From NCBI GenBank assembly GCA_964649825.1, contig CAZYQW010000086.1, forward strand, positions 21,027 to 85,026: a stretch of 64,000 bases of DNA, read 5' to 3'. The notes under the pieces were generated by a model, which was given only the letters and a program-made list of their open reading frames with translations, ran no database searches and was not told the origin of the DNA. The stretch comes from an uncultured Phycisphaeraceae bacterium. Lineage in GTDB: Bacteria > Planctomycetota > B15-G4 > JADJEK01. Below are positions 1 through 64,000 of this stretch, piece by piece. The position numbers and the translations under genes were made by a program. How positions within the stretch are numbered: position 1 is the stretch's first letter; every line of letters begins with the position of its first letter.

Positions 1-1038
1 GAGGTCGAGCAACCGCACGACGGCGTCGCAGCGGCGGCCGCGGAGCCAGCCGCCGGGGAACCGCACGAGCAACGGCACCCGCACTTCCTCCTCGTAGAGC
101 GTCAGGCCGTGGCCCACGTAGAGTTCGTGATCGAGGAACGCCTCGCCGTGGTCCGAGGTGATGATGACGAGCGTCTCGTCCAGGATGCCGAGAGTCTCGA
201 GGTCGCGAAGCAGCTGTCCGACGTACTCGTCGACGAACCGGATGGTCGCGTCGTACACGTCGACGATCGCGGCCACGGAGTCGTACTGATCGAGCCCGAG
301 ATACTCGTGCGCGTTCAGCGAGCGCACGTAGTCCATCGCGCCCTCGGCGCGACCGGCATCGGGGACGACGGGTTCGGTGCCGGCCAACGCGCGACGGTAG
401 CGATCCTCGGCGTAGTACGGCCCGTGCGTGTCGAACGTGTGCACGAAGAGGAAGAACGGCTCGTCGCGATGGATGGAGATCCACTCCCGAACGTCGCGAC
501 CGAAGCGCCGGAAGCCGTTCGCCTCCTGGCCCCCGGGCGCGCGAGTGTCGTGGTACACGTCGAAGCCCTGATCGAACCCGAACGTCGCCTTGACGAACCC
601 GCCGTCGGTGAAGGCGGCGGTACGGAATCCGGAGTCCCGGAGCAGCTCCGCCATCGTCACCATGCGGTCGGGCAGTCGGTCGTCCAGGTAGACCACTCCA
701 TGCGCGCGCGGGTGCAGTCCGGTGAACATCGTCATGTGGGACGGCAGCGTGTAGGGAGCCTGGGCCATCGCGTTGGTGAACGTCACCGCGGACTCCGCGA
801 AGCGCTCGAGGTTCGGCGACGTCGGTCGGGGGTAGCCGTAGACGCTCAGATGGTCTTGGCGCAGCGTGTCGAGCGAGATCAGGATCACGCGCGTCGCGCG
901 CCGCGCCTCGCCGTCCGCGCCGCCGTCGGACCGGGGCCGGTTCAGGACGAACGTCAGCCCGATCGACGCGAGCACGAGCGCGGTGGCCGCCGCAACGTGC
1001 GTGAACGATGGAACCGCGGCGTCGCGGGAGGCGATCAT
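1..1038 (-). CDS. Sulfatase-like hydrolase/transferase of the alkaline-phosphatase superfamily. It is partial, with the C-terminus lying beyond the window start.
   Basis: The minus-strand translation starts MIASRDAAVPSF with ATG at 1038. It contains ILISLDTLRQDH near the N-terminus and LVIITSDHGEAFLDHELYVGHG near the C-terminus, both typical of the sulfatase family. The long plus-strand ORF at 109-1131 is its antisense shadow. Confidence 0.65.
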   Translation of the reverse strand, partial: MIASRDAAVPSFTHVAAATALVLASIGLTFVLNRPRSDGGADGEARRATRVILISLDTLRQDHLSVYGYPRPTSPNLERFAESAVTFTNAMAQAPYTLPSHMTMFTGLHPRAHGVVYLDDRLPDRMVTMAELLRDSGFRTAAFTDGGFVKATFGFDQGFDVYHDTRAPGGQEANGFRRFGRDVREWISIHRDEPFFLFVHTFDTHGPYYAEDRYRRALAGTEPVVPDAGRAEGAMDYVRSLNAHEYLGLDQYDSVAAIVDVYDATIRFVDEYVGQLLRDLETLGILDETLVIITSDHGEAFLDHELYVGHGLTLYEEEVRVPLLVRFPGGWLRGRRCDAVVRLLDL

Positions 1039-1087
1039 TCGGAGACCAATGGATGGAACCGTGCGAGTTACGGCCAGGATAGGCTTG

Positions 1088-2305
1088 TCAGACGAATCCC
1101 GCGAGCTTCGCGATCGAGTTCGACGCCTTGAGCTTGCCGAGGGCTCGCACTTGGAGCTGACGGACGCGCTCGCGCGAGACGTTCATCAGGCGACCCACCT
1201 CTTCGAGCGTCTTCGGCGACCGCGTGCCCAGACCGTAACGGTGCTCCAGGATGATCCGCTCCGAATCAGTGAGCAACCCGAGCACCTCGCGGATGCGACG
1301 GTGCAGGAGGGGCCGCTCCCAGTCGTGGATCACGGGCGCACGCTCCTCGGCCGGGAGCGAGGCGCCGAGGGGGTCGTCGCTGTCGCCGTTGGTTCCGACG
1401 TCGAGCGATCGCGTCGCCCGCTCGGTCTCGAGCAGGTGGCCCACGACCTGCGGCGAAAGGTCGAACGCCTTCGACACCTCGCGCAGGGACGTCTCTTCGT
1501 TGCGCCGCGGGATCTGCCCTTCGCGCCGCAGCCTCCGCATCTTCTGCTGGAGGTAGTTCGGAACGCGGACGATCCCCTTGCTCGAAGCGATCGCCCGCTC
1601 GATGGCCTGGCGGATCCAGAAGGTCGCGTAGGTGCGGAACCGGACGTTCTTCTGCCAATCGAACTTCTCGACGGCTCGAATCAACCCCGCGTTCCCCTCC
1701 TGGATCAAGTCGAGCACCGGCACGCCATAGGTGCGGTACGCCGCGGCCGCCGTCACGCCGACGTGGAGGTTGCGCTCGATGAACTCGGCGCGCACGACCA
1801 GGTACTCGGCGCACGCGCGCCGCACGTCATCTTGGGCCCGCGGATCGGTGGGCACGGCGCCGAACACGCCGTCCGCCTGCTCGATCAGCGCGCCGGCCCG
1901 GCTGCTCTCCAGAATGTCGCGGGCGGCGCGGATCCCGATACCGGCCGCGAGCAGCGCCTTGTGGAAGCGGCGGCGCACGAACTCGAGCCGTCGCGCGAGC
2001 CGCACCTCGTCGTCGCGCTCCATCCGCGGAATCGTGCTGATCTCGCGGATGTACGTGGCGAGGGGCTCGCTCCGAGGGATCCCCTTCAACAGGAACTCGA
2101 AGCCCGTCGCGTCGCGGCCAGCCGCCGGCGCGAGGGGACCGTCGCTTCGCAGCTCGACTCCGCGAAGGTCGGTGACGAGGCGCACCACGTGCGTCTCGAA
2201 CGAGCGGTTCGCCGCGTTCGTGAGGAGGTCGTCGACCTCGGAGTGGGTCGCGAAGCCTCGCTCGCGTACCTTCGCCAGCAGGCGGTTTCGTCCGACAGCA
2301 GTCAT
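1088..2305 (-). CDS. RNA polymerase sigma-70 family sigma factor (RpoD/RpoS-like, regions 2-4).
   Basis: The 405-aa ORF contains DLIQEGNAGLIRAVEKFD, YATFWIRQAIERAI and a C-terminal helix-turn-helix (RIILEHRYGL...TLEEVGRLMNVSRERVRQL). Confidence 0.85.
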   Translation of the reverse strand: MTAVGRNRLLAKVRERGFATHSEVDDLLTNAANRSFETHVVRLVTDLRGVELRSDGPLAPAAGRDATGFEFLLKGIPRSEPLATYIREISTIPRMERDDEVRLARRLEFVRRRFHKALLAAGIGIRAARDILESSRAGALIEQADGVFGAVPTDPRAQDDVRRACAEYLVVRAEFIERNLHVGVTAAAAYRTYGVPVLDLIQEGNAGLIRAVEKFDWQKNVRFRTYATFWIRQAIERAIASSKGIVRVPNYLQQKMRRLRREGQIPRRNEETSLREVSKAFDLSPQVVGHLLETERATRSLDVGTNGDSDDPLGASLPAEERAPVIHDWERPLLHRRIREVLGLLTDSERIILEHRYGLGTRSPKTLEEVGRLMNVSRERVRQLQVRALGKLKASNSIAKLAGFV

Positions 2306-2321
2306 CGAGGCGCTCCCGAGC

Positions 2322-2798
2322 TCACAACACTGCCTTCAAAGCATCGGGCGTGGAGCCGCCCGCGATCCGCTTCCAGCAGTCATGGCACGCCGAGTCGTAG
2401 AGCTTGGCCTCGCATCCGTCGCACTCGGACAGCGTGGCCTCGGCGCGTTCGAGATCGTCGAGCGCGCGCTCCAACGTCTCGATCCGCTTGCGGACCTGCG
2501 CCGCCCCGAACACGACCTTTCCCCGCAACCGAGCCATCACTTCGAACGCGATCTCGCCGGGCCGAGCCAGGCGCTGGAACTCGCGGATCTCGTCGAGGGA
2601 GAAACCGACCTCCTTCAGGCCGATCACGGCGCGCAGACGTTCGGCTTGATCCGCGGCATAGAGGCGGAACCCGCCGGTCGAACGCTTGGCCGAGCGGATC
2701 AGTCCGAGGTCCTCGTAGAAGCGGACGGTTCGAGTCGTGACGTTCGCGGCTCGAGCGACGTCGCCGATCTGAACCAAGTTCGTCGATTCGCGTTTCAT
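2322..2798 (-). CDS. MerR-family transcriptional regulator with a C-terminal Cys cluster. It lies 16 nt upstream of the sigma factor gene on the same strand.
   Basis: From the internal Met the protein reads MKRESTNLVQIGDVARAANVTTRTVRFYEDLGLI, a MerR helix-turn-helix. The C-terminus reads CDGCEAKLYDSACHDCWKR. The track ORF start at 2939 is probably too far upstream. Confidence 0.7.
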   Translation of the reverse strand: MKRESTNLVQIGDVARAANVTTRTVRFYEDLGLIRSAKRSTGGFRLYAADQAERLRAVIGLKEVGFSLDEIREFQRLARPGEIAFEVMARLRGKVVFGAAQVRKRIETLERALDDLERAEATLSECDGCEAKLYDSACHDCWKRIAGGSTPDALKAVL

Positions 2799-2857
2799 GT
2801 CGTCGTTCACTTCGCGCCTTGCGGGTCGAATCCTGAGATCGTCACGGACAGTACCGA

Positions 2858-2877
2858 CATTGACGTTAAAGTCAATG
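2858..2877. promoter_or_regulatory. Perfect 7-6-7 inverted repeat CATTGAC-gttaaa-GTCAATG in the MerR upstream region. It is a candidate MerR-type operator.
   Basis: The sequence was read directly. It sits 60 nt upstream of the MerR start in a locally AT-rich stretch. Confidence 0.4.
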
Positions 2878-3237
2878 TTTGTTCGATCCGGGCGCGGGCG
2901 CAGCTCTCGACGGTCGGCCGTTGTATGTCCATAACGCAATACTCATTAGAACCTTACGATCCACCATCGAGGAGGCCGTCAGTCCGTCGGGTCCCTCCGA
3001 TGCGGAGGAGACGTCCCCGTCTGCCGTGTCGCGTAAGTGAAACATCAGGCGACGACGAAATTCCGGAACCTCGAAGCCCCACGTTCCGTCCTACGCGTCT
3101 CCCCTGGGCCTGCTCCGGCACGCACTGTTCTCGCGAGAAGAAGCCCTCGCCGGAAAGGGACCGGGTAGAAGGGAACGGGCCAGCCAGCTCGTTCCCTTCG
3201 CCTTTCCTCCCTCATTTCCGCGCAGTCGCGTCCGCCG

Positions 3238-4044
3238 GTGGCGCTAACATCCCGCCAAAACGCGTTCGGGAATCGAAACAAGGTGCCATCCAGACCCAAG
3301 ACTGCCATTCTGCTCGTGGCGGGACGAGCCCGTCGGCTCGGCCGCTTGACCGACGACCGGCCGAAGTGCTTGCTCCGGGTCGGAGCGCGCACGTTGATCG
3401 AGTATCAGATCGACGCCATGAGGAACGCGGGCATCGAGCGTTTCGTCATCGTGACCGGGTACCGGGCCGCGATGGTCGAGGCCGTCGTGGGCCGGGGAGC
3501 CGAGTACGTGAGGAACGAGATCTTCGACCGTACGAACTCCCTCTACTCCCTCGCCCTCGCCCTGCCTCGCGCGCGGGACGGCTTCGTGCTGACGAACGGG
3601 GACGTGCTGTTCCACCCGCGGCTGCTCGAGGCCCTGATCGAAGGCCCCCACCGAGACGCCCTCCTCTACGAGCCGGGCGAAGAGCTCGGTGACGAGGAGA
3701 TGAAGGTACGGATCGAGGACGGCCGTGTCACCGCGATGGGCAAGAGCCTCCCCGCCGGCAGCTACCACGGCGAGAACCTCGGCATCCTGAAGTTCTCCGC
3801 GGCCGGGGCGAGCCGGCTCGAGGCGGCCGCGCGCGACCTCGTCGAGAGCCGCGACGTGAACGCGTGGGCCCCGAAGGCGGTCGACATGATGTGCGGCGAT
3901 CATCCCGTCCACGCGGTCTCCTCGCGCGGCCTGTCGTGGATCGAGATCGACTTCGAGGAGGACCTCGAGCGCGCCCGACGCACGGTCTGGCCGCAGATCG
4001 AAGCGGACGCGGTCACCCCGCGCGAGCGCCCCGCCGATCTTTGA
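3238..4044 (+). CDS. Sugar-phosphate nucleotidyltransferase (NTP_transferase, LicC/MobA-like).
   Basis: The N-terminus reads KTAILLVAGRARRLGRLTDDRPKCLL, a GxGxR nucleotide-binding loop. An alternative GTG start lies at 3283. Confidence 0.65.
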   Translation: MALTSRQNAFGNRNKVPSRPKTAILLVAGRARRLGRLTDDRPKCLLRVGARTLIEYQIDAMRNAGIERFVIVTGYRAAMVEAVVGRGAEYVRNEIFDRTNSLYSLALALPRARDGFVLTNGDVLFHPRLLEALIEGPHRDALLYEPGEELGDEEMKVRIEDGRVTAMGKSLPAGSYHGENLGILKFSAAGASRLEAAARDLVESRDVNAWAPKAVDMMCGDHPVHAVSSRGLSWIEIDFEEDLERARRTVWPQIEADAVTPRERPADL

Positions 4045-4062
4045 TCGCAGCGGACGGCGGCA

Positions 4063-4539
4063 TCAGAACAAGGGGGGATGCTCCCACGCGTGGATCTGAA
4101 GGATGATGTGGTAGATCGTCAGCATCGCGTAGAACGTGAACCCGACGGCAATCGATGCTCGCGCGTAGCGGAAGTTCTTGTGGAGCATCACGAACAGCAC
4201 GCAGACCGCCGTCAGTCCACCCTTGATCAGGACGAACTCGATGTTGCCCTGGGCGATCATCCATCGGGCGATCGGGTTCAGCTCCTCCCCGCCTTTGCGC
4301 AGGTAGAAGAGCGTGGCGACGGAGTCGAACACGGTGAACGTGTAGAAGATCAGGAGCAGGATCACGAGCCGCGTGGAATAGACGTCGACGAACGTCCCCT
4401 CGCGCGCGGGACCGGGAGCGGGACCACGTCTCTTCCCGCCGAAGAAGGTGTAGCGGGAGAGCACAGGGGTGGGGCGCGCCCGGCGATCGGTTCGCGGCGG
4501 ACCGCCATCCGGTGAATGGTAGATCGGAAGCTCGGACAT
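4063..4539 (-). CDS. Small polytopic membrane protein (DUF5658-like hypothetical).
   Basis: The ORF starts at ATG 4539 (MSELPIYHS). It contains YTFFGG, three hydrophobic helices, and noticeably AT-richer codon usage. The N-terminal extension on the track is Arg-rich noise. Confidence 0.5.
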   Translation of the reverse strand: MSELPIYHSPDGGPPRTDRRARPTPVLSRYTFFGGKRRGPAPGPAREGTFVDVYSTRLVILLLIFYTFTVFDSVATLFYLRKGGEELNPIARWMIAQGNIEFVLIKGGLTAVCVLFVMLHKNFRYARASIAVGFTFYAMLTIYHIILQIHAWEHPPLF

Positions 4540-4757
4540 GGCTCCCATCCTATCGGTCGGCCGAACCGATCGACTGGAGCGGTCTCGAAGCCCCGCCGAT
4601 GGTTTCGCGCGACCCCGAGCCTCCCCCTCGCGGCATGACCGCATCCATGACCGCTTGGACCCGTCGGTCCGATTCTTCGCGGGCCGCGAGGAACCGGACC
4701 ACTGGGAACCGCACGGATGGCGACCCGCTGCCGCCTCGCACGGTACGATCGCCGCCC

Positions 4758-6347
4758 ATGTCGCTTCCCCGCCTCGCTCCGCTGCTCCCGGCTCTCCTCG
4801 GGGTCCTGGTCTACCTGAACGCGGTGAACGCCGAGTTCGTCTACGACGACCTCTCCTACGTGCAGGAGAACCCATCGGTGTCCGGCGAGGCGCCGATCTT
4901 CAGCGAGGCGCTCCCCCCGCACCGCAAGGATCTCGGACTCTACCGGCCGGTAACGGTGTCGACCTATCGCTGGACCCACGCTCGGTTCGGACTCGATCCG
5001 TTCGCGTTCCATCTCGTCAACGTGATGCTCCACGCGGCCGCATCGGCCCTCGTGTTCGCAGCCGGTGTGCGGCTGGGAGCAACGCGCGCGGTCGCGCTCG
5101 CCGGCGCGTCGATCTTCGCCGTCCACCCGATCCACGTGGAGGCGGTGGCATGGGTCGTTGGGCGGGCCGAGATCCTCTGCACGTCGTTCGCGCTCCTCGC
5201 GCTGGTGACGTTCGGCCGCCCCGGCGACCGGCGCGGCGCACTCCGCGCGATCCTGGCCGCCGCTTTCTACGCGCTGGCCGCCCTCGCCAAGGAGACCGCC
5301 CTGCCGTTTCCGGCCCTCCTCTTCGCGCTCGACGTCGCGTCGCGGGGCCGCGCGTCGATCCGCACGTGCGTCGCGAGGCAGGTTCCGTTCGCGGTCGCCT
5401 GCGGCGCCATCGTCGCCGCGCGCATCGCGGTGCTCGACCAGTTCGGACCCTCCGTCGCGGGCGTGCCGTTCCTCGACTCGCTCGACGTCCTCGACCGCCT
5501 CGCGCTGGCTCTGATCGTGATCGGCAAGTCTCTGGAGCGCTTCGTCCTGCCGACCTCGCTCACCATCTATTACGACACGAAGGACTTCCAGGGCGCGACG
5601 CCGCTCCTCGTCGGAATCGCGCTCGGAGCGGCGGCCGTGCTCCTGGCGTGGAAGAGCCGCGCCCCCGTCGTTCGGAGCGGCCTGCTGCTCGTCGGAGTCG
5701 GCCTGCTGCCGTTCCTCCATCTCGTCCCCATCGGATCGATCTTCGCGGATCGCTTCGTCTACCTGCCGAGCGCCGGAGCGTGCCTCGTGCTCGCCTACCT
5801 GCTGTTCCGAGCCGGCCACCGGTTCGGCGTGGTGGCCACGGTCGGCGTGACGCTCCTCTTCGGTGGAATGACGCTGGCCCGAAACCCCGCGTTCCACACG
5901 ACGTTCCGCCTGTGGGAGGACGCGGCCGGGGCCGACCCCACGTCCGCGATGCCGCAGTTCCAGCTCGGCATGATGTACAAGCGGGCCGGCCTCTTCGACT
6001 ACCAGAGCGAGCGCCGCAAGGGGGCTCTTCATCACTGGCAGGAGGCGCTCCGGCTCGACCCGACGTTTCCGTTCGCCGCGCAGGCGAACGTCGAGCTCGG
6101 CGAATACGCGGCGGGGACGATCGGCGACGCCGAGATGGCCGCGCGCCACTACCGCGCGGCGCTGGCGGTGGCGCCGGACTACATCGACGCGATGCTCGAC
6201 CTCGCCGTCCTCCACCGCACGGGGATCGTGACGAGAACGAGCGCCGCGGAGCTCCTCGAGAGGGCGACGCTGGCCGGCCCGGACGAGCGTCAACGCGGGA
6301 TCATCGCGTTGCTCCAGAACGAGATCGACGCGTCCGGAGACGGTTGA
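4758..6347 (+). CDS. Membrane glycosyltransferase-like protein with C-terminal TPR repeats (PMT_2/TMTC-like).
   Basis: The ORF starts at ATG 4758 (MSLPRLAPLLPALLGVLVYLNAVNAEFVYDD). It has multiple TM helices followed by TPR-like repeats. Confidence 0.65.
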   Translation: MSLPRLAPLLPALLGVLVYLNAVNAEFVYDDLSYVQENPSVSGEAPIFSEALPPHRKDLGLYRPVTVSTYRWTHARFGLDPFAFHLVNVMLHAAASALVFAAGVRLGATRAVALAGASIFAVHPIHVEAVAWVVGRAEILCTSFALLALVTFGRPGDRRGALRAILAAAFYALAALAKETALPFPALLFALDVASRGRASIRTCVARQVPFAVACGAIVAARIAVLDQFGPSVAGVPFLDSLDVLDRLALALIVIGKSLERFVLPTSLTIYYDTKDFQGATPLLVGIALGAAAVLLAWKSRAPVVRSGLLLVGVGLLPFLHLVPIGSIFADRFVYLPSAGACLVLAYLLFRAGHRFGVVATVGVTLLFGGMTLARNPAFHTTFRLWEDAAGADPTSAMPQFQLGMMYKRAGLFDYQSERRKGALHHWQEALRLDPTFPFAAQANVELGEYAAGTIGDAEMAARHYRAALAVAPDYIDAMLDLAVLHRTGIVTRTSAAELLERATLAGPDERQRGIIALLQNEIDASGDG

Positions 6348-6946
6348 GCGGGCGACGGGTCGTCATGGGAGGGATCGAAGCCCGCGAGCCCGACCACGAA
6401 GTCGAGGATCTCGTCGAGCCGCACCTCGGCCGCGGCACCGATCAACGCGAGGTGCGCCTCGATCCCGACGTCCCAGCGGCCGCGCGAGTCGGGCGGGAAC
6501 GTCATGCGGTTCCCGCCGAGCGGAGCCGCGTCGGTCTCGCAGTAGTAGAAGGTCGAGATCCCGAGCTCGGCGCGCCGCTCGCTCCAGAGGCCGCCTTCAC
6601 GCCGGCACCACCCAAGGCCGTACTTCCTCAGCTCGAACCCGCCGGCCCACGACTCGGGCCGCCCCATCGACCCCGCGCCCAGCGCGATCCACTCGGTGAC
6701 GCGGGCGTGCGCCAACAACCCCGGACCCACCCCGATCCGCAGCGAGAAGAGGTCGATGAGATCGAGTCCGCGCGCGGAGAGCCACTCGCCGACGTCGCCG
6801 CGCCCGCCCGATGCGGCGCCCGGGGAGGACGTCGGCTCCGTCGTCGGCGGCTCGACCTCGTCGACCACCGCGCACCCCGCGACGGCGACGGTGACGAGCG
6901 CGAGCAGGATCGATCGCCGAGCGTCCCTGTGGACGAAGACGTGCAT
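6290..6946 (-). CDS. Hypothetical lipoprotein.
   Basis: The ORF starts at ATG 6946. The signal peptide with lipobox reads MHVFVHRDARRSILLALVTVAVAGC. Its 3' end is convergent with and overlaps the TPR-glycosyltransferase gene by 57 nt. Confidence 0.5.
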   Translation of the reverse strand: MHVFVHRDARRSILLALVTVAVAGCAVVDEVEPPTTEPTSSPGAASGGRGDVGEWLSARGLDLIDLFSLRIGVGPGLLAHARVTEWIALGAGSMGRPESWAGGFELRKYGLGWCRREGGLWSERRAELGISTFYYCETDAAPLGGNRMTFPPDSRGRWDVGIEAHLALIGAAAEVRLDEILDFVVGLAGFDPSHDDPSPAQPSPDASISFWSNAMIPR

Positions 6947-7092
6947 GTGGACGAAGATAAGGACCCGGTGCGGCGTCCAACCACTGTTTTCTTCGCGGGC
7001 TCCCTTGGCACCCGATCGCACCGAACGCTCTTGCGCGCGACGGTTGCCGGCGCCGATCAGAACTCGATAGAGTCGCGTCGAAAGGTGTGGCG

Positions 7093-8077
7093 CATGATCC
7101 TCGCCGGAGACATCGGAGGGACGAACGCGCGACTCGTGCTCCTCGAGCGCGGGGGGCGGCCGACCGAGTTCGTGCACGAGCGGCGCTACCGGACCCGCGA
7201 GCACGCGTCGCTCCGGGCCGTCATACGAAGGTTCCTGGACGAGGTCGGGGCCGGACCGACGAGCGCCGCCGCGTTTGGATTCGCGGGGCCGGTGTTCGAG
7301 GGACGCGCCCACGCCACGAACGCCGACTGGGTCATCGACGCGATCCAGATCTCGGCCGCGCTGGACGGCATCCCCGTGCAGATCGTGAACGACCTCGAGT
7401 CGACGGGGCTCGGCATCCCCCACCTCGTGCCGGATCGACTGCTCACGCTCCGCGCCGGCGAGCCGTACGAGCGCGGCAACGCCGCCTTGATCGCGGCGGG
7501 GACCGGGCTCGGCGAGGCGATCCTCGTCCGTGACGGCGGCGGCTTCCGACCGATCCCGTCGGAGGGTGGCCACTCCGACTTCGCACCGCTCGACGAAGAG
7601 CAGGACGATCTCCTGCATCACCTCCGCGCCGACCTCGGCCGCGTCGACGCCGAGCACGTCCTGTCCGGTCCGGGCCTCGCGCGGATCCACGGGTTCCTCC
7701 TGGCCCAGCCCGGCGCGCACGAGGAGCCGTCGGTGTTGGCGCGGATGCAGCAGGAGGACGTCGCGCGCGTCGTGTCGGAGTCGGCGCTGGCCGGCCGCTC
7801 GGAGCTCTGCGACCGCGCGTTGCGGCTCTTCTGCCGCGCCTACGGGGCCGAGGCCAAGAACCTGGCCCTCAAGGCGCTCGCGACCGGCGGCATCTTCATC
7901 GGCGGCGGCATCGCGCCCAAGATCGCCCCCGCCCTCGCCAACGGCGCGTTCCTCGCCGCGTTCGACGATCATCCAGCGCTCCGACCGGTCCTCTCACGGA
8001 TCCCCGTCCGCGTGATCCTCGAGGAGAACACGTCGCTCATCGGCGCGGCCGCCCTCGCCCTCTCGCTCGCGGGCTGA
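7093..8077 (+). CDS. glk: Glucokinase.
   Basis: The N-terminus reads MILAGDIGGTNARL (ROK/Glk ATP-binding motif). It is the 3' third of the artefactual 1179-aa ORF at 4538-8077. Confidence 0.85.
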
Positions 8078-8109
8078 GTCGGAGTTACGAATCGTTGACG
8101 AACGAAGAA

Positions 8110-8140
8110 GAGGCCTCGTGCGAGACTCGCGCGAGGCCTC
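8110..8140. terminator. GC-rich hairpin (GAGGCCTCG...CGAGGCCTC) lying between the glk 3' end and the tRNA-Glu 3' end. It is a possible bidirectional terminator.
   Basis: A 9-bp perfect stem was read in the sequence. It has T-rich flanks on both strands. Confidence 0.4.
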
Positions 8141-8150
8141 TTGGATCGTC

Positions 8151-8227
8151 TGGTAGCCCCAACGGGATTCGAACCCGTGTTTGATGGCTGAGAACCATCT
8201 GTCCTGGACCAGGCTAGACTATGGGGC
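8151..8227 (-). tRNA. tRNA-Glu (anticodon CUC).
   Basis: The reverse complement reads GCCCCATAGTCTAGCCTGGTCCAGGACAGATGGTTCTCAGCCATCAAACACGGGTTCGAATCCCGTTGGGGCTACCA. It has D- and T-arms (GGTTCGAATCC), a TTCTCAG anticodon loop and an encoded CCA. Confidence 0.85.
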
Positions 8228-8392
8228 CGTGTCCGAGCGGGGATGTTCCTCGCTCGGATGGTCAGTGTCAAGCCCGCCGCCGGGATTGGGCCGAAACTTC
8301 TCGGAGTTTCCGGCTCGCACCCGGCGCGGGGACCGACGACGTGGCGACGCCGGACACGGCGGCCCTTCGACGGGCGCGAGCGGACGGACGAC

Positions 8393-10324
8393 GTGAAACC
8401 AGCTGCCATCATCGCGATTCTCCTTCTCTTGTTCGGCGCGGCCGCCTACGTCTTCCTGATGGACGGCACGGAAGACCCCGGAGAGGATCCCGCGAGTTCA
8501 TCGAGCGCGATCGACGGGACCGGACCGACGGCGACGCGGACGGCGCAGAAGGCCCGCGCCGGGCGCGAGGAACGGCCGCCCGCCGACTTCCCCGACGTGG
8601 TGGCCCCGCCCGAACCGGCGGAAGCGTTCGTGGAGGAGAAGGGAACCCCCGAGACCGGCGTCACGGGCGTCGTGCTCTCCCCGACCGGCAGCGCGGTCCG
8701 GGACGCCGTCGTCACCTGCTACCGGCGCGAGAGCGAAGGGGACCTGCTTCGGTACTCGTCGACGCGCGTGAAGGAAGCGGTGACGACCAACGCCCGCGGC
8801 GGGTTCGAGATCGTCGGGCTCACCGGCGGGTCGGACTACGCGCTGCGCGTCGATCACGGATCGTTCGCCACGGCCGAGGTTGCGGGCATCGAGATCGAGG
8901 AGGGCCGGATGGTCCGCGTCCCCGACGTGGAGATGAAGGGTGGCGTCACGATCAGGGGAAACGTCACGCGACCGAGCGGCGCCGCCCTGGCGCAGGCGAT
9001 CGTGGCGGCGGCGAACTTGATGGACCCGGCGCGCGGCATCGTCCGCCAGGCCCTGACCGATCAGGACGGTGCCTATCGGCTCGAGAACCTGACGCCCGGG
9101 ATCTACGAGCTCAGCGCGCGCGCGGTGGGCACGCAACACCAGAAGACCGGTGCCGTTCATCTCCTGAACCCGCGCGAGGAGAACCGCCAGGACTTCGTCC
9201 TTCCCGACGGACTCGAGCTCTTCGGCCGAGTGTTGGAGCCGGGCGGCGAACCGGTGGCCGGCGTGCGCGTCACGGCCTCGCCCCTGCGGGGCGCCACCCA
9301 ATCGCCGGTCACGACGACGACGCGCTCCGACGGCTGGTTCCGCGCGGACGGGCTCGGCTCCGGCGAGTACCGGCTCGTCGTCGAGAAGCAGGGCTACATC
9401 TCGATCCAGAGGCCGCGCGAGGCGGCGGACGGCCGGGCCCGCCAGTTCACGCTCCATCGCACAGCGGGCGTGACCGGATTCGTGGTCGACCCAGGCGGCG
9501 AACCCATCACCCGGTTCTGGATCCGCGCGCTGCAGGTCGACACCGGCGGCAATCCGGTCGGACAGCGCGGAGAGATCGAGGCGGTGAAATCGAAGGACGG
9601 CTCGTTCACCGTCGAGGATCTCCCGCCGGGCCGGTACGCGATCCAGTCGTACGCCGACGGCTATGCGCCGACGATGTGCCGCTGGTTCCAGATGCAGAAC
9701 CAGTACATCCACGGAGTGAAGATCCGGATGGACCCGGAGTCGTCGATCACCGGGCTCGTCACCGACGCATCGGGTGCACCGTTTCCCGACGCGACGGTTC
9801 GCTTGCTCGACAACGCCTACCGCGACATGCCGAACGCACGGCTCCTGTTCGGCCGGTACTCGCGCCTGGGCAAGACGAAGACCGATGAGCTCGGACGCTA
9901 CACGTTCCAGTCGATCGGAGCCGGCACGTACCAGGTGCAGGCGAGCGCGCCGGATCGGCTCTCCGTCAGCCAGCGCGACGTCGTGGTCGAGACGGCGAGC
10001 CGCAAGGAGCTCGACCCGCTCGTTCTCACGGAGGGTGGCCACCTGACGGGAACCGTCTTCGGGGCCAGCAACGTCCCCGCGAACGGGGCGCGCGTGACGG
10101 TCTCGACTCCCGAGGACGGAGTGATCGCCGAGGTCCGTGCGAACGACCGCGGCGAGTTCTCCATTCGGAATCTGCGTCCGGGCGCGTACCGGCTCAGCGC
10201 GATCGGCGCCCAGGCGGCGGCCCAGAACATCTTCGCGGCCGCGATCCAGAGCACCCGCAGCGTGACCGACGTCAACGTCGTCGAGGGTCAGTCGATCCCG
10301 ATCACGATCTATCTGAACTCCTGA
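8393..10324 (+). CDS. Membrane-anchored protein with multiple carboxypeptidase-regulatory-like (CarboxypepD_reg/Cna-B type) beta-sandwich repeats.
   Basis: The proposed GTG start at 8393 gives VKPAAIIAILLLLFGAAAYVFL as a signal-anchor. Repeats of the form GxVxDxxGxPxxxAxVxL...GxYxxxxLxPGxYxL recur throughout. The start is uncertain. Confidence 0.55.
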   Translation: MKPAAIIAILLLLFGAAAYVFLMDGTEDPGEDPASSSSAIDGTGPTATRTAQKARAGREERPPADFPDVVAPPEPAEAFVEEKGTPETGVTGVVLSPTGSAVRDAVVTCYRRESEGDLLRYSSTRVKEAVTTNARGGFEIVGLTGGSDYALRVDHGSFATAEVAGIEIEEGRMVRVPDVEMKGGVTIRGNVTRPSGAALAQAIVAAANLMDPARGIVRQALTDQDGAYRLENLTPGIYELSARAVGTQHQKTGAVHLLNPREENRQDFVLPDGLELFGRVLEPGGEPVAGVRVTASPLRGATQSPVTTTTRSDGWFRADGLGSGEYRLVVEKQGYISIQRPREAADGRARQFTLHRTAGVTGFVVDPGGEPITRFWIRALQVDTGGNPVGQRGEIEAVKSKDGSFTVEDLPPGRYAIQSYADGYAPTMCRWFQMQNQYIHGVKIRMDPESSITGLVTDASGAPFPDATVRLLDNAYRDMPNARLLFGRYSRLGKTKTDELGRYTFQSIGAGTYQVQASAPDRLSVSQRDVVVETASRKELDPLVLTEGGHLTGTVFGASNVPANGARVTVSTPEDGVIAEVRANDRGEFSIRNLRPGAYRLSAIGAQAAAQNIFAAAIQSTRSVTDVNVVEGQSIPITIYLNS

Positions 10325-11583
10325 GCCGGCGCCGCCGCCGGCCTCGCGGCGTCGACCGCGGTCGGATCGCCGGCCGCGCGGGCCAGATCGACCGCCACCG
10401 CGACTCCCTTCTCGAAGATCGGATCGTACCCGTTCGCGTACGGGACCACGAAGTCGACGTCATGGTCCGGCGGCACGCCGACCCCCTCGAGGTTGACGTC
10501 GCCGACCGGAACCGCGACCCCCGCGAGCTCGAGGTAGGAGCCGTCCGGCAGCGGATGGAACATCGCTCCCAGCACGGCCCCCTCCGTCCGCTGCCCCACC
10601 AGACGGCCGAGGTTCGCCTCGCGAAAGCGGTACGCCAGGATCTCCTTGGCGCTGCGGGATCGATCGTCGATCAGCAGGACCACGGGTCGCGTCCAGCGCG
10701 GCTCGGCCGGGGGGAGGCCGCGGAGCCGCCGGCCGAGTCCACGCCCCCCACGAAAGACATCGAGGATGCGGCTCGCGACGTCGCTGAAGCCGCCGCGGCC
10801 GCGCACGTCCAGGACGAGGGCGTCGCAGTCCGCGAGCGGCCCGGTCACGGCCGCTTCGAGCGCGTCGTCGGCGCCTCGCGAGCAGAACCAGAGGTGAAGG
10901 GTCCCGATCCGAAAGCCGTCCTGCTCGACGATCGAGACGCTGTTCCGCGCCGCGTCGACCGCGTTCATCCGCCGCGGCCGGATCGTGGTCTCGCGTCGCG
11001 AGGCCGCGTCGGCGTTCGTCTGGATCAGAAGCCGGAGCGACGTTCCCTCCTCCGCGCGCAGGAAGAAGAGCGCCGGCCCCGGCAAGGCGGGATCGTACCC
11101 TGCGTCGACGACGGCCGGACTCTCGTCGAACGGAACCCCGTCGATCGCGACGATCCGGTCGCCGACCAGGAGGCCAGCGGCATCTCCAGGGCCCCCTTCG
11201 TAGATCCCGCGCACGAAGTAGCGGCCGGGGAGCGACTCCTCGACGAGGAGCCCGTACGTGAGGGTCGGACGGTTGGTGAGCTCCGCCATCACCCCCCGGT
11301 AGACGTCGCCGTCGATGATCGTGGTGTGGGACGCGCGCAGCTCGGCCAGCATCTCGAGCAGGAGCGCCCGCACGCGGCGATCCGACTCGGCGCGCAGCAC
11401 GAGGGGGCGATAGATCTCCCGCACTTCCTCCCAGTCGACGCCGTGGTGCTCGTCGTCGTAGAAGGCGCGCTCGACCGTCCGCCAGACCGCGTCGAAGAGC
11501 TTCGCGTCGTCCGCGCCGGGCCGGGCCGCCGGCGTGAGCGCGAGCAGGAGGACCAGCGGGAGAAAGAGCGTGACGTGGGGCAT
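10309..11583 (-). CDS. S41-family C-terminal processing peptidase (tail-specific protease) with a PDZ domain.
   Basis: The signal peptide reads MPHVTLFLPLVLLLALTPAA. The PDZ segment reads GLLVGDRIVAIDG. The S41 catalytic region reads VVLLIDDRSRSAKEILA. A GAGAGGA ribosome-binding site precedes the ATG. Confidence 0.85.
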   Translation of the reverse strand: MPHVTLFLPLVLLLALTPAARPGADDAKLFDAVWRTVERAFYDDEHHGVDWEEVREIYRPLVLRAESDRRVRALLLEMLAELRASHTTIIDGDVYRGVMAELTNRPTLTYGLLVEESLPGRYFVRGIYEGGPGDAAGLLVGDRIVAIDGVPFDESPAVVDAGYDPALPGPALFFLRAEEGTSLRLLIQTNADAASRRETTIRPRRMNAVDAARNSVSIVEQDGFRIGTLHLWFCSRGADDALEAAVTGPLADCDALVLDVRGRGGFSDVASRILDVFRGGRGLGRRLRGLPPAEPRWTRPVVLLIDDRSRSAKEILAYRFREANLGRLVGQRTEGAVLGAMFHPLPDGSYLELAGVAVPVGDVNLEGVGVPPDHDVDFVVPYANGYDPIFEKGVAVAVDLARAAGDPTAVDAARPAAAPAQEFR

Positions 11584-11810
11584 GGCTGGTTTCCTCTCGG
11601 TGGAGCCGGGGTCGTCCGATGCGCCGGATCGCCCCGACCAGAGACGGACGAATCGATCCCGCTGTTGGACGTCATCGCTTGGCGCCCCGGCCGGAGGCGT
11701 GGTACTCTTGGGCTCGTTCAGGGAAACGCCCGCCGGCCCGCGGCCCGCCCGACGCCGATCCGGTTCGGTGGAGACAACGCGGCTTCTCCCTCCGGGAAGT
11801 CCGAAGGACG

Positions 11811-12365
11811 ATGAGCATGAGCGATTCCGCGGCCACTCCCAGCGGTTCCACCGATCGTCAAGATCGAGTCAACGGAGCGGCAGGGCCTCGCCACGAGAGA
11901 CCATCCGATCGCCCCCTCCCGCCGTTCCGGACGTTCCTCTGCTCGGACTCCGAGATTCGCGAGCTCTTGCGCGATCATCGCTCGATCGCGATGGTCGGCC
12001 TCGACGACGACCCCGAGAACCCGTCCTATCAAGCCGCGCTCGAGCTGAAGCAGCGCGGGTATCGGGTTCTGCCCGTCCACCCCGATGGCAAGGTCGTGTT
12101 CGGCCTCCCGGCCGCGCCGAGCCTCGCCGCGATCCGCGAGAAGGTCGAGATCGTCGCCGTGCTGCCGCCGACCGACGCGGCCATGGCGCTCGCCGAGCAG
12201 GCGGCGTCGATCGGGGCGTTCGTCTTCTGGCTCGAGTCGGGTCTCGCCGACGCCCGGGCCGCGTATCAGGCGCATAAGAACGGTCTCGCCGTCGTGCTCG
12301 ATCGCAGCCTCCTCCGCGAGTACGAGATGCACTTCCCGGACGACGAGCTCGGTTATCCGGGTTGA
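11811..12365 (+). CDS. CoA-binding domain protein (YccU/CoA_binding_2-like).
   Basis: The ORF starts at ATG 11811 (MSMSD). It contains IAMVGLDDDPENPSYQAALELKQRGYRVLPVHP, a Rossmann-type CoA-binding fold. Confidence 0.65.
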   Translation: MSMSDSAATPSGSTDRQDRVNGAAGPRHERPSDRPLPPFRTFLCSDSEIRELLRDHRSIAMVGLDDDPENPSYQAALELKQRGYRVLPVHPDGKVVFGLPAAPSLAAIREKVEIVAVLPPTDAAMALAEQAASIGAFVFWLESGLADARAAYQAHKNGLAVVLDRSLLREYEMHFPDDELGYPG

Positions 12366-12384
12366 CGTCCGATCGACGTCCGGC

Positions 12385-13857
12385 TCAACGCGCGGGCCGC
12401 AGGTCGACGATCCGCTTCTCCTTCATCTCGGTCTCCAGACCGATGCGATGGATCAGCTCGTCGAGCGGTTCGATTCGCACCTCGTTCGGCTGGATCTCGC
12501 ACCTCATCTGGATGCGCCGGCCCAGGCCGGCGGCGAAGTCGGACGACACGCTCGTCCCTTCCTTCAATGCGATCACGACGACGAGCTGGTCGACCTCGTA
12601 CGGGTCATCGTCCTTCTTGCGGATCTCGACCTGCCACTCCTCGATCTCCGGTGCGTCCGAGAGGAGGGAGGAGAGCTCGTTCAGGTTGACGAGCGTGCCC
12701 TTCACCTTCTTCAGGTCCATCTCCCGGATGTTCGACACCCGGGTGATGTTCGAGGAGAGGATCGGCAGGTACCCGCCGAGCAACGGCACGTGCTCGATGC
12801 GCATCCCCCCCTTCACGAGGTCGCCGGTTCGATAGCGGATGACGACCGTACCGCGGCCGTCGAGCGGCGTGTAGACGAGCTCACCGTCGGCGTCGTTGGG
12901 CAGGACCTCGCCCGTGTCGGGATCTATGATCTCGAACACTCCGAGATCCGGATAGAGATGGTACCCGCCGCCCGGGTTGTGCGGACTCTCCGAGAACGCC
13001 ATTCGCGCCTCGGTGAAGCCGTACGTCCCGAACACTTTCACGTCCTTCGCGCCGAGCTGTCCGAGAACCTGGGCCATCTTCTCGCGCAGACCGTCCGGGA
13101 TGCGTTCCGCCCCGAGCACCACCCGCTTGATGTGAGGAAGGCTCGTCCCGCTGCGCTGCGCGCGGCGGAGGACGTGGTAGATGAACGACGGAACGCCGAC
13201 GATCACCTCGGCCTTCATCCGTTCGATCACCTGGATGCTCGCCTCGGTTCCTGTGACCCGCCCTCCGCCGGTGCCGACCACCATCACGCCGTGCGCGAAG
13301 CCCGCCATCTGTACCTGCCAGAACGCAAGGTGCGGCGCGTACGGGAACAGATTGATCGTCTTGGCGTTCGCGTCCATGTCGATCACCTGGAGGATCCGCG
13401 ATCCGGCCAGCTTCAGGATCTCGACGTCGTGCAGCGTGTAGAGGAAGGGGGTGGGCCGCGCCGAGCGTCCGGTGGTCGCGGTCATGAAGATCGGCCGATA
13501 CTCGCGCTCGACGCGGGAACGCGCGCGCTCAGGCCCCCCCATCACGCGATCGATCATCAGGGCCGCCTTCTGGTGCAGCGGCGCGTACGCCCGCAGAAGC
13601 TCCTCGGTCGGCTGCAGGATGAAGTCGCGCGAACGCTCGGGGTTCTCGGGCGTGGGGAGGAGGTCGGCCTTGGTCGTGAAGGGGATCCGCTTCAGGTCGG
13701 CGACGCCCCTGATCTGCTCGACATCGATCCGGTGCTCCTCGAACAGCCGCCGATAGTGGGGACTGTACGGCTGGACCTGCCCACAGAGGAAGTTGCGGAG
13801 CCGACGGTCCATCGACTCCCTCACTTCGTCCGCGTTCTTCAGTCCGAATCCGCTCAC
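12385..13857 (-). CDS. Phenylacetate-CoA ligase-like adenylate-forming enzyme (PaaK/F390-synthetase/CapK family).
   Basis: The 490-aa ORF contains FMTATTGRSARPTPFLYTLHD (P-loop-like adenylation motif), YGFTEA and GDL motifs. Confidence 0.75.
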   Translation of the reverse strand: MSGFGLKNADEVRESMDRRLRNFLCGQVQPYSPHYRRLFEEHRIDVEQIRGVADLKRIPFTTKADLLPTPENPERSRDFILQPTEELLRAYAPLHQKAALMIDRVMGGPERARSRVEREYRPIFMTATTGRSARPTPFLYTLHDVEILKLAGSRILQVIDMDANAKTINLFPYAPHLAFWQVQMAGFAHGVMVVGTGGGRVTGTEASIQVIERMKAEVIVGVPSFIYHVLRRAQRSGTSLPHIKRVVLGAERIPDGLREKMAQVLGQLGAKDVKVFGTYGFTEARMAFSESPHNPGGGYHLYPDLGVFEIIDPDTGEVLPNDADGELVYTPLDGRGTVVIRYRTGDLVKGGMRIEHVPLLGGYLPILSSNITRVSNIREMDLKKVKGTLVNLNELSSLLSDAPEIEEWQVEIRKKDDDPYEVDQLVVVIALKEGTSVSSDFAAGLGRRIQMRCEIQPNEVRIEPLDELIHRIGLETEMKEKRIVDLRPAR

Positions 13858-13965
13858 GTCGAATGCATCGGCAGTTTCCGACCTCGAACCGGAGGGTCGC
13901 CCATCTCGGGCTTACCGTTCGTGCAAGAGAACCCGGGATCTCCCGCGAGACTCCCGGGGGGAGCC

Positions 13966-14673
13966 TCAAACCTCCCGCGTATGCTCGACCTGGAACTGAG
14001 CGGTCACGCGCTTGATCTCGTCGAGCGTGTTCGAGATGCGGAAGACGTGCGGAACCGCGCGGATCAGATCGCGGTTGGTGGCGTTCGTGATCTTCAAGGT
14101 GCCGAAGCCGAGGAACAGCTCGAGCGCGTCCTCGATCTCCTTGCTGAACGCGACGTTCTCGGTCGGGTACGACTGCGCCTCGCCGATCCACTTGTCATGG
14201 ATCACCACGTGGTTCGGCTCGATCACGATCACGAACGACCGGCGGTCGATCCAGACGAAGAGGAAGACGACCGCCCAGATGATCGACACCAGCAGGTAGA
14301 ACGTTCCGTTCATCTCCGGATTCAGGGTGCCGAGGAAGCCGGTCACGCTCGAGAGCACGTCGAAGTGGCTCAGGATGAACCCCAGGATCACGAGGCTGAA
14401 CAGGATGATCACCGTCTTCCCGAACTTCAGATCGAAGAAGAGGATCAAGTAGTTCACGAGCAGGAACCACATGTAGACCCGGCCCACCGCGGCCGGCGAC
14501 CATTCGAGCCACTGCACGAAGACGTAGCACCAGAGGCCGAGAATGGCGGTGGGGTACATCAGCACGGCTTGGTTGAAGGGGCGGATCAGCACGTGCTCGC
14601 GGCCCTGGACCGACTGCCTGATCGCGGTCAGGTTGTCGATGACGCCGAGAAGCCGGTAGAAGAAGTTCAACAT
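13966..14673 (-). CDS. Membrane protein with a C-terminal bacterial PH-like domain (bPH_2/DUF304-like).
   Basis: The protein has four hydrophobic helices followed by the segment HVVIHDKWIGEAQSYPTENVAFSKEIEDALELFLGFGTLKI. Its codon usage is much lower in GC than the neighbouring genes. Confidence 0.5.
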   Translation of the reverse strand: MLNFFYRLLGVIDNLTAIRQSVQGREHVLIRPFNQAVLMYPTAILGLWCYVFVQWLEWSPAAVGRVYMWFLLVNYLILFFDLKFGKTVIILFSLVILGFILSHFDVLSSVTGFLGTLNPEMNGTFYLLVSIIWAVVFLFVWIDRRSFVIVIEPNHVVIHDKWIGEAQSYPTENVAFSKEIEDALELFLGFGTLKITNATNRDLIRAVPHVFRISNTLDEIKRVTAQFQVEHTREV

Positions 14674-14897
14674 CCGATCCCTCCGCCGCGAGCACCGGAA
14701 CTACGGCGCTGCGCCTGATTTGAGAAGCTGGAACGGTGACGGCAAGCGGCGATTCGGATTTACGGCGCTCGCCATTCGAGCCGGCCTACGATCCATCGCG
14801 TCGTTCATTCGGCCACGTCGTTCATTCGGCACGTCGTTCATTCGGGCTTCGCAGCACGCGAGCTGGAGATCGAACGGTGCAGCGGCCGAGCGGGGTT

Positions 14898-14973
14898 GGT
14901 ACCGGGGGGCGGATTCGAACCGCCGACCTGCGGGTTATGAATCCGCCGCTCTTACCAACTGAGCTACCCCGGC
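14898..14973 (-). tRNA. tRNA-Met (anticodon CAU). It could alternatively be tRNA-Ile2 that reads AUA after lysidine modification.
   Basis: The reverse complement reads GCCGGGGTAGCTCAGTTGGTAAGAGCGGCGGATTCATAACCCGCAGGTCGGCGGTTCGAATCCGCCCCCCGGTACCA. It has a TAGCTCAGTTGG D-arm, a TTCATAA anticodon loop, a GGTTCGAATCC T-arm and an encoded CCA. Confidence 0.8.
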
Positions 14974-15348
14974 GCCAAAGCGGGAAGAGGATGGCCTTGG
15001 CTCCCGCCCGTGTCAATCGTCTGCGTGCGGGGAAAACGGGCGCCGAGAGCCGGGCAGGCCCGTCGCCGACGCGCCGTTCGATGCCGGCGCGGGCGAACGC
15101 GAGCATGACGTAAGTCATTTCTGAATAGGTCATTGAGCGACGACCTTTTCTTTTTTTGTGCGAGCTTGACCGAGATCGCACGGGGGGTTATTTCTTTAGG
15201 GCGTTCGGTGGAAATGGATCGAAACGTCCATCGAACCATGGATCTTTGAAAACTCATCCGGCCAGGGTTGTGTGCCAACACGTAAAAACACCATTCCTTC
15301 TTCTTCTTCCCCTTTTCCCGAAATCCTTGGTCGGATGACTTTTACGAC

Positions 15349-15395
15349 GAAACGCCCGCTCCCTCGATCGTAGGGCAGCGGGCGTTTCTCGTCTC
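15349..15395. terminator. Strong hairpin (AAACGCCCGCTCCCT-cgatcgt-AGGGCAGCGGGCGTTT) immediately 3' of ruvC. On the plus strand it is followed by TTTCTCGTCTCG.
   Basis: A 15-bp near-perfect stem was read in the sequence. The U-tract is weak on the ruvC (minus) transcript and better on the plus strand. Confidence 0.4.
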
Positions 15396-15397
15396 GT

Positions 15398-15946
15398 TCA
15401 CCGCCCGCGACCGCGGCGCACGCGGCCCCCTCCCACCCGCAGAGCAATGATCTCGTTCGCGGCGCCATAGAGCGCAAGCGTTCGCCGACGTTGCGAATGA
15501 CAGATCGCGACCGCGAGCGCGTCGCTCACGTCGGTCGGGCTCGGGCACTGCTCCAATCCCAGAAGCGCGGTCACCATCTCCCCCACTCGGTCCTTTTTCG
15601 CGCCACCATGACCGACCACCGCTTTCTTCACCTCGGCCGGCGCGTACTCGAAGATCTCGCGGCCCGCTTCCGCCGCGCAGAGCAACGCCACGCCCCGCCC
15701 CTCGCCGAGCGCGATCAAGGACGCGGCGTTTCGACCGAAGAACGCGCGCTCGATCACGATCACGTCCGGTCGAGTCCGTTCGATCGCCGCCCGCAGGTCG
15801 ACTCCGATTCGCGCGAGCCGGCGCGGCAACGGATCGCGAGCTGGTGCCTGCACGCAACCCGCCTCGACGAGCGTCAACCGCCCGCCGTCCTCGATGACGC
15901 CGAACCCGACGACCCGCGTCCCGGGATCGATTCCGAGAATCCGCAT
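15398..15946 (-). CDS. ruvC: Holliday junction resolvase RuvC.
   Basis: The N-terminus reads MRILGIDPGTRVVGFGV. The ORF has a short basic C-terminal tail. Confidence 0.85.
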   Translation of the reverse strand: MRILGIDPGTRVVGFGVIEDGGRLTLVEAGCVQAPARDPLPRRLARIGVDLRAAIERTRPDVIVIERAFFGRNAASLIALGEGRGVALLCAAEAGREIFEYAPAEVKKAVVGHGGAKKDRVGEMVTALLGLEQCPSPTDVSDALAVAICHSQRRRTLALYGAANEIIALRVGGGRVRRGRGR

Positions 15947-16059
15947 GCCAAACCCGCCACCACCGCCGCGCTGCGCGGAGCATCATAGGCGACGAGATCC
16001 GGAAGCCGAACGATCGCGTGCCGCGAACCGTCGCGCACGGGCTCCCGTATGATCGCGTC

Positions 16060-16794
16060 ATGCCCGAACTCCTCCGCCCCCATCCGCACGTCGCCGCGAT
16101 CGTCGTCGCAGCCGGGTCGGGCCGCCGCATGGCGGCGGGCGAGAACAAACTGTTCCTTGCGCTCGACCAGCGTCCGATCCTGGCCCATACGGTCGAGGCT
16201 CTCGCACGCACGGGGCGCTTCGACGTGCTGGTGCTCGTGATTCGCGAGGACGAGCGAGCCCGAGTGGACGCGATCCTCGCCGCGATCGAGGCGCCGCTGC
16301 CTGAGATTCGATTCGCGATCGGCGGGGCCGAACGGGCGGACTCCGTGTCGAGCGGCGTTGCCGCCGCCGGCGACGCGGACGTCGTGATGATCCACGACGG
16401 TGCCCGGCCGTTCGTGTCGCGGGCGCTGGTCGAGCGCCTCGTCGACGCCGTCGACCGGCTCGGAGCCGCCATCCCCGCGCTCCCGGTCGCCGACACGCTG
16501 AAGCGTGTCGAGGGCGAGCGGATCGTCGCGACCGTCGATCGTCGGGGCCTGTACCGCGCGCAGACGCCGCAGGCGTTCCGGCGCGAGCTGCTCCAGGCCG
16601 CGATGATCGAGCGCGACGGCGCCGGCGATGCACCGACCGACGACGCGGCCATCCTCGAGGCGGCCGGTCGCGCCGTCGCGATCGTCGACGGAGACGCGAT
16701 GAACCTGAAGATCACGACGCCCGACGACCTTCGTCTCGCGCGACTCTACCTCGCCGCGTTCGAACGCGAAGAGGACCACGGAGGTGCGCGGTGA
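16060..16794 (+). CDS. ispD: 2-C-methyl-D-erythritol 4-phosphate cytidylyltransferase.
   Basis: The ORF starts at ATG 16060 and reads AIVVAAGSGRRM...GENKLFL, the IspD signature. The stop overlaps the ispF start (ATGA). Confidence 0.85.
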   Translation: MPELLRPHPHVAAIVVAAGSGRRMAAGENKLFLALDQRPILAHTVEALARTGRFDVLVLVIREDERARVDAILAAIEAPLPEIRFAIGGAERADSVSSGVAAAGDADVVMIHDGARPFVSRALVERLVDAVDRLGAAIPALPVADTLKRVEGERIVATVDRRGLYRAQTPQAFRRELLQAAMIERDGAGDAPTDDAAILEAAGRAVAIVDGDAMNLKITTPDDLRLARLYLAAFEREEDHGGAR

Positions 16795-17282
16795 GCGACG
16801 CGAACCTCCGCATCGGCATCGGCTGGGATCGTCACCGCCTCGAGCCGGGGCGGCCGCTCAAGCTCGGCGGCGTCGAGATCGCGCACGACAAGGGGCTGGT
16901 GGGGCAATCGGACGCGGACGTGCTGCTCCACGCCGCGATCGACGCGATCCTCGGCGCGAGCGGCGACGACGACCTCGGCACGCTGTTCCCGGACGACGAT
17001 CCGGCGAACGCCGGCATCGACTCGATGGTGCTCGCCGAGCGCGTCATGCGACGGACCGCGGCCCGCGGCTTCCGCCTGCTGTCGCTCGACGCCGTGTTGC
17101 TCGCGGAACGACCCCGGATCAAACCGCACCGCGGCGCGATGCGCGCGAACCTCGCCGAGCTGTTCCGTCTCCCGGTCGACCGCGTGAACGTGAAGGCGAA
17201 GACCGGCGAGAAGGTCGGACCGGTCGGCGAGGAGCAGGTGATCGAGGCGACGGTCGTCGCCCTCGTCACGTTCGACCACTGA
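16791..17282 (+). CDS. ispF: 2-C-methyl-D-erythritol 2,4-cyclodiphosphate synthase.
   Basis: The N-terminus reads RIGIGWDRHRLEPGRPLKLGGVEI, followed by SDADVLLHAAIDAILGA. Confidence 0.9.
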   Translation: MSDANLRIGIGWDRHRLEPGRPLKLGGVEIAHDKGLVGQSDADVLLHAAIDAILGASGDDDLGTLFPDDDPANAGIDSMVLAERVMRRTAARGFRLLSLDAVLLAERPRIKPHRGAMRANLAELFRLPVDRVNVKAKTGEKVGPVGEEQVIEATVVALVTFDH

Positions 17283-17328
17283 ACACGCGCCTCGGGCCCC
17301 GCCGCCGCCGGCCGCGCCCGTTTCGACG

Positions 17329-18084
17329 TCACCCGGCCAGCGCGCGCGCCACGCCGTCGACGATCGATGCAGCGACCATCTTCCGGTACGCGTCCGTGTT
17401 CAGCCGAGCCGCGTCCTCGCGGTTCGTGAGGAACCCGCACTCGACGAGCACGGACGGTCGTCGATGACCGGCGAGCACCCGATAGTCGGCGCGCTGCATC
17501 GACCGCGTCTGGATTCCCGCGCGGCCGGCCGACGCCAGGATCGACCGTGCCGTCCGCTCGCTCGTGCCGAGGGCGCCGCGCGCGATGAACACGCCGAGCC
17601 CGGCGGCCGACGCCCGCGCCGCCGAGTCGGCGTGGATCGAGACGAGCAGGTCCGCCCCGGTCCGCTCCGCGGTCGCCGCGCGCGCGTCGAGCTCGATGAA
17701 CGTGTCGTTGTCGCGCGTCATCACCACGTTCGCACCCAGCGCCCGGAGCCGCGCCGACACCTCCTTCGCGATCGCGAGCACGATCTCCTTCTCCGGCCGC
17801 GGGGACAGGTTCCTCGCGCCGGGGTCCTTGCCGCCGTGGCCGGCGTCGACCACGATCGTTCGGCCCGCGATCGTCGGCTCCGTGCCCGCCAGCGGCCGCG
17901 TCGGAAACTCGGGCAGCGGCGGCAGCTCGGGGATCGCCTCGGGCTCGGGCACCGGTCGCGGCCGATCGCGCGTCGCCAGCCTGGACGCGGTCGGCTCGAT
18001 CGGCTCCACCACGACGGGCGTGGTGCAGGCGGAGATCGCGAGGAGAAGAAGGAAGGCGCCGCTGGCGCGAACACGATCGAGCAT
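17329..18084 (-). CDS. N-acetylmuramoyl-L-alanine amidase (Amidase_3, AmiC-like) lipoprotein.
   Basis: The signal peptide with lipobox reads MLDRVRASGAFLLLLAISAC. The Amidase_3 motifs read IVVDAGHGGKDPGA and LLVSIHAD. Confidence 0.8.
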   Translation of the reverse strand: MLDRVRASGAFLLLLAISACTTPVVVEPIEPTASRLATRDRPRPVPEPEAIPELPPLPEFPTRPLAGTEPTIAGRTIVVDAGHGGKDPGARNLSPRPEKEIVLAIAKEVSARLRALGANVVMTRDNDTFIELDARAATAERTGADLLVSIHADSAARASAAGLGVFIARGALGTSERTARSILASAGRAGIQTRSMQRADYRVLAGHRRPSVLVECGFLTNREDAARLNTDAYRKMVAASIVDGVARALAG

Positions 18085-18095
18085 GCGAGAGGACC

Positions 18096-18917
18096 TCACG
18101 GTAGCTCGGACAAGTTGCGAAGGCGGTCCGCGAACGTCTCGATGACACCGTCATCCGGTGCTGCCGTCATCCCGCTCACTTCGCCGAGGTAGGGCACGGA
18201 GAACACTCGTGCTCCGCACGCCCGCGCCGCGAGCGCGTCATCGAACACCGAGGGCGGTCCCGCCGTCGGCCGCCCGCCGGTCAGATAACTACGACCTCCG
18301 ACGCAGCGGGCAAACTGTTTTCCGGACTCGAGGGGACGAACCCGGACGAACGCTGGAAACGCGACTCGCGGCCCCCACCCGTCCACCGCCGGTCGTCCGG
18401 CCGCGCGGCGCGCCGCGAACCGGTCGTCCGCTCCGCGAACGAGGACGCACCGGTCGCCGTCGCCGCCGCCGTTCGTGTCGCGGCTCGATTCGGTGGCGCC
18501 GAGGTAGGTCGGATCGAATGCGCCGGGAAGGCAAGCCGCGGGTCGGTCCCGGCGGTCCACGAGCCGTCGCTCCGCGACCGGGACGGTCGTGGCGACGGCG
18601 TCGGCCGCGCGCGCGATCCAGCGCGTCCGGACCGGCACGCCATCCGGCTCGTCCACGACCGGCGCGCTCCAGACGACCGTGCGGGCCCCGAACCGGCGCA
18701 ACAGATCGAGGGTGGACGGCTCCTCGCGTGCGGGCTGGACGAGCAGCACGAGACGTGGACGGAACGAAGCGCTCCACGCCGGCAGCTCGATCGTCGGGTC
18801 GCGCGACGCGGGGTGGTCGAACAGGAGCGCGTCCCACCCGATCGCGCGCGCCGCCGCGAGGAGCTGCGGCCCCTCGAACCGCGGCGACGCGCAGGGCGCC
18901 GAGATGAGGGTCCTCAT
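18096..18917 (-). CDS. Hypothetical protein, possibly glycosyltransferase-like.
   Basis: The ORF starts at ATG 18917 (MRTLISAP). It overlaps the downstream amidase and the upstream GT4 gene by 4 nt, implying operon membership. No motif I can name securely. Confidence 0.4.
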   Translation of the reverse strand: MRTLISAPCASPRFEGPQLLAAARAIGWDALLFDHPASRDPTIELPAWSASFRPRLVLLVQPAREEPSTLDLLRRFGARTVVWSAPVVDEPDGVPVRTRWIARAADAVATTVPVAERRLVDRRDRPAACLPGAFDPTYLGATESSRDTNGGGDGDRCVLVRGADDRFAARRAAGRPAVDGWGPRVAFPAFVRVRPLESGKQFARCVGGRSYLTGGRPTAGPPSVFDDALAARACGARVFSVPYLGEVSGMTAAPDDGVIETFADRLRNLSELP

Positions 18918-20077
18918 CGCCCGCTCCGGACGCCGAGGGCGCGAACCCGTTCGTACGCGGCCTCCACGTCGAGCGCCTGGCGAGCGAGCGAGAACCGCTC
19001 CTCGGAGCGACGCCGCCCCGCGGCGGCCATCCGGCGGCGGAGCGCCGCGTCGCGGGCCACCTCGACGAGCGCGGCCGCGAGCGCGCCGACCTCCTCGTCG
19101 ACCACGAAGCCCGTCTCCCCGTGCGCCACGATCTCGGGCAACGGCGGCCGGCGCGTCACCACCATCGGGAGCGACGCGGCGACGAGCTCGCGCGCGGCGC
19201 GGCACGAGGCGTCCGAGCCGGGCACGAGGAAGAGTCCGAAGTCGAGCGCGGCGACGACCGCGTCGTACGACTCTCCCTCACGGTAGCCGGCGAGCACGAC
19301 GTGGCGTTCGAGCCCGAGCCGCTCGATCGGCCGGACCGCGATCTCCTCGAGGTGGGTGCCACGACCAATGACGACGACGCGCAGCGACGGAGCCGCCTCG
19401 ACCGCCCGCGCCAGCGCGTCGAACAGGAGCTCGTACCGGCGGTGTCGTTGCACGCGAGCCACGATGCCGCCGACCACCTCGTCGTCGGAGAGCCCGAGTT
19501 CGGCCCGCGCCGCGGCTCGCAACGGATCGAGACGCGCGCGCGCGAACCGCTCGACGTCGACGGCGCCGGCGATCACGAACCGGCGCTCGATCGGCACCTC
19601 CTCCCGGACGGCGACCGCGACGGCCGCGGCGTCGGAGGCCGCGATCACGCCGTCGGTCAGTCGACGGAACGCGAGCCGTCGGCGCCATCCCCCCTCGACG
19701 TCCGGTCCTCCGTAGACCGTCCGCACGACGACCGCTCCCGTCCGCGCGCGACGCGCCGCCGCACCGGCCAGCAGGTGGTCGTTCAGGAGGTGCGCGTGGA
19801 TCACGTCGAAACGCCGCTCGCGAACGACCTCGACGAGGCGGCGCACGTCCCGCACGCCGGAGATCGGATGGAGGTGCTTCTGCAGGCGCAACCCGGAGAG
19901 CACTTCGAGGCCGTGCCGCTCCGCCTCGACGCGCACGCGGTTCTCGAGGTCCGGATACGGGCAGCGGCCGCACGCGAAGTCGACCGAGTGACGCAGGGCG
20001 AGCATGGCCGCGAGCCGGACCGCGGGCTCGGCCGGGCCGGTCCACTTCCAGTTGGAGAAGGCGTGGAGGATCCTCAC
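18914..20077 (-). CDS. Family 4 glycosyltransferase (Glycos_transf_1).
   Basis: The proposed GTG start at 20077 gives VRILHAFSNW. The GT4 C-terminal motifs read ESYDAVVAALDFGLFLV and VAHGETGFVV. It overlaps the kinase gene stop by 4 nt. Confidence 0.7.
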   Translation of the reverse strand: MRILHAFSNWKWTGPAEPAVRLAAMLALRHSVDFACGRCPYPDLENRVRVEAERHGLEVLSGLRLQKHLHPISGVRDVRRLVEVVRERRFDVIHAHLLNDHLLAGAAARRARTGAVVVRTVYGGPDVEGGWRRRLAFRRLTDGVIAASDAAAVAVAVREEVPIERRFVIAGAVDVERFARARLDPLRAAARAELGLSDDEVVGGIVARVQRHRRYELLFDALARAVEAAPSLRVVVIGRGTHLEEIAVRPIERLGLERHVVLAGYREGESYDAVVAALDFGLFLVPGSDASCRAARELVAASLPMVVTRRPPLPEIVAHGETGFVVDEEVGALAAALVEVARDAALRRRMAAAGRRRSEERFSLARQALDVEAAYERVRALGVRSGR

Positions 20078-21750
20078 GGCGCTCCTCGCACCGCGTCCGG
20101 CGACGGCGCGCCGATCGTCCTCGTCGCCCGCGCCCGCGTTCTTGCGCGGACGTCGCGCGCGACGTCGCGACCACGACAGGCGGGGACGTCGCGGCGCAGA
20201 CGGCGCAGCACCCGCAGGCGCACGCGCGCCGGGACCGACGGCGCGACGTCGTTCACTTGCGAGAGCCCCCGCAGAATCTGTTCGCGAAGCGGCGGACGGC
20301 CGAACGTGATCCCGTCGAAGTCGACGAGCCACGCGCGAGCGCCGTCCGCGTCGATCCGCACCATGAGATTCTTCGGCGAGAGGTCGTTCGCGCGCACGTC
20401 GCTGGAGAAGACGGCGACCAGCAGCTCGGCCACCGCGTCGGCGAGTTCACCCGCGCGCTCCTCGAGGTCGCCGCCCGCGCCGACGCGGAACGATAGGACC
20501 GAGAGCGGCTCGGCTCCCTCGACTGCGTCCATCACGACGATCGATCGATCCGGCGTCTTCAGCCACGCGACGACGCGCGGAACCGGCAGCCCGCGCACGA
20601 GGAGCGCGTGTCCGGCCTCGTACGCGCGGCCGCCGCGACCCTGCGTCCATCGCCCGCGCGGCGAGCGCCGTCCATCGCCCTCGTAGACCTTCACCGCGAA
20701 CGCCGCACCGCCCGCCGCGGCGATCGCGACGGCCGAACGACGGCCGAGCGCCCGCGCCGCGGCACCGCCGGCGGCGATCGCGGCGCGGGCGCTCGCGATC
20801 GCCGCGAACAAGGTGGTCTCGTCCACCTCACGGCGACGAAAGCCGCGCACGCCCCCGCACCGAACCGCTGCGAAGCCGGAGCTCTCTCGAGTCGCGCGGC
20901 GTGATCGACTCGCGAGGCGACGCCGCTCCCGTCGCCGCAGCGCGTGCGCGACCGCGGCCCGCCAGCGCGCGACCTCCGCGACCGGCCGCCCCGCCGCGAG
21001 CACGTACGCGGCGACCGCGTCGTCGTCGTCCGCGCGATCGAGCGCGTGACGCAACGTGTGGAGGAGATCGGCGAGCGCGAGGACGCGCCGGCGCGTCGCG
21101 ACCCGCGACCCGCGGACCACGCGGTGCAGGTCGATCACGTGGAGAGGACCGCCGTCGCCCTCGTTCCCGCGTTCGACCAGGAGGTTGCCGCCGTGGAAGT
21201 CCCGGTGGTCGAACCCGCGGGCGTGCAGGGCCGCGAGCAGGTCGGCTGCGCGACGCACCCACCGGCCCTTCCTCTCGCCCGCGCCGTCGCCCGGACGGAA
21301 CCGAGCCTCGAGGAAGCCGCCCAGCGGCACCGCTCCCGGCACCGCCCGGAGCGCGAACAGCGACCACTCACGCCTCCCGCGGATCGTACGGCTCCCGCGC
21401 GCCAGCGGCTCGGGGACGAGGAACCCTTCGCGACGGAGCGCCGTCGCCGTCGCCCACTCGCGCTCGGCGCGATCGCGTCCCACCAGCGCCTTCACTGCGT
21501 CCGCGGTTCCGGCGACGCGGTAGTGCTTGACGATCCACGCGCCGTCCGCGCTCGGGAGCTCGAACACGCAGCGTCGCGGGTTCTCCTTCAGGACGCGCCC
21601 CCCGTGCGCCGCCGGATCGAGCAACGCGTCGACCGAGAGCCCGGCCGCCGCGAGCGCCCCGCGCACGACGTTGAGATGCTCGCCCCGCGGCCCGCGGTGG
21701 AGCTCGAGGTCGTCGTGGTCGTGGGCGGGCGGGTCGCGGCCGTCTTGCAT
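20074..21750 (-). CDS. Tandem two-domain lipopolysaccharide kinase (Kdo/WaaP/InaA family).
   Basis: There are two kinase cores. The N-terminal half reads HARGFDHRDFHGGNLLVE...LHVIDLHRV. The C-terminal half reads ANDLSPKNLMVRIDADGARAWLVDFDGI. Confidence 0.6.
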   Translation of the reverse strand: MQDGRDPPAHDHDDLELHRGPRGEHLNVVRGALAAAGLSVDALLDPAAHGGRVLKENPRRCVFELPSADGAWIVKHYRVAGTADAVKALVGRDRAEREWATATALRREGFLVPEPLARGSRTIRGRREWSLFALRAVPGAVPLGGFLEARFRPGDGAGERKGRWVRRAADLLAALHARGFDHRDFHGGNLLVERGNEGDGGPLHVIDLHRVVRGSRVATRRRVLALADLLHTLRHALDRADDDDAVAAYVLAAGRPVAEVARWRAAVAHALRRRERRRLASRSRRATRESSGFAAVRCGGVRGFRRREVDETTLFAAIASARAAIAAGGAAARALGRRSAVAIAAAGGAAFAVKVYEGDGRRSPRGRWTQGRGGRAYEAGHALLVRGLPVPRVVAWLKTPDRSIVVMDAVEGAEPLSVLSFRVGAGGDLEERAGELADAVAELLVAVFSSDVRANDLSPKNLMVRIDADGARAWLVDFDGITFGRPPLREQILRGLSQVNDVAPSVPARVRLRVLRRLRRDVPACRGRDVARDVRARTRARATRTIGAPSPDAVRGAP

Positions 21751-21931
21751 GGTCTCGATCGCGGACGGTTCTTGTCCGACTCGCCCGAAGTATGGACGTC
21801 GGCTGGGACGTTCACAACCGCGATCGCGCCGGCGGCGCCGAGCCGATCGACCCGGCGTCGACGCTCGCCGAACGGGTCACCCCTCGACTTCCGGATCCCG
21901 CCCTCCTCGTCGACGCTCTACGATCCCTCCC

Positions 21932-23050
21932 ATGTCCCTGCCGATCCGCAGCCTTCATCTCGACACCGAGCGTACGTGGCGCGGCGGCGAGCAGCAGGTG
22001 CTCTACCTCGTCGACGGCCTCCGGCAACGCGGTCACGTGGCCGAGGTGGTCGGCCCCCCGGAGTCGCCGTTCGTGAAGCGGGCGCGCGAGGCCGGGGCGG
22101 TCGCGCACGAGGTTCCGCTGCGGGGCGAGCTGAGCCCGCGCGCCATCCGCCGGGTCGCGGCGATCCTGAAGGCCGGCGCGTTCGATCTGATCCACGCCCA
22201 CACCTCCCACGCGCACGCGATCGCGGCGATCGCGGCACGGCTCGCGCGACCGGCCCGCTGCGTCGTCTCGCGTCGCGTGGACTTCCCGATCCGGAGGGGC
22301 CCGTTCAGCCGCATGAAGTACCGCTTCGGCGTCGACCGCTACGTGGCGATCTCGCGAGCCGTGCGCGACGTCTTGGTTGGAGGCGGAGTGAACGAGGAAC
22401 GGATCCGGGTCGTGCCGAGCGGGATCGACCTCGCGCGCCTCGACGCGGCCGACGCGGAGTCGATCACGCGCGAGTTCGGCATCCCGCCCGGCGCCCGAGT
22501 CGTCGGCTCGCTCTCGTGGTTCGCGGGGCACAAGGGTCTCGAGCACTTCGTCGATGCCGTTCCCGCCGTCGCGGCGCGACACCCCGACGCGTGGTTCTTC
22601 CTCGTCGGCGACGGCGAGGAGCGCGCCGCCATCGAGGACCGGGCGCGCCGGGTCGCGCCCCACGCCCGCATCCGTTTCCCCGGCTTTCGGAAGGACGCGC
22701 TTTCGTTCCTCGCGCGCTTCGACGTGGTCTGCACCCCATCCGTCCTCGAGGGTCTGAACACGACGAACCTCGACGCACTCGCGCTCGGCCGGCCGGTCGT
22801 CGCCACCGCGGTCGGCGGGATCCCGGAGGCGGTGATCGACGGCGAGACCGGGCTCCTCGTCCCCCCCTCCGCTCCGGCCGCGCTCGCCGCCGCGATCGAG
22901 CGGCTCCTCGACGAACCCGAGCTCGGCGCCCGTCTCGGCGCGGCGGGGCGGGCGCTCGTCGAGCGACGGTTCACGAACGACGCGATGGTCGAGGGGACGC
23001 TCGAGGTGTACCGCGAGCTGCTTCGAGCCGGACCGACCGGCGGCGGCTGA
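21932..23050 (+). CDS. Family 4 glycosyltransferase (WaaG/RfaG-like). It is transcribed divergently from the LPS-kinase operon.
   Basis: The ORF starts at ATG 21932 and reads MSLPIRSLHLDTERTWRGGEQQVLYLVDGL. The C-terminus reads EGLNTTNLDALALGRPVVATAVGGIPE. Confidence 0.8.
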   Translation: MSLPIRSLHLDTERTWRGGEQQVLYLVDGLRQRGHVAEVVGPPESPFVKRAREAGAVAHEVPLRGELSPRAIRRVAAILKAGAFDLIHAHTSHAHAIAAIAARLARPARCVVSRRVDFPIRRGPFSRMKYRFGVDRYVAISRAVRDVLVGGGVNEERIRVVPSGIDLARLDAADAESITREFGIPPGARVVGSLSWFAGHKGLEHFVDAVPAVAARHPDAWFFLVGDGEERAAIEDRARRVAPHARIRFPGFRKDALSFLARFDVVCTPSVLEGLNTTNLDALALGRPVVATAVGGIPEAVIDGETGLLVPPSAPAALAAAIERLLDEPELGARLGAAGRALVERRFTNDAMVEGTLEVYRELLRAGPTGGG

Positions 23051-23054
23051 CGGA

Positions 23055-23140
23055 TGGGTTCACGACGACGAACGACGCAGAGATCGGCGACGAGCAACCG
23101 CCAGGCGTGGGGCGGGCCCGAATCGATCGGGGTTACCCGG
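23055..23140. repeat. Copy A of a conserved ~80-nt non-coding element (GGGTTCACGACGACGAACGACGCAGAGATCGGCGACGAGCAACCGCCAGGCG...), upstream of the gene at 23345.
   Basis: It aligns at roughly 90% identity, by eye, with 46465-46550. Both copies sit in 5' intergenic regions of secreted-protein genes. Confidence 0.5.
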
Positions 23141-23344
23141 GCCGCCGAGGCGGCGTATCATGGCGACCGCACCCACCGGCGCGGGGCGCGCGAGGAGTGG
23201 TGGTGCGATTCGCTCGGAAACCCGCGGTATCGTTGAAGCGGCATCGACGCTCGGCGCACGGGGCGGCGACGCCGACCGATCGCAACCGCCCCCGAGCCTC
23301 CCGATAGGCGCGCGCCGGAAGGCGGTCGGCGCGGCTATCATGCT

Positions 23345-25267
23345 GTGATGCGTTTCCTGCTGCCGTTCCTCCTCCTCGCGATCGCCGTCCTGACCGCGTT
23401 GTTCCTGTTCCGCGCCGGTGACGCCGAACGCCCGCGCGACGACGCCGGGCGCGTCGACGGGGTCGACGCGACGCAACCGGACGTCGAAGCCCCGCCGAAC
23501 GGGCCGATTCGCGCGTCGGATCCGGAGCGGGTCTCCCTCTCGCCGGGGACGACTGCGCCCAGCGGCCGCGCGCCCGCGGGAGCCGAGGGCAGCGTCGGGA
23601 GCGGCCTCTCCGGTCGGGTCACGAGCATGGACGGACGACCGATCACGGGTGCGCGGGTCGAAGCGCTCGAGGAACAGAGGAGCCTGCTCACCCTCCGCAC
23701 CCCGCTCGGAATCGAGACGGCGACCGACGGCGCGGGACGGTTCGGGCCGCTCGATCTCGCTGGCCCGCTGCCGGTCGCCCTGCGGGTGAGCGCGCCGGGA
23801 TACGCGACGACGACCGTCGGACCGTACGCGCCGGAGCGCGCGGTCCCGATTCCCGACGTACGGCTCGATGACGGGTTCGTCCTCGCCGGAACCGTCCGCT
23901 CGGACGTCGACCTCGCGCCGGTCCCGGGCGCGCGCGTCATGGTCCATCTCGACCCGCCGCGGGCGGGGCTCGGTACCGGCGCTCTCTTCGCCGAGCAGTC
24001 GACCGAGACCGACGCCGCTGGCCGCTACCACGTCGACGGCCTCGGCTACCGCCAGTACCGCGTCGAGGCCGCCGCCGACGGCTTCGCTCCGACCTCGGTC
24101 TCGCGGACGTTCCTCGTGCAGCGGCACCAGAAGGAGATCGAGCTCGACCTCGCTCTGCAACCGGCCACCCGCGTGCTCCACGGCGTCGTGCGCACGAGGG
24201 GCGATGAGCCGCTCGGCGGCGCGCGGGTCCTGGCGCGGTCGATGGGCGGCGCGCGGGACCAGCCCGCCGCCGCTGCGACGTCGTCCGCCGACGGGAGCTT
24301 CACGCTCACCGGCCTCGCGGACGCGCCCTACGAGGTGAGCGCGACGGCGACGGGCTACGTGCTCGGTCGGCCCGTCGAGGTGCGGCCCGGGCCGGAGGCG
24401 ATGGAGCTCGTGCTCGACGAATGCGGCCGGATCGCGGGACGGGTCCTCGCGGCGGGCGGTCGGGCCGCGGAGCGCGCGATCGTGGACTTGGTCCACCTCG
24501 GCGACGGGGCCGAGAGAACGGTGAGGTCGATCGGCACCGGCGCCGGCGGGACGTTCGCGCTCGAGAACGTCCCGCCCGGCCGCTACCGGATCGACGCGAA
24601 GGCGGACGGCTCGGTCGCGGTCCAGGGCACGGGGTTCGACCTCGACCCGGGCGAATCGATCGAGGATGCGGTGGTGCGGCTCGGACGCGGCGGTCGCGTT
24701 CGGGGCCGCGTCGTGGACGATGGCGGGCGACCGATCGCCGACGCGATGATCGATCTCTTCCCATCGGACACCGACCGCACGACTCCGGTGACCGAGTCGG
24801 CGTTCCTGGAGGCGACCGCGCGGCGACGCTCGACGTCAGCGAGCGACGGCACGTTCGTGCTCGACGCGGTGCCGGAGGGCTCGTTCGTGGTGCGCGTGGC
24901 GGCGGACGCGCGGGCGACGACGTGGAGCGACGCAGTCGTCGTCGACGGGAGCGACACCGCGACGGTCGGCGACGTCGCGCGCGGCGCCGGCGCGACCCTC
25001 CGCGGCGTCGCGCTCGACGAGGACGGCCTGCCTCTTCCGCGCGCGCGGGTGGAAGCGCGCTCGACGGACGCCGGCCACGCGGAGACCGCATGGACCGCCG
25101 CGGACGGCACGTTCGCGATGGAGCGCCTGCCCGGCGGACGGTACGAGATCACGTTGCCGATCGAGGATCCGACCGACGTCTTCCGCTATCGCAGCCGAGC
25201 GGAGGCCGACGTCCCGGCCGGCGGCGACGTTGCCGTGACCGTACGCCGCGAGCGACGGTCGGGCTGA
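23345..25267 (+). CDS. Signal-anchored protein with multiple carboxypeptidase-regulatory-like beta-sandwich repeats. It is a paralog of the gene at 8393-10324.
   Basis: The N-terminus reads MMRFLLPFLLLAIAVLTALFLF. It has the same recurring GRVxxxxGxPxxxAxV...GxYxV repeat pattern. Confidence 0.6.
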   Translation: MMRFLLPFLLLAIAVLTALFLFRAGDAERPRDDAGRVDGVDATQPDVEAPPNGPIRASDPERVSLSPGTTAPSGRAPAGAEGSVGSGLSGRVTSMDGRPITGARVEALEEQRSLLTLRTPLGIETATDGAGRFGPLDLAGPLPVALRVSAPGYATTTVGPYAPERAVPIPDVRLDDGFVLAGTVRSDVDLAPVPGARVMVHLDPPRAGLGTGALFAEQSTETDAAGRYHVDGLGYRQYRVEAAADGFAPTSVSRTFLVQRHQKEIELDLALQPATRVLHGVVRTRGDEPLGGARVLARSMGGARDQPAAAATSSADGSFTLTGLADAPYEVSATATGYVLGRPVEVRPGPEAMELVLDECGRIAGRVLAAGGRAAERAIVDLVHLGDGAERTVRSIGTGAGGTFALENVPPGRYRIDAKADGSVAVQGTGFDLDPGESIEDAVVRLGRGGRVRGRVVDDGGRPIADAMIDLFPSDTDRTTPVTESAFLEATARRRSTSASDGTFVLDAVPEGSFVVRVAADARATTWSDAVVVDGSDTATVGDVARGAGATLRGVALDEDGLPLPRARVEARSTDAGHAETAWTAADGTFAMERLPGGRYEITLPIEDPTDVFRYRSRAEADVPAGGDVAVTVRRERRSG

Positions 25268-25288
25268 AGATCGAGGAGCGTCAAGTCC

Positions 25289-26104
25289 GTGAACCACGCC
25301 TTCCGCATCGGATCCCTGCTCGGAGTCACGATTCGGGTGCACGTCATCTTCGTGCTCCTGGTCGCGGCGATCGTCATCCAGACGGCGATCGCCACCAACC
25401 TGACCTTCGCGCTCGCCGTCGCGGTTCGGCTCTTCCTCCTGTTCTCGTTCGTCGCCCTGCACGAGCTCGGCCACTCGATCGTAGCCCAGGCGCATGGGAT
25501 ACGCGTCTTCGACATCGTGCTCTGGCCGCTCGGCGGGATGGCGCGTCTCGAGCGGCTGCCGGAGAATCCCGCCGTCGAGTTCAAGATCGCGATCGCCGGT
25601 CCGGCCGTGAACTTCTTCCTCGTCCTCCTCTTCCTGCCGCTCCACCTGGCGGTGGGCGGGGCGCTGTCGTTGGACGCGGCGGAGCTGATCGGGGGCTCGC
25701 TCCTCGGCTACGCGGTCGTCGTGAACCTGACGATGGGCGCGTTCAACCTCGTTCCCGCGTTCCCGCTCGACGGCGGCCGGGTCCTCCGCGCCGCGCTCGC
25801 GCGCCGCGTCAGCTACCTGCGCGCCACCCGCGTCGCGGTCTGGTTCGGCCGCGCGCTCGCGGTCGGCATGGCCGCGTTCGCGGTGGTGGAGACCGACTCG
25901 GCGAGCATCCTGTTCATCGCCGTGTTCGTCTGGTGGATCGGCGGCCAGGAGCTCCGCGCGGCCGAGGTGCGCGCCGCGTTCGGGCGCGGCGACGCCGGCG
26001 CGATCGACCCGACGTTCGCGCCCGGCGCGCGGCGATTCCTCGTCCTCGACAGGCCCGACGATCGAGCGCGCCCCCAGCCGGAACGGCCCGGGAGCCGCGG
26101 GTGA
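25289..26104 (+). CDS. M50-family (site-2-protease-like, SpoIVFB-type) intramembrane metalloprotease.
   Basis: The zinc-binding motif LHELGHSIVA (HExxH) sits inside a TM helix. The second zinc-ligand segment reads NLVPAFPLDGGRV. There are about 6 TM helices. Confidence 0.8.
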   Translation: MNHAFRIGSLLGVTIRVHVIFVLLVAAIVIQTAIATNLTFALAVAVRLFLLFSFVALHELGHSIVAQAHGIRVFDIVLWPLGGMARLERLPENPAVEFKIAIAGPAVNFFLVLLFLPLHLAVGGALSLDAAELIGGSLLGYAVVVNLTMGAFNLVPAFPLDGGRVLRAALARRVSYLRATRVAVWFGRALAVGMAAFAVVETDSASILFIAVFVWWIGGQELRAAEVRAAFGRGDAGAIDPTFAPGARRFLVLDRPDDRARPQPERPGSRG

Positions 26105-27015
26105 GTCGTCGTCGAAGGCTCGTCTGGCTGGTCGGCGGCGCGGCCGGGTTGGCCGCCGTCTTCTTCGCCGCGCTTGCGTTCGTGATCGCGACGAACCACC
26201 TCCGCGGCGACGTCGCCGCGCCCGAGTCGCTCGTCACCGAGGGAGCGCGCGCCGGCGGCTTCGAGCGCGTGGAGTTCAAGACCGACGACGGCTTGACGTT
26301 GCGCGCCGACCTCATCGGCGACGCGCAGAAGCGCCCCGTCGTCCTGTTCGGCCACGGCTACCGCCACCGGCGACGTCAAGGCGACCCGCTCGCGCGAGCG
26401 CTCCTCCTGCGAGGCTACGCGGTGCTCCTGTTCGACTTCCGCGGAAGCGGAGCCAGCGACGGCCGTTACACCGGCGCCGGCGCGATCGAAGCGCCCGACG
26501 TCCGCGCGGCGATCCGCTTCCTTCACGGGGCGCGCGGCGTTCCGCTCGAACGGATCGCGTTTGTCGGCTACTCGATGGGCGCGGCGGCCGGCCTGCTCGC
26601 CGCCGACGCGCTCGCCGCGCTTCCCGCCGTCGTGCTGATCGCGCCTTACACGCGGCTCACGGAGACCTACGAAGCACGCACGCTTCGGTTCGGCCACCTG
26701 CCGCTCGACCCGTGGTTCGCGCCGTCCGTATCGATCCTCTCCTGGCTCCTCGACGTCGACGTCCGTTCGGTGCGCCCGATCGATGCCGCGAGCCGACTCG
26801 CCCGAACCAGCGTCCTTCTGATCGGAGCTCCCGACGACTGGCGAGCACCGGTGGACGGCCTGCGCGAGATCGCCGGGTGCGTCGGACCGACCGCGACGCT
26901 CGCCGTCGTCGCGACCGGCGGGCACTTCGACCTCGCCCGACTCGGCGACGACGTACAAGCGCTGACGATCCGCTTCCTCGATCACCACTTCACTCCACGT
27001 CCGATGAGCCGATGA
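26101..27015 (+). CDS. Alpha/beta-fold hydrolase (abhydrolase, dienelactone hydrolase/S9-like) with an N-terminal TM anchor.
   Basis: The proposed GTG start at 26101 overlaps the M50 stop. The nucleophile elbow reads GYSMGAAAG, preceded by VVLFGHGY. Confidence 0.7.
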   Translation: MSRRRRLVWLVGGAAGLAAVFFAALAFVIATNHLRGDVAAPESLVTEGARAGGFERVEFKTDDGLTLRADLIGDAQKRPVVLFGHGYRHRRRQGDPLARALLLRGYAVLLFDFRGSGASDGRYTGAGAIEAPDVRAAIRFLHGARGVPLERIAFVGYSMGAAAGLLAADALAALPAVVLIAPYTRLTETYEARTLRFGHLPLDPWFAPSVSILSWLLDVDVRSVRPIDAASRLARTSVLLIGAPDDWRAPVDGLREIAGCVGPTATLAVVATGGHFDLARLGDDVQALTIRFLDHHFTPRPMSR

Positions 27016-28835
27016 TCCTCGCCGCTCTCCTCACCAGCCAGGTTTTCGTCGCCCCGCTCGCCGCCGCGGAGCATCCGTGCGCGGAGTGCCACGCGGCGAT
27101 CGTGCAGACCTACGCGAACCACGGAATGGCGCGGGCGCTGTACGAGCTCGACGCGGGGACGGTCGACGCCGTCGCGGGTTCGGCGCGGCTCGATCCGAAG
27201 GGCGGCTACACGTACCGCGTCGAGCGGAGCGAATCGGGCGCGCGGCTGGTCGAGGAGAAGGCCGGGCCGGCCGGGTTCGACGACCACCGTTCGTCGCAGC
27301 GGATCCGCGCCGTCATCGGCCGCGGCCACTTCGACCGCTCGCTCGTCACCGAACACGAGGGGCGGCTCTTCTTCGCTCCGGTGGAATGGTCGACGACCGC
27401 CGGCCTCGTGCTCGCGCCCCATCAAGAGCTGACGCCGCACACGCGCCTCGGGCAGCCGGTCACCGGCGAGTGCCTCGCCTGCCACTCCGACTTCGAGCCG
27501 CCGTCGACCTACCCGTTGAATCTCGCGCCGGCCGCCCCGCTCGCCGGGATCGACTGCGCGGGCTGCCACGGCGACCCGTCGCGCCATCTCGAGGAGGCGG
27601 GCGAGCGCGGCACGATCACCCCCCTCGGCGCCCTTCCGCCGGAACGACAGCTCGACGTCTGCGCCAGGTGCCACCTGCAGGGCGACGCGCGCATCGATCT
27701 GCGCGGTCCCGGAGCCGAACGGTTCGCGCCCGGCGACGACTTGTTCGCGACGCGCGCTGCGTTCGTCCCACGGCGGCCCGGCGACGAGTTCGGGTTCGTG
27801 AGCGCCGTGGAACGGCTCGCGCTCTCGGCCTGCTTCACCGCGTCCGACGGTCGGCTCGCGTGCACCGTCTGCCACGACCCCCACGAGTCGGCGATCGGCA
27901 CCGCGGCGAAGATCGATCGAAGCTGCCTGGGCTGCCACGCCCCCGCCGACTGCGGACGCGAGCTCCGAGACGAGCGGGCCGATCGGAACGGCTGCGTCGA
28001 GTGCCACATGCGGAAGGCGGGTCCGTTCGACCTCCGACACGTCACGATCACCGATCACTTCATTCGGAAGCGTTTCGCCGCGCCGTCGTGGCCCGATGAG
28101 ATCCGCGTGCACGCTGCGGAGGACGGCGACCTCGTCCGGTTCCGCTGGCCCGGCGCGTCGAGCGATCCCCTCGAGGACGACGGCGCGCTGGCCATGGCGC
28201 TGATGCATCTGGGTCACGCCGGGCGAGCCATCGAGACGTTCGAGCGAGTCATCGACGCCGGCGTTCCCGATTCGCTGTCACGCTTGCCGCGCTTCCACTT
28301 CATGCTCGGCCGCGCCCTCGAGGCCGCGGGACGGCCCGCCGACGCGGAACGCGCGTACGAGACGACGCTGGGCCTCGCGCCTGGCGACCCCGAAGCATCC
28401 GTCAACCTCGGCCTCCTCCTCGCGTTGAAGGGGGACGAGCGGGCGCGCGCGGTGCTCGACGCAGTCACGACGTCGCATCCGCGGGCCGCCGCGCCGTGGC
28501 GCAACCTCGCGGTGCTCGCCTCGCGCCGGCGCGACGCGGATGAGTTCGAGCGGTCGATCACCGAGGCGCTGCGGCGAGACTCCGACCTTCCGTCGGTCTG
28601 GCTCCAGCTCGGCGGATTCCAGATCGACCGCCGCGACTACGCGGCGGCCGCGCACGCGCTGGAGGAAGCGCGGCGGCGCGATCCGGACCTCGCCGGGCTC
28701 TACTCACGCCTCGGCGTCGCCCGGTTCGAGACCGGCGACCGCCGCGGCGCGCGCCGCGCCTTCGAGGAGGCGCTGCGGCGCGATCCGGACGATCGGCTCG
28801 CGCGCGCGGGGCTCGCGCGGTCGGGCGGAGGATAG
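27012..28835 (+). CDS. Heptaheme c-type cytochrome fused to C-terminal TPR repeats.
   Basis: The ATG at 27012 overlaps the hydrolase stop. There are seven CxxCH motifs (CAECH, CLACH, CAGCH, CARCH, CTVCH, CLGCH, CVECH) and a signal peptide MILAALLTSQVFVAPLAAA. The C-terminal third is TPR-like. Confidence 0.75.
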   Translation: MILAALLTSQVFVAPLAAAEHPCAECHAAIVQTYANHGMARALYELDAGTVDAVAGSARLDPKGGYTYRVERSESGARLVEEKAGPAGFDDHRSSQRIRAVIGRGHFDRSLVTEHEGRLFFAPVEWSTTAGLVLAPHQELTPHTRLGQPVTGECLACHSDFEPPSTYPLNLAPAAPLAGIDCAGCHGDPSRHLEEAGERGTITPLGALPPERQLDVCARCHLQGDARIDLRGPGAERFAPGDDLFATRAAFVPRRPGDEFGFVSAVERLALSACFTASDGRLACTVCHDPHESAIGTAAKIDRSCLGCHAPADCGRELRDERADRNGCVECHMRKAGPFDLRHVTITDHFIRKRFAAPSWPDEIRVHAAEDGDLVRFRWPGASSDPLEDDGALAMALMHLGHAGRAIETFERVIDAGVPDSLSRLPRFHFMLGRALEAAGRPADAERAYETTLGLAPGDPEASVNLGLLLALKGDERARAVLDAVTTSHPRAAAPWRNLAVLASRRRDADEFERSITEALRRDSDLPSVWLQLGGFQIDRRDYAAAAHALEEARRRDPDLAGLYSRLGVARFETGDRRGARRAFEEALRRDPDDRLARAGLARSGGG

Positions 28836-28885
28836 AGGCGCGGGCCGAGAGATGGGTCGGCCGATCCGGTTCGTTCCTCCGACCG

Positions 28886-31834
28886 TCAGCGGCGCGAGGC
28901 CTCGATCGACTCGAGCCGAGCGCGGAGCGCCGCGACCGACGCGTGGCCGGAGCCGAGCTCCGCGGCCCAGCGCTCGATGACCCCACGAAGCAGGTCGATC
29001 GCGTCGGCGTGTCGTTCGAGCTCGACGAGGGTCTCGGTGGCGCGGGCGATCGCGAACGCGGCCCGCCCGTCGTCCGCGCCGAAGGCGGATTCCAGTCGCC
29101 GCGCCGCTTCGCTCCACCGACGGACGGCTTCGTCGTGGTCGCCCTCTCGAACGAGGAGCTCGGCGATGGTCAGTTGGAGGATCGTGACCTGCGGATGATC
29201 GTCACTCAGCCGCGACCGTATCGCCTCGAACCCGTCCCGCAGATACTCCGCCGCCTCGGCCACCCTCCCGCGATACAGGATCACCCGCCCCAACGCGAAC
29301 CGCGCGACGGCGGTCGTCAGGTGGCCGTCGCCCAAGGTCTCGCGCGAGAGATCGACCACGTCGCGGTAGATGCGCTCTCCTTCTGCGAGCCGGCCGCCGA
29401 ACGAGATCGCGTCGCCGAGCTCCGACATGTGTCCGACGAGGGCCGGGTGACGGTCGCCGAGCTGCGCCGCGAGACGCGTGATCCCGTCCCGCAGGGTCGA
29501 CTCGGCCTGGTCGAAGCGCCCCGCGGCGAGATCGATCGCGCCGCGCATGAGGAGCCCCTCGACGACCTCCGCGTTGTCGGCGCCAAACGCCGCGGTCGCG
29601 GCCGCGAGAAACGCGTCGCAGCACGCCGCGGCTTCATCGAAGCGGCCCATGTCGCGGAGCAGCGCAGCCAACGTCTGGCGCGCGTCGAGCGCCAGCGGAT
29701 GTGTCTCGCCGTGCGCGGCGACGAGGGCGTCGGCCGCCAAGCGCAGCTCGATCAGGGCCGCGTCGTAGCGGCCCGCCTCTCGCAACGCCCGCGCGAGGGC
29801 GGCGCGCGCGGCGGCGACGTCGGGATGATGGGCGTCGAACCGGGCCGACACGACCGCGAGGTTCGACTCGAGCATCAAAACCGCCTCGTGCGGCCGCCCC
29901 TCCTTCAGACGGAGATTCGCGACGGACGACGCGACGGCCCGCGTGTGATAGTGCTCCGCACCGAGCCGGTTCACGAGCGTCGCATAGCAAGCACCGAGGA
30001 GAGCGTCCGCCTCCTCGATCCGTCCCTGCGCGACGAACGCGTCGCCCAGGAGCTTGTCGATCCACGAAGCCAATTCGGTCCCCGCCGCCGCCGGCCCGAT
30101 CGCCAGCAGCCGTCGCTCCGCCGCCCCCGCGTCCGAGCGCAGGAGGTCGAGGTGCGCCAGGTCGAACGCCACGTGCACGAACTCGTCCGGATCCGGCGCG
30201 CCGGCCGCGGCGTAGCCGGCCTCCGCACGGAGGAGCAGCGGTTCCGCTGCGTCGAGCCGCCCATCGCTCAACAAGGCCGCCCCGAGCCGCCGGCGGCACT
30301 CGTGCGTACGCGGATCGTCGTCGCCGTACGCGCCGATCGCAAGCTCGAGGGCCCGTCGCAGCTCGGGCTCCGCACGGTCGAACGCCCCGAGCGCGACGTA
30401 CGCGGCGCCGGCCGTTCCGTGCACGCGGATCGCCGCGGCCGGGGCGCCGGCGAACGCGGTCGGGATCATCGGCACCGCCCGGTTCAAGACGTCCTCGACG
30501 CGCGCGTCCCGCCCGAGGTCGTCGCCGTCGACCGAGAGGATCATGTCGTGGAGAAAGCGGCTCACGTCATCCGCCTCGCGCCGGGCCCGCTCGGCGAGGG
30601 CGGCCTGGCGACCCGCCTCGCGCGCGTGAGAAACGGCGAGGAAGAGCCCCACCAGCAGCGCGAGCAGCGTCGTGGCGGCTCCGACGACGAGCGCCCGATG
30701 CAGGGCGACGAACCGCGCCGCTCGTCGTTGCCACTCGAGCGGCCGGGCGGCGATCGGGTCGCCGGCCACGATGGCGCGCAGGTCGCGAGCGAGCTCGACG
30801 GCCGACGGATAGCGATCGTTCGGGTCCTTGCGCAGCGCCTTCTCGACCACCGTCTCGAGGTCGCCGGAGAACGCTCGGTCGACGTCGCCGAGGCGCGGCG
30901 CGTCCTCGTGCACGATCCGATGCAGCGCGTCGGAGAACCGTTCGGGATCGAGGGACAGCGGCGGCCGACCCGCGAGCAGCTCGAACAGCAGCACGCCGAG
31001 CGCGAACACGTCGCTTCGTGCGTCGACGTCGCCGGCGCGACCCGACGCCTGCTCGGGGCTCAGGTACGCGAGCGTGCCGAGGATCTGACCGGCCGACGTG
31101 AGCGTCGCGGTTCGCTCGGGTCGGAGGATCCTCGCCACGCCGAAATCGACGATACGTGGGTCTCCGCGCCGGTCGACGAGCACGTTCGATGGCTTCAGGT
31201 CGCGATGGACGACGCGCTGGACGTGGGCGTGGGCGACGCCCTCGGCCACCCGCCGCATCAAATCGAGGCGCGCCCGCACCTCGAGTCGGTTCTCCGCCAC
31301 GTGACGATCGAGCGGGAGACCGTCGACCTTCTCGAGCACGAGGAACGGGTGGAGGATCTCCCCGATCGGGGCGAACCCCGCGTGATGGATGCGCGCCACG
31401 AACGGATGATCGAGCCGCGCGAGCGCGTCCGCCTCGCGGCGAAATCGCTCGAGCACCGACGGGTCCATCGCCGGCGCGCGGAGGAGCTTCAGCGCCACCC
31501 GCCGCCGGGGCGTCTCCGACTCGACTTCGAAGACGGTGCTCGCGGCGCCATGCCCGAGGATCGAGACGACGCGGTAGCCCGCGATCGCCTCGGGCAATGC
31601 GTCGAGGGCAAAGTCCCCCGAGCCCTCGAGCACGCCGGTCCAGGCGCCCGCCGGCACCAACGTCGCGTCGAGCGGGCTCGCGACCCCATCTTCGGCCAGC
31701 AGCTTCCGCACCTCGTCGGCGAGCGCGGAATCGTCCTCCCGCAAGGCGGCGAACAGCCGCTCGCGCTCCGACGCCGGGAGCGCTGCCGCTCGGTCGAACA
31801 AGGCCCGGAGGCGGCGGGGTCGATCCAGCGTCAC
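28886..31834 (-). CDS. Ser/Thr protein kinase (Hanks type) with one TM helix and an extracytoplasmic TPR region.
   Basis: The proposed GTG start at 31834 overlaps the ECF sigma stop by 4 nt. The kinase motifs read VALKLL, VVHRDLKPSNVLV, DFGVAR and GTLAYLSPE. A TM segment (LVVGAATTLLALLVGLFLAV) is followed by about 550 aa of TPR-like repeats. Confidence 0.8.
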   Translation of the reverse strand: MTLDRPRRLRALFDRAAALPASERERLFAALREDDSALADEVRKLLAEDGVASPLDATLVPAGAWTGVLEGSGDFALDALPEAIAGYRVVSILGHGAASTVFEVESETPRRRVALKLLRAPAMDPSVLERFRREADALARLDHPFVARIHHAGFAPIGEILHPFLVLEKVDGLPLDRHVAENRLEVRARLDLMRRVAEGVAHAHVQRVVHRDLKPSNVLVDRRGDPRIVDFGVARILRPERTATLTSAGQILGTLAYLSPEQASGRAGDVDARSDVFALGVLLFELLAGRPPLSLDPERFSDALHRIVHEDAPRLGDVDRAFSGDLETVVEKALRKDPNDRYPSAVELARDLRAIVAGDPIAARPLEWQRRAARFVALHRALVVGAATTLLALLVGLFLAVSHAREAGRQAALAERARREADDVSRFLHDMILSVDGDDLGRDARVEDVLNRAVPMIPTAFAGAPAAAIRVHGTAGAAYVALGAFDRAEPELRRALELAIGAYGDDDPRTHECRRRLGAALLSDGRLDAAEPLLLRAEAGYAAAGAPDPDEFVHVAFDLAHLDLLRSDAGAAERRLLAIGPAAAGTELASWIDKLLGDAFVAQGRIEEADALLGACYATLVNRLGAEHYHTRAVASSVANLRLKEGRPHEAVLMLESNLAVVSARFDAHHPDVAAARAALARALREAGRYDAALIELRLAADALVAAHGETHPLALDARQTLAALLRDMGRFDEAAACCDAFLAAATAAFGADNAEVVEGLLMRGAIDLAAGRFDQAESTLRDGITRLAAQLGDRHPALVGHMSELGDAISFGGRLAEGERIYRDVVDLSRETLGDGHLTTAVARFALGRVILYRGRVAEAAEYLRDGFEAIRSRLSDDHPQVTILQLTIAELLVREGDHDEAVRRWSEAARRLESAFGADDGRAAFAIARATETLVELERHADAIDLLRGVIERWAAELGSGHASVAALRARLESIEASRR

Positions 31835-32367
31835 CGCACGCCCTCGGCGCCGAGCTCGCGTCCGAGCCACGCCCGCGCAAAGCGCCAGTCGAGATCGACG
31901 GTGCGCGGCGAGACGCGAAGGACGGCCGCCGTCTCGTCGACCGAGAGCCCACCGAACCATTTCAGCTCCACGACTCGGGCCGCGCGCTCGTGCTCGCGAC
32001 CCAGCCGGTCCAGCGCCTCGTCGAGGGCGAGGAGGTCGGCAGTCGACGTCTCGCGCGCGCCGTCCGCCGCCACGAACTCGAGGCGAACGCGATCACCGCC
32101 TCGCTTGGCCGCACCGCGCCGCCTTGCATGGTCCACGAGAACCTCGCGCAGCGTGCGCGCGGCCAGAGCCAGGAAGTCGCCCCGCGCGACCCAAGCCGCT
32201 TCATTGCGCCCGAGCAGCTTCAGGAACGCCTCGTGCACGAGCGCGGTCGACTGTAGGGTATGTCCGGGCCGCTCGCGCGCGAGCGCCCGACTCGCGAGAC
32301 CACGCAAGCACTCGTAGACGATCGGCGTCCACCACCGGGCGTCGGAGCGAGTCGAATCGTGAGACAT
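31831..32367 (-). CDS. ECF sigma factor of the Ser/Thr-kinase-associated type (Sigma70_ECF/PF07638-like).
   Basis: The 178-aa ORF reads LVHEAFLKLL (region 2) and has a C-terminal region-4 helix-turn-helix (LSVDETAAVLRVSPRTVDLDWRFARAWL). It is translationally coupled to the kinase gene. Confidence 0.7.
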   Translation of the reverse strand: MSHDSTRSDARWWTPIVYECLRGLASRALARERPGHTLQSTALVHEAFLKLLGRNEAAWVARGDFLALAARTLREVLVDHARRRGAAKRGGDRVRLEFVAADGARETSTADLLALDEALDRLGREHERAARVVELKWFGGLSVDETAAVLRVSPRTVDLDWRFARAWLGRELGAEGVR

Positions 32368-32545
32368 CGCCGCTCAGACTATCACGAGCGGTTCCTTTTC
32401 CGGCCTCCGCTCGTCGGGCGCCGCGAATTGGGCGTGACCCGCGAAGGAACCCGGGATTCCATTGCGTCGCCCCCCTGGTTTCATCGCTTCGAGCGACCAT
32501 CCGTCGCGTCGTCCTTACTGAATCGCTCGCCTAAAGGAGGCACCT

Positions 32546-34192
32546 GTGCATACACATCCATCCCTGGTCGCCGGATCGCTCTCGCTCGTCATCGCCGCGG
32601 TGGCCGCCGCCGGCGAATCGTTGCATTCGTACACCGGCATCTCGCCCGACTTCGGGGCGGTGACGGCGGGGATCGGCGACTTCGACGGCGACGGCCGGTC
32701 CGACTGGGCGATCACGTCGTATCACTCGGTCATCGTCTACTCGGGCGCGACCGCGGCGGGGCTGGCGGTCCTCACCGGCCTCCCGGGCGAGGGATTCGGA
32801 GCGGACATCGACGGGATCGGCGACGTGAATCTCGACGGGTTCGCGGATCTGGTCGTTGGTGCGCCGAACCACCTCGTCGACTTCGTGGAGGGGGGCGCCG
32901 CCTACGTCATCGCGGGGGGCACGGGTGCGACGCTTCGCGTGCACCTCGCCACGGAGGCCGACGAGTTCTACGGCCGGCGCGTGGCCGGCGCTGGCGACGT
33001 CGACGCCGACGGCTACGTCGATTACCTGATCGGGGCTCCCTACGCCGACGCGACCGTGGCGGGCTCCAACGAGGGGCGCGCCGAGCTTCGCTCGGGCAAG
33101 GACGGGACGAGCCTGAAGGTGTTCACCGGGACGCTCGGGGGGGTCTACGTCGGCTCCGACGTGACCGGCGTCGGCGACGTCGATCAGGACGGGCACGGCG
33201 ACTTCGCGATCTCCGCCAGCCGCGAGATCGACGCGTTCGGCCAGCGAGTCGGCGCAGTGCGGGTCTACTCCGGGGCGACCGGGACCGCGACCTGGACGCA
33301 GTACGGAACCGTCGTGAACGGAGCGTTCGGGACGGTCATCGATGGAGTCGGCGACGCGAACGGCGACGGCGTCCCCGACATCGTGGTGGGCGCTCCGTAC
33401 GCGAACGGATACCGGGGCTTCGCGCGCGTCCTCTCGGCCGGCAACGGCGCCATCCTCCACCACGTCGACGGAGACGGACCGAACGACCTGTTCGGCATCC
33501 GCGTGGCCGGCGCCGGCGACACGACCGGCGACGGCCGAGCGGAGTTCCTCGTCGCGGCCTCGGCGTTCCCGCTGCTGCCGCCGGTGGAGCCCGCCTACGC
33601 GCGCCTCTACTCCGGTGCGACCGGCCAGGTCGTGCGCCAGTTCGACGCGATGGACGACAACGAGCTGATCGGCGCCGGCGCGGATGGCGTGGGCGACGTC
33701 GACGGGGACGGACTCGCCGACGTGATCATCGGGCGGCCGCGCGTGCCGTTCTCCGGCGGCGACCCCGGCGCGGCGGACGTCCATCGGGGATGCCCGTCCG
33801 CCGTCGTCGCGTTCGGCGCGGGCTGCGCAGGGAGCGGCGGGTTCGTGCCGAAGCTCGCCCTCGACCATTGCATGTTCCCCGGCGGAACGACGACGTTGAC
33901 GATCGCGGACGGGCTCGGCGGATCGACCGCGCTCGTCTTCATCGGAGCGGGACAGTCCTCGGTGCCGCTCGGCGGGGGCTGCTCGTTCCTCGTGAGCGTG
34001 TTCCTCCCCGCGCCGGTCGCGCTCCTGCTGTCGCCGGGTGGCCCCGGCGCCGGCGGCGTCGCGGTTCCGATCTCGCTGCCGTCGCAGATCCTATCGTCGT
34101 GGCAGGCGTCGCTGCAGGCGTTCGTCATCGACGCGGCGTCGCCGATCGGCGTCGCGGCGACGAGCGGGCTCGCGGTCGCGTACGACGGGTAG
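32546..34192 (+). CDS. Secreted FG-GAP/VCBS beta-propeller repeat protein with a ~130-aa C-terminal module shared with the protein at 59074-60864.
   Basis: A GTG start is preceded by AAGGAGG. The signal peptide is followed by at least 7 repeats of DxDGDGxxDxxxGAP. The C-terminus reads GAGCAGSGGFVPKLALDHC... Confidence 0.7.
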   Translation: MHTHPSLVAGSLSLVIAAVAAAGESLHSYTGISPDFGAVTAGIGDFDGDGRSDWAITSYHSVIVYSGATAAGLAVLTGLPGEGFGADIDGIGDVNLDGFADLVVGAPNHLVDFVEGGAAYVIAGGTGATLRVHLATEADEFYGRRVAGAGDVDADGYVDYLIGAPYADATVAGSNEGRAELRSGKDGTSLKVFTGTLGGVYVGSDVTGVGDVDQDGHGDFAISASREIDAFGQRVGAVRVYSGATGTATWTQYGTVVNGAFGTVIDGVGDANGDGVPDIVVGAPYANGYRGFARVLSAGNGAILHHVDGDGPNDLFGIRVAGAGDTTGDGRAEFLVAASAFPLLPPVEPAYARLYSGATGQVVRQFDAMDDNELIGAGADGVGDVDGDGLADVIIGRPRVPFSGGDPGAADVHRGCPSAVVAFGAGCAGSGGFVPKLALDHCMFPGGTTTLTIADGLGGSTALVFIGAGQSSVPLGGGCSFLVSVFLPAPVALLLSPGGPGAGGVAVPISLPSQILSSWQASLQAFVIDAASPIGVAATSGLAVAYDG

Positions 34193-34274
34193 GGCCGACG
34201 CGCGGGCCGAGAGCTCGCGCGCGCCGCGACGACGGCGTAGACTCCGCTCGTGACCTGAACGCGCGGAGCACGTC

Positions 34275-35531
34275 GTGACGAACCCCTCGGTCGACGCCGA
34301 TCGCCTCTATCAGTCGCTGGACGAACTCGGCCGGATCGGCGCGTTCGAGGACGAGACGACCGGCCTCGTCGGCGTGCGACGCCTCGCGCTGACCGACGCG
34401 GACGCGGACGGGCGCAACCGGGTCGTCGCCTGGATGCGGGACGCGGGGCTCTCGGTCTCGATCGACGCGATCGGCAACGTCTTCGCCGAGCGACCGGGCG
34501 CGGACCGGTCGCTGGCGCCGGTCATGGTCGGCTCGCACATCGACTCCGTCCCGACGGCGGGACGATTCGACGGGACGCTCGGGGTCCTCTCCGGTCTGGA
34601 GATCGCCCGGCGCCTGAACGAGCTCGACCGCTCGACGCTCCGGCCGCTCGTCATCGCGTTCTTCACCGACGAGGAGGGCTGCCGTTTCGGCACCGACATG
34701 CTCGGCAGCGCGGTCGCGACCGGTCGGATGCGGCTCGAGGACGCGTACGCGCTGACCGACCGCGAGGGCCGCTCCGTCGGCGAAGAGCTCGAGCGGATCG
34801 GCTTCCTTGGCGCGGAGCCGGTCGGGCAGCGACGGCCGCACGCGTACGTCGAGTGTCACATCGAGCAGGGGCCGATGCTCGTGAACGAGCGCGTCGACGT
34901 CGGCGTGGTGACCGGGGTGCAGGCGATCTCCTGGATCGAGGCGTCGTTCATCGGACGCTCGGCGCACGCGGGCACCACGCCGACGTCGTACCGCCGCGAC
35001 GCGGGGCTGGCCGCGGCGCGCGTCAACGTTCGTCTGCGCGAGATGGTCGACTCGGGCGACTACGGCGAGCTCCGCGCCACGATGGGCGTGCACCGGCCGC
35101 ACCCCGGCGTGGTGAACGTGATCCCGGGCCGGTTCCTCGCCACCATCGACCTCCGCAATCCCGACGACGCGATGATGGAGCGCGCCGAACGGGACGTGAT
35201 CGCCTACCTGGAGGAGCGCGAGCGCGACGATCGCGTCGAGGTCCGCTTCCGCCGGACCGCGAAGACCGGGATGGTGCCGTTCGACCCGCGCATGCAGGCG
35301 TTGATCGACGAGGTCGCGGGCGCCCGCGGACTCTCCCGCCGCCCGATCCTTTCCGGCGCAGGGCACGACGCCCAGGAGTGGGCCCCCATCTGCCCGACCG
35401 CCATGGTCTTCGTCCCTGGCGAGCACGACGGCATCAGCCACAATCCACGCGAGCTCTCGACGAAGGAGCAATGCGAGCACGGCGCCAACGTGCTGCTCGA
35501 CGCCGTGCTCACGCTCCTCGACGAGGAGTGA
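34275..35531 (+). CDS. M20-family amidohydrolase (allantoate amidohydrolase/N-carbamoyl-amino-acid hydrolase type).
   Basis: The ORF starts with GTG. The metal-ligand motifs read GSHIDSVPTAGRFDG and FFTDEEG. Confidence 0.75.
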   Translation: MTNPSVDADRLYQSLDELGRIGAFEDETTGLVGVRRLALTDADADGRNRVVAWMRDAGLSVSIDAIGNVFAERPGADRSLAPVMVGSHIDSVPTAGRFDGTLGVLSGLEIARRLNELDRSTLRPLVIAFFTDEEGCRFGTDMLGSAVATGRMRLEDAYALTDREGRSVGEELERIGFLGAEPVGQRRPHAYVECHIEQGPMLVNERVDVGVVTGVQAISWIEASFIGRSAHAGTTPTSYRRDAGLAAARVNVRLREMVDSGDYGELRATMGVHRPHPGVVNVIPGRFLATIDLRNPDDAMMERAERDVIAYLEERERDDRVEVRFRRTAKTGMVPFDPRMQALIDEVAGARGLSRRPILSGAGHDAQEWAPICPTAMVFVPGEHDGISHNPRELSTKEQCEHGANVLLDAVLTLLDEE

Positions 35532-35777
35532 CGGCGCGCTCGATCCGACCACGATCGTCGGCTTCTCGGTCCGGATCGATCGGAGTCTCCGTTCATCGGT
35601 CGCATTCGAGTCAGGAGATCGACCATGCGACCTGCTCGGCCACGAACCTCGCTCGTGAGTTCCCTCCTCGTCCTCGCCGCGTTCTCGGCGCTGCTCGCCT
35701 CGGAGCTGGCGGGCCAGGTCGCGGCCCCGGGTTCTTCCGAACCAGAGCGTCCGCCGCTGAGCGGCCGTCGCGACACC

Positions 35778-38636
35778 TCACGGCGCGTCGAGCACGCCGA
35801 GGAGCCGCCGCGCGCCGCGATGGTCGGGGTCGACCCGGAGCACCTGCTCGACCAGGGTCCTCGCGTGGCGGAGGGCGCCGTCGGCGACGGCGTCCTCCGC
35901 CACCGCCGTCCACGCGTCCAGGTCGTCCGGGTGCTCGGTTCGCCAGCGCCACGTCGCCTCGCGGCGAAGCCCGTCCGCTGGACAGACGCCGCGCACGAAA
36001 CGGAACGTCAACGGGGTCGGCGACGACGCGCGCAAGAGCTGCGCGCACGCGGCGGCGAGTCCGCCGTCCTCGTCGGTCGCGAGCCCCGCGGCGTGGACCA
36101 GGCTAACGTGCGCCAACGGAAAGACCGAGTCGCGCTGGGCGGCCACGAGGAACTCGCGGGCCGCCGCGGCCCGATCGCCGCTCCGGCTGCGACACCACGC
36201 GCGCACGAACGCCATCGTTCCGTCCTCGTTGCTCGCGACGACGCGGTCCAGCGCCGACAGCATCGACTCCCGCGCCTTCCCGAGCAGAAGGACCGAGAGG
36301 GCCGCCGCGGTCGTGTCCCTCCAGTCCCGCGCCACCGACGGCGGAATCCGGAAGAGCGCCTCGGCGAGGCCGTCCTCCATGCCCGCGCTGGCGGTCGCGG
36401 CGAGCCCCGCGAGCGGCACGGCGAGGCGCATCACCGCGTCGAGCTTGGACGGCTCCTCGCCCAACACGCGATGCATCGCCTGCTCCTCGATCACCCGCGA
36501 AGCCTCGGTCACGTTCGCGAGCACGCCGAGCAACGCCCGCAGGATCCCGAGGGCGGACTCGCTCACCCGCGGGTAAGCGTCGACCAGCGCGGCGAGGTTG
36601 CTTCCCTCGACCACGGCCCGGCACCCGAGCTCCACGAACTGCGCCGACGGATCATCCGGGTACAACCGGCGATACTCCCGCGCCGCCTGGAGCGCGCGGG
36701 ACGGATGACCGGTCAACAGCAGCGTCGGCGCGAACATCTCGTTCGCGCGCCGATGACGGGAGTCGGCGGCGAGCGCTCGCTCGAGGTGGAGCCTCGCGGA
36801 CGCGGCGTCGCTCGCGAGCAGGGCGGCCGCGTACTCGGCGTCCGCCGCGTCCAGCCCGCCGCACGCGACGGCGTCCGCGACGAGCTCGAGGTGTCGCGGC
36901 TCGGCCGCGCGCTCCAGGTGCTCCCGCGTATGATCGCCGCGCAGGAGCAGCGTCTTCGCGAGATGGGGTCCGAGCTCGGCCGCCGAGAACCCGGCCAGCT
37001 CATCGATCGCGGCGCGCGCCCGCGCCAGCGCGCCCGCGCCTTCCCACGCCTCGATCTCGGACACGCGGATCCCGATCTCGTCGGCGCAGCCCCGGGCCCG
37101 CGCCTCCGCGTACCGCGCGTGCGCTTCCTCCCAGCGCCCGTAGAGCGCCGCGCGCAGCCCGAGGTTGAAGCTCTCCTCGGCGCTCTTCTGCGCCAGCTCG
37201 TCCCGCGACAGGACCGCGTCCTGCTCGCGAGCCCGCGCGACGTTTCGCTCGCCGCGGATGGCGAAGAGCGCGACGATGACGAGGCCGGTGATCAACGCCA
37301 TCGAGACCGCGGCCGAGACCGCGAGGGGCCGGTTCCGGACCATCCACTTCCGCAGCTCCGCCCACGGGCCCTCCTCGTAGGCGGCGACGACCCGTTGCTC
37401 GAGGAACGCGCGCAGGTCCTCGAGCAGACTGGTCATGCTCGGGTACCGATCGTCCACCCTCCACGCCATCGCCCGTTCGCAGACCGCCACCAGCTCCGCG
37501 GGCGCGTTGCCGGCCTTCGTCGCGAGCGGCGTCGGCGGGCCGCGCCGGGCCAACGCCAGCACGTCGGCCGCCGTCCGAGATTCGCCGCCGTCCAGGTAGG
37601 GCGCGTGGCCCGCGAGCAGCTCGTACAGGATGGCCCCGAACGCGTAGACGTCGGTGGCGGGGCCGATCCGATCGAGGTCGCCCGCGGCCTGTTCCGGCGC
37701 CATGTACGGGGCCGTCCCGACCGCTTCCCCCGGGTCGGTCCGGAGCGGCGAGCCGCGCTCCTCGACCAGAGCGTCGGCCCGCGTCGAGGTGACGCCGGAC
37801 GATGCCGAAGGCGAGCCGTCGGACACGAGCCGCGCGAGGCCCCAGTCCACGACGTACGTCTCTCCGAAGCGCCCGACCATGACGTTCTCCGGTTTGAGGT
37901 CGCGGTGGATCACGCCACGAGAGTGCGCGAACGCGAGCGATTCTCCGGCGCGTAGAAGGACGCCGAGCACCCGGGCTCGATTCCAGCCCTCGACGCCGCT
38001 CCTCGTCTTCGCGAGGACCGCGCGCAGGTCCTCGCCGGAGACGAGCTTCATCGCGTAGAAGACCCGGCCGTCGCGCGTGCCGACGTCGTGGACCGGGACG
38101 ATTCCGGGGTGGTCGAGCTGCGCCGTGACCTGCGCCTCCTCGAGGAATCGCCCGAGGCGGCGTCCGTGCTCGACGTCGCCGGGACGCCCCATCTCGTCGC
38201 TCATCATCTTCAACGCGACGGCGCGCCGGAGGTCGACGTCGAACGCGTGGTACACCTCGCCCATGCCGCCTCGTCCGAGGACCCCGTCGAGCACGTACCG
38301 GGGCTCGCCCGCCGCTCGCGAGCGGACCCGTTCCAGGAGGGCCGCCCACGTCGATGGGTCGCTCGGGTCGCCCTCGACGACCACTCGTCCGGGTTCCCCC
38401 CCGGCCGGCGCGGGCGAGGACGGCGACAGAGCGTCCCACACCAGCCCTTCGTACGCTCCCCAACCCGTCGCCAGCTCGCGGAGCGCCTCGGCATGCTCCG
38501 GGTAGCGGGAGGCCACCGACTCGATCGATCCTTGCTCGCCGCGTTCCCGCGCGGCCAGGTACTCGAGGAACGCGTCCTCGAGCGACGCCCCGTCCGGTCG
38601 ATCACCACCCGAGGCTTCATCCGCTGAAGAACGCAC
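35778..38636 (-). CDS. Ser/Thr protein kinase with a TM helix and a large C-terminal helical/TPR-like region.
   Basis: The kinase motifs read VALKMM, VIHRDLKPENVMV, DWGLAR and GTAPYMAPE. The TM segment reads LAVSAAVSMALITGLVIVALFAI. The start is uncertain. A GTG at 38636 is preferred over ATG 38732, because the interval contains 11-bp tandem repeats that are unlikely to be coding. Confidence 0.75.
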   Translation of the reverse strand: MRSSADEASGGDRPDGASLEDAFLEYLAARERGEQGSIESVASRYPEHAEALRELATGWGAYEGLVWDALSPSSPAPAGGEPGRVVVEGDPSDPSTWAALLERVRSRAAGEPRYVLDGVLGRGGMGEVYHAFDVDLRRAVALKMMSDEMGRPGDVEHGRRLGRFLEEAQVTAQLDHPGIVPVHDVGTRDGRVFYAMKLVSGEDLRAVLAKTRSGVEGWNRARVLGVLLRAGESLAFAHSRGVIHRDLKPENVMVGRFGETYVVDWGLARLVSDGSPSASSGVTSTRADALVEERGSPLRTDPGEAVGTAPYMAPEQAAGDLDRIGPATDVYAFGAILYELLAGHAPYLDGGESRTAADVLALARRGPPTPLATKAGNAPAELVAVCERAMAWRVDDRYPSMTSLLEDLRAFLEQRVVAAYEEGPWAELRKWMVRNRPLAVSAAVSMALITGLVIVALFAIRGERNVARAREQDAVLSRDELAQKSAEESFNLGLRAALYGRWEEAHARYAEARARGCADEIGIRVSEIEAWEGAGALARARAAIDELAGFSAAELGPHLAKTLLLRGDHTREHLERAAEPRHLELVADAVACGGLDAADAEYAAALLASDAASARLHLERALAADSRHRRANEMFAPTLLLTGHPSRALQAAREYRRLYPDDPSAQFVELGCRAVVEGSNLAALVDAYPRVSESALGILRALLGVLANVTEASRVIEEQAMHRVLGEEPSKLDAVMRLAVPLAGLAATASAGMEDGLAEALFRIPPSVARDWRDTTAAALSVLLLGKARESMLSALDRVVASNEDGTMAFVRAWCRSRSGDRAAAAREFLVAAQRDSVFPLAHVSLVHAAGLATDEDGGLAAACAQLLRASSPTPLTFRFVRGVCPADGLRREATWRWRTEHPDDLDAWTAVAEDAVADGALRHARTLVEQVLRVDPDHRGARRLLGVLDAP

Positions 38637-38649
38637 GGGACCTCCTCCT

Positions 38650-38681
38650 CCGCTCGAGTTTCCGCTCGAGTTCCGCTCGGC
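38650..38681. repeat. Tandem 11-bp direct repeat (CCGCTCGAGTT x2 plus a partial copy) in the divergent region between the kinase and ECF sigma genes.
   Basis: The sequence was read directly as tCCGCTCGAGTTtCCGCTCGAGTTCCGCTCGG. The unit length is not a multiple of 3. Confidence 0.4.
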
Positions 38682-38872
38682 GTGCCGCCGCGAGCGACCG
38701 ACCCTCCGCCGAGAAACTCTGGCAGAATCCACGTCCGGTGCGCCGCGCCGCCACGTTCATTGGGGGCAGGACGCGTCCGACGGCTTCGAGACCGCGGAAA
38801 GGAGCGCGCGTGCCCGGCCAGGATCCTACCCCTTCACCCGCCGAGCGGCATGAAACCCCTTCTCGCGACCGC

Positions 38873-39511
38873 ATGGAGACCGACGAGTTCCTCGGTCTCT
38901 TCCAGCGCGCGAAAGAGGGCGACCTCGACGCCTTCGAGCGGATCTTCGAGCGGTGCTACAACACGGTCCTCGCGATCGTTCGCCGCCGGCTGGGGGCGCG
39001 GATGCGCGAGGTCGTCGAGTCCGGCGACGTGCTCAACGACGTCATGGTGCGGGCGATCCAGAACTTCTCCGGCTTCGACGTCGGCAACCGGACCGAGCTG
39101 CTCGCGCTCTTCGTGCACATGGTCAAACAGGGGATCACGGACGCCGCCCGCTACCACGGGGCGCAGAAGCGAGACCGCGACCGCGTGCGCGCGCTCCGGC
39201 ACGTCACCGAGTCGATCGCCAGCGGCCGCCTCGTCCTCGAGCCGGCCGCGGACGCGCCCGCCATCCTCGACCACCTCTCGCGCGAAGAGGAGAAGGAGAT
39301 CGCGAAGCAGTGCCTCGCCGAGCTCGACCCGACCGACCGGGCCGCGATCGAGTCCCGCACGATCCACGCGGACGCGAGCTGGGACGAGATGGCCGCGCTC
39401 CTCGGTGCGCCGAGCGCGGACGCCGCCCGTCATCGAGTCCAACGCGCCATGATCGCGCTGAAGAAGCGCTACGACCGAGCGAGGGGCGGCGATCGTCCTT
39501 CGGATTCTTGA
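38873..39511 (+). CDS. ECF sigma factor, Ser/Thr-kinase-associated type (second copy).
   Basis: The ORF starts METDEFLGLFQRAKEGDLDAFERIFERCYNTVLAIVRRRL and has a C-terminal region 4 (LDPTDRAAIESRTIHADASWDEMAALLG). It is divergent from the kinase at 35778. Confidence 0.7.
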   Translation: METDEFLGLFQRAKEGDLDAFERIFERCYNTVLAIVRRRLGARMREVVESGDVLNDVMVRAIQNFSGFDVGNRTELLALFVHMVKQGITDAARYHGAQKRDRDRVRALRHVTESIASGRLVLEPAADAPAILDHLSREEEKEIAKQCLAELDPTDRAAIESRTIHADASWDEMAALLGAPSADAARHRVQRAMIALKKRYDRARGGDRPSDS

Positions 39512-39535
39512 TTCGTGTTTCCAGAGGAGAGACCC

Positions 39536-39907
39536 ATGAAGCGCTTTCTGACCCTAGCGATGCTCGCGATCCTCGTTGGCAGTGCCACCGGATCGATGTC
39601 GTTCTTTCGGCCCGGTGGAAACGCCGGGACCAGCTCGCCACCCAACGGTGTCTACAGTGGCAAGGTCCACGTCCGCGGCCAGTCCTACTACGTCGTCGGT
39701 CACGTGAAGATCCAGGGGATCGACTCGCTCGTCCCGGGAACGCTCTGCATCTCGTTCGACGAGGCATCACTCGATCCCATGGAGAAGGCTACGCTCGAGC
39801 GCGCGACGTTGCCCGGCTCCGGGTACGAGAACGTCGAGGTGGGCATCGCCCCCGAACCGGGCATGCCCGGCACGCCGACGGTTCGCTGGGTCGATCCGTT
39901 GCCGTAG
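39536..39907 (+). CDS. Small secreted hypothetical protein.
   Basis: A GGAGAG ribosome-binding site lies 5 nt before the ATG. The signal peptide reads MKRFLTLAMLAILVGSATG. It sits immediately downstream of the ECF sigma gene. Confidence 0.5.
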   Translation: MKRFLTLAMLAILVGSATGSMSFFRPGGNAGTSSPPNGVYSGKVHVRGQSYYVVGHVKIQGIDSLVPGTLCISFDEASLDPMEKATLERATLPGSGYENVEVGIAPEPGMPGTPTVRWVDPLP

Positions 39908-39945
39908 ATCGAAGCGCACGGCATCCAGGACGCTACGCTGTCGCC

Positions 39946-40707
39946 ATGCCCGAACTCCGTTCGCCGCGCCCCGTCTACCTGCCGCGTCTGCTCTCCAAGT
40001 ATGGATTCTGCTCGCGGAAGGAGGCGGAGCGGCTCGTCATCGACGGGCGCGTGGCGGTGAACGGCGTCACGCGCCGCAACGTCCTGTTCGAGGTGCGGCC
40101 GGGCCGAGATCGAGTCACCGTCGACGGTGCGGCGATCGCGCCGGCCGCGCCCATCGTCGTGAAGATGCACAAGCCGGTCGGCGTCGTGACGACCATGAAG
40201 GACGAACGCGGGCGCGCATCGGTGAAGGACCTCCTCCCGCCGGACCTCGCCGGGGTGATGCCGATGGGAAGGCTCGACCGCGACACGTCCGGGCTGCTCC
40301 TCCTCGGCAACGACCACGACCTGGCCAACCTCGTGGTCGGCGATCGATCCCGCGTCGAGAAGCTCTACCGCGTCACCGTGGCCGGTGCCCTCGACGACTC
40401 CCGGCTCGCACCGCTGCGTCGCGGAATCACCCTCGACGGCGAGCGCTGTCGTCCGGCGCGGGTTCGCGTCCAGCGCGTCGTGGACGGCGCCGTGGTGGTC
40501 GAGGTCGTGCTCGTCGAGGGGAAGAACCGCCAGATCCGACGATCGTTCGCGGCGCTCGGGCTCGAGGTCGTCCAGCTCGAGCGCCTCGCGGTCGGTCCCG
40601 TGGCCCTTGGAGACCTCGCGCCGGGCGAGGTCTGCCGCCTCGCCGCCGCGGAGCTCGCGGCGCTCCGCCTCGCCGCCGCGGCGGAGCGCGGACGAGACCG
40701 CGAGTAG
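39946..40707 (+). CDS. Pseudouridine synthase (RsuA/RluB family, S4 domain plus PseudoU_synth_2).
   Basis: The catalytic Asp loop reads GRLDRDTSGLLLL. The N-terminal S4 motif reads LLSKYGFCSRKEAERLVIDGRVAVNG. Confidence 0.8.
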   Translation: MPELRSPRPVYLPRLLSKYGFCSRKEAERLVIDGRVAVNGVTRRNVLFEVRPGRDRVTVDGAAIAPAAPIVVKMHKPVGVVTTMKDERGRASVKDLLPPDLAGVMPMGRLDRDTSGLLLLGNDHDLANLVVGDRSRVEKLYRVTVAGALDDSRLAPLRRGITLDGERCRPARVRVQRVVDGAVVVEVVLVEGKNRQIRRSFAALGLEVVQLERLAVGPVALGDLAPGEVCRLAAAELAALRLAAAAERGRDRE

Positions 40708-40789
40708 GGCGGTCGTTCCGAGCCCGACGTCCACCGCCTCGATCTCGACGCCGGGTTCGAGCGAGCGCGGACCCGACCGCCGAATCCCC

Positions 40790-41227
40790 CTACGCGCGTC
40801 CCGCGAACTGCTCGACCCGCGCAACGTACCGCGGGAACAGATCGAGCGCGGAGCGAACCGAGTGGAGCACGATCTGGTCGTCGATGCGATCGTACTCGTG
40901 GACGAGTCGGTTGCGTAGGCCGGCGGACGGCGCGAGAGACCGCGCGAGGCTCTCGTCGAGCACTCCGATGCCGGCGAGTGCAATGAAGCTCGTGAAGAGA
41001 TCGTCGGGCGCGACCGCTCCGGAGGCAACCAACATGTGGGCATTCAGGTCGACCGCCGCGTCCACGATCTCCTGGAGCAGGCGCTCCGTCGCCTTGCGTC
41101 GATACACGTCCGCGGCGTACGCCTCGACGGAGAGCTCCTTCATCGGCTCGAGCAGGCGGAGGTTCTGCGTGATCCTCTCCAGCTTGCGAAGAACGATGTC
41201 CTGCTCCAGGGGAGACATCTCGCTCAT
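40790..41227 (-). CDS. HepT-like (DUF86) toxin of a HepT/MntA toxin-antitoxin pair.
   Basis: The C-terminal Rx4HxY motif reads RNRLVHEYDRID. The 145-aa ORF overlaps the upstream nucleotidyltransferase gene by 4 nt. Confidence 0.75.
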   Translation of the reverse strand: MSEMSPLEQDIVLRKLERITQNLRLLEPMKELSVEAYAADVYRRKATERLLQEIVDAAVDLNAHMLVASGAVAPDDLFTSFIALAGIGVLDESLARSLAPSAGLRNRLVHEYDRIDDQIVLHSVRSALDLFPRYVARVEQFAGRA

Positions 41228-41652
41228 GTCCGAGGCGCGGGGTCGAGCCCGCGATCGGCCAGGTACTTTCGAATCCCCCGATGACGCGACGCACGGAGCT
41301 TCGACGTGTCGTTGTACCGCCGGAGCGCGAGGCTCGCGAACGAGGCGAACGCTCCCGCCTCGGACTCGTGCAGCGCGATTCCGTAGCGGGCGATCGCCAT
41401 CGCCAGCAGCGGAGTCGTGCGGCGGACGTCGACCACGTCGACCCGCCCGCTTCCGAGTCGGTGCATGATCTCGGCCTCCAGCTCGGCGACGTCGCCGTCC
41501 ACGAGAACCGCGAGGTCGACGTCGCTGTCCGCCCGCGCCGTCCCCTTCGCGTGGGATCCGAACAAGACGATCAAGCCGACCTCGGGACGATCGAAGATCG
41601 GTGACAGACGACGCCGGATGTCGTCCTTGCTGATCGGAGGCTTCGTCGGCAT
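41224..41652 (-). CDS. MntA-like minimal nucleotidyltransferase antitoxin.
   Basis: The nucleotidyltransferase motif reads LFGSHAKGTARADSDVDLAVLV (GSx9-13DxD). Confidence 0.8.
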   Translation of the reverse strand: MPTKPPISKDDIRRRLSPIFDRPEVGLIVLFGSHAKGTARADSDVDLAVLVDGDVAELEAEIMHRLGSGRVDVVDVRRTTPLLAMAIARYGIALHESEAGAFASFASLALRRYNDTSKLRASRHRGIRKYLADRGLDPAPRT

Positions 41653-41811
41653 GGTGCGTCCGATGGTAGCTGGCGCGGGTCGTGGCGGGAAGTCTCGGGC
41701 GGCGGAGGGGACGGCGCGAGGCGGCCCAAGGCGTACGGAGTGCGGGCGCGGCCGGCGATCGGTCTCGCCGAACTCGACTCGGGACCGGCGCCGTTCGCGA
41801 AACGGCGACGC

Positions 41812-41823
41812 GGGGGGGGGGGG
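41812..41823. repeat. Homopolymeric G12 tract.
   Basis: It was read directly as cGGGGGGGGGGGGc, in ORF-poor DNA upstream of the TA pair. Confidence 0.6.
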
Positions 41824-42620
41824 CGCGCGAAGAACGAAGACTGGGCGCGACGGGCAGCGTCGTCGGCCGGCACGCGCGCCGCTCGACATCCGCGACGATG
41901 CTCCTGCCGCTCGGGACCGCACCGCAGACCGCGATGCCGATCCTGCGACACGTGACAGCGAGATGACGATGACGCGCGACGTTCGGACGCGGATCGACGC
42001 CACAGGTCTCGCCGTCGACCCTCGAGCGCGCCCGACGGAGCGGCCACGAGCACGCCGGCGCTCGTGACGCGCAAGTCGGCCTTTCGAGCCGCCGTTCAGG
42101 AGACGAGCAGCTCGAAGATCGCGTGCGGCGACGTCGCCGCGTCGAACGGCGCGCGCGCGTAGTCACCGCGGACTGCCGTGACGCAAAACCCGGAGTCGGC
42201 CGCGTAGGGCGACGTCGTCGTCGTGGGGCTCTCGTCCACGACCGCGCACGCGCCGATCGACTTCTACTCGGGGACGCTGCTCCTCGGCGGGTCGATCGAT
42301 TTCGCGATGCTCGCGGTGATCGGCGTCACGAGCAACGACTGATCGACTCCCGTCTTCATCGTCGATCTCGGGCCCGGAGTGCAGAGCCGGACCGTCCACC
42401 TGAAGACGTTCCACCTCGGGCCGAGCCCGGCGGCAGCGATCGCTCCGTTCTCGGAGGGAATCCTGCTCGACGACTCGTTCTGACGAGCGAACGCGCTCAG
42501 CGCAACGCGAGCGTGATCGGTCCCAACGGGAGCGCACGGGCGCTCCCGCTGCCGAGCAGCTCGCTCGTCTGCTCCACGACCGCCCTCTGAACGACCGCAG
42601 CGGCAAGTCTCGCGCCGAGA

Positions 42621-44078
42621 TCAAAACCCGCTCAACTGCGTCGTCGCCTCCATCAACCCGGCGATCGCCGTCATCGCGGCCGGCGACAGCGTCCCCGTCA
42701 GGAACGCCGGGAACAAGTCGACGGCCTCCTGGTCGTCGAGCGGCAGGTAGTACGCTTCCTCGACGTACGCGCCGCCGATCGAGCGGCGGTGGTACGTGTA
42801 CGCGCCGTCCGTCATGCATCGCAGGTGGAGGTCCTTCGCGGGCGCCGCGGTCGGACTCGGCTCGTACGGCCCTTTCGGTTTGAACCGCTGGCTGAACGCG
42901 AACGGACGTCCCGACGGCGCGGCCGGATCCATGATGAGGTGCATGAAGCTCACGCTGTCCGACGGTCCCGCGAGGGTGACGAGGCCCGCGTCCGCGCCGG
43001 TGACCGCCGCCACCGTGGCCCATACGTCGGCGCCGCTCACGAGCTGACCGCACGTGCTGCCTGGGTGGTTCACGAGGGGACCCGTCACGACCATCGGGAC
43101 GCGGACGCCGAGTCGATGGACCGACCCCTTGGCGTGCGTCGGATCGAACGGCGCCTCGACGAGCTCCATCGGCGTGCCGTTGTCCGCGAGCACGATGATC
43201 ATCGTCTGTTCCCGCACCGCCGGAGCGATGCCCGCGATGAGGCGGCCGAGCTCGGTGTCCGTTGCTTCGATCATCCAGTCGTACGCGGAGACGGCGGACG
43301 GTCCGTCGCCGAGGTCGTCCCCGGGCGCGTAGCCGGCCGCCGTGATCTGCTCCGCGGTCGCGGGCGAGACCGTCGTGAGCGGCGGGACCTGCCACGGGGC
43401 GTGCGGCGGGTTGAAACCGACGTACGCGAAGAACGGCCGGGGCTGGGCGTTGATCCAGGTCAACGCGTCGCTCCGCACCACGCTCGCGCTGAACGTCGTC
43501 TCGTCGAACGGGCCGTCCACGCTGCCGACGTGCTTTTTCTTGGTACCCGAGGCGTCGCTCGCGACCTTGGCCCAGGAATAGTGGTTCGATACGTTCCCCA
43601 TCGGTCCCACGAAGCGCTCGTACCCGTTCGAGATCGGGTGCATTCGGTTGGACTTCCTCGTCAGATGCCACTTCCCGAACGCGCCGCGCGCGTAGACCGG
43701 CGCCGGCGCGACGAAGCCGTCCCTCAGCAGCTCGGCGATCGTCGCTTCCTTCGACGGAAGGGACAACTCGGACCCGGGGTTGGCACCCATCCCCGTGCGG
43801 AACGCGTAGCGGCCGGTCTGCACGAGGGCTCGGGTCGGTCCGCAGAGCGGGTTGACGTACGCGTTCGTGAACAGCACGCCCGACTCGCGCAGCGCGTCGA
43901 ACGTCGGCGTGGGCGGAAACGAGACGCCCTGACCGTACGCCTTCAGCTTCTCGGTCCCGACGTCGTCCAGGAGCACGACGAGCACGTTCGGCCCGTCGGT
44001 CGCGCTCCTCTGCGCATCGGCGGCGGACGAACCCGCGACGACGACCACCGCCCAGAGAATCCCCAGTCGATGCAACAC
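42621..44078 (-). CDS. Arylsulfatase (formylglycine-dependent sulfatase).
   Basis: The active-site CxPxR reads NPLCGPTRALVQTGRY. An AGGAGG site sits 6 nt before the GTG at 44078. The signal peptide reads LHRLGILWAVVVVAGSSAADA. Confidence 0.8.
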   Translation of the reverse strand: MLHRLGILWAVVVVAGSSAADAQRSATDGPNVLVVLLDDVGTEKLKAYGQGVSFPPTPTFDALRESGVLFTNAYVNPLCGPTRALVQTGRYAFRTGMGANPGSELSLPSKEATIAELLRDGFVAPAPVYARGAFGKWHLTRKSNRMHPISNGYERFVGPMGNVSNHYSWAKVASDASGTKKKHVGSVDGPFDETTFSASVVRSDALTWINAQPRPFFAYVGFNPPHAPWQVPPLTTVSPATAEQITAAGYAPGDDLGDGPSAVSAYDWMIEATDTELGRLIAGIAPAVREQTMIIVLADNGTPMELVEAPFDPTHAKGSVHRLGVRVPMVVTGPLVNHPGSTCGQLVSGADVWATVAAVTGADAGLVTLAGPSDSVSFMHLIMDPAAPSGRPFAFSQRFKPKGPYEPSPTAAPAKDLHLRCMTDGAYTYHRRSIGGAYVEEAYYLPLDDQEAVDLFPAFLTGTLSPAAMTAIAGLMEATTQLSGF

Positions 44079-44346
44079 CCGTACCTCCTGCCCGCTCGCG
44101 AGCCTGCGCGCCGGACCAAGCTCAGCGGCGCCGGCCTCCGATTCTCGCGCGCCGCGGCCCGAGCGGCAACGGACGCGTGGCTCCGTTCCTTCTCGACGAC
44201 CGACTCGACTCGCGAGGAAGCTCCAGGAGACACCGATGCAATCGAGGCGATCGGGGCCGACCACGACCTGGGTGACGACACCGAACGGCCGGGCCGCGGC
44301 CGAGCGGGAAGACGCCCCGCGGACCCCGCGCGGCGCCGGCCTCGGG

Positions 44347-44748
44347 CTACGCGGTCTTGCGGGCGAGCGTCAGCGCAGCGACGTGCTTGCGCACTACTTC
44401 GACGAGCTGCTTCGGCTCGAACGGCTTGCGCATGTACTCGTCGGCGTTGCGATCTCGCGAACCTCGCTCTCCGCGGTTCATCTCCCGCGCGCTGAAGATC
44501 ACGACCGGGGTGTCGCGCGTCGCGTCATCCGTCTTCAGCCGCTCGAGGGTTTCCCACCCGTCGAGGCCCGGCATCATGATGTCGAGCAGGATGACGTGCG
44601 GGCGGCACTCCCGCGCGCGCTGGATTCCATCCTCGCCGCTCGCCGCGGTGATCACCTCGAGCCCGTCGGCCTGAAGCACCATCGCGGTCGATTCCACGAT
44701 CCAAGGGTCGTCGTCGATCACCAAGACTCGGGCGTTGGGCAGCGCCAT
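44347..44748 (-). CDS. Single-domain response regulator (CheY-like receiver).
   Basis: A GGAGGAAGC site precedes ATG 44748. The receiver motifs read RVLVIDDDPW (acid pocket) and HVILLDIMMPGLDG (phospho-Asp). The track N-terminal extension is discarded. Confidence 0.75.
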   Translation of the reverse strand: MALPNARVLVIDDDPWIVESTAMVLQADGLEVITAASGEDGIQRARECRPHVILLDIMMPGLDGWETLERLKTDDATRDTPVVIFSAREMNRGERGSRDRNADEYMRKPFEPKQLVEVVRKHVAALTLARKTA

Positions 44749-44990
44749 GCTTCCTCCGTTGTCGTCACACGCGGGTGTTCCGGATCCCTGAACATGGCCG
44801 ATGGTATCACCTGAGCCCGAACCGAAGATGAATCGACTGCTACCCTTTTTCGGCTGCGCGACGCCGATCGGGCCGTTCGGCCCGCATCCTGCGCCCCGCG
44901 CGATCTCGCTCGATGCACTCAACGTTTTCTCGGACAACGACTTCGAGTCGCCTCACTCGAGCCCGAGAGCGATCGTCCTGAACCTCTTTT

Positions 44991-46280
<1,290 letters not shown>

Positions 46281-46464
46281 CGATCATCCTCCGTCGACGT
46301 CACCCGAACATCATCCCGGACGATTCACGCCCGTCCCGCGAGAAACGGAGCGGCGCGGGAGCACAACCCCTTACTTGGACCGACAGACCCATTGCAAGGA
46401 TTTGGAGCGAGCTTCCCTCGCGGAGTGATCGTCGTCGAGATCCAGGAGTGAGGAGGAGATCGAC

Positions 46465-46550
46465 CCGGGTGGGTTCTCGACGACGAACGACGCAGAGATC
46501 GGCGACGAGCACCCGCCAGGCGCGGGACGGGCGGGAATCGTTCGGGATCA
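46465..46550. repeat. Copy B of the conserved ~80-nt non-coding element (GGGTTCTCGACGACGAACGACGCAGAGATCGGCGACGAGCACCCGCCAGGCG...), upstream of the gene at 46721.
   Basis: It aligns, by eye, at roughly 90% identity with 23055-23140. Confidence 0.5.
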
Positions 46551-46720
46551 TAGGTCCGTTCGCCGCGCAACTCAGCACGACGCGAAGTGGTCGCCGCGAC
46601 AACCACGCGAGGCGCGGGAGAACGCCGTCGCGGAAGGAGACCCGGCGGCGAATCGGCCTGCTATGCTGCGCGCGAACGAGAGCGGACCAGCCCACAACCG
46701 TCCCGCGAAGGAGGAATACC

Positions 46721-47974
46721 GTGTCGTCACTATCGATCCGAGCATGCGTCCTGGCCGCGCTGTCCGCAGCCGTCGCGTCCGCCCATCCCGTCGATGTCGA
46801 CAAGGAGCTGTGGATCCGCGACCTGTCGGTGTTGGACGATCCGATCCGCACCGTCTACGTCGAGAACCCGCCTACCCCATCGCACGGCGCGTGGAGCTTC
46901 GGGCGCCTGATGGAGAACATGGCCGGCACGCACGACGTCTCCGACTTCGTCATCCACCTCTTCCAGGAGTACGAGACGACCCAGACGATCAACGGGTGGT
47001 CGATCCCGCCGCGGCCGGGCATGCTGCAGCAGGTCATCCAGCCGTGGATCGACGCGAGCAAGGCGAATGGCGTCAACGGTCTCGACTTCACCATCGCACC
47101 GTTCGCGCTGACCGGCATCGTCAACCGGATCGACCTGCGCGGGAACGGCTCGTACGGGACGACCACCAGCGGCGGCGAGGGTCGGATCATCTTCAGCGCG
47201 CTCACGGGCGGCTCCGCCACGATCATGACCGTCATCTTCGAGTACGAGCTGCTGGCCGACTCTTGCGAGGACGTCCTGGGGTGGGCCGAGGCGTGGCACG
47301 CGCTCGGCGCGATTCCGTTCGGCCCGGCCTATAACGCGGCGCTCGAAGACCTGGTCGACCGGTTCGCCGGCAAGAACGTCGCTCCCGGCCGGCCGAACGG
47401 CAGCGCGCTCGCCCAGTTCCGCAGCAACGAGCTCGCCGGCGAGTTCCCCTGGCAGTGGCGCGAGTTCCAGCTCACGCCGACCACCGGCTGGCTCGACCAG
47501 GTCACGGTGGCGCAAACGCCGCAGACCGTCATGAACCAGACCAAGGCGCTCCGGGACTACGTCAACCAGAACGAAGCGGCGATCTTGAACGGCACTCATC
47601 TGGTCCCCCTCCAGTTCCAGGCGGCGCCGTTCCGCGGCGGCAGCTCGGACGGCGAGGACAATGGGCTCCGCGCGCACTTCCGCGCCGAAGGGATCCTGAA
47701 CAACGACGCCCGACACCTGTTCTCGCTGAGTACGTGCGTCGCCTGCCACACGGACGAAACGGGGACCGGGTTCTTTCACGCGTTCCCGCGCTCACCGGGC
47801 CAGACGACGCTGCTGTCCGACTTCCTGACCGGCACCACGATCGCCGACCCGGTCGACCCGACGAAGAAGCGATCGTTCAATGACCTGAAGCGCCGCGTCG
47901 CCGACCTCGAGAAACTGTTGAAGTCGACATGCAGCGAGCTCGCGTCCGAGAAGCCGCTGCTGCGCGTGCACTGA
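46721..47974 (+). CDS. Secreted hypothetical protein with a single CxxCH heme-binding motif.
   Basis: An AGGAGG site sits 6 nt before the GTG. The signal peptide reads VSSLSIRACVLAALSAAVASA. The heme motif reads STCVACHTDETG. Its GC content is lower than that of its neighbours. Confidence 0.55.
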   Translation: MSSLSIRACVLAALSAAVASAHPVDVDKELWIRDLSVLDDPIRTVYVENPPTPSHGAWSFGRLMENMAGTHDVSDFVIHLFQEYETTQTINGWSIPPRPGMLQQVIQPWIDASKANGVNGLDFTIAPFALTGIVNRIDLRGNGSYGTTTSGGEGRIIFSALTGGSATIMTVIFEYELLADSCEDVLGWAEAWHALGAIPFGPAYNAALEDLVDRFAGKNVAPGRPNGSALAQFRSNELAGEFPWQWREFQLTPTTGWLDQVTVAQTPQTVMNQTKALRDYVNQNEAAILNGTHLVPLQFQAAPFRGGSSDGEDNGLRAHFRAEGILNNDARHLFSLSTCVACHTDETGTGFFHAFPRSPGQTTLLSDFLTGTTIADPVDPTKKRSFNDLKRRVADLEKLLKSTCSELASEKPLLRVH

Positions 47975-48065
47975 CCGCGCCCTTTACTTTCCGGATCCAC
48001 GTCGTTCGGCATCTGGACGCGGCGACCTCGACTGACCCAGCCCGGTTCCGTCCAATTCCGCGCCG

Positions 48066-49037
48066 TCAGCACGCGGCCGCCGCGTCCTTCGCGAAGTAGG
48101 TCAACACGAAATCCGCCCCCGCTCGCACGATCCCCGTGAGCGACTCCATCATCACCCGGTCGTGATCGAGCCACCCGTTCGCCGCCGCTGCCTTCAGCAT
48201 CGCGAACTCCCCGCTCACCTGATACGCGGCGATCGGCACGTCGAACCTCCGCCGCGCGTTGGCGATCACGTCGAGGTACGGCATCGCGGGCTTCACCATG
48301 ATCACGTCGGCGCCCTCTTCGACGTCGAGCGCGATCTCGGCCATCGCCTCGCGGCCGTTCGGCGGGTCCATCTGGTAGGTGCGCCGGTCGCCGAACCGCG
48401 GCGCCGAGTCGGCGGCGTCGCGGAACGGGCCGTAGAAGCCCGAGCAGTACTTCGCGGCGTAGGAGAGGATGGCGACGTCGTCGAAGCCGTTCTCGTCGAG
48501 CGCGCGTCGGATCGCGGCCACGCGGCCGTCCATCATGTCGGACGGAGCGACGACGTCGGCGCCGGCCTTCGCGTACGCGACGGCGGCCGCTGCGAGGCGC
48601 GGGAGCGTCGGATCGTTCAGGACTTCCTCCCCGCTCACGATGCCGCAATGACCGTGGTCCGTGTATTCGCAGAGGCACACGTCGGCTATCACGACCAGGT
48701 CGGGGCACTCGGCCTTCAGCGCGCGGATCGCCTGCGGCACGACGCCCTCGGGGTCGTCGGCACCGTTGCCGGCGCCGTCCTTCTCCGGCGGCAGGCCGAA
48801 CAGGATCACGCCCGGCACGCCCAGCTCGAACGCCTCGACCGCGTCCTCGACCAGCGGCTCGACCGATTGACGGTGGACGCCGGGCATCGACGGCACCTCG
48901 TGGCGCACCCCCTCGCCGGAGCAGACGAACTGCGGGTAGATGAAGCGATCGGGCGTGAGACGGGTTTCGCGCACGAGGCGCCGCACTCCTTCGGAGGCGC
49001 GCAGTCGACGCAGTCGTCGGTCGGGGAATCCCACCAT
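48066..49037 (-). CDS. hemB: Porphobilinogen synthase (delta-aminolevulinate dehydratase).
   Basis: The ORF starts at ATG 49037 and reads [25 protein letters not shown]. It contains [14 protein letters not shown], the SYAAKY Schiff-base lysine, and [10 protein letters not shown]. Confidence 0.9.
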
Positions 49038-49063
49038 GATCTCCTTTGCGAAGCGGACGATGA

Positions 49064-49831
49064 TCAGCGTTCGACGCGGCCGGCCCGAAGCGCGGCGTCG
49101 GCGAGCGCGGACAGCGCGGCGCTCGATGACGCGGCGGCCACTCGCACTCCGAGCCTCGCCAGCGCGGCCGAGGCGGTCCGGCCGAGAACCACCTGCCTCG
49201 ATCCGGAGAGACAGGCTCGCGCGCGCGCCGGACCGATCGCGGCGACGAGCGCGCTCACCGCCGAGCCGGACGCCCATGTCACCACATCGATGGTCTCGTT
49301 CAAGAGCTGCCGCTCCATCGCCTCCGCCGCGGCCACGCCGGCGAAGACGGTCCGGTACGCGATCACCTCGGTGACGAGCGCCCCGCGCCGCTCGAGCGCG
49401 TCGGGCAGCACGCGCCGCGCCTGGTCGCCGAGCGGCAGGAGGACGCGGCGTCCGCGGAGCGGGCCCGAGCGCTCGAGCGCACCGACGAGCCCGTGCGCGT
49501 CGGCGCGCTTCGGCACGATCGCGACGGTGAGACCGACGTCGCGAAGCCGTTCCGCGGTGCGCGCGCCGACCGCGGCGAGCGCCGGTCCGGCGAGCGATGG
49601 TGCGGGGCTCATGCGGCCGGCGGCCGCCAGGAGGGACTCCACCGCGTGGCGGCTCGTGAAGGCGACGAGGTCGAACGACGCGAAGGTTCGCGCCGCCGCG
49701 TCGAGCCGGGCGGGGTCGCGCGGAGCCGCGATGCGAAGCAGAGGATGCACGGCCACGACGGCGCCGCGGTCGGAGAGGAGGCGCGTCAGCTCGCCGTCGT
49801 CGTCGGGCCGGGTGACCACGACGACGGTCAT
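49064..49831 (-). CDS. hemD: Uroporphyrinogen-III synthase.
   Basis: The ORF starts at ATG 49831 and reads [19 protein letters not shown]...[12 protein letters not shown]. It sits in the hem operon between hemC and hemB. Confidence 0.7.
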
Positions 49832-50745
49832 CGGCCCCCTCCGCGCCGGAGGCCGGCGACGAGCGCGGCGCCGACCTCCGCCCCAACGCCGGCCGCGGCG
49901 GCGACGGCGCCCTCCAGCCCGCGCTCGACCCGCACCTCGAGATCCTCGCTGAACAGGACCGCGCGGAGCCGAAGGCGATCGCCGTCGACCTCGGCGTGCG
50001 CGCCGAGCGGCAACGAGCAACCGCCTCCCGCCGCGAGCAGCACGGCTCGCTCGGCCGTGACCGCCGCGCGGGTCCAGGGGTCGTCCAGCCGCTCGCGCAG
50101 GAACTCGGCGACCTCGTCGTCGCGCGACTCGACGGCCAGCGCGCCCTGGCCCGGAGCGGGAAGCACGACGTCGAGCGCGAACGTCTCGATCGCCTCGGCG
50201 CCGCGACCAAGCCGGTCAAGGCCCGCCATCGCCAGCACGATCGCGCCGAACTCGCCGTCCCGGAGCTTCCGGATCCGCGTGTCGACGTTGCCGTGCACCG
50301 GGACGAAGTCCAGATCGGGCCGCCGGAAACGCATCTGCGCGACGCGGCGCGGAGATCCGGTCGCGACGCGCGCCGCGGGGGCGAGCTCCGCGAAGCACGG
50401 ACCGTTCGAGAGCAACGCGTCGCGCGCGTCGGCCCGCGGCGGGATCGCCGCGATCGTCAACCCGTCCGGCACCTCGGCCGGGAGGTCCTTCAACGAATGG
50501 ACGGCGAAGTCGATCCGGCCGTCACGGAGCGCCTCCTCGAGCGCGCCGGTGAAGAGCCCCTTCGGCAGGGACCGGCCGGGCGCGATCGGATGTTCCTGCC
50601 GGCGGTCGCCCTCGGTTCTCACGAGGACCGTCTCGATCTCGATCGCCGGATCCGACGCACGGATCGCGTCGGCCACGTGGCCGGACTGCGTTCGCGCGAG
50701 CAGGCTTCCCCGCGTTCCGAGCCGGAGCCGCCGCGGTGCCGTCAC
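49828..50745 (-). CDS. hemC: Hydroxymethylbilane synthase (porphobilinogen deaminase).
   Basis: The proposed GTG start at 50745 gives [15 protein letters not shown]. The protein contains HSLKDLP and the cofactor Cys region [11 protein letters not shown]. Confidence 0.85.
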
Positions 50746-52025
50746 TTCGACTCGTCCTCGTCGAGCTCGAACAGCTCGCGCAGCGTCTTGGCGAATCCAC
50801 CTAGACGCTCGCCGCCCCCCTTCAGCCGCCGCGTCGGGGTCTGGAGGAGCTTGTCGATCAGGACCCTCGAGAAGAGCTCGACGGACTCGTGGTGCTCCTT
50901 CGGGATCCGCCCGATCGCGCGCGCGAGCTCCCGGCCGCGGATCGAGTCGAAGCGTCCATGGAGCTGGCGGAGCAACGGGTCGAGCTCGCGCGCGGCGCCC
51001 CACCAATCCGCGAACGCCGCGAGCTCGCGCTCCACGAACCGCAGCACGCGCGGAACCTCGCCCTCGCGCCGCCGGCGCGTAGCGTCGGCGAGCGCCTCCA
51101 GGTCGTCGAGGTCGTAGAGGAACACGTCTCCGAGGTCGGCCGCGGCGGGATCCACGTTGCGCGGCACGCCGACGTCGATGAGGAGGAGGTGAGGTCCCTC
51201 GCGCCCGCGCATCGCGCGCGCGACGTCATCCGCCGCGAGGACGTAGTCGCCGCCGCTCGGCGCGGCCGCGGCCAGGACGATGTCGGCCTCGTGCAGGCGG
51301 CGGTAGGCGTCTTCGCGCGGCAGCGCGTGGGCGCCGATCCGCTCGGCGAGATGCGTCGCGCGCTCGATGCCGTGCCCCGTGATCCAGACCCGCGCGACGC
51401 GCCGCTGCTTCAACGCGCGCGCGACCGTTCCCCCCGTCTCGCCGGCGCCGATCAGCAGCACGGTCCGCCGCTCGAGGTCGTCGAACACCTTCGCCGCGAG
51501 GTCCACCGCGATCGACCCGATCGAGGCGGCACCGGCCGAGATCCGCGTCTCGGTGTGCGCCCGCTTCGCCACGCGGAACGACGCGGGGAACAGCCGCCGG
51601 AACGTGGGGCCGACCGATCGGAGCTCCACCGCCTCGTCGTACGCGTCGCGCACCTGGGCCAGGATCTGGGTCTCGCCGAGCACCATCGAGTCGAGCCCGG
51701 CCGCGACCGACAACGCGTGCGCCACCGCCTCTCGCCCGTCGAACGTCACGAACGTCCCGTCGGGAAGCTCGCGGCCCGGGTCCTTGAGGTCGCGGAACGC
51801 GTCGACCAAGCGCGCGGCCGGCAGCGCGTCCTCGGACCCCGGCTCACCGGCGGCGTAGACCTCCGTCCGGTTGCACGTCGACAGGACGACCGCCTCGCGG
51901 ACGCCGTCGACCCCGAGCACGCGCCGCGTCACCTCGGCCCGATCGGGGACGTCCAGGGCGACGCGCTCGCGCACCTCGACCGAGGCGGTGCGATGCGACA
52001 CGCCGACGACGGCGATGCTCCTCAC
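50742..52025 (-). CDS. hemA: Glutamyl-tRNA reductase.
   Basis: The proposed GTG start at 52025 gives VRSIAVVGVSHRTASVEVRERVAL. The protein contains the catalytic VLSTCNRTEVY, the NADPH motif LLIGAGETG, and GVPRNVDP. Confidence 0.85.
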   Translation of the reverse strand: MRSIAVVGVSHRTASVEVRERVALDVPDRAEVTRRVLGVDGVREAVVLSTCNRTEVYAAGEPGSEDALPAARLVDAFRDLKDPGRELPDGTFVTFDGREAVAHALSVAAGLDSMVLGETQILAQVRDAYDEAVELRSVGPTFRRLFPASFRVAKRAHTETRISAGAASIGSIAVDLAAKVFDDLERRTVLLIGAGETGGTVARALKQRRVARVWITGHGIERATHLAERIGAHALPREDAYRRLHEADIVLAAAAPSGGDYVLAADDVARAMRGREGPHLLLIDVGVPRNVDPAAADLGDVFLYDLDDLEALADATRRRREGEVPRVLRFVERELAAFADWWGAARELDPLLRQLHGRFDSIRGRELARAIGRIPKEHHESVELFSRVLIDKLLQTPTRRLKGGGERLGGFAKTLRELFELDEDESK

Positions 52026-52828
52026 GACGGGCTCCAGAACGGATGATCGGTGCGCCCGAGCGAGTAGAGCACGGCGATCATCAGGGTTCCCGCGAGAGGG
52101 ATCCACATCACGCGGATCCCGCGCCAGCCGAGCAGGAACCGGCTGAGGACGTCGGCCGCGAACAGCACCCACAACGCCGCGGCGAAAATCACCTTCGGGT
52201 CGCCCGGCACGCCGCCCTGGAAGGAGGCGAACGTGAAGAACCCGATGACGAGCCCGAACGTGAGCGCTACGAAACCGACGCGGACCGACACCGACGACTT
52301 CGTCTCGAGGGTCGAGAGGGACGGCAGGCGATCGAACCAGAAGCCGATCCGCCGCTGCTTCATGACGCGGTAGAGGATGTGGTACAGCAGGCTGTAGACG
52401 CCGGCGACCGCGAACGCCGCGTACGCGATCAGGACGAAGCCGCCGTGCAGCTCGGCGAACGCGCGCTCCCGTGGGCGCGGCGCCTGCGTCGGCGCGCTCG
52501 GCTCGATGAGCTGCCCGCCGAGGTCGAGCAGGCACGCGATGAGCACGAGGACCAGCACCTTCGCCTGATCGGTCGCGCCGGGGCGGAAGCCGAAGATCAG
52601 ATGGAGCGCGAGGAAGAGCGCGACGATCCCCATGCCGCCGCCGGTCCCCGACACCGGACAGAGGCCCGGCTCGAGGAAGGTGGCGACGCGCGTCACCACG
52701 GCGGCGACGATCAGGACGAGCACGGAGTAGCGCGAGACCGCGCCGCGACGTCGCAGGTCGAGCGCGGCGGCCACCGCCGCCGCCGCGAACAGGACGCTCG
52801 GAACGAACGTGGCCAACCGATCGATCAA
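52022..52828 (-). CDS. Cytochrome c assembly family membrane protein (CcsA/ResC-like). Its position corresponds to HemX of the Bacillus hemAXCDBL arrangement.
   Basis: The 268-aa polytopic membrane protein overlaps the hemA start by 4 nt. Its C-terminus is W-rich (FAAALWVLFAADVLSRFLLGWRGIRVMW). Confidence 0.65.
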   Translation of the reverse strand: MIDRLATFVPSVLFAAAAVAAALDLRRRGAVSRYSVLVLIVAAVVTRVATFLEPGLCPVSGTGGGMGIVALFLALHLIFGFRPGATDQAKVLVLVLIACLLDLGGQLIEPSAPTQAPRPRERAFAELHGGFVLIAYAAFAVAGVYSLLYHILYRVMKQRRIGFWFDRLPSLSTLETKSSVSVRVGFVALTFGLVIGFFTFASFQGGVPGDPKVIFAAALWVLFAADVLSRFLLGWRGIRVMWIPLAGTLMIAVLYSLGRTDHPFWSPS

Positions 52829-52912
52829 GGCTTCTCGTGCTCCGGTTCCGTGCGTGTCAGAACGGATAGAGCGTACGCGGCGCCCGTTCCCCGCGGTAGC
52901 GGGAAGCCGCGG

Positions 52913-53302
52913 TCAGAGCGGATCGACGACCGCCTTCAGCGCGCGCTCGGTGCTCGCGTGGACCGAGAGGAATCGATCGAGCTGCATCATGTGGAGAAGC
53001 TTCTGGACGAACTCGCAGACCCCCGCGATCGCCAGGGATCCGCCCGCGTCGGCGATCTGATGATGCATGGCGATCAGCGTCCCGACTCCGCACGAGTCGA
53101 TCCGCTCGACGGCCGACAGCTCGAGGACGAACGCGCGATGGCCCTCGAGCAGCGCGTCCGAGATGGACGTTCGGAGGCGCTCCTTCAGCGAGTCCGACAC
53201 GTCGTAGTTCAGAAAGCGGCTGCGCAGGATCACCTCGACCGCCGCGCCGTCCGCGACGACGCGGGTCGAGAATCCCGTCCCAGTCGAACCTTCCTGATCC
53301 AT
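52913..53302 (-). CDS. STAS-domain anti-sigma-factor antagonist (SpoIIAA-like).
   Basis: The ORF starts at ATG 53302. It reads FVLELSAVERIDSCGVGTLIAM, with the conserved phosphorylatable Ser in DSxG. Confidence 0.7.
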   Translation of the reverse strand: MDQEGSTGTGFSTRVVADGAAVEVILRSRFLNYDVSDSLKERLRTSISDALLEGHRAFVLELSAVERIDSCGVGTLIAMHHQIADAGGSLAIAGVCEFVQKLLHMMQLDRFLSVHASTERALKAVVDPL

Positions 53303-53424
53303 GGCCCCGATCTCCAATGGGTCCGAACCGCGAGCCGTTTCGCCCCCGAAACTGCTCTCGACTCTTCGGCCAGGAATGGATCGAAAACTGAGACCAAACT
53401 CGGGGGCTGATCCCGGTCGCGCCG

Positions 53425-55215
53425 TCACGCGACCGTGTCGGCTTCCTCGATCGGCACGTTCATCTGCCGGAAGATCTCCCGCGTGCGCGATCCGAGGAAC
53501 GCCCGCACTTCTCCCGTCGTGGAGAACGACATCACCCGCCGCGCGGCCGCCTCCGCCTCCTTCAGCGTGACGGCGCGGATCAGCCGGCCGACGCCGGTCA
53601 CGTAGTGCCGCGCCATCGAGAAGCGGCGCAGACCCAGCCCGAGCAGCACCAACGTGCAGTAGAAGCTTCCCGCCATCTCGCCGCAGAGCGATACCGGCTT
53701 GTTCACCGCCCGGGCCGCATCGATGACCATCTGCAGCGCCCGCAGCACGCTCGGATTCAGCGGCTGCGAGAGGTTGGCGACGCGAGCGTTGTTGCGGTCG
53801 ACCGCGAGCAGGTACTGGATCAGGTCGTTCGAGCCGATCGAGATGAAGTCCACCTCGCGCAGGATCGTCTCGACGGCCAGCACGGCGGCCGGCACCTCGA
53901 TCATCGCCCCGAGCGGCACGTTCTCCGCGGCGGGGATCGCGCGACGCCGCAGGTCCTTCTTCACGTCGTCGACGAGCGCCGAAGCGCGACGGACCTCGTC
54001 GACGGTGGTGATCATCGGCAGCATGATCCGCACGTTGCCGTGCGCCGACGCGCGCAGCAGCGCGCGAACCTGCGCGATGAAGAGGTCCGGCCATTCGTCG
54101 CTGATTCGGTAGCCGCGCCAGCCGAGCGCGGGGTTGTCCTCGTCCGACACGCGGAAGTACGGGAGACGCTTGTCGCCGCCGATGTCGATCGTCCGGAACA
54201 CCACCTCGCGCGGCGCGGCCCGCTCGGCCACCTTGCGGTAGACCTCGAACTGCTCGTCCTCGGAGGGGAACGACGCGCGGTCCATGTAGACGAACTCGGT
54301 CCGGTAGAGGCCGATCCCGGCGAGGTCGCCGAGGTCGTCCGGCATGACGTCGCCCGCGTTCTCGACGTTGACGAAGATCTCGACCTCGGTGCCGTCCTTC
54401 GTCACGGCGGGGAGCGCGGGCCCGGCCTCGAGGGCCTCGCGCATGCGATCGAGGAGCGCGGCGCGACTCCGGTAGCGTGCGAGCGTCTCGTCGGTCGGGG
54501 CGACGACGATCGTCCCCTCGCGACCATCCACGATCGTGCGCTGGCCGCCGTGCTCGACGAGCCGCTTCACGTCGCGCACGCCGGTGACGGCCGGAATACC
54601 GAGGGCCCGCGCGAGGATCGCGGCGTGCGACGCCTTGCCCCCCGTCTCCGTGATGATTCCGGCGAGACGGCGCCGGTCGAGACGAGCCGCGTCGGACGGA
54701 AACAGCTCCTTCGTCACGAGGATGTACGGGCTGTCGGGGGTGGCGGCGATCTCGTCGGCGCCCCGGCTCAGGTTCTGGAGGATCCGACGCCCTACGTCAC
54801 GGACGTCGGTGGCGCGGTCGCGCGCGAGGGGGTCCTCGAGCCGCGCGAACGCCGCGCTGTAGCGCCGCACGAGCGCCGACACCGCGGCCTCCGCGTTGAT
54901 CCCCTCGTCCCGCACCGCCTTCTCGATCTGCTCCTCGAAACCGGGGTCCTCGAGGATCTGCAAGTGGACGAGGAAGATCCGCGCGTCGTGCTCGCCGACC
55001 TTCTTGATCGCCTCCTCGCGGGTCCGCGCGAGGTCGCTCCGGGCGAGAGCCAGCGCCGTCTTCAGCCGCCTCAGCTCGCCGGGGATGGCGGCGGGCAGCA
55101 CGCAGTACGCCGGCGCGTCGAGGGGGAACGACTCGGCTACGGCGAAGACGGGGCCGATCCCGATCCCGTGCGAGACCGGAATGCCACGGATGATCTTCTC
55201 GCCGCCGCCCGCCAT
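53425..55215 (-). CDS. ptsI: Phosphoenolpyruvate-protein phosphotransferase (PTS Enzyme I).
   Basis: The phospho-His region reads GGKASHAAILARALGIPAVTG. The PEP-utilising motifs read GLYRTEF and SIGSNDLIQY. Confidence 0.85.
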   Translation of the reverse strand: MAGGGEKIIRGIPVSHGIGIGPVFAVAESFPLDAPAYCVLPAAIPGELRRLKTALALARSDLARTREEAIKKVGEHDARIFLVHLQILEDPGFEEQIEKAVRDEGINAEAAVSALVRRYSAAFARLEDPLARDRATDVRDVGRRILQNLSRGADEIAATPDSPYILVTKELFPSDAARLDRRRLAGIITETGGKASHAAILARALGIPAVTGVRDVKRLVEHGGQRTIVDGREGTIVVAPTDETLARYRSRAALLDRMREALEAGPALPAVTKDGTEVEIFVNVENAGDVMPDDLGDLAGIGLYRTEFVYMDRASFPSEDEQFEVYRKVAERAAPREVVFRTIDIGGDKRLPYFRVSDEDNPALGWRGYRISDEWPDLFIAQVRALLRASAHGNVRIMLPMITTVDEVRRASALVDDVKKDLRRRAIPAAENVPLGAMIEVPAAVLAVETILREVDFISIGSNDLIQYLLAVDRNNARVANLSQPLNPSVLRALQMVIDAARAVNKPVSLCGEMAGSFYCTLVLLGLGLRRFSMARHYVTGVGRLIRAVTLKEAEAAARRVMSFSTTGEVRAFLGSRTREIFRQMNVPIEEADTVA

Positions 55216-55224
55216 CGCTTCGCC

Positions 55225-56562
55225 TCAGGAGAGTCGGGTCAGCAGGAGGTCGGACAACCCGTCCAGGTTGACCCGCTCCTGCGCCATCGAATCGCGGTCG
55301 CGCAGCGTCACGCTGTTCGTCGCCGCGGTCTCGCCGTCTATCGTCACGCAGAACGGCGTGCCGATCTCGTCCTGGCGGCGGTACCGCCGACCGACCGCGC
55401 CCGACTCGTCGTAGAAAACGGTGAAGCGACGCCGCAGGTCCTCCTCGATCTGCCGCGCCCGCTCCGGCATCCCGTCCTTCTTGACGAGCGGGAAGACCGC
55501 GACCTTCATCGGCGCGAGCCGAGGGTGCAGGTGGAGGACGGTGCGCGCGTCCTTCTCGAGCTCCTCCTCCTCGTAGGCGTCGACGAGGAACGCGAGCGTC
55601 GCGCGATCGACGCCGGCCGCCGGCTCGATCACGTACGGGTGGTAGTGCGTCTTCGTCTGGTCGTCGAAGAACTTCATGTCGCGGCCCGAGTGCTCCTCGT
55701 GCTGCTTCAGGTCGAAGTCGGTGCGCGACGCGATCCCCTCGAGCTCGCTCCAACCGAACGGGAACTCGTACTCGACGTCGACGCACGCGTTCGCGTAATG
55801 CGCGAGCTCGTTCTGCTCGTGGTCGCGGATTCGCAGCTTCTCCTTCTTGATGCCGAGGTCGACGTACCACTGGAAGCGCTGGTCGCGCCAGTACTCGTAC
55901 CACTTCCTCCACTCGTCGGGCGGCGCGAAGTACTCCATCTCCATCTGCTCGAACTCGCGCGTGCGGAAGATGAAGTTGCCCGGCGTGATCTCGTTGCGGA
56001 ACGACTTTCCGATCTGCGCGATCCCGAACGGCGGCTTGACCCGCGAGCTGTTCAGCACGTTCGCGAAGTTGATGAAGATCCCCTGCGCGGTCTCGGGACG
56101 CAGGTAGCAGACCGCCGCCGAGTCCTCGACCGGGCCCATGTGGGTCTTGAACATCAAGTTGAACTGACGCGCCTCGGTGAAGTGCCCCGCCTCCTGGCAC
56201 TTCCGCGCGGCGCGGCCCTTGTACGCCTTGTTCGCGCACATCGCGTCGTCGAGGTGGTCCTCGCGAAAGCGGGCCTTGCACTCGCGGCAGTCGACGAGCG
56301 GGTCCGAGAACCCCGACACGTGCCCCGACGCGTTCCAGACCTGGGGGTGCTGCAGGATCGCCGAGTCGAGCCCGACGACGTCGGAGCGACGCTGGACCAT
56401 CGCGGTCCACCAGGCATCCTTCACGTTCCGCTTCAACTCGACCCCGAGCGGCCCATAGTCCCAACAGGACGCCTGCCCGCCGTAGATCTCGCTCGCCGGA
56501 AACACGAAACCGCGGCGCTTGCACAGCGAGACGATCTTGTCCATGACGTCCGGAGCGGGCAT
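55225..56562 (-). CDS. glyQS: Glycine--tRNA ligase (alpha2 dimeric type).
   Basis: An AGGAGAAC site precedes ATG 56562. The ORF reads MPAPDVMDKIVSLCKRRGFVFPASEIYGG. The class II motifs read FRNEITPGNFIFRTREFEQME and GVDR. GC content is lower here. Confidence 0.9.
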   Translation of the reverse strand: MPAPDVMDKIVSLCKRRGFVFPASEIYGGQASCWDYGPLGVELKRNVKDAWWTAMVQRRSDVVGLDSAILQHPQVWNASGHVSGFSDPLVDCRECKARFREDHLDDAMCANKAYKGRAARKCQEAGHFTEARQFNLMFKTHMGPVEDSAAVCYLRPETAQGIFINFANVLNSSRVKPPFGIAQIGKSFRNEITPGNFIFRTREFEQMEMEYFAPPDEWRKWYEYWRDQRFQWYVDLGIKKEKLRIRDHEQNELAHYANACVDVEYEFPFGWSELEGIASRTDFDLKQHEEHSGRDMKFFDDQTKTHYHPYVIEPAAGVDRATLAFLVDAYEEEELEKDARTVLHLHPRLAPMKVAVFPLVKKDGMPERARQIEEDLRRRFTVFYDESGAVGRRYRRQDEIGTPFCVTIDGETAATNSVTLRDRDSMAQERVNLDGLSDLLLTRLS

Positions 56563-56787
56563 CCGCGTTCTCCTGATGAAGGGTGATGAGGCGATGAAAG
56601 GATGATGAACGACGATGAGGGATGAAATCCAGCCCATGATTCAACGGTTCCGCGGTCGCAAAGCAAGCATCGCGGGCCGAGACGCACACGGACGCCGAGG
56701 CGTCCCCGTGCGCCGCACCGCTTCGACGCATTCCTGATCGCTCCGTTGGTTCGTACGATGTCCCGATTCGAACGCCGGAGGACGACC

Positions 56788-58425
56788 ATGCTCGCACGAT
56801 CGATCGGTCTCGTCACGCTCGCCGGGCTCGGCGCGTGCGGAACGCTTGGAATCGGAGGAATGAACGACATCGACGCTCGCCTGGCCAAGTTCGCCCCCGT
56901 GCGCATCCAGGCCGACCTGTCCGATCTCCCCGCGTCGGAGCGGGAAGCGCTCGACCACCTCGTCGCGGCGGCCAAGCTGATGGAGCCGATCTTCCTCCGG
57001 CAGGCGTGGCACGAGAACCCGCGGCACGCGGAGACTCTCGACGGCCCGGCGCGCGAGCTGTTCTTCATCCACGCTGGTATCTGGGACCGCATCGACGAGG
57101 AGCCGTTCGTCGGATCGACGCCGCGGCCCGAGGTCGCCGGCTTCTACCCCGCCGACCTCACGCGCGAGGAGTTCGATGCGTACGTCGCGGCGCACCCGGA
57201 GCAAAAGGAGGCGCTGGAGAGCCTGTTCACGATCGTCGTGCGCGACGGCACGGGACTCCGCGCGATCCCCTACTCCGAGGCATTCGCCGAGTGGCTCGTG
57301 CCGGCCGCAGAGCACCTACGAGCCGCCGCGCGCGTCACCCGGAACGAGTCGCTGCGCCGCTTCGCCGACAGCCGCGCCGCCGCGTTCCTGTCCGACGACT
57401 ACTACCAGAGCGACGTGGACTGGATGGACCTCGACGGACTGGTCGAGATCACGATCGGGCCGTACGAGACGTACGAGGACCGTCTGTTCGGCTACAAGGC
57501 CGCGTTCGAGGCGTTCGTGACCGTGGCCGACAAGACGGAGAGCGCGCGGCTCGAGCTCTACAAGTCCGAGCTGCCGATGATGGAGCAGAACCTCCCGATC
57601 CCGGACTCGATGAAGAACCTGGATCGCGGCAGCGAGTCGCCGATCCGCGTGGTCGACGTCTACTACGCGTCGGGCGACACGCGCGCCGGCGTGCAGACGA
57701 TCGCGTTCAACCTGCCGAACGACGAGCGCGTGCGCGAGGCGAAGGGGAGCAAGAAGGTGCTCCTGCAGAACGTGATCGAGGCGAAGTACGGCGGGATCCT
57801 GCAGCCGATCGCCGTTGCGATGCTCGTGCCCGAGCAAATCGATCTCGTGACCGCGGACGCGTTCACGAACCAGACGCTCTTCCACGAGCTGTCGCACGGG
57901 CTCGGTCCAGGACGGATCGTGAAGGACGGCCGCGAGACCGAGGTGCGCCTCGAGCTGAAGGACCTCTATTCGCCGCTCGAGGAAGCGAAGGCCGACATCA
58001 TGGGCGTCTACAACCAGCTCCTGATGGTGGAGAAGGGCCTGATGCCCGCCTCGACCACGGAGACCCTCTACCCGACGTGGCTCGCCGGCCTGTTCCGCTC
58101 GATCCGTTTCGGCGTGGAGGAGGCGCACGGCAAGGCGAACATGATCCAGTTCAACTACATGCAGGACCACGGCGCGATCGCGCGCGACCCCACGACCGGC
58201 CGCTACCGGGTCGACTTCGACAAGTTCGCCGACGAGACGAGGAACCTGGTCCGCGACATCTGCGTGCTCCAGGCGAACGGCGACTACGACGGTACGCTCG
58301 AGTTCCTCCTCGAGTACGGCGAGATGGGCGACGAGCTGATGCGCGACCTGACGCGGCTCGAAGGGATTCCGGTCGACGTCCGCCCGATCTACGACCCCGA
58401 CGAGGCGATGGCCGGGCACGGATGA
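56788..58425 (+). CDS. DPP III-like (M49-related) zinc metallopeptidase lipoprotein with an HExxH-variant motif.
   Basis: A GGAGGA site precedes ATG 56788. The lipobox reads MLARSIGLVTLAGLGAC. The zinc motifs read TLFHELSHGLGP and EEAKADIMG, which resemble the M49 HExxGH/EECRAE pair. Confidence 0.6.
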   Translation: MLARSIGLVTLAGLGACGTLGIGGMNDIDARLAKFAPVRIQADLSDLPASEREALDHLVAAAKLMEPIFLRQAWHENPRHAETLDGPARELFFIHAGIWDRIDEEPFVGSTPRPEVAGFYPADLTREEFDAYVAAHPEQKEALESLFTIVVRDGTGLRAIPYSEAFAEWLVPAAEHLRAAARVTRNESLRRFADSRAAAFLSDDYYQSDVDWMDLDGLVEITIGPYETYEDRLFGYKAAFEAFVTVADKTESARLELYKSELPMMEQNLPIPDSMKNLDRGSESPIRVVDVYYASGDTRAGVQTIAFNLPNDERVREAKGSKKVLLQNVIEAKYGGILQPIAVAMLVPEQIDLVTADAFTNQTLFHELSHGLGPGRIVKDGRETEVRLELKDLYSPLEEAKADIMGVYNQLLMVEKGLMPASTTETLYPTWLAGLFRSIRFGVEEAHGKANMIQFNYMQDHGAIARDPTTGRYRVDFDKFADETRNLVRDICVLQANGDYDGTLEFLLEYGEMGDELMRDLTRLEGIPVDVRPIYDPDEAMAGHG

Positions 58426-59021
58426 CCGGCGGCGCGGGCCAGGATGACGTCGCGCGCGCGGTCGGCGGCGACGAGGCGGCGCTCTCGCGGCTGCTGCTGC
58501 GGCACGCCGTTCGGATCCGTCGCTCCATCACGATCGTCCTGCCTCCTCGGCTTCGCGCGCTCCTGTCCGAAGACGACGTCCTGCAGCAGACGTTCACCGA
58601 CGCGTTCCTCGACGTCGACCGGTTCACCGGCGCCGGCGAGGAGGCGTTCGCGGCCTGGCTCGCGCGCCTCGCTCGGAACAACCTGCAGGACGCGATCCGC
58701 GCGCTCGACGCCGTGAAGCGCGGCGGCAAGGAGGCGCCCCGCGCCGACGATGCGAATTCGTTCGAGACGTTGTTCGTGAACCTGCTCGCGCGTACTCGCA
58801 CCACGCCGAGCGGACACGCGGTGCGCGAGGAGATGATCGCGTCGATGCGGGACGCGATCGATCGCCTTCCCGCCGATCACGCTCGCGTCGTCCGGCTCTA
58901 CGACCTGGAATCGCGCCCGATCGCCGAGGTCGCGGCCGCCCTCGGACGGAGCGAGGGCGCGACGTTCCTGCTGCGCCACCGCGCGCATCGCCGGCTGCGG
59001 GACATGCTCGGGGGAGGGTGA
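58422..59021 (+). CDS. ECF sigma factor, Ser/Thr-kinase-associated type (third copy).
   Basis: The ATG overlaps the peptidase stop (ATGA). The ORF reads AVGGDEAALSRLLLRHAVRIRR, has a region 4 (LYDLESRPIAEVAAALGRSEGATFLL), and is similar to the two other ECF sigma copies in the window. Confidence 0.7.
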   Translation: MTGGAGQDDVARAVGGDEAALSRLLLRHAVRIRRSITIVLPPRLRALLSEDDVLQQTFTDAFLDVDRFTGAGEEAFAAWLARLARNNLQDAIRALDAVKRGGKEAPRADDANSFETLFVNLLARTRTTPSGHAVREEMIASMRDAIDRLPADHARVVRLYDLESRPIAEVAAALGRSEGATFLLRHRAHRRLRDMLGGG

Positions 59022-59073
59022 CGGCGCCGACGCGCTCACGACCGCGCGGCGGGACCGGACCTCGTCGTCGCGG

Positions 59074-60864
59074 CTACGGGATCGTGATCCGCACGCCGTT
59101 CGTGTTCGAGAAGCCGAGCGGGATCGCGCCGGCGTCGATGATGAACGCCTGCATCGCCACCGAGACCGACAGGTTCAGCGCGACCGGGATCGCGCCCGGG
59201 ATCGACACCGCGCCGTTTCCGGCGCCGCTGCCGCCGAAGGTCAGCCCGATCGGGCCGGGGAGGAACGGGAACACGTTCGCCACGCAGCCGAACCCGATCT
59301 CGACCGACGCCGGCTGGAGCCCGAGGAAGAGGAGCCCCGTCGCGCCGCCGACCGCGTTCGTGACCGAGAGCGTCACCACCGATCCCTTGGTCGTGCAGCC
59401 GTCCAGGTCGAGCACCGGCACGAACCCGCCGGAGCCGACGCAGCCCGTTCCATAGGAAACCGTCTGGCTGCACTGGCGCTCGTGCGCCCCCATGTCGACG
59501 ACCGGCGCGATGCCGACGCCCGTGTCCGCCGCGTTCACCTCGTCGGAGAAGCGCGGCTGACCGCCCCCGTCGGTCGGCGTCGGCTCGAGCTGGTTCGCGT
59601 CGCCGTCGAGATCGAGCGCGTCCGCGGGAACCGCCGTCCCGTCGCCCGCGTCGACGCACGGCGAGAGCAGGCCCAGGCGCAGGTCGTCGTCGCCGGTCCC
59701 CACCACGTCGTCCGCGCCGTCCGCGTCGAGGAAGAGCGGGTCGAGCCCGACGTTCGTTCCGCCGAGCGCGCCGGTGAGCCCCTGGATGCAGGAGCGGTCG
59801 ACGACGCTCGGCTCCGGGCCGAGCTGGATCTGCGCCGCCTCGCTCAGGACGCCGGACGTCGAGTTCCCCCACAGGATCGAGTTGGTGAGCTGCGTCGCCA
59901 CCCGGAGGAACACGTTGTCCGCGAGCAGGCCGCCCGCCTTCGCGGTCGACACGTTGCCGGCGAAGGTGCAGAGCGCGACGGACAGCGCGACGGGCGCCGT
60001 GAACGAGTCGCCGATGACGTACGCGCCGCCGCCGCCGTCGACCGCGGAGTTGCCGCTGAACCGGCAGTTCACGAGGGTGGCGTCGCCGACCGCGCAGAGC
60101 CCGCCGCCGAGGCCGGTCGAGTGGTTGCCGGCGAACGAGCAGCCCGCGAGGGTGACGTCGCCCGCGTAGAGACCGCCGCCAAGCGCGCCGCCGGCGCTCG
60201 CCCCGGCCCGGTTCTGCTCGAACGCGCAGTAGATCAACGCCGGCGTGCCGGCGCCGACGGCCGCCATGCCGCCTCCGATCGCGCCGAACCCGTCGCCGAC
60301 GAGGTTGTCGCGCACGCGGCAGTTGCGAAGCACGGGGCTCGACGAGACCGAACGAACCCCCGCCCCTTCGTTCGGCGCGGCGTCGTCGTGCCCGCCGCGG
60401 ATCGAGAACCCGTCGAGGGTCGTGGCGCTTCCCGCCGCGCTGAACGTCACCACGTTCAGGCTGTTGTCGCCGCGGTTCGCGAACGCGGGCCCGTCGTCGC
60501 CGGAGAGGTCGCCGGACAGGATCGTCTGATCGAACAGCCCGGCGCGCTGCGCGAGCGTCGCCTCGACGCCGGAGAAGCCGCCGAAGACGGCGACGCCGTC
60601 CGGGATGAGGAACGTCGCGGAACGATCGAGCGGAGTCCGACCGCCGCCGGCGTCCGGCCGATAGGTCCCCGCCGCGACCCACACTTCGTCGCCCGCCGCC
60701 ACCACGGAGAGCGCGTCCTGCAGCGCGGTGAACGCGTCGGTCCACGACGTCCCGTCGTTCGCCCCCATCGCGGAGTCGTCGACGAAGTGGGTCGCGGCGC
60801 CGACCGCGCCGGTCGCGAGGCTGAGGACGAGGACGGCGAGGACGCACGAGCGCCGGTGTCGCAT
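59074..60864 (-). CDS. Secreted right-handed parallel beta-helix repeat protein with a C-terminal module shared with the FG-GAP protein.
   Basis: The ORF starts at ATG 60864. The signal peptide reads MRHRRSCVLAVLVLSLATGAVGAA. Repeated segments such as NxxxGGGxxxxGxxxLxxCxFxGN are typical of pectate-lyase-like beta-helices. The C-terminus reads GTGCVGSGGFVPVLDLDGC... Confidence 0.65.
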   Translation of the reverse strand: MRHRRSCVLAVLVLSLATGAVGAATHFVDDSAMGANDGTSWTDAFTALQDALSVVAAGDEVWVAAGTYRPDAGGGRTPLDRSATFLIPDGVAVFGGFSGVEATLAQRAGLFDQTILSGDLSGDDGPAFANRGDNSLNVVTFSAAGSATTLDGFSIRGGHDDAAPNEGAGVRSVSSSPVLRNCRVRDNLVGDGFGAIGGGMAAVGAGTPALIYCAFEQNRAGASAGGALGGGLYAGDVTLAGCSFAGNHSTGLGGGLCAVGDATLVNCRFSGNSAVDGGGGAYVIGDSFTAPVALSVALCTFAGNVSTAKAGGLLADNVFLRVATQLTNSILWGNSTSGVLSEAAQIQLGPEPSVVDRSCIQGLTGALGGTNVGLDPLFLDADGADDVVGTGDDDLRLGLLSPCVDAGDGTAVPADALDLDGDANQLEPTPTDGGGQPRFSDEVNAADTGVGIAPVVDMGAHERQCSQTVSYGTGCVGSGGFVPVLDLDGCTTKGSVVTLSVTNAVGGATGLLFLGLQPASVEIGFGCVANVFPFLPGPIGLTFGGSGAGNGAVSIPGAIPVALNLSVSVAMQAFIIDAGAIPLGFSNTNGVRITIP

Positions 60865-61175
60865 CGGGGGCTCCAGTTGGGTTCCAGGCTTCAGCTTCTT
60901 CGCGTGCCGCGAAGAACTTGAAGCATATCCACCCGACACGTGACCGCGTCCTCAGGCGCACACGTGGCGTGTGCTTCCTCGGTTGCGGTCCTACCGCGTT
61001 GGGTCGATCGGGGTCGAGTCGATGATGGGCTCGGAAGAGTAACTCATGGGTCGCGCGGCGGACAGACGTCGCCTGCGGATCGCGCCTTCGGCCGCCGCGG
61101 CCCCGGCGGCGCGAAAAAGGACGAGATCCGCGTAAGCGCCCCGGCCCGACTACGCTTCTCCGATCGGAACGACCC

Positions 61176-64000
61176 ATGAAGCTGCCCCACGACGCCTCCG
61201 ACTCGGGATCCCGCGACGCCGACCTGATCCGCGCCGCGCAGGACGACGCCCGGGCGCTGCGAGGGGCGGGGAACGAACGCCGGGCTCCGATCGGCGCGAT
61301 CCGCTTCCCCGGGTACGTCGTCGAGGCGGAGATCCACCGCGGCGGCCAGGGCGTCGTCTTCCGTGCCCGCCAGGAGGGCACCGGACGGCCGGTCGCGATC
61401 AAGCTGCTCCACGGCGGGCCGTTCGCGGGCGACCGCGAGCGGGTCCGGTTCGAGCGCGAGGCGCAGATCCTGGCGCGCCTCAAGCATCCGAACATCGTCG
61501 CGATCCACCACACCGGGCAGTCGGGCGAGGCCGGAGGCGGCGCCTACTTCGTGATGGACCACGTGGACGGCCGGCACCTCGACCGGTACGTGGAGGAGAC
61601 CCGGCTCGCCCCGCGCGCCGTCGTCGTGCTGTTCGAGAAGATCTGCGACGCGGTCCACGCCGCGCACCTCCACGGAGTCATCCACCGCGACTTGAAGCCG
61701 AGCAACATCCGCGTCGACGCGCGCGGCGAGCCGCACGTGCTCGACTTCGGCCTGGCGAAGAGCACGAGCGCCCTGCCGGACCGAACGCCGCCCGTGACCG
61801 ACCCGGGACAGTTCATCGGCTCGCTGCCGTTCGCGAGCCCCGAGCAGGCGGCCGGCGACGGCGGCGCGGTCGACCTGCGGACCGACGTGTACGCGATCGG
61901 CGTGATGCTCTACGTCTGCCTGACCGGCGCGCATCCGTACGACGTCTCCGGGCCGTTGAAGCGCTCCCTCGACAACATCCTGAACGCCGCGCCGGCGCCG
62001 CCGGCGCGACTTCGCCCCGACGTCGACGACGACGTGGCGAGCATCGTGCTCCGCTGTCTCGAGAAGGACCCGCGCCGCCGATACCAGGGCGCCGGCGAGG
62101 TCGCGCGCGACCTCCGCCGCTTCCTCGACGGCGAACCGGTGGACGCGAAACGCGACCGCGCCTTGTACGTCATCTCACGGACGCTGTCCCGCTACCGCAT
62201 GCAGGTCGGCCTCGCCCTCGGGTTCGTCGGAGTGATCGCGGCCGGACTGGTGACGGCGCTCCTCCTTTGGAGCGTCGCGGCGCGCGAACGCGACGCCGCG
62301 TACGAGGCGGGGCTCGCCGCCGACGCGGCTCGCGCCGCGGCCGAGCGCAAGCAGCAGGACCTCGCGCGCCAGCTCTACTTCCACCGGCTGCTCGCGGCGC
62401 AGGTCGCGCTCGACGACGGAAACGTCGCGCGCGTGCGCGAGCTCCTCGATGAAAGCCCGGCCGAGCTCCGCGGCTGGGAGTGGCGGCACCTGGCGTGGAT
62501 GGCCGACCGCTCGGCGCGCACGTTCGTGGCCGGCCGTCCGTTGCTCTGCGTCGACGTGTCGCCGGGAAACGATCGGATCGCGGCCGGCGACGCCGACGGC
62601 GCCCTCCACGTATGGAACGCGATGAGCGGCGCGGTCCTCGACGCACGGCCGCGCCACGACGGCGCGATCCACGGAGTTCGATTCGGTCCCGGCGAGCTCG
62701 TCGCCACCGCCGGCGAGGACGGCGTGGTCCGAGTGACGGACGCGGTCCGCGACGTCACGCTCCCCGGCGCCGGGAGCGAGGTGCGCTGCGTGACGTTCAC
62801 GAACGACGGCGGCGTCGTCGCCGGCGACGACGGCGGCCGCGGCTTCCGGTGGGACGTCGCGACGTCGCGCGAGCTCGCGCGCCGCGAGCTCGGGGGCTCG
62901 ATCCTATCGATCGTCTCTCATGCGATGACGAACGAGGTGCTCGCCGCTGGACGGGACGGCGCGGTGTTCGCGCTCGACGCGGCCACGCTGGAGGTCCGCC
63001 GCGAGGTCGCGCGGCTCGACGCGGGCGTCACGAGCCTCGCGCTCCACGAATCCTCCGGCACCCTCGCGGCCGGCATGGTCAACGGCACGGCCGCGATCAT
63101 CGATCTCCCGAGCGGAGCCGAACGCGGCCGCGTCCGCGCGCACGGCGAGTGGGTGCACGCGGTGTCGTTGAGCGCGGATGGGCTCTTCCTCCTGACCGCC
63201 GGCGCCGACCACACGGTGATGGCGTGGAACGTACGCACGCTGGATCGCGACCGGACGTACCGCGGTCCCACCGACCGCGTCTTCGGCGTCCGCTTCCTCG
63301 CCGACGGCAGGAGCGTCGTCTGCGCGTCTCTCGACGGCACGGTCCGCCTCTTCGACCGCGACGCCGCCGATCGCGCGCGGGTGTTCCAGAGCCACGATGG
63401 ACAGGTCTGGTGCGCCGACTTCGTCGACGCCGGACGCACGTTCGTCGCGGGCGGATCGGACGGTCGACTGCGGCGGTTCGACACGCGCGACGTCACCGGC
63501 GTGCCGCTCGCCCGGCGCGCCCACGACGGGGCCGTGACCTCGCTGGTCGTCGATCGGGCCGAAGAGGTCGTCGTCGCGGCGGGCGCCGACGGACGGGTCA
63601 AGCGCTTCCGCCTCCCCGAGCTGCGGCCGGACGGCGAGCTCTTCGCCGGCGGAGCGTGGATCCACGCGCTCGCGCTGTCGCCGGACGGCGGCACGGTGGC
63701 CGTCGCCTCGCACGACTCGACGGTGCACCTGGTCGCGGCTCGCGACGACGGCGCGCCTCCGCGCCTCCTGGCCACGCTCGAGCGCCGGCCGTACGCGATC
63801 GGGTTCGCCCGCGGCGGCCAGGAGATCGTGGTCGGCGACGCGGCGGGACGGCTCGTTCGCCTCGACGCGAGCCGCGGTGTCACGCGGTCGATCGATCCCG
63901 TCCACGACGGCGTCATCTGGTCGCTCGCGGTCGCCCCCGACGGCGCCACCGTGGCGACCGCATCGGCCGACGGCACGGCGACGATCATCTCGCTCGACGA
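61176..64000 (+). CDS. Ser/Thr protein kinase fused to a TM helix and a WD40 beta-propeller. It is partial and continues past the window end.
   Basis: The kinase motifs read VAIKLLH, VIHRDLKPSNIRV, DFGLAK and GSLPFASPEQ. The TM segment reads VGLALGFVGVIAAGLVTALLLW. Multiple WD-like repeats follow (DGxxxVWN, DxxVRLFD and similar). It is absent from the ORF track because no stop codon is reached. Confidence 0.8.
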   Translation, partial: MKLPHDASDSGSRDADLIRAAQDDARALRGAGNERRAPIGAIRFPGYVVEAEIHRGGQGVVFRARQEGTGRPVAIKLLHGGPFAGDRERVRFEREAQILARLKHPNIVAIHHTGQSGEAGGGAYFVMDHVDGRHLDRYVEETRLAPRAVVVLFEKICDAVHAAHLHGVIHRDLKPSNIRVDARGEPHVLDFGLAKSTSALPDRTPPVTDPGQFIGSLPFASPEQAAGDGGAVDLRTDVYAIGVMLYVCLTGAHPYDVSGPLKRSLDNILNAAPAPPARLRPDVDDDVASIVLRCLEKDPRRRYQGAGEVARDLRRFLDGEPVDAKRDRALYVISRTLSRYRMQVGLALGFVGVIAAGLVTALLLWSVAARERDAAYEAGLAADAARAAAERKQQDLARQLYFHRLLAAQVALDDGNVARVRELLDESPAELRGWEWRHLAWMADRSARTFVAGRPLLCVDVSPGNDRIAAGDADGALHVWNAMSGAVLDARPRHDGAIHGVRFGPGELVATAGEDGVVRVTDAVRDVTLPGAGSEVRCVTFTNDGGVVAGDDGGRGFRWDVATSRELARRELGGSILSIVSHAMTNEVLAAGRDGAVFALDAATLEVRREVARLDAGVTSLALHESSGTLAAGMVNGTAAIIDLPSGAERGRVRAHGEWVHAVSLSADGLFLLTAGADHTVMAWNVRTLDRDRTYRGPTDRVFGVRFLADGRSVVCASLDGTVRLFDRDAADRARVFQSHDGQVWCADFVDAGRTFVAGGSDGRLRRFDTRDVTGVPLARRAHDGAVTSLVVDRAEEVVVAAGADGRVKRFRLPELRPDGELFAGGAWIHALALSPDGGTVAVASHDSTVHLVAARDDGAPPRLLATLERRPYAIGFARGGQEIVVGDAAGRLVRLDASRGVTRSIDPVHDGVIWSLAVAPDGATVATASADGTATIISLD

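Follow-up and report, generated by a model that had tools for sequence, protein, structure and literature searches.

Genomic context of the two copies

Two copies of a short non-coding sequence, termed copy A and copy B, lie 23,415 bp apart and in the same orientation within the window (the whole stretch of 64 kb that was analysed, with a G+C content of 70.8%). Copy A abuts the TGA stop codon (23048-23050) of a GT4 glycosyltransferase gene (21527-23050) and precedes a gene starting with ATG at 23348, the product of which contains six CarboxypepD_reg repeats. A second gene with six CarboxypepD_reg repeats is present at 8192-10324. Copy B is flanked by divergent genes, hemL (44991-46283, - strand) on one side and, on the other, the gene for the CxxCH protein (46721-47974, GTG start), a product of 417 aa with a signal peptide, a CVACH motif and no Pfam domain.

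In a repeat search of the window, copy A aligns with part of copy B over 81 nt, without gaps and with both sequences on the + strand. The eight differences include T>C, G>A and CC>GG, and the copies have in common an exact 34-nt core, CGACGACGAACGACGCAGAGATCGGCGACGAGCA (23063-23096 in copy A). With up to three mismatches allowed, the core has no third match in the window, and 0.00 matches are expected from 100 dinucleotide shuffles. As the core is exact in both copies, is matched nowhere else in the window and has zero expectation in shuffles, the repeat is real and not a product of chance. The remaining repeat families of the window are GC-rich matches of 65-80% identity within coding DNA. 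An earlier note on this DNA described two non-coding stretches that align nearly base for base; this description holds, with true coordinates a few bases off the 23055-23140 and 46465-46550 given there. The note further placed each copy 200-250 nt upstream of a gene for a secreted protein. The distances hold approximately (216 nt from the end of copy A to the ATG, and 174 nt from the end of copy B to the GTG), and both downstream proteins begin with a signal-peptide-like sequence.

Table 1. Positions of the repeat copies, their parts and the nearby promoter-like boxes in the window
Feature	Position	Strand	Basis or remark
Copy A, truncated half copy	23051-23131	+	90% identical to 46466-46546
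TATCAT, -10-like box	23336-23341	+	Sequence; 6 nt before ATG 23348; inferred from spacing
ATCAT, left 5-bp direct repeat	46310-46314		Read from sequence
Copy B, complete non-coding unit of ~232 nt	46315-46546	+	blastn inverted repeat, fold
Left inverted-repeat arm, CCCGGACGATTCACGCCCGTCCCGCG	46315-46340	+	Complementary to 46521-46546 at 24/26, plus one G-T
Rod hairpin, ~104 nt	46417-46520	+	MFE -45.7 to -47.1 kcal/mol, z = -3.1
34-nt core, position in copy B	46478-46511	+	34 nt identical in copy A; 29 nt identical in L018
Right inverted-repeat arm	46521-46546	+	Also in copy A (23106-23131), 81% identity
ATCAT, right 5-bp direct repeat	46547-46551		Read from sequence; A/B homology stops at 46546
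TATGCT, -10-like box with TG upstream	46662-46667	+	TAnnnT followed by C(T/C/A)GCCC upstream of 8/8 CxxCH orthologues

Structure of copy B

The 81-nt repeat constitutes the 3' third of a larger non-coding structure in copy B, which consists of a left inverted repeat, a variable left branch, a rod hairpin and a right inverted repeat. The right terminus of the unit reads ...TCGTTCGGG. According to blastn, 46310-46340 recurs as its inverted complement at 46521-46551 with 90% identity, and the ends can be read in two ways: as a 31-nt repeat with one C/C mismatch near its end, or as 26-bp repeats plus the flanking ATCAT. The pentanucleotide is nearly palindromic and is therefore also readable as a 4/5 extension of the inverted repeat; the ATCAT pair may represent either a target-site duplication or such an extension.

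The rod hairpin (MFE of -45.7 kcal/mol and z = -3.1 in the + strand fold of 46420-46520) rests on an 8-bp basal stem, GUCGUCGA/UCGGCGAC, which includes one U-G pair. Above it, five consecutive 2x2 loops, each of the form 5'-GA/5'-GA, are separated by one or two Watson-Crick pairs, and the rod is capped by an apical stem, GACCC/GGGUU. A (GGA)n-like strand is thus set opposite a (CGA)n-like strand with a period of 3 nt. The five GA/GA tandems compare with a mean of 0.29 and a maximum of three in 1000 dinucleotide shuffles, and are unique among 5112 segments of the window, the next best of which has two. The - strand of the hairpin folds less well (z = -2.0 vs -3.1), while the whole region 46300-46560 yields z = -4.5 on the + strand and -5.1 on the - strand. 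No promoter-like or terminator-like signals are found around copy B.

Other long hairpins of the window, near-perfect and with stems of 16-24 bp, are located at ~20720-20830, ~35470-35560, ~8100-8200 and ~42470 (z of about -4 to -6). Convergent genes flank at least one of them, which may be a terminator without a U-tract; none resembles the element in sequence.

Structure of copy A

The homology between the copies runs from the apical loop of copy B (46466) to the terminus of its right inverted repeat (46546). Of the rod hairpin, copy A thus has the 3' strand alone, with no 5' partner, followed by the right inverted-repeat arm. Neither copy A nor its whole intergenic region folds beyond the shuffled controls (z = +0.1 to +1.1). 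The 66 nt upstream of copy A, which encode the glycosyltransferase C-terminus, are unrelated to the 5' arms of copy B and of the homologous hairpin in metagenome contig L018 (z of 0.7 and -0.7, respectively), whereas these two 5' arms resemble each other (z = 6.6). A degenerate 5' arm hidden in the 3' end of the glycosyltransferase gene is ruled out by global alignment (z = 0.7). The converse possibility, that copy A is a remnant of the glycosyltransferase C-terminus, was also rejected: the match between RFTNDAMVEG and GFTTTNDAEIGD is weak, is missed by blastn and is taken as chance. The CarboxypepD_reg protein downstream of copy A has no orthologue above 34% identity with which the context of the copy could be compared.

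A homologous hairpin and the search for further copies

Among 185,579 species-representative genomes, a collection that does not include the source genome, a 20-mer search returned 17 hits, all of them chance matches in coding DNA with ~40% flank identity. A 22-mer scan of 241 million metagenome records, from which the source genome is likewise absent, returned a single contig, L018 (Ga0224508_10087511, 2089 nt). The - strand of L018 forms a ~105-nt hairpin of the same design as the rod of copy B (MFE of -50.9 kcal/mol, z = -6.6), with a weaker fold on the opposite strand (z = -2.8). Both hairpins have the same basal stem, the same U-G pair and the same 52-nt spacing between the basal-stem halves. 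The GA/GA tandems of L018 occur at positions matching those of copy B, three as strict 2x2 loops and two within slightly larger loops, and the rods differ by one swap of G-C to C-G. The basal extension is paired in both hairpins from unrelated sequences (CCAG/CUGG, CGA/UCG and UGG/CCA in L018; UC/GA, GUG/CAC and GCGG/CCGC in copy B). The retained tandems, the differing but paired extensions and the swapped pair suggest selection acting on the hairpin; covariation between the two full sequences is minimal, amounting to three pairs in RNAalifold. Identity along the 3' strand is 33/36 between copy B and L018 and 35/36 between copies A and B, above that of the 5' strand. The 3' strand is therefore more conserved than the structure alone requires.

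The L018 hairpin fills the gap between two convergent genes, for an EamA-type transporter and a lipoprotein, on a contig unrelated to the window, and no synteny links the loci of copy B and L018. Its outer stem, ACGCGGG/CCCGCGT, has CTCATGAG on both sides and overlaps the last codons of an EamA-type transporter gene. The inverted repeat of L018 is only 7 bp long, or 15/16 bp if CTCATGAG is counted; as these flanks are palindromic, they can be read as a duplication or as an extension of the inverted repeat. The three sequences thus occupy three contexts: after a glycosyltransferase stop codon (copy A), in a divergent intergenic region (copy B) and between convergent genes (L018).

Two further properties of copy B can be judged against L018. 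A perfect 12-bp stem may form in copy B between 46429-46440 and 46475-46486 (-43.7 kcal/mol vs -47.1 kcal/mol for the rod). In L018 the equivalent segments make up a direct repeat and such pairing is impossible, so the alternative stem is taken as not conserved. As to coding capacity, copy B has one long open frame only; it lacks any start codon upstream of 46587, and L018 does not conserve it. A small ORF or leader peptide was rejected, since copy A has an ATG (23054) and copy B a GTG (46469) where L018 has AAG, and the frames diverge after the repeat; the frame encoding TNDAEIGD, also considered as a peptide, has no start codon in copy B.

Secure copies number three only (A, B and L018), and the family is known from three or four sequences. 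No element copy is found in 135 kb of relatives' DNA, and L018 alone has a hairpin with at least three GA/GA tandems within ~100 kb of such DNA. Viral contigs gave three chance hits, as well as no match to the structure-aware pattern GTCGTCGAGATC-N(40-65)-GAGATCGGCGAC; plasmids and phages gave no match. Two candidate copies were not accepted: a 26-nt core-like match in contig L029 (10022-10047; nhmmer E = 0.11, fold z of 0) and a putative third copy of the inverted repeat downstream of the CxxCH gene (47975-48066), whose z of 1.5 falls short of significance.

The earlier note proposed an Rfam scan and folding of both copies. No family matches, and copy B folds whereas copy A does not. Around copy B, the best sub-threshold Rfam hits reach 12-14 bits (E of 2-5), and neither copy A nor L018 has a hit with E <= 1. 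At the gathering threshold, Rfam 15 finds two tRNAs only in the window. ARAGORN reports in addition a 'tRNA-???' with a 4-base anticodon at 19022-19112 (- strand), which lies inside a glycosyltransferase ORF (18914-20446), is absent from the Rfam results and is probably a false positive.

Contig ends in the metagenome assembly graph are suggestive of further element copies in SRR10083321, the sample of the source genome. Logan contigs are built with k = 31, each 31-mer being unique within an accession (PMC12424806). Contig L019, which represents the window's own sequence, begins at 46517, i.e., at 46547 minus 30 (k-1). Its 30-nt graph overlap ends at 46546, so the branch points to another sequence of SRR10083321 that shares the right end of copy B and then diverges; copy A is not the branch partner, as it differs from copy B at several of those 30 nt. 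Contig L021, from the same sample, begins 153 nt upstream of a CxxCH orthologue with CCTGCAACGAAGAGATCGGTCGCGAGG, a core-like sequence cut by the contig end, so that the contig start lies inside the core-like ACGAAGAGATCGGTCGCGAG. L021 is a possible fourth copy, judged from this short stretch. Positions 1-30 of both L019 and L021 are element-like, as expected if the element is repeated in the metagenome graph.

The hemB-hemL junction

The closest relatives of the HemL protein are 66-70% identical, and the lineage is therefore poorly sampled. In all four relatives compared (L027, L028, L029 and L030), hemB lies 4-155 nt directly upstream of hemL. The gene order in L029 is ccsA-like, hemA, hemC, hemD, hemB, hemL and response regulator, and the window has the same order on the - strand. 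There, however, hemB (48066 to about 49050) and hemL are 1.78 kb apart (46288-48065), and the intervening segment holds the unit of copy B and a promoter box, as well as the CxxCH gene, which runs on the opposite strand. Judged by this gene order, copy B and the CxxCH gene together form a 1.8-kb insertion that splits the hemB-hemL pair. With the pair split, hemL must have gained a new promoter or rely on read-through. A foreign origin was considered on grounds of composition: the G+C content of the insert is 0.67 vs 0.73, yet the CxxCH gene has a GC3 of 0.92, as is usual in this genome, and no signal emerges. No empty site for the element is found, and the scanned ORFs of the 64-kb window include no transposase, integrase or reverse transcriptase.

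Elsewhere in the window, the C-terminal part of the product of an ORF at 40790-42166 (- strand) matches a HepT-like (HEPN) ribonuclease toxin domain; the surrounding region (38757-42620) contains overlapping ORFs without other Pfam hits and is poorly resolved.

Promoter boxes and orthologous loci

Orthologues of the CxxCH protein are 70-79% identical to it (73% for the protein of L021). Seven loci were compared, L019 being the window itself. By blastn and an nhmmer profile, the element is missing upstream of at least five of six orthologues (listed as L020, L022, L023, L024, L025 and L026), and the neighbours of these genes differ from those in the window. Conserved positioning in relatives, which the earlier note had made a test of its own proposal, is thus contradicted. 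In L026, the gene immediately preceding the CxxCH orthologue is CarboxypepD_reg-like (62-1768), which may reflect a functional link between the two families.

The same note had pointed to a similar motif, GCTATCATGCTG / GCTATGCTG, closer to the two start codons. A second motif does exist there, GGCTATCATGCTG at 23333-23345 and CTGCTATGCTG at about 46658-46668; it is, however, an ordinary -10 box (TAnnnT) within GCTAT(CAT)GCTG and not part of the repeat. The -10 box and the accompanying motif are common to CxxCH orthologues with or without the element. Variants of TAnnnT in the eight upstream regions include TATGCT, TACAGT, TACACT, TAGGAT and TATCGT; C(T/C/A)GCCC follows 6-20 nt after the box, and the start codon about 30-45 nt farther. 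The box with its C(T/C/A)GCCC motif (within 46621-46723 of the window; also upstream of the genes in L020-L026) may be a family-specific 5' UTR or promoter-proximal signal.

Since TATCAT ends only 6 nt short of the ATG and the stretch (23336-23350) has no Shine-Dalgarno sequence, the CarboxypepD_reg mRNA is probably leaderless. As each gene has its own, closer -10-like box, the element is probably located upstream of the promoters and not in a 5' UTR.

Interpretation of the repeat

The favoured reading, held tentatively and with a probability of about 0.45, is that the 81-nt repeat represents the right part of a lineage-restricted, non-coding hairpin repeat that is MITE-like or foldback-like. 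Among the options of the earlier note, a small dispersed repeat is therefore preferred, on account of the half-copy anatomy, the three contexts and the absence from orthologous loci. A mobile repeat is favoured by the length of 232 bp, the 26-bp inverted repeats (24/26), the lack of coding capacity and the flanking 5-bp direct repeat. Against a MITE are the few copies known, the lack of a transposase among the scanned ORFs and the ambiguous reading of ATCAT; the chief point, however, is that the inner hairpin is conserved between copy B and L018 and the outer inverted repeats are not, the reverse of what is usual in MITEs. The copies would have spread by transposition or recombination, presumably through a trans-acting enzyme encoded at another location. 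The conserved hairpin would be read single-stranded from the + strand, as RNA or ssDNA; this strand is preferred because the G-U pairs and the GA/GA mismatches exist only on it and the - strand folds less well. Its nearly invariant 3' strand would probably be the part recognised by a protein. Copy A would be a remnant extending from the hairpin tip to the right terminus only. The position of the element upstream of two genes for secreted proteins would be incidental, each gene being served by a -10 box close to its start codon. Copy A is probably inert; the identical 34-nt core retained in a half copy suggests that it may not be.

That the hairpins of copy B and L018 are instead genes for novel structured sRNAs (GA-rich rods, protein-binding or acting in trans), with copy A as a pseudogene fragment, or as a target or decoy able to pair with the 5' half of the copy B transcript, is unlikely on balance, albeit the main and a serious rival: the inner hairpin is conserved where the terminal repeats are not, and the G-U pairs and GA/GA tandems are strand-specific. 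The fold itself depends on the strand (z of -3.1 and -6.6 on the + strand vs -2.0 and -2.8 on the - strand), and the G-U pairs and tandems are retained along with a 3' strand at 33/36 and 35/36 identity. Given that no Rfam family matches, such an sRNA would be new. It is disfavoured by the absence of promoter-like or terminator-like signals around copy B and of synteny between copy B and L018, by the overlap of the L018 outer stem with a coding region and by minimal covariation (three pairs from two full sequences); moreover, truncated copies and contig breaks suit a repeat better. A decidedly unlikely extension of the mobile reading makes the ~104-nt hairpin a new structured RNA or ssDNA module, a rod in which G-C pairs alternate regularly with tandem sheared G.A pairs, carried on mobile units and recognised by a protein through its invariant 3' strand, with copy A still serving as a bare recognition site.

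Also improbable would be a one-off copying of 81 nt from copy B to the site of copy A by ectopic repair or recombination, with no function and no mobility. Only two copies exist in 64 kb, copy A does not fold, and a 34-nt run without differences is not very unlikely given eight differences in 81 nt (roughly 0.1, by estimate). Such an event does not account for the homologous L018 hairpin in an unrelated context, nor for the fact that copy A ends, and a Logan contig breaks, exactly at the inverted-repeat terminus of copy B. The earlier note leaned towards regulation, in the form of a shared promoter or operator or a cis-regulatory RNA leader. A DNA operator, upstream promoter element or 5' leader RNA co-regulating both genes for secreted proteins now appears very improbable, although both copies precede genes for exported proteins, on their coding strand and at distances of 174-216 nt, a possible diverged copy precedes the orthologue in L021, and the CarboxypepD_reg-like gene of L026 adjoins a CxxCH orthologue. 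The shared promoter or operator is unsupported because no gene lies downstream of the L018 hairpin, the other orthologous loci keep the -10 box and the CTGCCC motif without the element, and the two genes have -10 boxes of their own; no sigma-70-like site is present in the region of either copy. The RNA leader finds no support either: copy A is unstructured (z of +0.1 to +1.1) and shares no structure with copy B, the position is not conserved, the promoter likely lies downstream of the element, and the CarboxypepD_reg mRNA probably has no leader, starting from a box 200 nt downstream of copy A. Finally, direct repeats in the same orientation and 23,415 bp apart could be attL/attR-type remains of the integration of the intervening 23.4-kb segment. 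This last reading is effectively refuted: hemL lies inside the interval and its neighbour hemB just outside, as in the relatives, which makes the junction ancestral. In addition, no integrase is encoded in the scanned ORFs of the interval, integration into the 3' end of a gene would have left the intact copy on the other side, and the repeats are only 90% identical. Two other types of element were rejected on inspection. A template/variable repeat pair of a DGR does not fit, as the differences are not confined to adenines, no reverse transcriptase is found and both copies are non-coding; an integron attC site would carry a RYYYAAC ... GTTRRRY core-site pair, which is seen in none of the sequences of copy A, copy B and L018.

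If the mobile-repeat reading is correct, it calls for caution in annotation, as conserved upstream blocks in high-GC metagenome-assembled genomes can be fragments of repeats; here, the true promoter box lies outside the conserved block. The element would also flag the 1.8-kb segment inserted into the conserved hemB-hemL operon junction, an arrangement that leaves the present-day transcription of hemL to be explained.

Comparison with known systems

REP, REPIN and BIME elements comprise GTAG- and CGTC-tagged families of 20-40 bp with stems of 6-13 bp and tens to hundreds of copies (PMC3733652). The element resembles REP sequences as an extragenic imperfect palindrome: the location of L018 between convergent genes is typical, CGTC occurs in the 5' arm, and G-T pairing in the stem suggests action as RNA. 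It departs from REP and REPIN in the length of the hairpin (~104 nt), in having no definable unpaired tetranucleotide tag and only two copies in the window, and in that no RAYT gene is seen. A likeness to integron attC sites lies in the imperfect palindrome of ~100 nt, read on one strand and situated beside a gene whose neighbours differ in every genome examined; unlike attC, the hairpin is located upstream of a gene and its promoter and not at a 3' end, and has neither core sites nor an integrase.

Bacterial MITEs (e.g., Correia/NEMIS, ERIC, RUP and Nezha) measure 70-300 bp and carry terminal inverted repeats of 15-30 bp (PMC3733652). Copy B is similar to them in size (232 bp), in the lack of coding capacity, in its 26-bp inverted repeats and in the short flanking direct repeat. 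Further similarities are a location in intergenic regions or overlapping gene ends, the presence of one truncated copy and the capacity to fold as RNA. It differs in that no cognate IS or transposase is found in the scanned ORFs of the window and in that the internal hairpin, rather than the inverted repeats, is common to the full copies. We know of no description of a regular array of tandem G.A mismatches in MITE families.

Tandem sheared G.A motifs occur in structured RNAs, such as K-turns and loop E-like helices. No family described in Rfam 15 matches five stacked tandems in one helix, with (GGA)n facing (CGA)n, and the loops of the rod are not K-turns, as they have no 3-nt bulge. The 5'-GA/5'-GA 2x2 loops of the rod are nevertheless flanked by G-C pairs, as in tandem sheared G.A motifs. 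The family is new at the sequence level, and the element is of a known kind, with one unusual feature: five stacked tandem G.A mismatches conserved at two unrelated loci, which, if read by a protein, would constitute a new recognition motif in RNA or ssDNA.

What the first reader, a model, noticed from the sequence alone, without database searches (positions are those of the whole stretch)
23345..28835. Translationally coupled four-gene operon: CarboxypepD_reg-repeat anchor protein, M50 site-2-protease-like, alpha/beta hydrolase, heptaheme cytochrome c with TPR
Four plus-strand genes lie head to tail, and the last two junctions are 4-nt stop/start overlaps (26101/26104 and 27012/27015), which implies stoichiometric co-expression. 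The combination is unusual: an intramembrane zinc protease of the SpoIVFB-like M50 type, with HExxH inside a TM helix and no PDZ domain, sits next to a signal-anchored beta-sandwich repeat protein. That is the classic geometry of a regulated-intramembrane-proteolysis substrate-protease pair. The operon ends in a serine hydrolase and a seven-heme c-type cytochrome whose C-terminal third is TPR repeats. I do not recognise this arrangement as a described system. It could be a redox-gated proteolytic signalling or envelope-remodelling module. A paralog of the first gene sits alone at 8393-10324.
Basis: partly seen in the sequence, partly recalled or inferred. Interest (0 to 1): 0.7.

Follow-up and report, generated by a model that had tools for sequence, protein, structure and literature searches.

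The report
Planctomycete envelope operon with M50 protease
The four genes are real and recur as a cluster in one uncultured Planctomycetota lineage, but only the anchored repeat protein and the membrane protease are always together, and nothing supports a signalling or redox-gated role.

Summary
Four head-to-tail plus-strand genes encode a membrane-anchored 6x CarboxypepD_reg protein, a PDZ-less and CBS-less M50 site-2 protease with intact zinc motifs, a membrane-anchored alpha/beta hydrolase, and a heptahaem cytochrome fused to TPR repeats.

The cluster recurs in eight further diverged lineages of one uncultured Planctomycetota clade (M50 40-60% identical). It is absent around about 80 other M50 genes and 78 other hydrolase genes.

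The cluster is modular:
- Only repeat protein -> M50 is invariant.
- The hydrolase is missing in two lineages and the cytochrome in four.
- A secreted prenyltransferase-repeat gene leads the cluster in seven of the eight relatives (not L013) and has been lost here.

- The repeat protein has a 2-7 residue cytoplasmic tail, so there is no effector to release and signalling by intramembrane proteolysis is unlikely.
- Four-base overlaps are common in this genome.
- The cytochrome belongs to a large, mostly unlinked OcwA-like family.

My best reading, which is inferred, is a lineage-specific envelope operon in which the M50 clips the signal anchor of its co-encoded neighbour. Interest is modest.

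The parts
23345..25267 (+). P1: signal-anchored protein with six CarboxypepD_reg (transthyretin-like beta-sandwich) domains. ATG at 23348 is the start used by public gene calls.
   Evidence: (PF13620, 208 bits, 6 stretches).
23354..23410 (+). P1 N-terminal hydrophobic helix (aa 4-22, FLLPFLLLAIAVLTALFLF), preceded by only M-M-R. Predicted type II (N-in) anchor with no AXA-like cleavage site.
   Evidence: Kyte-Doolittle 2.81. One search shows the same build in 7 orthologues and the paralogue, with the helix sequence not conserved.
23411..23608 (+). P1 Pro/Ala/Gly/Asp/Glu-rich linker between the anchor and the first beta-sandwich domain.
   Evidence: alignment. The region is poorly conserved and of low complexity in all orthologues.
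25273..25278 (+). GAGGAG Shine-Dalgarno-like motif, 10 nt upstream of the M50 GTG start, inside the 21-nt P1-M50 spacer.
   Evidence: read from the sequence.
25289..26104 (+). P2: M50 / site-2-protease family intramembrane zinc metalloprotease of the MjS2P/SpoIVFB type. It has no PDZ and no CBS domain.
   Evidence: profile against PDB gives 3B4R (MJ0392) E=1e-59 over the whole core and SpoIVFB 8VJL E=5e-18.
25460..25474 (+). HELGH zinc-binding and catalytic motif (H58, E59, H62) inside a hydrophobic segment.
   Evidence: (invariant in 15 sequences).
25745..25777 (+). N153-L-V-P-A-F-P-L-D161-G-G motif carrying the third zinc ligand, Asp161.
   Evidence: N153, P156, P159, D161, G162 and G163 invariant.
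26101..27015 (+). P3: membrane-anchored alpha/beta-fold serine hydrolase. Its GTG start overlaps the M50 stop (GTGA).
   Evidence: the nearest solved relatives are esterases and polyesterases (7QJM, E=1e-23).
26119..26193 (+). P3 N-terminal membrane helix after the M-S-R-R-R-R stretch (N-in), followed by the invariant T-N-x-x-R-G juxtamembrane motif.
26566..26580 (+). Nucleophile elbow G-Y-S158-M-G of P3.
   Evidence: G156, S158, M159 and G160 invariant in 5 orthologues; D246 and H275 also invariant.
27012..28166 (+). P4 short signal peptide plus a heptahaem c-type cytochrome domain with an OcwA/MccA-like fold. A beta-sheet domain (aa 43-134) lies between haem 1 and haem 2. The ATG overlaps the P3 stop (ATGA).
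28167..28835 (+). P4 C-terminal TPR superhelix (aa ~386-603) and the stop codon.
   Evidence: TPR_2, TPR_16, TPR_14, TPR_19 above cut-off. (pLDDT ~97-98)..
23051..23344 (.). Intergenic gap of about 0.3 kb. Seven of the eight related lineages carry a 456-483 aa secreted prenyltransferase/squalene-oxidase-repeat gene at this position. That gene has been lost in this genome.
   Evidence: gene present in relatives. (no tblastn hit anywhere in the window). (family assignment).
8393..10324 (+). Distant paralogue of P1 (24% identity) with the same anchor-linker-6x CarboxypepD_reg build. It is not next to an M50. Its 3' end overlaps a convergent S41 peptidase gene.

Best explanation
This is a lineage-specific, modular cell-envelope operon of an uncultured, high-GC Planctomycetota clade.

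Composition:
- The invariant core is a type-II membrane-anchored protein carrying a string of periplasmic beta-sandwich domains (P1), immediately followed by an MjS2P/SpoIVFB-type M50 intramembrane zinc protease (P2).
- Optional modules are appended downstream. They are a membrane-anchored periplasm-facing serine esterase-like hydrolase (P3) and a periplasmic OcwA-like heptahaem cytochrome with a TPR docking domain (P4).
- In relatives a secreted prenyltransferase-repeat protein is prepended. That gene has been lost here.

Shown: gene order, overlaps, domain identities, intact catalytic and haem motifs, and the conservation pattern.

Inferred:
- All four products act at or outside the cytoplasmic membrane.
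- The M50 performs non-signalling intramembrane proteolysis. It clips the N-terminal signal anchor of its co-encoded neighbour P1, and possibly of P3, and so releases or turns over the ectodomain.
- This resembles the way RseP removes signal peptides and small membrane proteins. It is not the release of a cytoplasmic regulator.
- The hydrolase and the cytochrome are accessory periplasmic enzymes that are co-expressed with the protease but not required for it.
For: Operon:
- Junctions are tight or overlapping in the window and in orthologous loci. P1/M50 spacing runs from -4 to +58 nt. M50/hydrolase is -4 in 5 of 7 loci. Hydrolase/cytochrome is -4 or +1.
- No internal promoter-like or terminator-like signal exceeds chance.

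Conservation:
- P1->M50 adjacency occurs in 9 of 9 lineages, with M50 proteins only 40-60% identical to each other.
- This includes L013, where the rest of the cluster and the upstream flank differ.
- The downstream flank is different in nearly every lineage.

Specificity:
- HMM scans of 97 M50-bearing loci find P1-like or P3-like neighbours only in this clade.
- 78 more distant hydrolase loci have no M50.

Protease competence: HExxH and NxxPxxPxDGG are invariant, and the core is homologous to 3B4R at E=1e-59.

Substrate plausibility:
- P1 and P3 have a short basic N-terminus followed by a 19-24 residue helix, which means N-in, the orientation S2Ps cleave.
- There is no PDZ size filter.
- S2Ps are known to do non-signalling clean-up of signal peptides and small membrane proteins (PMC10470546, PMC8144685).

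Envelope context: Amidase_3, two GT1 glycosyltransferases and a Kdo/WaaP-family kinase lie immediately upstream and are syntenic in relatives.
Against: - There is no experimental or co-evolutionary evidence for any enzyme-substrate relation.
- The P1 membrane helix is not conserved in sequence.
- The M50 belongs to a near-universal orthologous group that has unrelated neighbours in about 80 other loci. Its primary role may therefore have nothing to do with P1.
- Conservation is confined to one clade. Upstream synteny there extends more than 8 kb (ispD to GT), so part of the adjacency could be inherited gene order.
- Well-studied S2Ps usually need prior removal of a bulky ectodomain, and P1 carries about 550 periplasmic residues.
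Confidence: 0.4

Rival explanations
1. Co-regulated neighbours only. The M50 is the housekeeping MjS2P-like protease of these bacteria. It shares a transcription unit with envelope proteins in this clade, but there is no enzyme-substrate or regulatory relation among the four products.
For: - M50 relatives at 34-49% identity sit in unrelated contexts in Planctomycetota, Chloroflexota, Acidobacteriota and archaea.
- The cluster is plastic. One gene was lost in the window, the hydrolase was lost in L178, the cytochrome was lost in three loci, and an aminotransferase was inserted in L176.
- Synteny extends far upstream.
Against: - P1->M50 adjacency survives in L013, where both flanks differ.
- It persists across M50 divergence down to 40% identity, while downstream neighbours change.
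- Junctions are often overlapping.
Confidence: 0.3
2. SpoIVFA-like arrangement. The anchored neighbours (P1, perhaps P3) are regulators or scaffolds that hold the M50 inactive until a periplasmic cue or a hydrolase acts on them. The real substrate is encoded elsewhere.
For: - The gene order, with a type-II anchored protein directly upstream of a PDZ-less M50, copies spoIVFA-spoIVFB. There SpoIVFA and BofA inhibit the protease (PMC9042235, PMC6242693; operon order from my own knowledge).
- P3 orthologues have an invariant juxtamembrane TNxxRG motif, and 4 of 5 have a mid-helix Gln or Glu. This hints at a specific intramembrane contact.
Against: - P1 has no Peptidase_M23/LytM domain or other similarity to SpoIVFA.
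- Its helix is not sequence-conserved, which is unexpected for an inhibitor that must dock in the active-site cleft.
- The window's own P3 lacks the mid-helix polar residue.
Confidence: 0.12
3. P1 and the M50 are a regulated-intramembrane-proteolysis signalling pair, gated by the redox state sensed through the cytochrome, with the hydrolase as a helper.
For: - The topology of P1 is right for an S2P substrate.
- P3 is a membrane-anchored serine hydrolase that could in principle act as a site-1 enzyme, with weak Peptidase_S15/S9/S33 matches.
- When present, the cytochrome is translationally coupled to the preceding gene.
Against: - P1 has only 2-7 cytoplasmic residues in every orthologue, so nothing can be released to signal.
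- The cytochrome is absent from 4 of 9 lineages and the hydrolase from 2.
- The nearest solved relatives of P3 are esterases, not peptidases.
- The cytochrome family is large, and the one more distant member whose neighbourhood was read (L177) has no M50 nearby.
- No transcription factor or anti-sigma domain lies in the cluster. The adjacent ECF/STK pair is convergent and not conserved there.
Confidence: 0.05

Closest known systems
MjS2P (MJ0392, PDB 3B4R) and SpoIVFB (PDB 8VJL): M50 site-2 proteases without a PDZ domain
   Same: The whole six-helix core aligns (E=1e-59 to 3B4R, 5e-18 to SpoIVFB). HExxH and the LDG-type Asp motif are intact.
   Different: The C-terminal CBS domain found in SpoIVFB and in most close homologues is replaced by a tail of about 50 residues. 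The substrate is unknown. There is no sporulation context.
The spoIVFA-spoIVFB operon of Bacillus subtilis
   Same: A gene for a single-pass, N-in membrane protein with a large extracytoplasmic domain sits directly upstream of, and is co-transcribed with, a PDZ-less M50 gene.
   Different: SpoIVFA is an inhibitor/scaffold with a LytM-like domain and a sizeable cytoplasmic part. P1 has six CarboxypepD_reg domains and almost no cytoplasmic part. No BofA, SpoIVB or pro-sigma-K equivalents were seen.
RseA/RseP and other anti-sigma RIP cascades; RseP clean-up of signal peptides and small membrane proteins
   Same: The candidate substrates have type-II orientation. The proposed anchor clipping resembles the non-signalling quality-control activity of RseP (PMC10470546, PMC8144685).
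   Different: There are no PDZ domains, no anti-sigma or other cytoplasmic effector domain on P1, and no identified site-1 protease. RseP is not encoded next to its substrates.
OcwA, the nonahaem cell-surface terminal reductase of Thermincola potens (PDB 6I5B), and the MccA/NrfA/c554 multihaem superfamily
   Different: P4 has seven haems, not nine. The C-terminal three-helix bundle is replaced by about 220 residues of TPR. Identity is 16-17%. The protein is from a diderm planctomycete and is probably periplasmic. Catalytic or electron-transfer activity is untested.
M50 genes encoded beside their peptide substrates (yydFGHIJ YydH; daptide clusters)
   Same: They are precedents for an M50 protease encoded next to the protein it processes. 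NCBIfam gives a very weak daptide_HExxH match (E=0.003).
   Different: Those substrates are short ribosomal peptides in biosynthetic clusters with radical-SAM or other tailoring enzymes. None of these is present here.

Membership tests
Peptidase M50 / site-2 protease (S2P) | HExxH zinc motif within a membrane helix | tested here: met
   H58-E59-L-G-H62 is invariant in 15 sequences. It lies in a hydrophobic segment at aa 38-66.
Peptidase M50 / site-2 protease (S2P) | Second motif NxxPxxxxDG supplying the third zinc ligand (Asp) | tested here: met
   N153, P156, P159, D161, G162 and G163 are invariant.
Peptidase M50 / site-2 protease (S2P) | Profile match above the curated threshold, and homology of the membrane core to a solved S2P | tested here: met
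   PF02163 scores 76.2 bits against a cut-off of 27.2. 3B4R matches at E=1e-59 over profile positions 1-232.
Peptidase M50 / site-2 protease (S2P) | Intramembrane proteolytic activity on a type-II substrate | not testable with these tools
   This needs a cleavage assay.
RseP-type (group I) S2P | Tandem periplasmic PDZ domains | tested here: not met
   No PDZ match. The TIGR00054 RseP model scores 17.8 bits against a cut-off of 147.
SpoIVFB/MjS2P-type (CBS-bearing) S2P | C-terminal CBS domain | tested here: not met
   There is no PF00571 match in the window protein or in its closest 28 homologues. It is present in most homologues below 45% identity.
Regulated intramembrane proteolysis signalling pair | Substrate is a single-pass N-in/C-out membrane protein | tested here: met
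   P1 has M-M-R followed by a 19-residue hydrophobic helix, and the same build is seen in 7 orthologues. The topology is inferred from sequence only.
Regulated intramembrane proteolysis signalling pair | Substrate carries a cytoplasmic effector domain (anti-sigma or transcription factor) that is released | tested here: not met
   The cytoplasmic part is 2 residues in the window and 1-7 residues in the orthologues.
Regulated intramembrane proteolysis signalling pair | A site-1 protease that first trims the ectodomain | tested here: inconclusive
   P3 is a periplasm-facing serine hydrolase with weak S15/S33/S9 matches. Its nearest solved relatives are esterases, and it is absent in L178 and L013.
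   All four genes are present in L008, L175 and L176 (the last with an inserted aminotransferase). Three of the four are present in L002, L006, L010 (no cytochrome) and L178 (no hydrolase). Two are present in L013. None is present around about 80 other M50 loci.
Alpha/beta-fold serine hydrolase | GxSxG nucleophile elbow plus conserved acid and His | tested here: met
   G-Y-S158-M-G, D246 and H275 are invariant in 5 orthologues. Hydrolase_4 scores 46.8 bits against 27.
Multihaem cytochrome c, OcwA/MccA/NrfA superfamily | Multiple CXXCH motifs with conserved distal ligands | tested here: met
   Seven CXXCH motifs are invariant in 37 homologues. M39, H192, H291 and H349 are invariant, H429 is 92% conserved and M395 is 84% conserved. 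Covalent haem attachment cannot be tested here.
Multihaem cytochrome c, OcwA/MccA/NrfA superfamily | Fold similarity to OcwA, including the beta-sheet insertion | tested here: met
Multihaem cytochrome c, OcwA/MccA/NrfA superfamily | OcwA proper: nine haems and a C-terminal three-helix bundle | tested here: not met
   P4 has seven haems, and its C-terminus is a TPR superhelix.
CarboxypepD_reg repeat protein | PF13620 domains above threshold | tested here: met
   208 bits in 6 stretches for P1, and 242 bits in 6 stretches for the paralogue.
Known anti-phage defence systems | Match to a PADLOC model | tested here: not met
   No hits for any of the four proteins.

The most novel reading that the evidence does not exclude
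The cluster encodes a self-contained 'anchor-and-release' module. The M50 is a dedicated protease whose natural substrate is the co-encoded beta-sandwich protein. The anchored hydrolase acts as a sheddase or partner, and the TPR-bearing OcwA-like cytochrome docks on the complex so that release of the envelope protein responds to periplasmic redox state. This would be the first natural substrate pair for the widespread PDZ-less MjS2P-type proteases, and the first haem-linked control of an S2P.
Probability: 0.07. Interest if true: 0.65.

Novelty: new variant of a known kind. Interest (0 to 1): 0.33.

Why it matters
Natural substrates of the PDZ-less, MjS2P-like M50 proteases are unknown outside a few model systems, although these enzymes occur in most bacteria and archaea. 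A clade in which such a protease is always encoded directly after one particular type-II anchored protein offers a concrete candidate pair that is cheap to test, by co-expression with an E59Q control. The analysis also shows that the heptahaem-TPR protein belongs to a large, uncharacterised OcwA-like cytochrome family. That family has hundreds of 50%-identity clusters in Planctomycetota, Acidobacteriota and others, and its function is an open question in its own right. Beyond that, the locus is an ordinary lineage-specific envelope operon.

Tried and rejected
It returned only relatives at <=47% identity, and none had P1-, P3- or P4-like neighbours by tblastn or HMM. This gives specificity but no new members.

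2. The metagenome scan with the hydrolase profile found two orthologous contigs, one already known and one too short. The other 78 loci, at <=36% identity, had no M50.

3. I asked whether M50 followed by a lipid or ester hydrolase is a general pattern, prompted by a patatin gene after the M50 in L012. Pfam on the genes downstream of ten other M50 loci showed FIST, peroxiredoxin, cytochrome b or nothing, so I rejected the idea.

4. I considered that the lost upstream gene plus P1 form a split alpha-2-macroglobulin-like protein. TED_complement matches are sub-threshold (E 0.01-0.03), and no CxEQ thioester motif appears in the sequences. Homologues are prenyltransferase/squalene-oxidase-repeat proteins. 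Rejected.

5. Foldseek with the full-length P4 model was swamped by TPR hits. I re-modelled the haem domain alone.

6. Promoter and terminator scans, Rfam and tRNA scans found nothing informative inside the cluster.

7. PADLOC gave no hits.

8. Literature searches for multihaem+TPR, S2P in Planctomycetes, and M50+signal anchor found no description of this cluster.

Full report
**What is in the window**

The region has about 73% G+C. It holds four co-directional plus-strand ORFs.

*P1 (23345/23348-25267)*
- It contains six CarboxypepD_reg domains (PF13620, 208 bits against a cut-off of 32).
- It has a single N-terminal hydrophobic helix at residues 4-22, preceded only by Met-Met-Arg.
- A Pro/Ala/Gly/acidic linker of about 65 residues follows the helix.

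*P2 (25289-26104)*
- It is a Peptidase_M50 protein (76 bits against 27) with no PDZ or CBS domain.
- H58-E59-x-x-H62 and N153..P156..D161-G-G are invariant across 15 homologues.
- A profile of these sequences matches the whole membrane core of Methanocaldococcus MJ0392 (PDB 3B4R) at E=1e-59. It matches SpoIVFB (8VJL) at 5e-18.

*P3 (26101-27015)*
- It starts with Met-Ser-Arg-Arg-Arg-Arg and a membrane helix of about 24 residues.
- It is an alpha/beta hydrolase (Hydrolase_4 at 46.8 bits, Peptidase_S15 at 42.9 bits).
- G-Y-S158-M-G, D246 and H275 are invariant.
- Its nearest solved relatives are esterases and polyesterases (7QJM at 1e-23, then MHETase-like and cinnamoyl esterases).

*P4 (27012-28835)*
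- It has a short hydrophobic leader and seven CXXCH motifs, followed by TPR repeats from about residue 386.

*Junctions*
- The stop/start overlaps are GTGA at 26101-26104 and ATGA at 27012-27015.
- P1 and P2 are 21 nt apart, with GAGGAG 10 nt before the GTG.
- The paralogue at 8393-10324 has the same anchor-linker-six-repeat build at 24% identity.

**Is the arrangement conserved?**

The window's proteins are identical to proteins on one NCBI contig of 95 kb and one Logan contig. Close relatives carry the label Planctomycetota.

I read the neighbourhoods of M50 and cytochrome homologues and found eight further lineages:

| Locus | Gene order | What follows |
|---|---|---|
| L002 | GT - X - P1 - M50 - hydrolase | a convergent gene |
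| L006 | GT - X - P1 - M50 - hydrolase | a convergent gene |
| L010 | X - P1 - M50 - hydrolase | a convergent gene |
| L008 | GT - X - P1 - M50 - hydrolase - cytochrome | |
| L175 | GT - X - P1 - M50 - hydrolase - cytochrome | |
| L176 | X - P1 - M50 - class-V aminotransferase - hydrolase - cytochrome | |
| L178 | GT - X - P1 - M50 - cytochrome (no hydrolase; M50 and cytochrome overlap by 4 nt) | |
| L013 | shorter anchored CarboxypepD_reg protein - M50 only, in a different upstream context | |

- X is a secreted protein of 456-483 residues. Its distant homologues carry squalene-hopene-cyclase/prenyltransferase repeats. It has about 19 orthologue clusters and then drops sharply to 30% identity.
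- X is missing from the window. Only about 0.3 kb separates the glycosyltransferase from P1, and tblastn finds no trace of X anywhere.
- The M50 proteins of these lineages are only 40-60% identical to one another. The P1 proteins are 29-39% identical.
- The downstream neighbour differs almost every time.
- Upstream, the ispD - amidase_3 - GT - Kdo/WaaP-kinase - GT block is syntenic with L002 and L175.

**Is it specific?**

- A genome-collection scan with the M50 profile returned 80 loci from many phyla at <=47% identity.
- Neither tblastn nor HMMs built from the P1 and P3 alignments find P1-like or P3-like genes near the M50 outside the clade. There are two marginal opposite-strand hits.
- A metagenome scan with the hydrolase profile gave two orthologous contigs. 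The other 78 relatives, at <=36% identity, had no M50 nearby.
- A cytochrome homologue at 42% identity (L177) stands alone.
- M50 relatives at 43-49% identity in other Planctomycetota (L012, L014) have unrelated neighbours. Ten further loci show no recurring downstream gene.

The cluster is therefore real but confined to one clade, and it is modular. Only P1->M50 is invariant, in 9 of 9 lineages. The hydrolase is present in 7 of 9 and the cytochrome in 5 of 9.

**The cytochrome**

- All seven CXXCH motifs are invariant in 37 homologues. So are M39, H192, H291, H349 and a lone C274.
- The AlphaFold model is confident: pLDDT 90.8 for the full-length protein and 87.6 for the haem domain alone.
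- The strands at residues 43-134, between haem 1 and haem 2, correspond to the extra beta-sheet domain that OcwA shares with MccA (PMC6703420).
- An exhaustive search finds 426 representatives at E<=1e-30 and 2062 at E<=1e-10. Most are 580-700 residues long, which fits a haem domain plus a C-terminal tail. The word-indexed search shows the TPR fusion directly, in proteins from Planctomycetota and Acidobacteriota with no functional name.

The haem-TPR fusion is therefore a common but unstudied architecture. It is not a peculiarity of this operon.

1. The 4-nt overlaps fit translational coupling and are conserved in orthologous loci. The same overlap also joins the 268-aa/GT, GT/kinase and ECF/STK pairs nearby. 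It says little about stoichiometry.

2. A signalling RIP pair needs a cytoplasmic effector on the substrate. P1 and all seven orthologues have 1-7 residues before the helix. This defining feature was tested and is not met.

3. Canonical S2Ps are not usually encoded beside their substrates (from my own knowledge). The closest gene-order precedent is spoIVFA-spoIVFB, which pairs the protease with an inhibitor (PMC9042235, PMC6242693).

4. Redox gating has no support. The cytochrome is dispensable in four lineages and, where present, follows whichever gene is last.

5. The genes do co-occur and the zinc ligands are intact. The finding therefore stands as a conserved cluster, with a weaker functional reading.

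**Most likely mechanism**

Shown: an operon-like, clade-specific cluster of four proteins with intact catalytic and haem motifs.

Inferred from sequence:
- P1 and P3 are N-in single-pass proteins with periplasmic domains.
- P4 is exported.
- P2 sits in the cytoplasmic membrane.

I consider it most likely (about 0.4, including the well-supported operon part) that the M50 carries out non-signalling intramembrane proteolysis of the signal anchor of P1, and possibly of P3. This would release or turn over the ectodomain. It is analogous to RseP's removal of signal peptides and small membrane proteins (PMC10470546, PMC8144685).

The non-conserved helix sequence suits a substrate better than a docking inhibitor.

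The main rival (about 0.3) is that the genes are merely co-regulated. The M50 belongs to a near-universal orthologous group with unrelated neighbours elsewhere, and synteny in this clade extends well upstream.

**Novelty and verdict**

- Each protein is a new member of a known family.
- The cluster itself is not described in the literature I could search and matches no defence-system model.
- It is a new variant of a known theme, an S2P-family protease co-encoded with membrane-anchored partners.
- A specialist would not be much surprised.
- Its value is a testable candidate substrate for a PDZ-less S2P, and a pointer to a large uncharacterised OcwA-like cytochrome-TPR family.

Noticed in passing
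window 23051-23347, compared with L002 6545-7981, L006 3794-5227, L175 3712-5145, L178 943-2355: Seven of the eight related lineages (all but L013) carry a secreted prenyltransferase/squalene-oxidase-repeat gene of 456-483 aa between the glycosyltransferase and P1. The window has only about 0.3 kb there and no remnant, so the first gene of the ancestral cluster has been deleted in this genome.
   Followed up: yes
window 28889-31834 (-) and 31834-32367 (-): A Ser/Thr kinase with a long TPR region lies next to a PF07638-type ECF sigma factor, with a 4-nt overlap, convergent with the operon. This is the planctomycete-style kinase/ECF pairing. It is not conserved next to the cluster in relatives. 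A second Pkinase gene, read in the identical contig L001 at 12712 (-), would start near window 35778 (-).
   Followed up: partly
window 8393-10324 (+) and 10312-11868 (-): The P1 paralogue ends inside the 3' end of a convergent S41 peptidase gene (Tricorn_C1-PDZ-Peptidase_S41), with about 13 nt of overlap. S41 proteases trigger SpoIVFB in Bacillus, but whether this pairing is conserved was not checked.
   Followed up: no
L178 4423-7010 and L176 3720-8371: There are variants of the cluster. L178 lacks the hydrolase, and its M50 stop overlaps the cytochrome start. L176 has a class-V aminotransferase inserted between the M50 and the hydrolase.
   Followed up: yes
window 27012-28166 (P4 residues 1-385): Only four strictly invariant distal-ligand candidates (M39, H192, H291, H349) serve seven haems, with H429 and M395 mostly conserved. 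There is also an invariant lone Cys274. One or more haems may have an open coordination site, as in OcwA. The signal peptide is unusually short and has no basic residue in any orthologue.
   Followed up: partly
window 26119-26210 and alignment A2: The hydrolase orthologues share an invariant T-N-x-x-R-G motif just after the membrane helix. Four of five have Gln or Glu in mid-helix, but the window protein does not. This may indicate a specific intramembrane contact.
   Followed up: no
L175 compared with the window: Divergence is discordant. The L175 cytochrome is the closest to the window's (59%), while its M50 (42%) and P1 (29%) are the most distant. This points to different rates of change or to exchange of the cytochrome module.
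   Followed up: no
window 19022-19112 (-): ARAGORN reports an odd 'tRNA-???' with a four-base anticodon inside the glycosyltransferase gene. Rfam does not support it, so it is probably a false positive. Genuine tRNA-Glu (8151-8228) and tRNA-Met (14897-14973) are present.
   Followed up: partly
window 15898-23050: An envelope and isoprenoid block, ispD - Amidase_3 - 268-aa unknown - GT1 - Kdo/WaaP-family kinase - GT1, is syntenic with L002 and L175 and lies directly upstream of the cluster.
   Followed up: partly

What the first reader, a model, noticed from the sequence alone, without database searches (positions are those of the whole stretch)
28886..32367. ECF sigma factor translationally coupled to a TM/TPR Ser/Thr kinase (copy 1 of three ECF-STK modules in the window)
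A 178-aa ECF sigma of the kinase-associated type (LVHEAFLKLL region 2, region-4 helix-turn-helix) ends 4 nt inside the start of a ~980-aa Hanks kinase that has a single TM helix and a long periplasmic TPR array. This fits the ECF43-type arrangement described mainly in Planctomycetes and relatives. In that arrangement a eukaryotic-like kinase, rather than an anti-sigma factor, controls the sigma factor. Two further copies occur in the same 64 kb, at 35778-39511 and at 58422-59021 plus 61176-end. Three such modules in one window is a striking density. The mechanism by which the kinase controls the sigma factor is poorly understood.
Basis: partly seen in the sequence, partly recalled or inferred. 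Interest (0 to 1): 0.6.

Follow-up and report, generated by a model that had tools for sequence, protein, structure and literature searches.

The report
Kinase-switched ECF43 sigma factor pair
This is an ordinary member of a well-described bacterial signalling pair in which a membrane receptor kinase switches on its neighbouring sigma factor by phosphorylating one conserved threonine; the mechanism was worked out experimentally in 2020-2026, so it is real but not new.

Summary
A 178-aa sigma factor (31831-32367, minus strand) passes the ECF43-type models: PF07638 E=4e-46, TIGR02999 182 bits against a cut-off of 126. Its TGA stop overlaps the GTG start of a 982-aa Hanks kinase by 4 nt. The kinase has an ~85-aa N-terminal helical extension, a kinase domain, one TM helix and a ~500-aa TPR array.

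The acidic sigma2.2 patch is replaced by Q-S-T-A. T41 is invariant in 41 homologues and matches the mapped phosphosites EcfP T63 and EcfK T51. A same-strand kinase follows the sigma gene in 65 of 80 homologous loci from many phyla. The kinase, including its N-terminal extension, matches crystallised PknS (9eed, E=1e-40), which has the same architecture.

It is therefore a new member of a known kind. The claim that the mechanism is poorly understood is out of date.

"Three modules" is only partly right:
- Sigma 3 with kinase 3 is a different, acidic-sigma2.2 kinase-linked pair, split by an opposite-strand gene.
- Sigma 2 with kinase 2 is a divergent pair with no conserved linkage.

Side notes:
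- The kinase N-terminal extension tracks ECF43 sigmas across phyla.
- An unannotated C-terminal domain is shared by two secreted proteins that sit next to the modules.

The parts
31831..32367 (-). ECF43-type sigma factor (sigma 1), 178 aa
   Evidence: PF07638 E=4.4e-46. TIGR02999 182.4 bits against a cut-off of 126.15. AlphaFold model pLDDT 80 with three sigma2 helices, a linker and four sigma4 helices. Best structural matches are ECF sigma factors.
32242..32253 (-). sigma2.2 motif Q39-S40-T41-A42 in place of the acidic DAED/DxxD patch; T41 (codon 32245-32247) is the predicted phospho-acceptor
   Evidence: Read from the sequence. Q39 and T41 are invariant in 41 sequences. The third position is Thr in 75 of 78 locus sigmas. 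It aligns with EcfK peptide AGLQATELVHEAWMR, phospho-T51, and with TAED of BldN 6dxo.
32077..32079 (-). E97 in the sigma2-sigma4 linker, inferred equivalent of EcfK T106 (second phosphosite); here a fixed acidic residue
   Evidence: Residue frequencies at positions 97-100 of A1 (T/S 80%, L 90%, D/E/S/T 68%, D/E 54%) match those of columns T106-L109 in Table S6 of PMC13147305. This is an inference from column matching.
31831..31834 (-). GTGA: kinase GTG start overlapping the sigma TGA stop (4-nt overlap); GAGGG Shine-Dalgarno-like at 31841-31845
   Evidence: The same starts are called independently in the Logan contig. The 982-aa product is on record. 18 of 65 homologous pairs allow the same 4-nt overlap.
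31577..31834 (-). N-terminal helical extension of the kinase (residues 1-86; conserved core about 1-50: RRLRALFDRAAALPASERERLFAALREDDSALADEVRKLLAED)
   Evidence: Aligns from the first residue with 60 partner kinases. An HMM of the motif hits 63 of 63 sigma-adjacent kinases and 0 of 6 kinases linked to other sigma types. Matches PknS residues 10-56 (9eed_A, E=0.0015 for the extension alone). No Pfam family covers it.
30809..31576 (-). Hanks-type Ser/Thr kinase domain (residues 87-342)
   Evidence: Pkinase E=3.5e-41. PknB 3f69 E=8e-46 and PknS 9eed E=1e-40. The motifs GHGAASTV, VALK, HRDLKPSN, DFG and SPE, and an activation loop rich in Thr/Ser, are read from the translation.
30632..30688 (-). 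Single transmembrane helix (residues about 383-401)
   Evidence: It is the only 19-residue window with mean Kyte-Doolittle hydropathy above 1.5 (value 2.49).
28910..30427 (-). Extracytoplasmic TPR array (residues about 470-975)
   Evidence: TPR_12 E=3.1e-40 in six stretches; TPR_10 and TPR_19 also match. An extracytoplasmic location is inferred from the cytoplasmic kinase domain plus one TM helix.
58422..59021 (+). Sigma 3: ECF sigma of a second kinase-linked family, with acidic sigma2.2 (SEDD); not ECF43
   Evidence: TIGR02984 108 bits, below its cut-off, and no TIGR02999 hit. 3 of 3 homologue loci have a same-strand kinase just downstream.
61176..63998 (+). Kinase 3 (Pkinase + TM + WD40-like repeats), probable partner of sigma 3; runs off the window
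   Evidence: It is 47% identical over 515 aa to the kinase that overlaps a sigma 3 homologue by 4 nt in L085.
38873..39511 (+). Sigma 2: divergent ECF sigma (ESGD in sigma2.2), transcribed divergently from kinase 2
   Evidence: PF07638 38 bits. TIGR02999 33 bits against a cut-off of 126. Only 11 homologues were found, and the 3 contexts examined have no kinase.
35778..38732 (-). Kinase 2 (Pkinase + one TM + about 490 aa of unassigned extracytoplasmic region); start at 38636 or 38732
   Evidence: It has no ECF43-type N-terminal motif.

Best explanation
Copy 1 is a two-gene signalling operon of the ECF43 type.

The sigma factor is made in an intrinsically inactive form. Its sigma2.2 helix carries Q-S-T-A where other ECF sigmas carry the acidic patch (DAED/DxxD) that contacts the beta-prime subunit.

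The downstream, translationally coupled receptor kinase sits in the inner membrane. Its TPR array is outside the cytoplasm; its kinase domain and helical N-terminal extension are inside. An unknown envelope or extracellular cue, sensed through the TPR array, activates the kinase by autophosphorylation of its Thr/Ser-rich activation loop. The kinase then phosphorylates sigma T41. The phosphate supplies the missing negative charge, the sigma binds core RNA polymerase, and its regulon is transcribed. An unlinked phosphatase presumably resets the switch.

Shown here: the family membership, the motif, the gene coupling, the domain architecture, and their conservation.

Inferred from experiments on EcfP/PknT and EcfK/PknS: the phosphorylation itself, its site, and its effect.

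The second regulatory site described in EcfK (linker T106) appears to be a fixed Glu (E97) here. T41 would then be the only switch, as in EcfP.
For: - Sigma passes the specific models: PF07638 E=4.4e-46 and TIGR02999 182 bits against a cut-off of 126.
- QSTA replaces the acidic patch, and T41 and Q39 are invariant in 41 homologues. Thr occupies that position in 75 of 78 locus sigmas.
- The EcfK phosphopeptide AGLQATELVHEAWMR (pT51) aligns residue for residue with TLQSTALVHEAFLK.
- The literature gives the mechanism and states that the Thr is conserved in 88% of ECF43 members (PMC13147305, PMC8999054).
- A same-strand Hanks kinase lies immediately downstream in 65 of 80 loci across many phyla.
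- The 4-nt overlap is seen in the sequence and in independent gene calls.
- The kinase has all catalytic motifs. It shares with PknS the N-terminal extension, one TM helix and a periplasmic TPR region.
- No anti-sigma factor gene lies beside the pair.
- In the AlphaFold model T41 sits at the start of the second sigma2 helix (H40-53).
- E97 corresponds to EcfK T106 by matching column frequencies.
Against: - Nothing here shows phosphorylation, the inducing signal or the regulon.
- The EcfK T51A variant still complemented in X. citri, so the sigma2.2 Thr is not always indispensable.
- No PP2C-type phosphatase was seen in the 64 kb.
- The promoter-like motif found upstream of some homologous sigma genes is absent upstream of this one, so autoregulation is not supported.
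- The sigma has a shorter N-terminus than most family members; the profile match starts at model position 24. A subset of homologues shares this.
- The P-loop reads GHGAAS, not the usual GxGGMG seen in the other partner kinases.
Confidence: 0.85

Rival explanations
1. The kinase controls the sigma mainly by binding it. It would act like an anti-sigma factor, tethering the sigma at the membrane through the conserved N-terminal helical extension, with phosphorylation secondary or serving only for release.
For: - The N-terminal extension occurs in 63 of 63 sigma-adjacent kinases. It is absent from kinases linked to other sigma types.
- It is predicted helical in PknS and its function is unknown.
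- Translational coupling gives near-stoichiometric synthesis, as is typical for sigma/anti-sigma pairs.
Against: - In the characterised systems, loss of the kinase abolishes sigma activity rather than releasing it. A phosphomimetic sigma bypasses the kinase.
- The missing acidic patch already explains the inactivity.
- No similarity to anti-sigma domains was found.
Confidence: 0.08
2. The two genes are merely co-transcribed. The kinase has other substrates, and the sigma is controlled at the level of transcription or stability.
For: - Bacterial Hanks kinases usually have several substrates.
- No experiment was done on this organism.
- The EcfK T51A variant remained functional in vivo.
Against: - The pairing is conserved in 65 of 80 loci across phyla.
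- The Thr is invariant exactly where other ECFs need an acidic residue.
- Direct phosphorylation has been demonstrated for two homologous pairs.
Confidence: 0.05
3. The ORFs are not real genes but chance open frames in 73% G+C DNA, or the kinase really starts elsewhere so that there is no coupling.
For: - Many long spurious ORFs overlap the region on both strands.
- An in-frame ATG at 31960 would give a 1024-aa product.
Against: - Domain E-values are 1e-41 to 1e-46.
- GC3 is 0.83-0.86 in the called frames.
- Homology to partner kinases begins at the GTG.
- Two independent gene calls give the 982-aa product.
- The ATG at 31960 would overlap the sigma gene by 130 nt.
Confidence: 0.02

Closest known systems
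EcfK / PknS of Xanthomonas citri (ECF43; PMC13147305; PknS 1-364 structure, PDB 9eed)
   Same: - ECF43-type sigma with Q-x-T-x in sigma2.2. EcfK has QATE with pT51; this sigma has QSTA with T41.
- The partner kinase has the same architecture: an N-terminal helical extension of about 83 aa, a Hanks domain, one TM helix and a periplasmic TPR region.
- The kinase matches 9eed over residues 7-352 at E=1e-40, and the match includes the extension.
   Different: - EcfK keeps one acidic residue next to the Thr and uses a second phosphosite, T106, in the linker. This sigma has Ala after the Thr and apparently a fixed Glu (E97) at the T106-equivalent position.
- The TPR array is much longer here (about 500 aa against three repeats).
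- EcfK/PknS sits in a T6SS cluster. No T6SS genes are in this window.
- The organism is a high-GC uncultured bacterium, probably of the Planctomycetota, going by the named homologues of sigma 1 and sigma 3.
EcfP / PknT of Vibrio parahaemolyticus (ECF43; Iyer et al. 2020, as summarised in PMC8999054)
   Same: - The sigma2.2 motif has no acidic residue at all (STTA there, QSTA here).
- A single Thr switch supplies the charge for RNA polymerase binding.
- The threonine kinase is encoded nearby and there is no anti-sigma factor.
   Different: - The signal (polymyxin) and the regulon are known for EcfP and unknown here.
- I could not retrieve the EcfP sequence, so the comparison rests on published motif descriptions.
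Other kinase-linked ECF groups (ECF59-62, ECF217, ECF267, ECF283; PMC7826278)
   Same: - Sigma 3 with kinase 3, and possibly sigma 2 with kinase 2, resemble these groups: an ECF sigma next to a TM Hanks kinase with WD40 or TPR sensor arrays and no anti-sigma factor.
   Different: - These groups keep an acidic sigma2.2 motif and their mechanism is untested (PMC8999054).
- Copy 1 does not belong to them.
- I could not assign sigma 2 or sigma 3 to a numbered group.

Membership tests
ECF43 sigma factors (TIGR02999 / PF07638 type) | Sequence matches the family-specific model above its curated cut-off | tested here: met
   TIGR02999 182.4 bits against a cut-off of 126.15. PF07638 157.6 bits, E=4.4e-46.
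ECF43 sigma factors (TIGR02999 / PF07638 type) | The acidic DAED/DxxD patch of sigma2.2 is replaced by an uncharged motif with a conserved Thr (consensus QTTA) | tested here: met
   QSTA at residues 39-42. T41 is invariant in 41 sequences and present in 75 of 78 locus sigmas. It aligns to the EcfK pT51 peptide.
ECF43 sigma factors (TIGR02999 / PF07638 type) | A Hanks-type Ser/Thr kinase gene co-occurs next to the sigma gene | tested here: met
   The kinase overlaps the sigma stop by 4 nt. The arrangement is conserved in 65 of 80 homologous loci.
ECF43 sigma factors (TIGR02999 / PF07638 type) | No co-encoded anti-sigma factor | tested here: met
   The neighbours are an FG-GAP protein, an M20/M28 peptidase and a multihaem cytochrome/TPR protein. 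No anti-sigma domain was found in the window ORFs scanned. Small unannotated ORFs cannot be excluded.
ECF43 sigma factors (TIGR02999 / PF07638 type) | The sigma is phosphorylated on the sigma2.2 Thr by the partner kinase, and this is required for binding RNA polymerase | not testable with these tools
   This needs biochemistry or genetics. It has been shown only for EcfP and EcfK.
ECF43 sigma factors (TIGR02999 / PF07638 type) | Assignment to group ECF43 by the ECF classification HMMs (ECF Hub) | not tested
   The classifier is not available here. TIGR02999 and the motif were used as proxies.
ECF43 partner kinases (PknS / PknT type) | Active Hanks kinase domain with all catalytic motifs | tested here: met
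   Pkinase E=3.5e-41. The VALK Lys, HRDLKPSN, DFG and SPE motifs are read from the translation. PknB E=8e-46. The P-loop is GHGAAS rather than GxGGMG.
ECF43 partner kinases (PknS / PknT type) | Helical N-terminal extension of about 80 aa before the kinase domain, then a single TM helix and an extracytoplasmic sensor region | tested here: met
   The extension is homologous to PknS residues 10-56 and to 63 of 63 sigma-adjacent kinases. There is one TM helix and a TPR_12 array. The extension is described for PknS in PMC13147305.
ECF43 (tested for sigma 2 and sigma 3 of the window) | Family model above its cut-off and a non-acidic sigma2.2 with the conserved Thr | tested here: not met
   Sigma 2 scores 33.2 bits on TIGR02999 (cut-off 126) and has ESGD. 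Sigma 3 has no TIGR02999 hit and has SEDD. Both only just pass the looser PF07638 threshold (38.1 and 22.6 bits against 21.1).
Canonical anti-sigma-regulated ECF sigma factors | Acidic sigma2.2 patch and a downstream anti-sigma factor gene | tested here: not met
   The motif is QSTA instead of an acidic patch. The downstream gene is a kinase.

The most novel reading that the evidence does not exclude
The conserved helical N-terminal extension of the kinase could be the sigma-docking module that gives each ECF43 kinase its cognate specificity. It is unannotated in Pfam, invisible in the PknS crystal, and described so far only as conserved in Xanthomonadaceae. Here it is found in 63 of 63 sigma-adjacent kinases from many phyla.

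In this particular sigma the second RNA-polymerase contact site is hard-wired acidic (E97), which would make T41 the sole switch.

The two neighbouring secreted proteins that carry a widespread, unannotated C-terminal domain could be outputs of the local sigma/kinase modules.
Probability: 0.3. Interest if true: 0.4.

Novelty: new member of a known kind. Interest (0 to 1): 0.2.

Why it matters
On its own it adds one more ECF43 pair to many thousands: more than 7,600 homologous sigma clusters were scored.

Its use is as an annotation anchor. T41 can be named as the predicted switch residue, and the kinase start and topology can be fixed.

The window also shows that one genome combines at least two mechanistically different kinase-linked ECF types. 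The mechanism of the second type (acidic sigma2.2) is still untested in the literature.

The cross-phylum conservation of the kinase's N-terminal extension gives a concrete, testable hypothesis for how these kinases recognise their sigma.

Tried and rejected
1. Looking up the sigma by exact sequence in the contig index found nothing. The kinase look-up worked.
2. A profile of the sigma family against PDB sequences matched only sigma4 regions. The sigma2 domain is too divergent, so the DAED equivalence rests on a weak BldN alignment, on sigma 2 in the window and on the published EcfK peptide. The sigma 3 profile alignment did not reach region 2.2.
3. De novo promoter search upstream of 81 sigma genes.
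   - ACGCGC-N15-17-GG[C/G/A]TCA is enriched: at most 1 mismatch in 8 of 81 sequences, against 0 of 81 on the reverse strand and 1 of 405 shuffles.
   - It is absent upstream of the window sigma (best match has 4 mismatches) and is not enriched in the window (8 hits against about 9 expected).
   - So there is no regulon prediction.
4. Comparing the intergenic regions of the three modules and the two secreted-protein genes for shared motifs gave only GC-rich, low-information matches.
5. The sigma-70 promoter and intrinsic terminator scan of 28600-32700 found nothing.
6. The original Iyer et al. 2020 paper is not held. Its content is cited through PMC8999054, PMC7826278 and PMC13147305.
7. The source genome is not among the 80 best loci of the genome collection, where the best match is 56% identical. 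The organism is therefore only inferred as Planctomycetota-like from the named homologues.
8. No PP2C phosphatase or anti-sigma factor was found among the window ORFs scanned.
9. A defence-system reading of the kinases (MADS6 and PglW hits) was rejected, because the scores are far below the cut-offs and cover only the generic kinase domain.


Full report
**What is there**

The window is 66-75% G+C, so long spurious ORFs occur in every frame. Third-position GC singles out the real frames: 0.83 for the sigma ORF and 0.86 for the kinase ORF.

- Sigma factor: 31831..32367 on the minus strand, 178 aa. It cannot be longer, because a stop lies just upstream.
- Kinase frame: open from 32092. Possible starts are an ATG at 31960 and a GTG at 31834. 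The GTG overlaps the sigma TGA (GTGA) and is preceded by GAGGG at a 6-nt spacing.

Three independent lines favour the GTG, which gives 982 aa:
- Homology with 60 partner kinases from other genomes begins exactly there: VTLDRPRRLRALF aligns with M-T-P-E-R-W-x-x-I-x-x-L-F.
- The 982-aa sequence is on record in the protein collection.
- A separate Logan assembly of run SRR10083321 calls a 178-aa gene and a 982-aa gene overlapping by 4 nt.

**Domains**

Sigma factor:
- PF07638 at E=4.4e-46.
- NCBIfam TIGR02999 at 182 bits, against a cut-off of 126.
- The AlphaFold model built on 41 sequences has pLDDT 80. It shows three sigma2 helices, a linker and four sigma4 helices. Its best structural matches are ECF sigma factors.

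Kinase, from N- to C-terminus:
- An unassigned stretch, residues 1-86.
- A Hanks kinase domain, residues 87-342 (E=3.5e-41). The catalytic Lys, HRD, DFG and SPE motifs are all present, and the activation loop is rich in Thr/Ser.
- One hydrophobic helix, residues 383-401.
- Six TPR_12 stretches up to residue about 975.

Because the kinase domain must be cytoplasmic, the TPR array is extracytoplasmic. This step is inferred.

**The switch residue**

Where canonical ECF sigmas carry an acidic patch in helix 2.2 (DAED/DxxD), this protein reads H-T-L-Q-S-T-A-L-V-H-E-A-F.
- In an alignment with 40 homologues of 50-59% identity, Q39 and T41 are invariant.
- In the sigma genes of 80 genome loci the four-residue motif is QPTA, QTTA, QATA or QSTA in 65 of 78 readable cases. 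The third position is Thr in 75 of 78.
- The published phosphopeptide of EcfK, AGLQATELVHEAWMR with the phosphate on T51, aligns residue for residue with TLQSTALVHEAFLK. T41 is therefore the equivalent of EcfK T51 and EcfP T63.
- For comparison, sigma 2 and sigma 3 of the same window carry ESGD and SEDD at that place. ESGD comes from the profile alignment; SEDD is read by eye from the translation, because the sigma 3 profile alignment covers only residues 61-157.

**Second site**

EcfK has a further functional phosphosite, T106, in the sigma2-sigma4 linker. Table S6 of the EcfK paper gives the Ser/Thr/Asp/Glu frequencies for seven linker columns.

The pattern in my alignment matches columns T106 to L109: position 97 is T/S in 80%, 98 is L in 90%, 99 is D/E/S/T in 68%, and 100 is D/E in 54%. 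This places E97 at the T106 position.

If the mapping is right, this sigma carries a permanent negative charge there and T41 is its only switch, as in EcfP. This is an inference from column statistics, not from an alignment with the full EcfK sequence, which I could not obtain.

**Conservation of the pair**

- More than 7,600 homologous sigma clusters were scored.
- The 80 best loci in the species-representative genome collection come mostly from Acidobacteriota. Planctomycetota, Gemmatimonadota, Eisenbacteria, Calditrichia, Ignavibacteriales, Verrucomicrobia, Rhodothermales and one Burkholderiales genome are also present.
- In 65 of the 80 loci a kinase ORF follows on the same strand. In 18 of those 65 a start codon allows the same 4-nt overlap.
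- The kinase domain begins a median of about 250 nt after the sigma stop. In the window the distance is 257 nt.

**The kinase's N-terminal extension**

The constant distance above reflects a conserved extension of about 80 aa. Its core reads roughly ERxxFLxxxCxxDxxLRxEVExLL.
- An HMM of this core hits 63 of 63 sigma-adjacent kinases.
- It also hits 11 of 16 other kinases in the same loci, several of them convergent with or slightly downstream of the sigma gene.
- It hits the kinase behind a PF07638 sigma in L086.
- It hits none of six kinases linked to other sigma types, including kinases 2 and 3 of the window.
- Caveat: the HMM was trained on most of the 63 adjacent kinases.

**Link to experiment**

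Against PDB sequences the kinase matches PknB at E=8e-46. It also matches 9eed_A over residues 7-352 at E=1e-40, a match that includes the extension. The first 118 residues (the extension plus the first residues of the kinase domain), searched alone, still find 9eed at E=0.0015, over query residues 7-53.

9eed_A is a 364-residue "kinase domain protein", the length of the crystallised Xanthomonas citri PknS(1-364) construct.

PknS is described as having an 83-aa N-terminal segment "conserved among Xanthomonadaceae homologs", a Hanks domain, a TM region and periplasmic TPRs. AlphaFold predicts the N-terminal segment to be three to four antiparallel helices, and it is invisible in the crystal.

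The literature establishes the mechanism:
- ECF43 sigmas lack the acidic sigma2.2 motif and are intrinsically inactive.
- The partner kinase phosphorylates the conserved Thr, which restores the charge needed to bind RNA polymerase.
- A phosphomimetic sigma bypasses the kinase.
- This has been shown for EcfP/PknT, for a Hyphomonas pair and for EcfK/PknS.

**The other two "copies"**

Sigma 3 and kinase 3:
- Sigma 3 (58422..59021) overlaps the stop of an upstream M49 peptidase gene.
- It is followed by a secreted beta-helix protein on the opposite strand (59074..60939) and only then by kinase 3 (61176 onward; kinase, TM helix, WD40-like repeats).
- Sigma 3 does not hit TIGR02999. Its best model is TIGR02984, below its cut-off.
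- Its homologues, mostly Phycisphaerae, have a same-strand kinase directly downstream in 3 of 3 loci examined, once with a 4-nt overlap.
- Kinase 3 is 47% identical over 515 aa to one of those partner kinases.
- Module 3 is therefore a real pair of a second kind, interrupted by one gene.

Sigma 2 and kinase 2:
- Sigma 2 (38873..39511) is divergent from kinase 2.
- Only 11 homologues were detected, and the three with usable context have no kinase nearby.
- This pairing is unsupported beyond adjacency.

Expansions of membrane kinases with periplasmic TPR or WD40 arrays are already documented in Planctomycetota. The local density is therefore not remarkable.

**What remains unknown**

The signal, the regulon and the phosphatase are all unknown.
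- A promoter-like motif, ACGCGC-N15-17-GG[C/G/A]TCA, is enriched upstream of a minority of homologous sigma genes. It is absent here and is not enriched in the window.
- No PP2C phosphatase or anti-sigma factor was seen among the ORFs scanned.

**Verdict**

This is a correctly spotted, real and typical ECF43 sigma/kinase operon: a new member of a known kind with a known mechanism. Interest is low.

The modestly new points are:
- the cross-phylum conservation of the kinase's N-terminal extension;
- the probable fixed Glu at the second regulatory site;
- the coexistence of a second, mechanistically unexplained sigma/kinase type in the same window.

Noticed in passing
window 33782-34177 (+) and 59086-59481 (-): Two secreted proteins share a C-terminal domain of about 133 aa with conserved Cys and Gly (YGxGCxGSGGFxPxL...GC...QAFxxD); the two copies are 42% identical, E=2e-25. 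One is the FG-GAP protein 32546-34192, divergent from sigma 1. The other is the beta-helix protein 59074-60939, lying between sigma 3 and kinase 3. The domain has no Pfam or NCBIfam hit at E<=1. It hits 1,294 cluster representatives at E<=0.001 (447 at E<=1e-10), in the 150 listed ending at or within about 15 residues of the C-terminus of proteins of 119-1066 aa. The N-terminal parts of those proteins vary: FG-GAP, beta-helix/PMP, Kelch. It looks like an unannotated C-terminal sorting or anchoring domain.
   Followed up: partly
window 58422-59021 (+), 59074-60939 (-), 61176-63998 (+); loci L084, L085, L086: Sigma 3 belongs to a second kinase-linked ECF family with an acidic sigma2.2 (SEDD). 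In 3 of 3 homologue loci a kinase follows directly on the same strand, carrying TPR or WD40 arrays. In the window the pair is split by an opposite-strand beta-helix gene. In L086 a Beta_helix gene also lies between an ECF43-type pair and a sigma-3-type pair.
   Followed up: partly
loci L017, L025, L040, L050, L054, L074, L077, L079 (70-270 nt upstream of the sigma genes): A promoter-like bipartite motif, ACGCGC(A)-N15-17-GG[C/G/A]TCA, lies upstream of ECF43-type sigma genes from several phyla. It occurs with at most 1 mismatch in 8 of 81 sequences, against 0 of 81 on the reverse strand and 1 of 405 shuffles. It may be the autoregulatory promoter of part of the family. It is absent upstream of the window sigma.
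   Followed up: partly
window 31577-31834 (-) and the kinases of 63 loci: The kinase N-terminal extension (core ERxxFLxxxCxxDxxLRxEVExLL) has no Pfam family. It is present in every sigma-adjacent kinase examined, across many phyla. The literature mentions its conservation only within Xanthomonadaceae.
   Followed up: yes
window 38873-39511 (+): Sigma 2 is an unusually isolated ECF sigma. Only 11 homologues were found in the 5.8-billion-protein word-indexed search, the nearest at 44% identity.
   Followed up: partly
window 31831-32367 (-), residues 1-22: Sigma 1 and a minority of its homologues (P0003, P0009, P0020, P0024, P0028, P0043, P0061) lack the usual N-terminal GDxxA helix. They have instead a short W-containing segment followed by Y-[DE]-C-L-R/H, with a conserved Cys.
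   Followed up: no
window about 40790-41652 (-): Adjacent nucleotidyltransferase (NTP_transf_2/Polbeta) and HepT-like genes, which together look like an MNT/HEPN toxin-antitoxin pair (Pfam labels from the Logan contig).
   Followed up: no
window 27012-28835 (+): A multihaem cytochrome c (several CxxCH motifs; Cytochrome_C7 and Paired_CXXCH hits) is fused to a C-terminal TPR region. It is convergent with the kinase gene, with 50 nt between the two stops.
   Followed up: no
window 1088-2335 (-) and 20074-21876 (-): A fourth sigma factor is present, a sigma-70 with regions 1.2, 2 and 4. A Kdo/WaaP-family lipopolysaccharide kinase lies next to a glycosyltransferase.
   Followed up: no
window 8154-8228 (-) and 14900-14973 (-): Two tRNA genes are the only Rfam matches in the window.
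   Followed up: no
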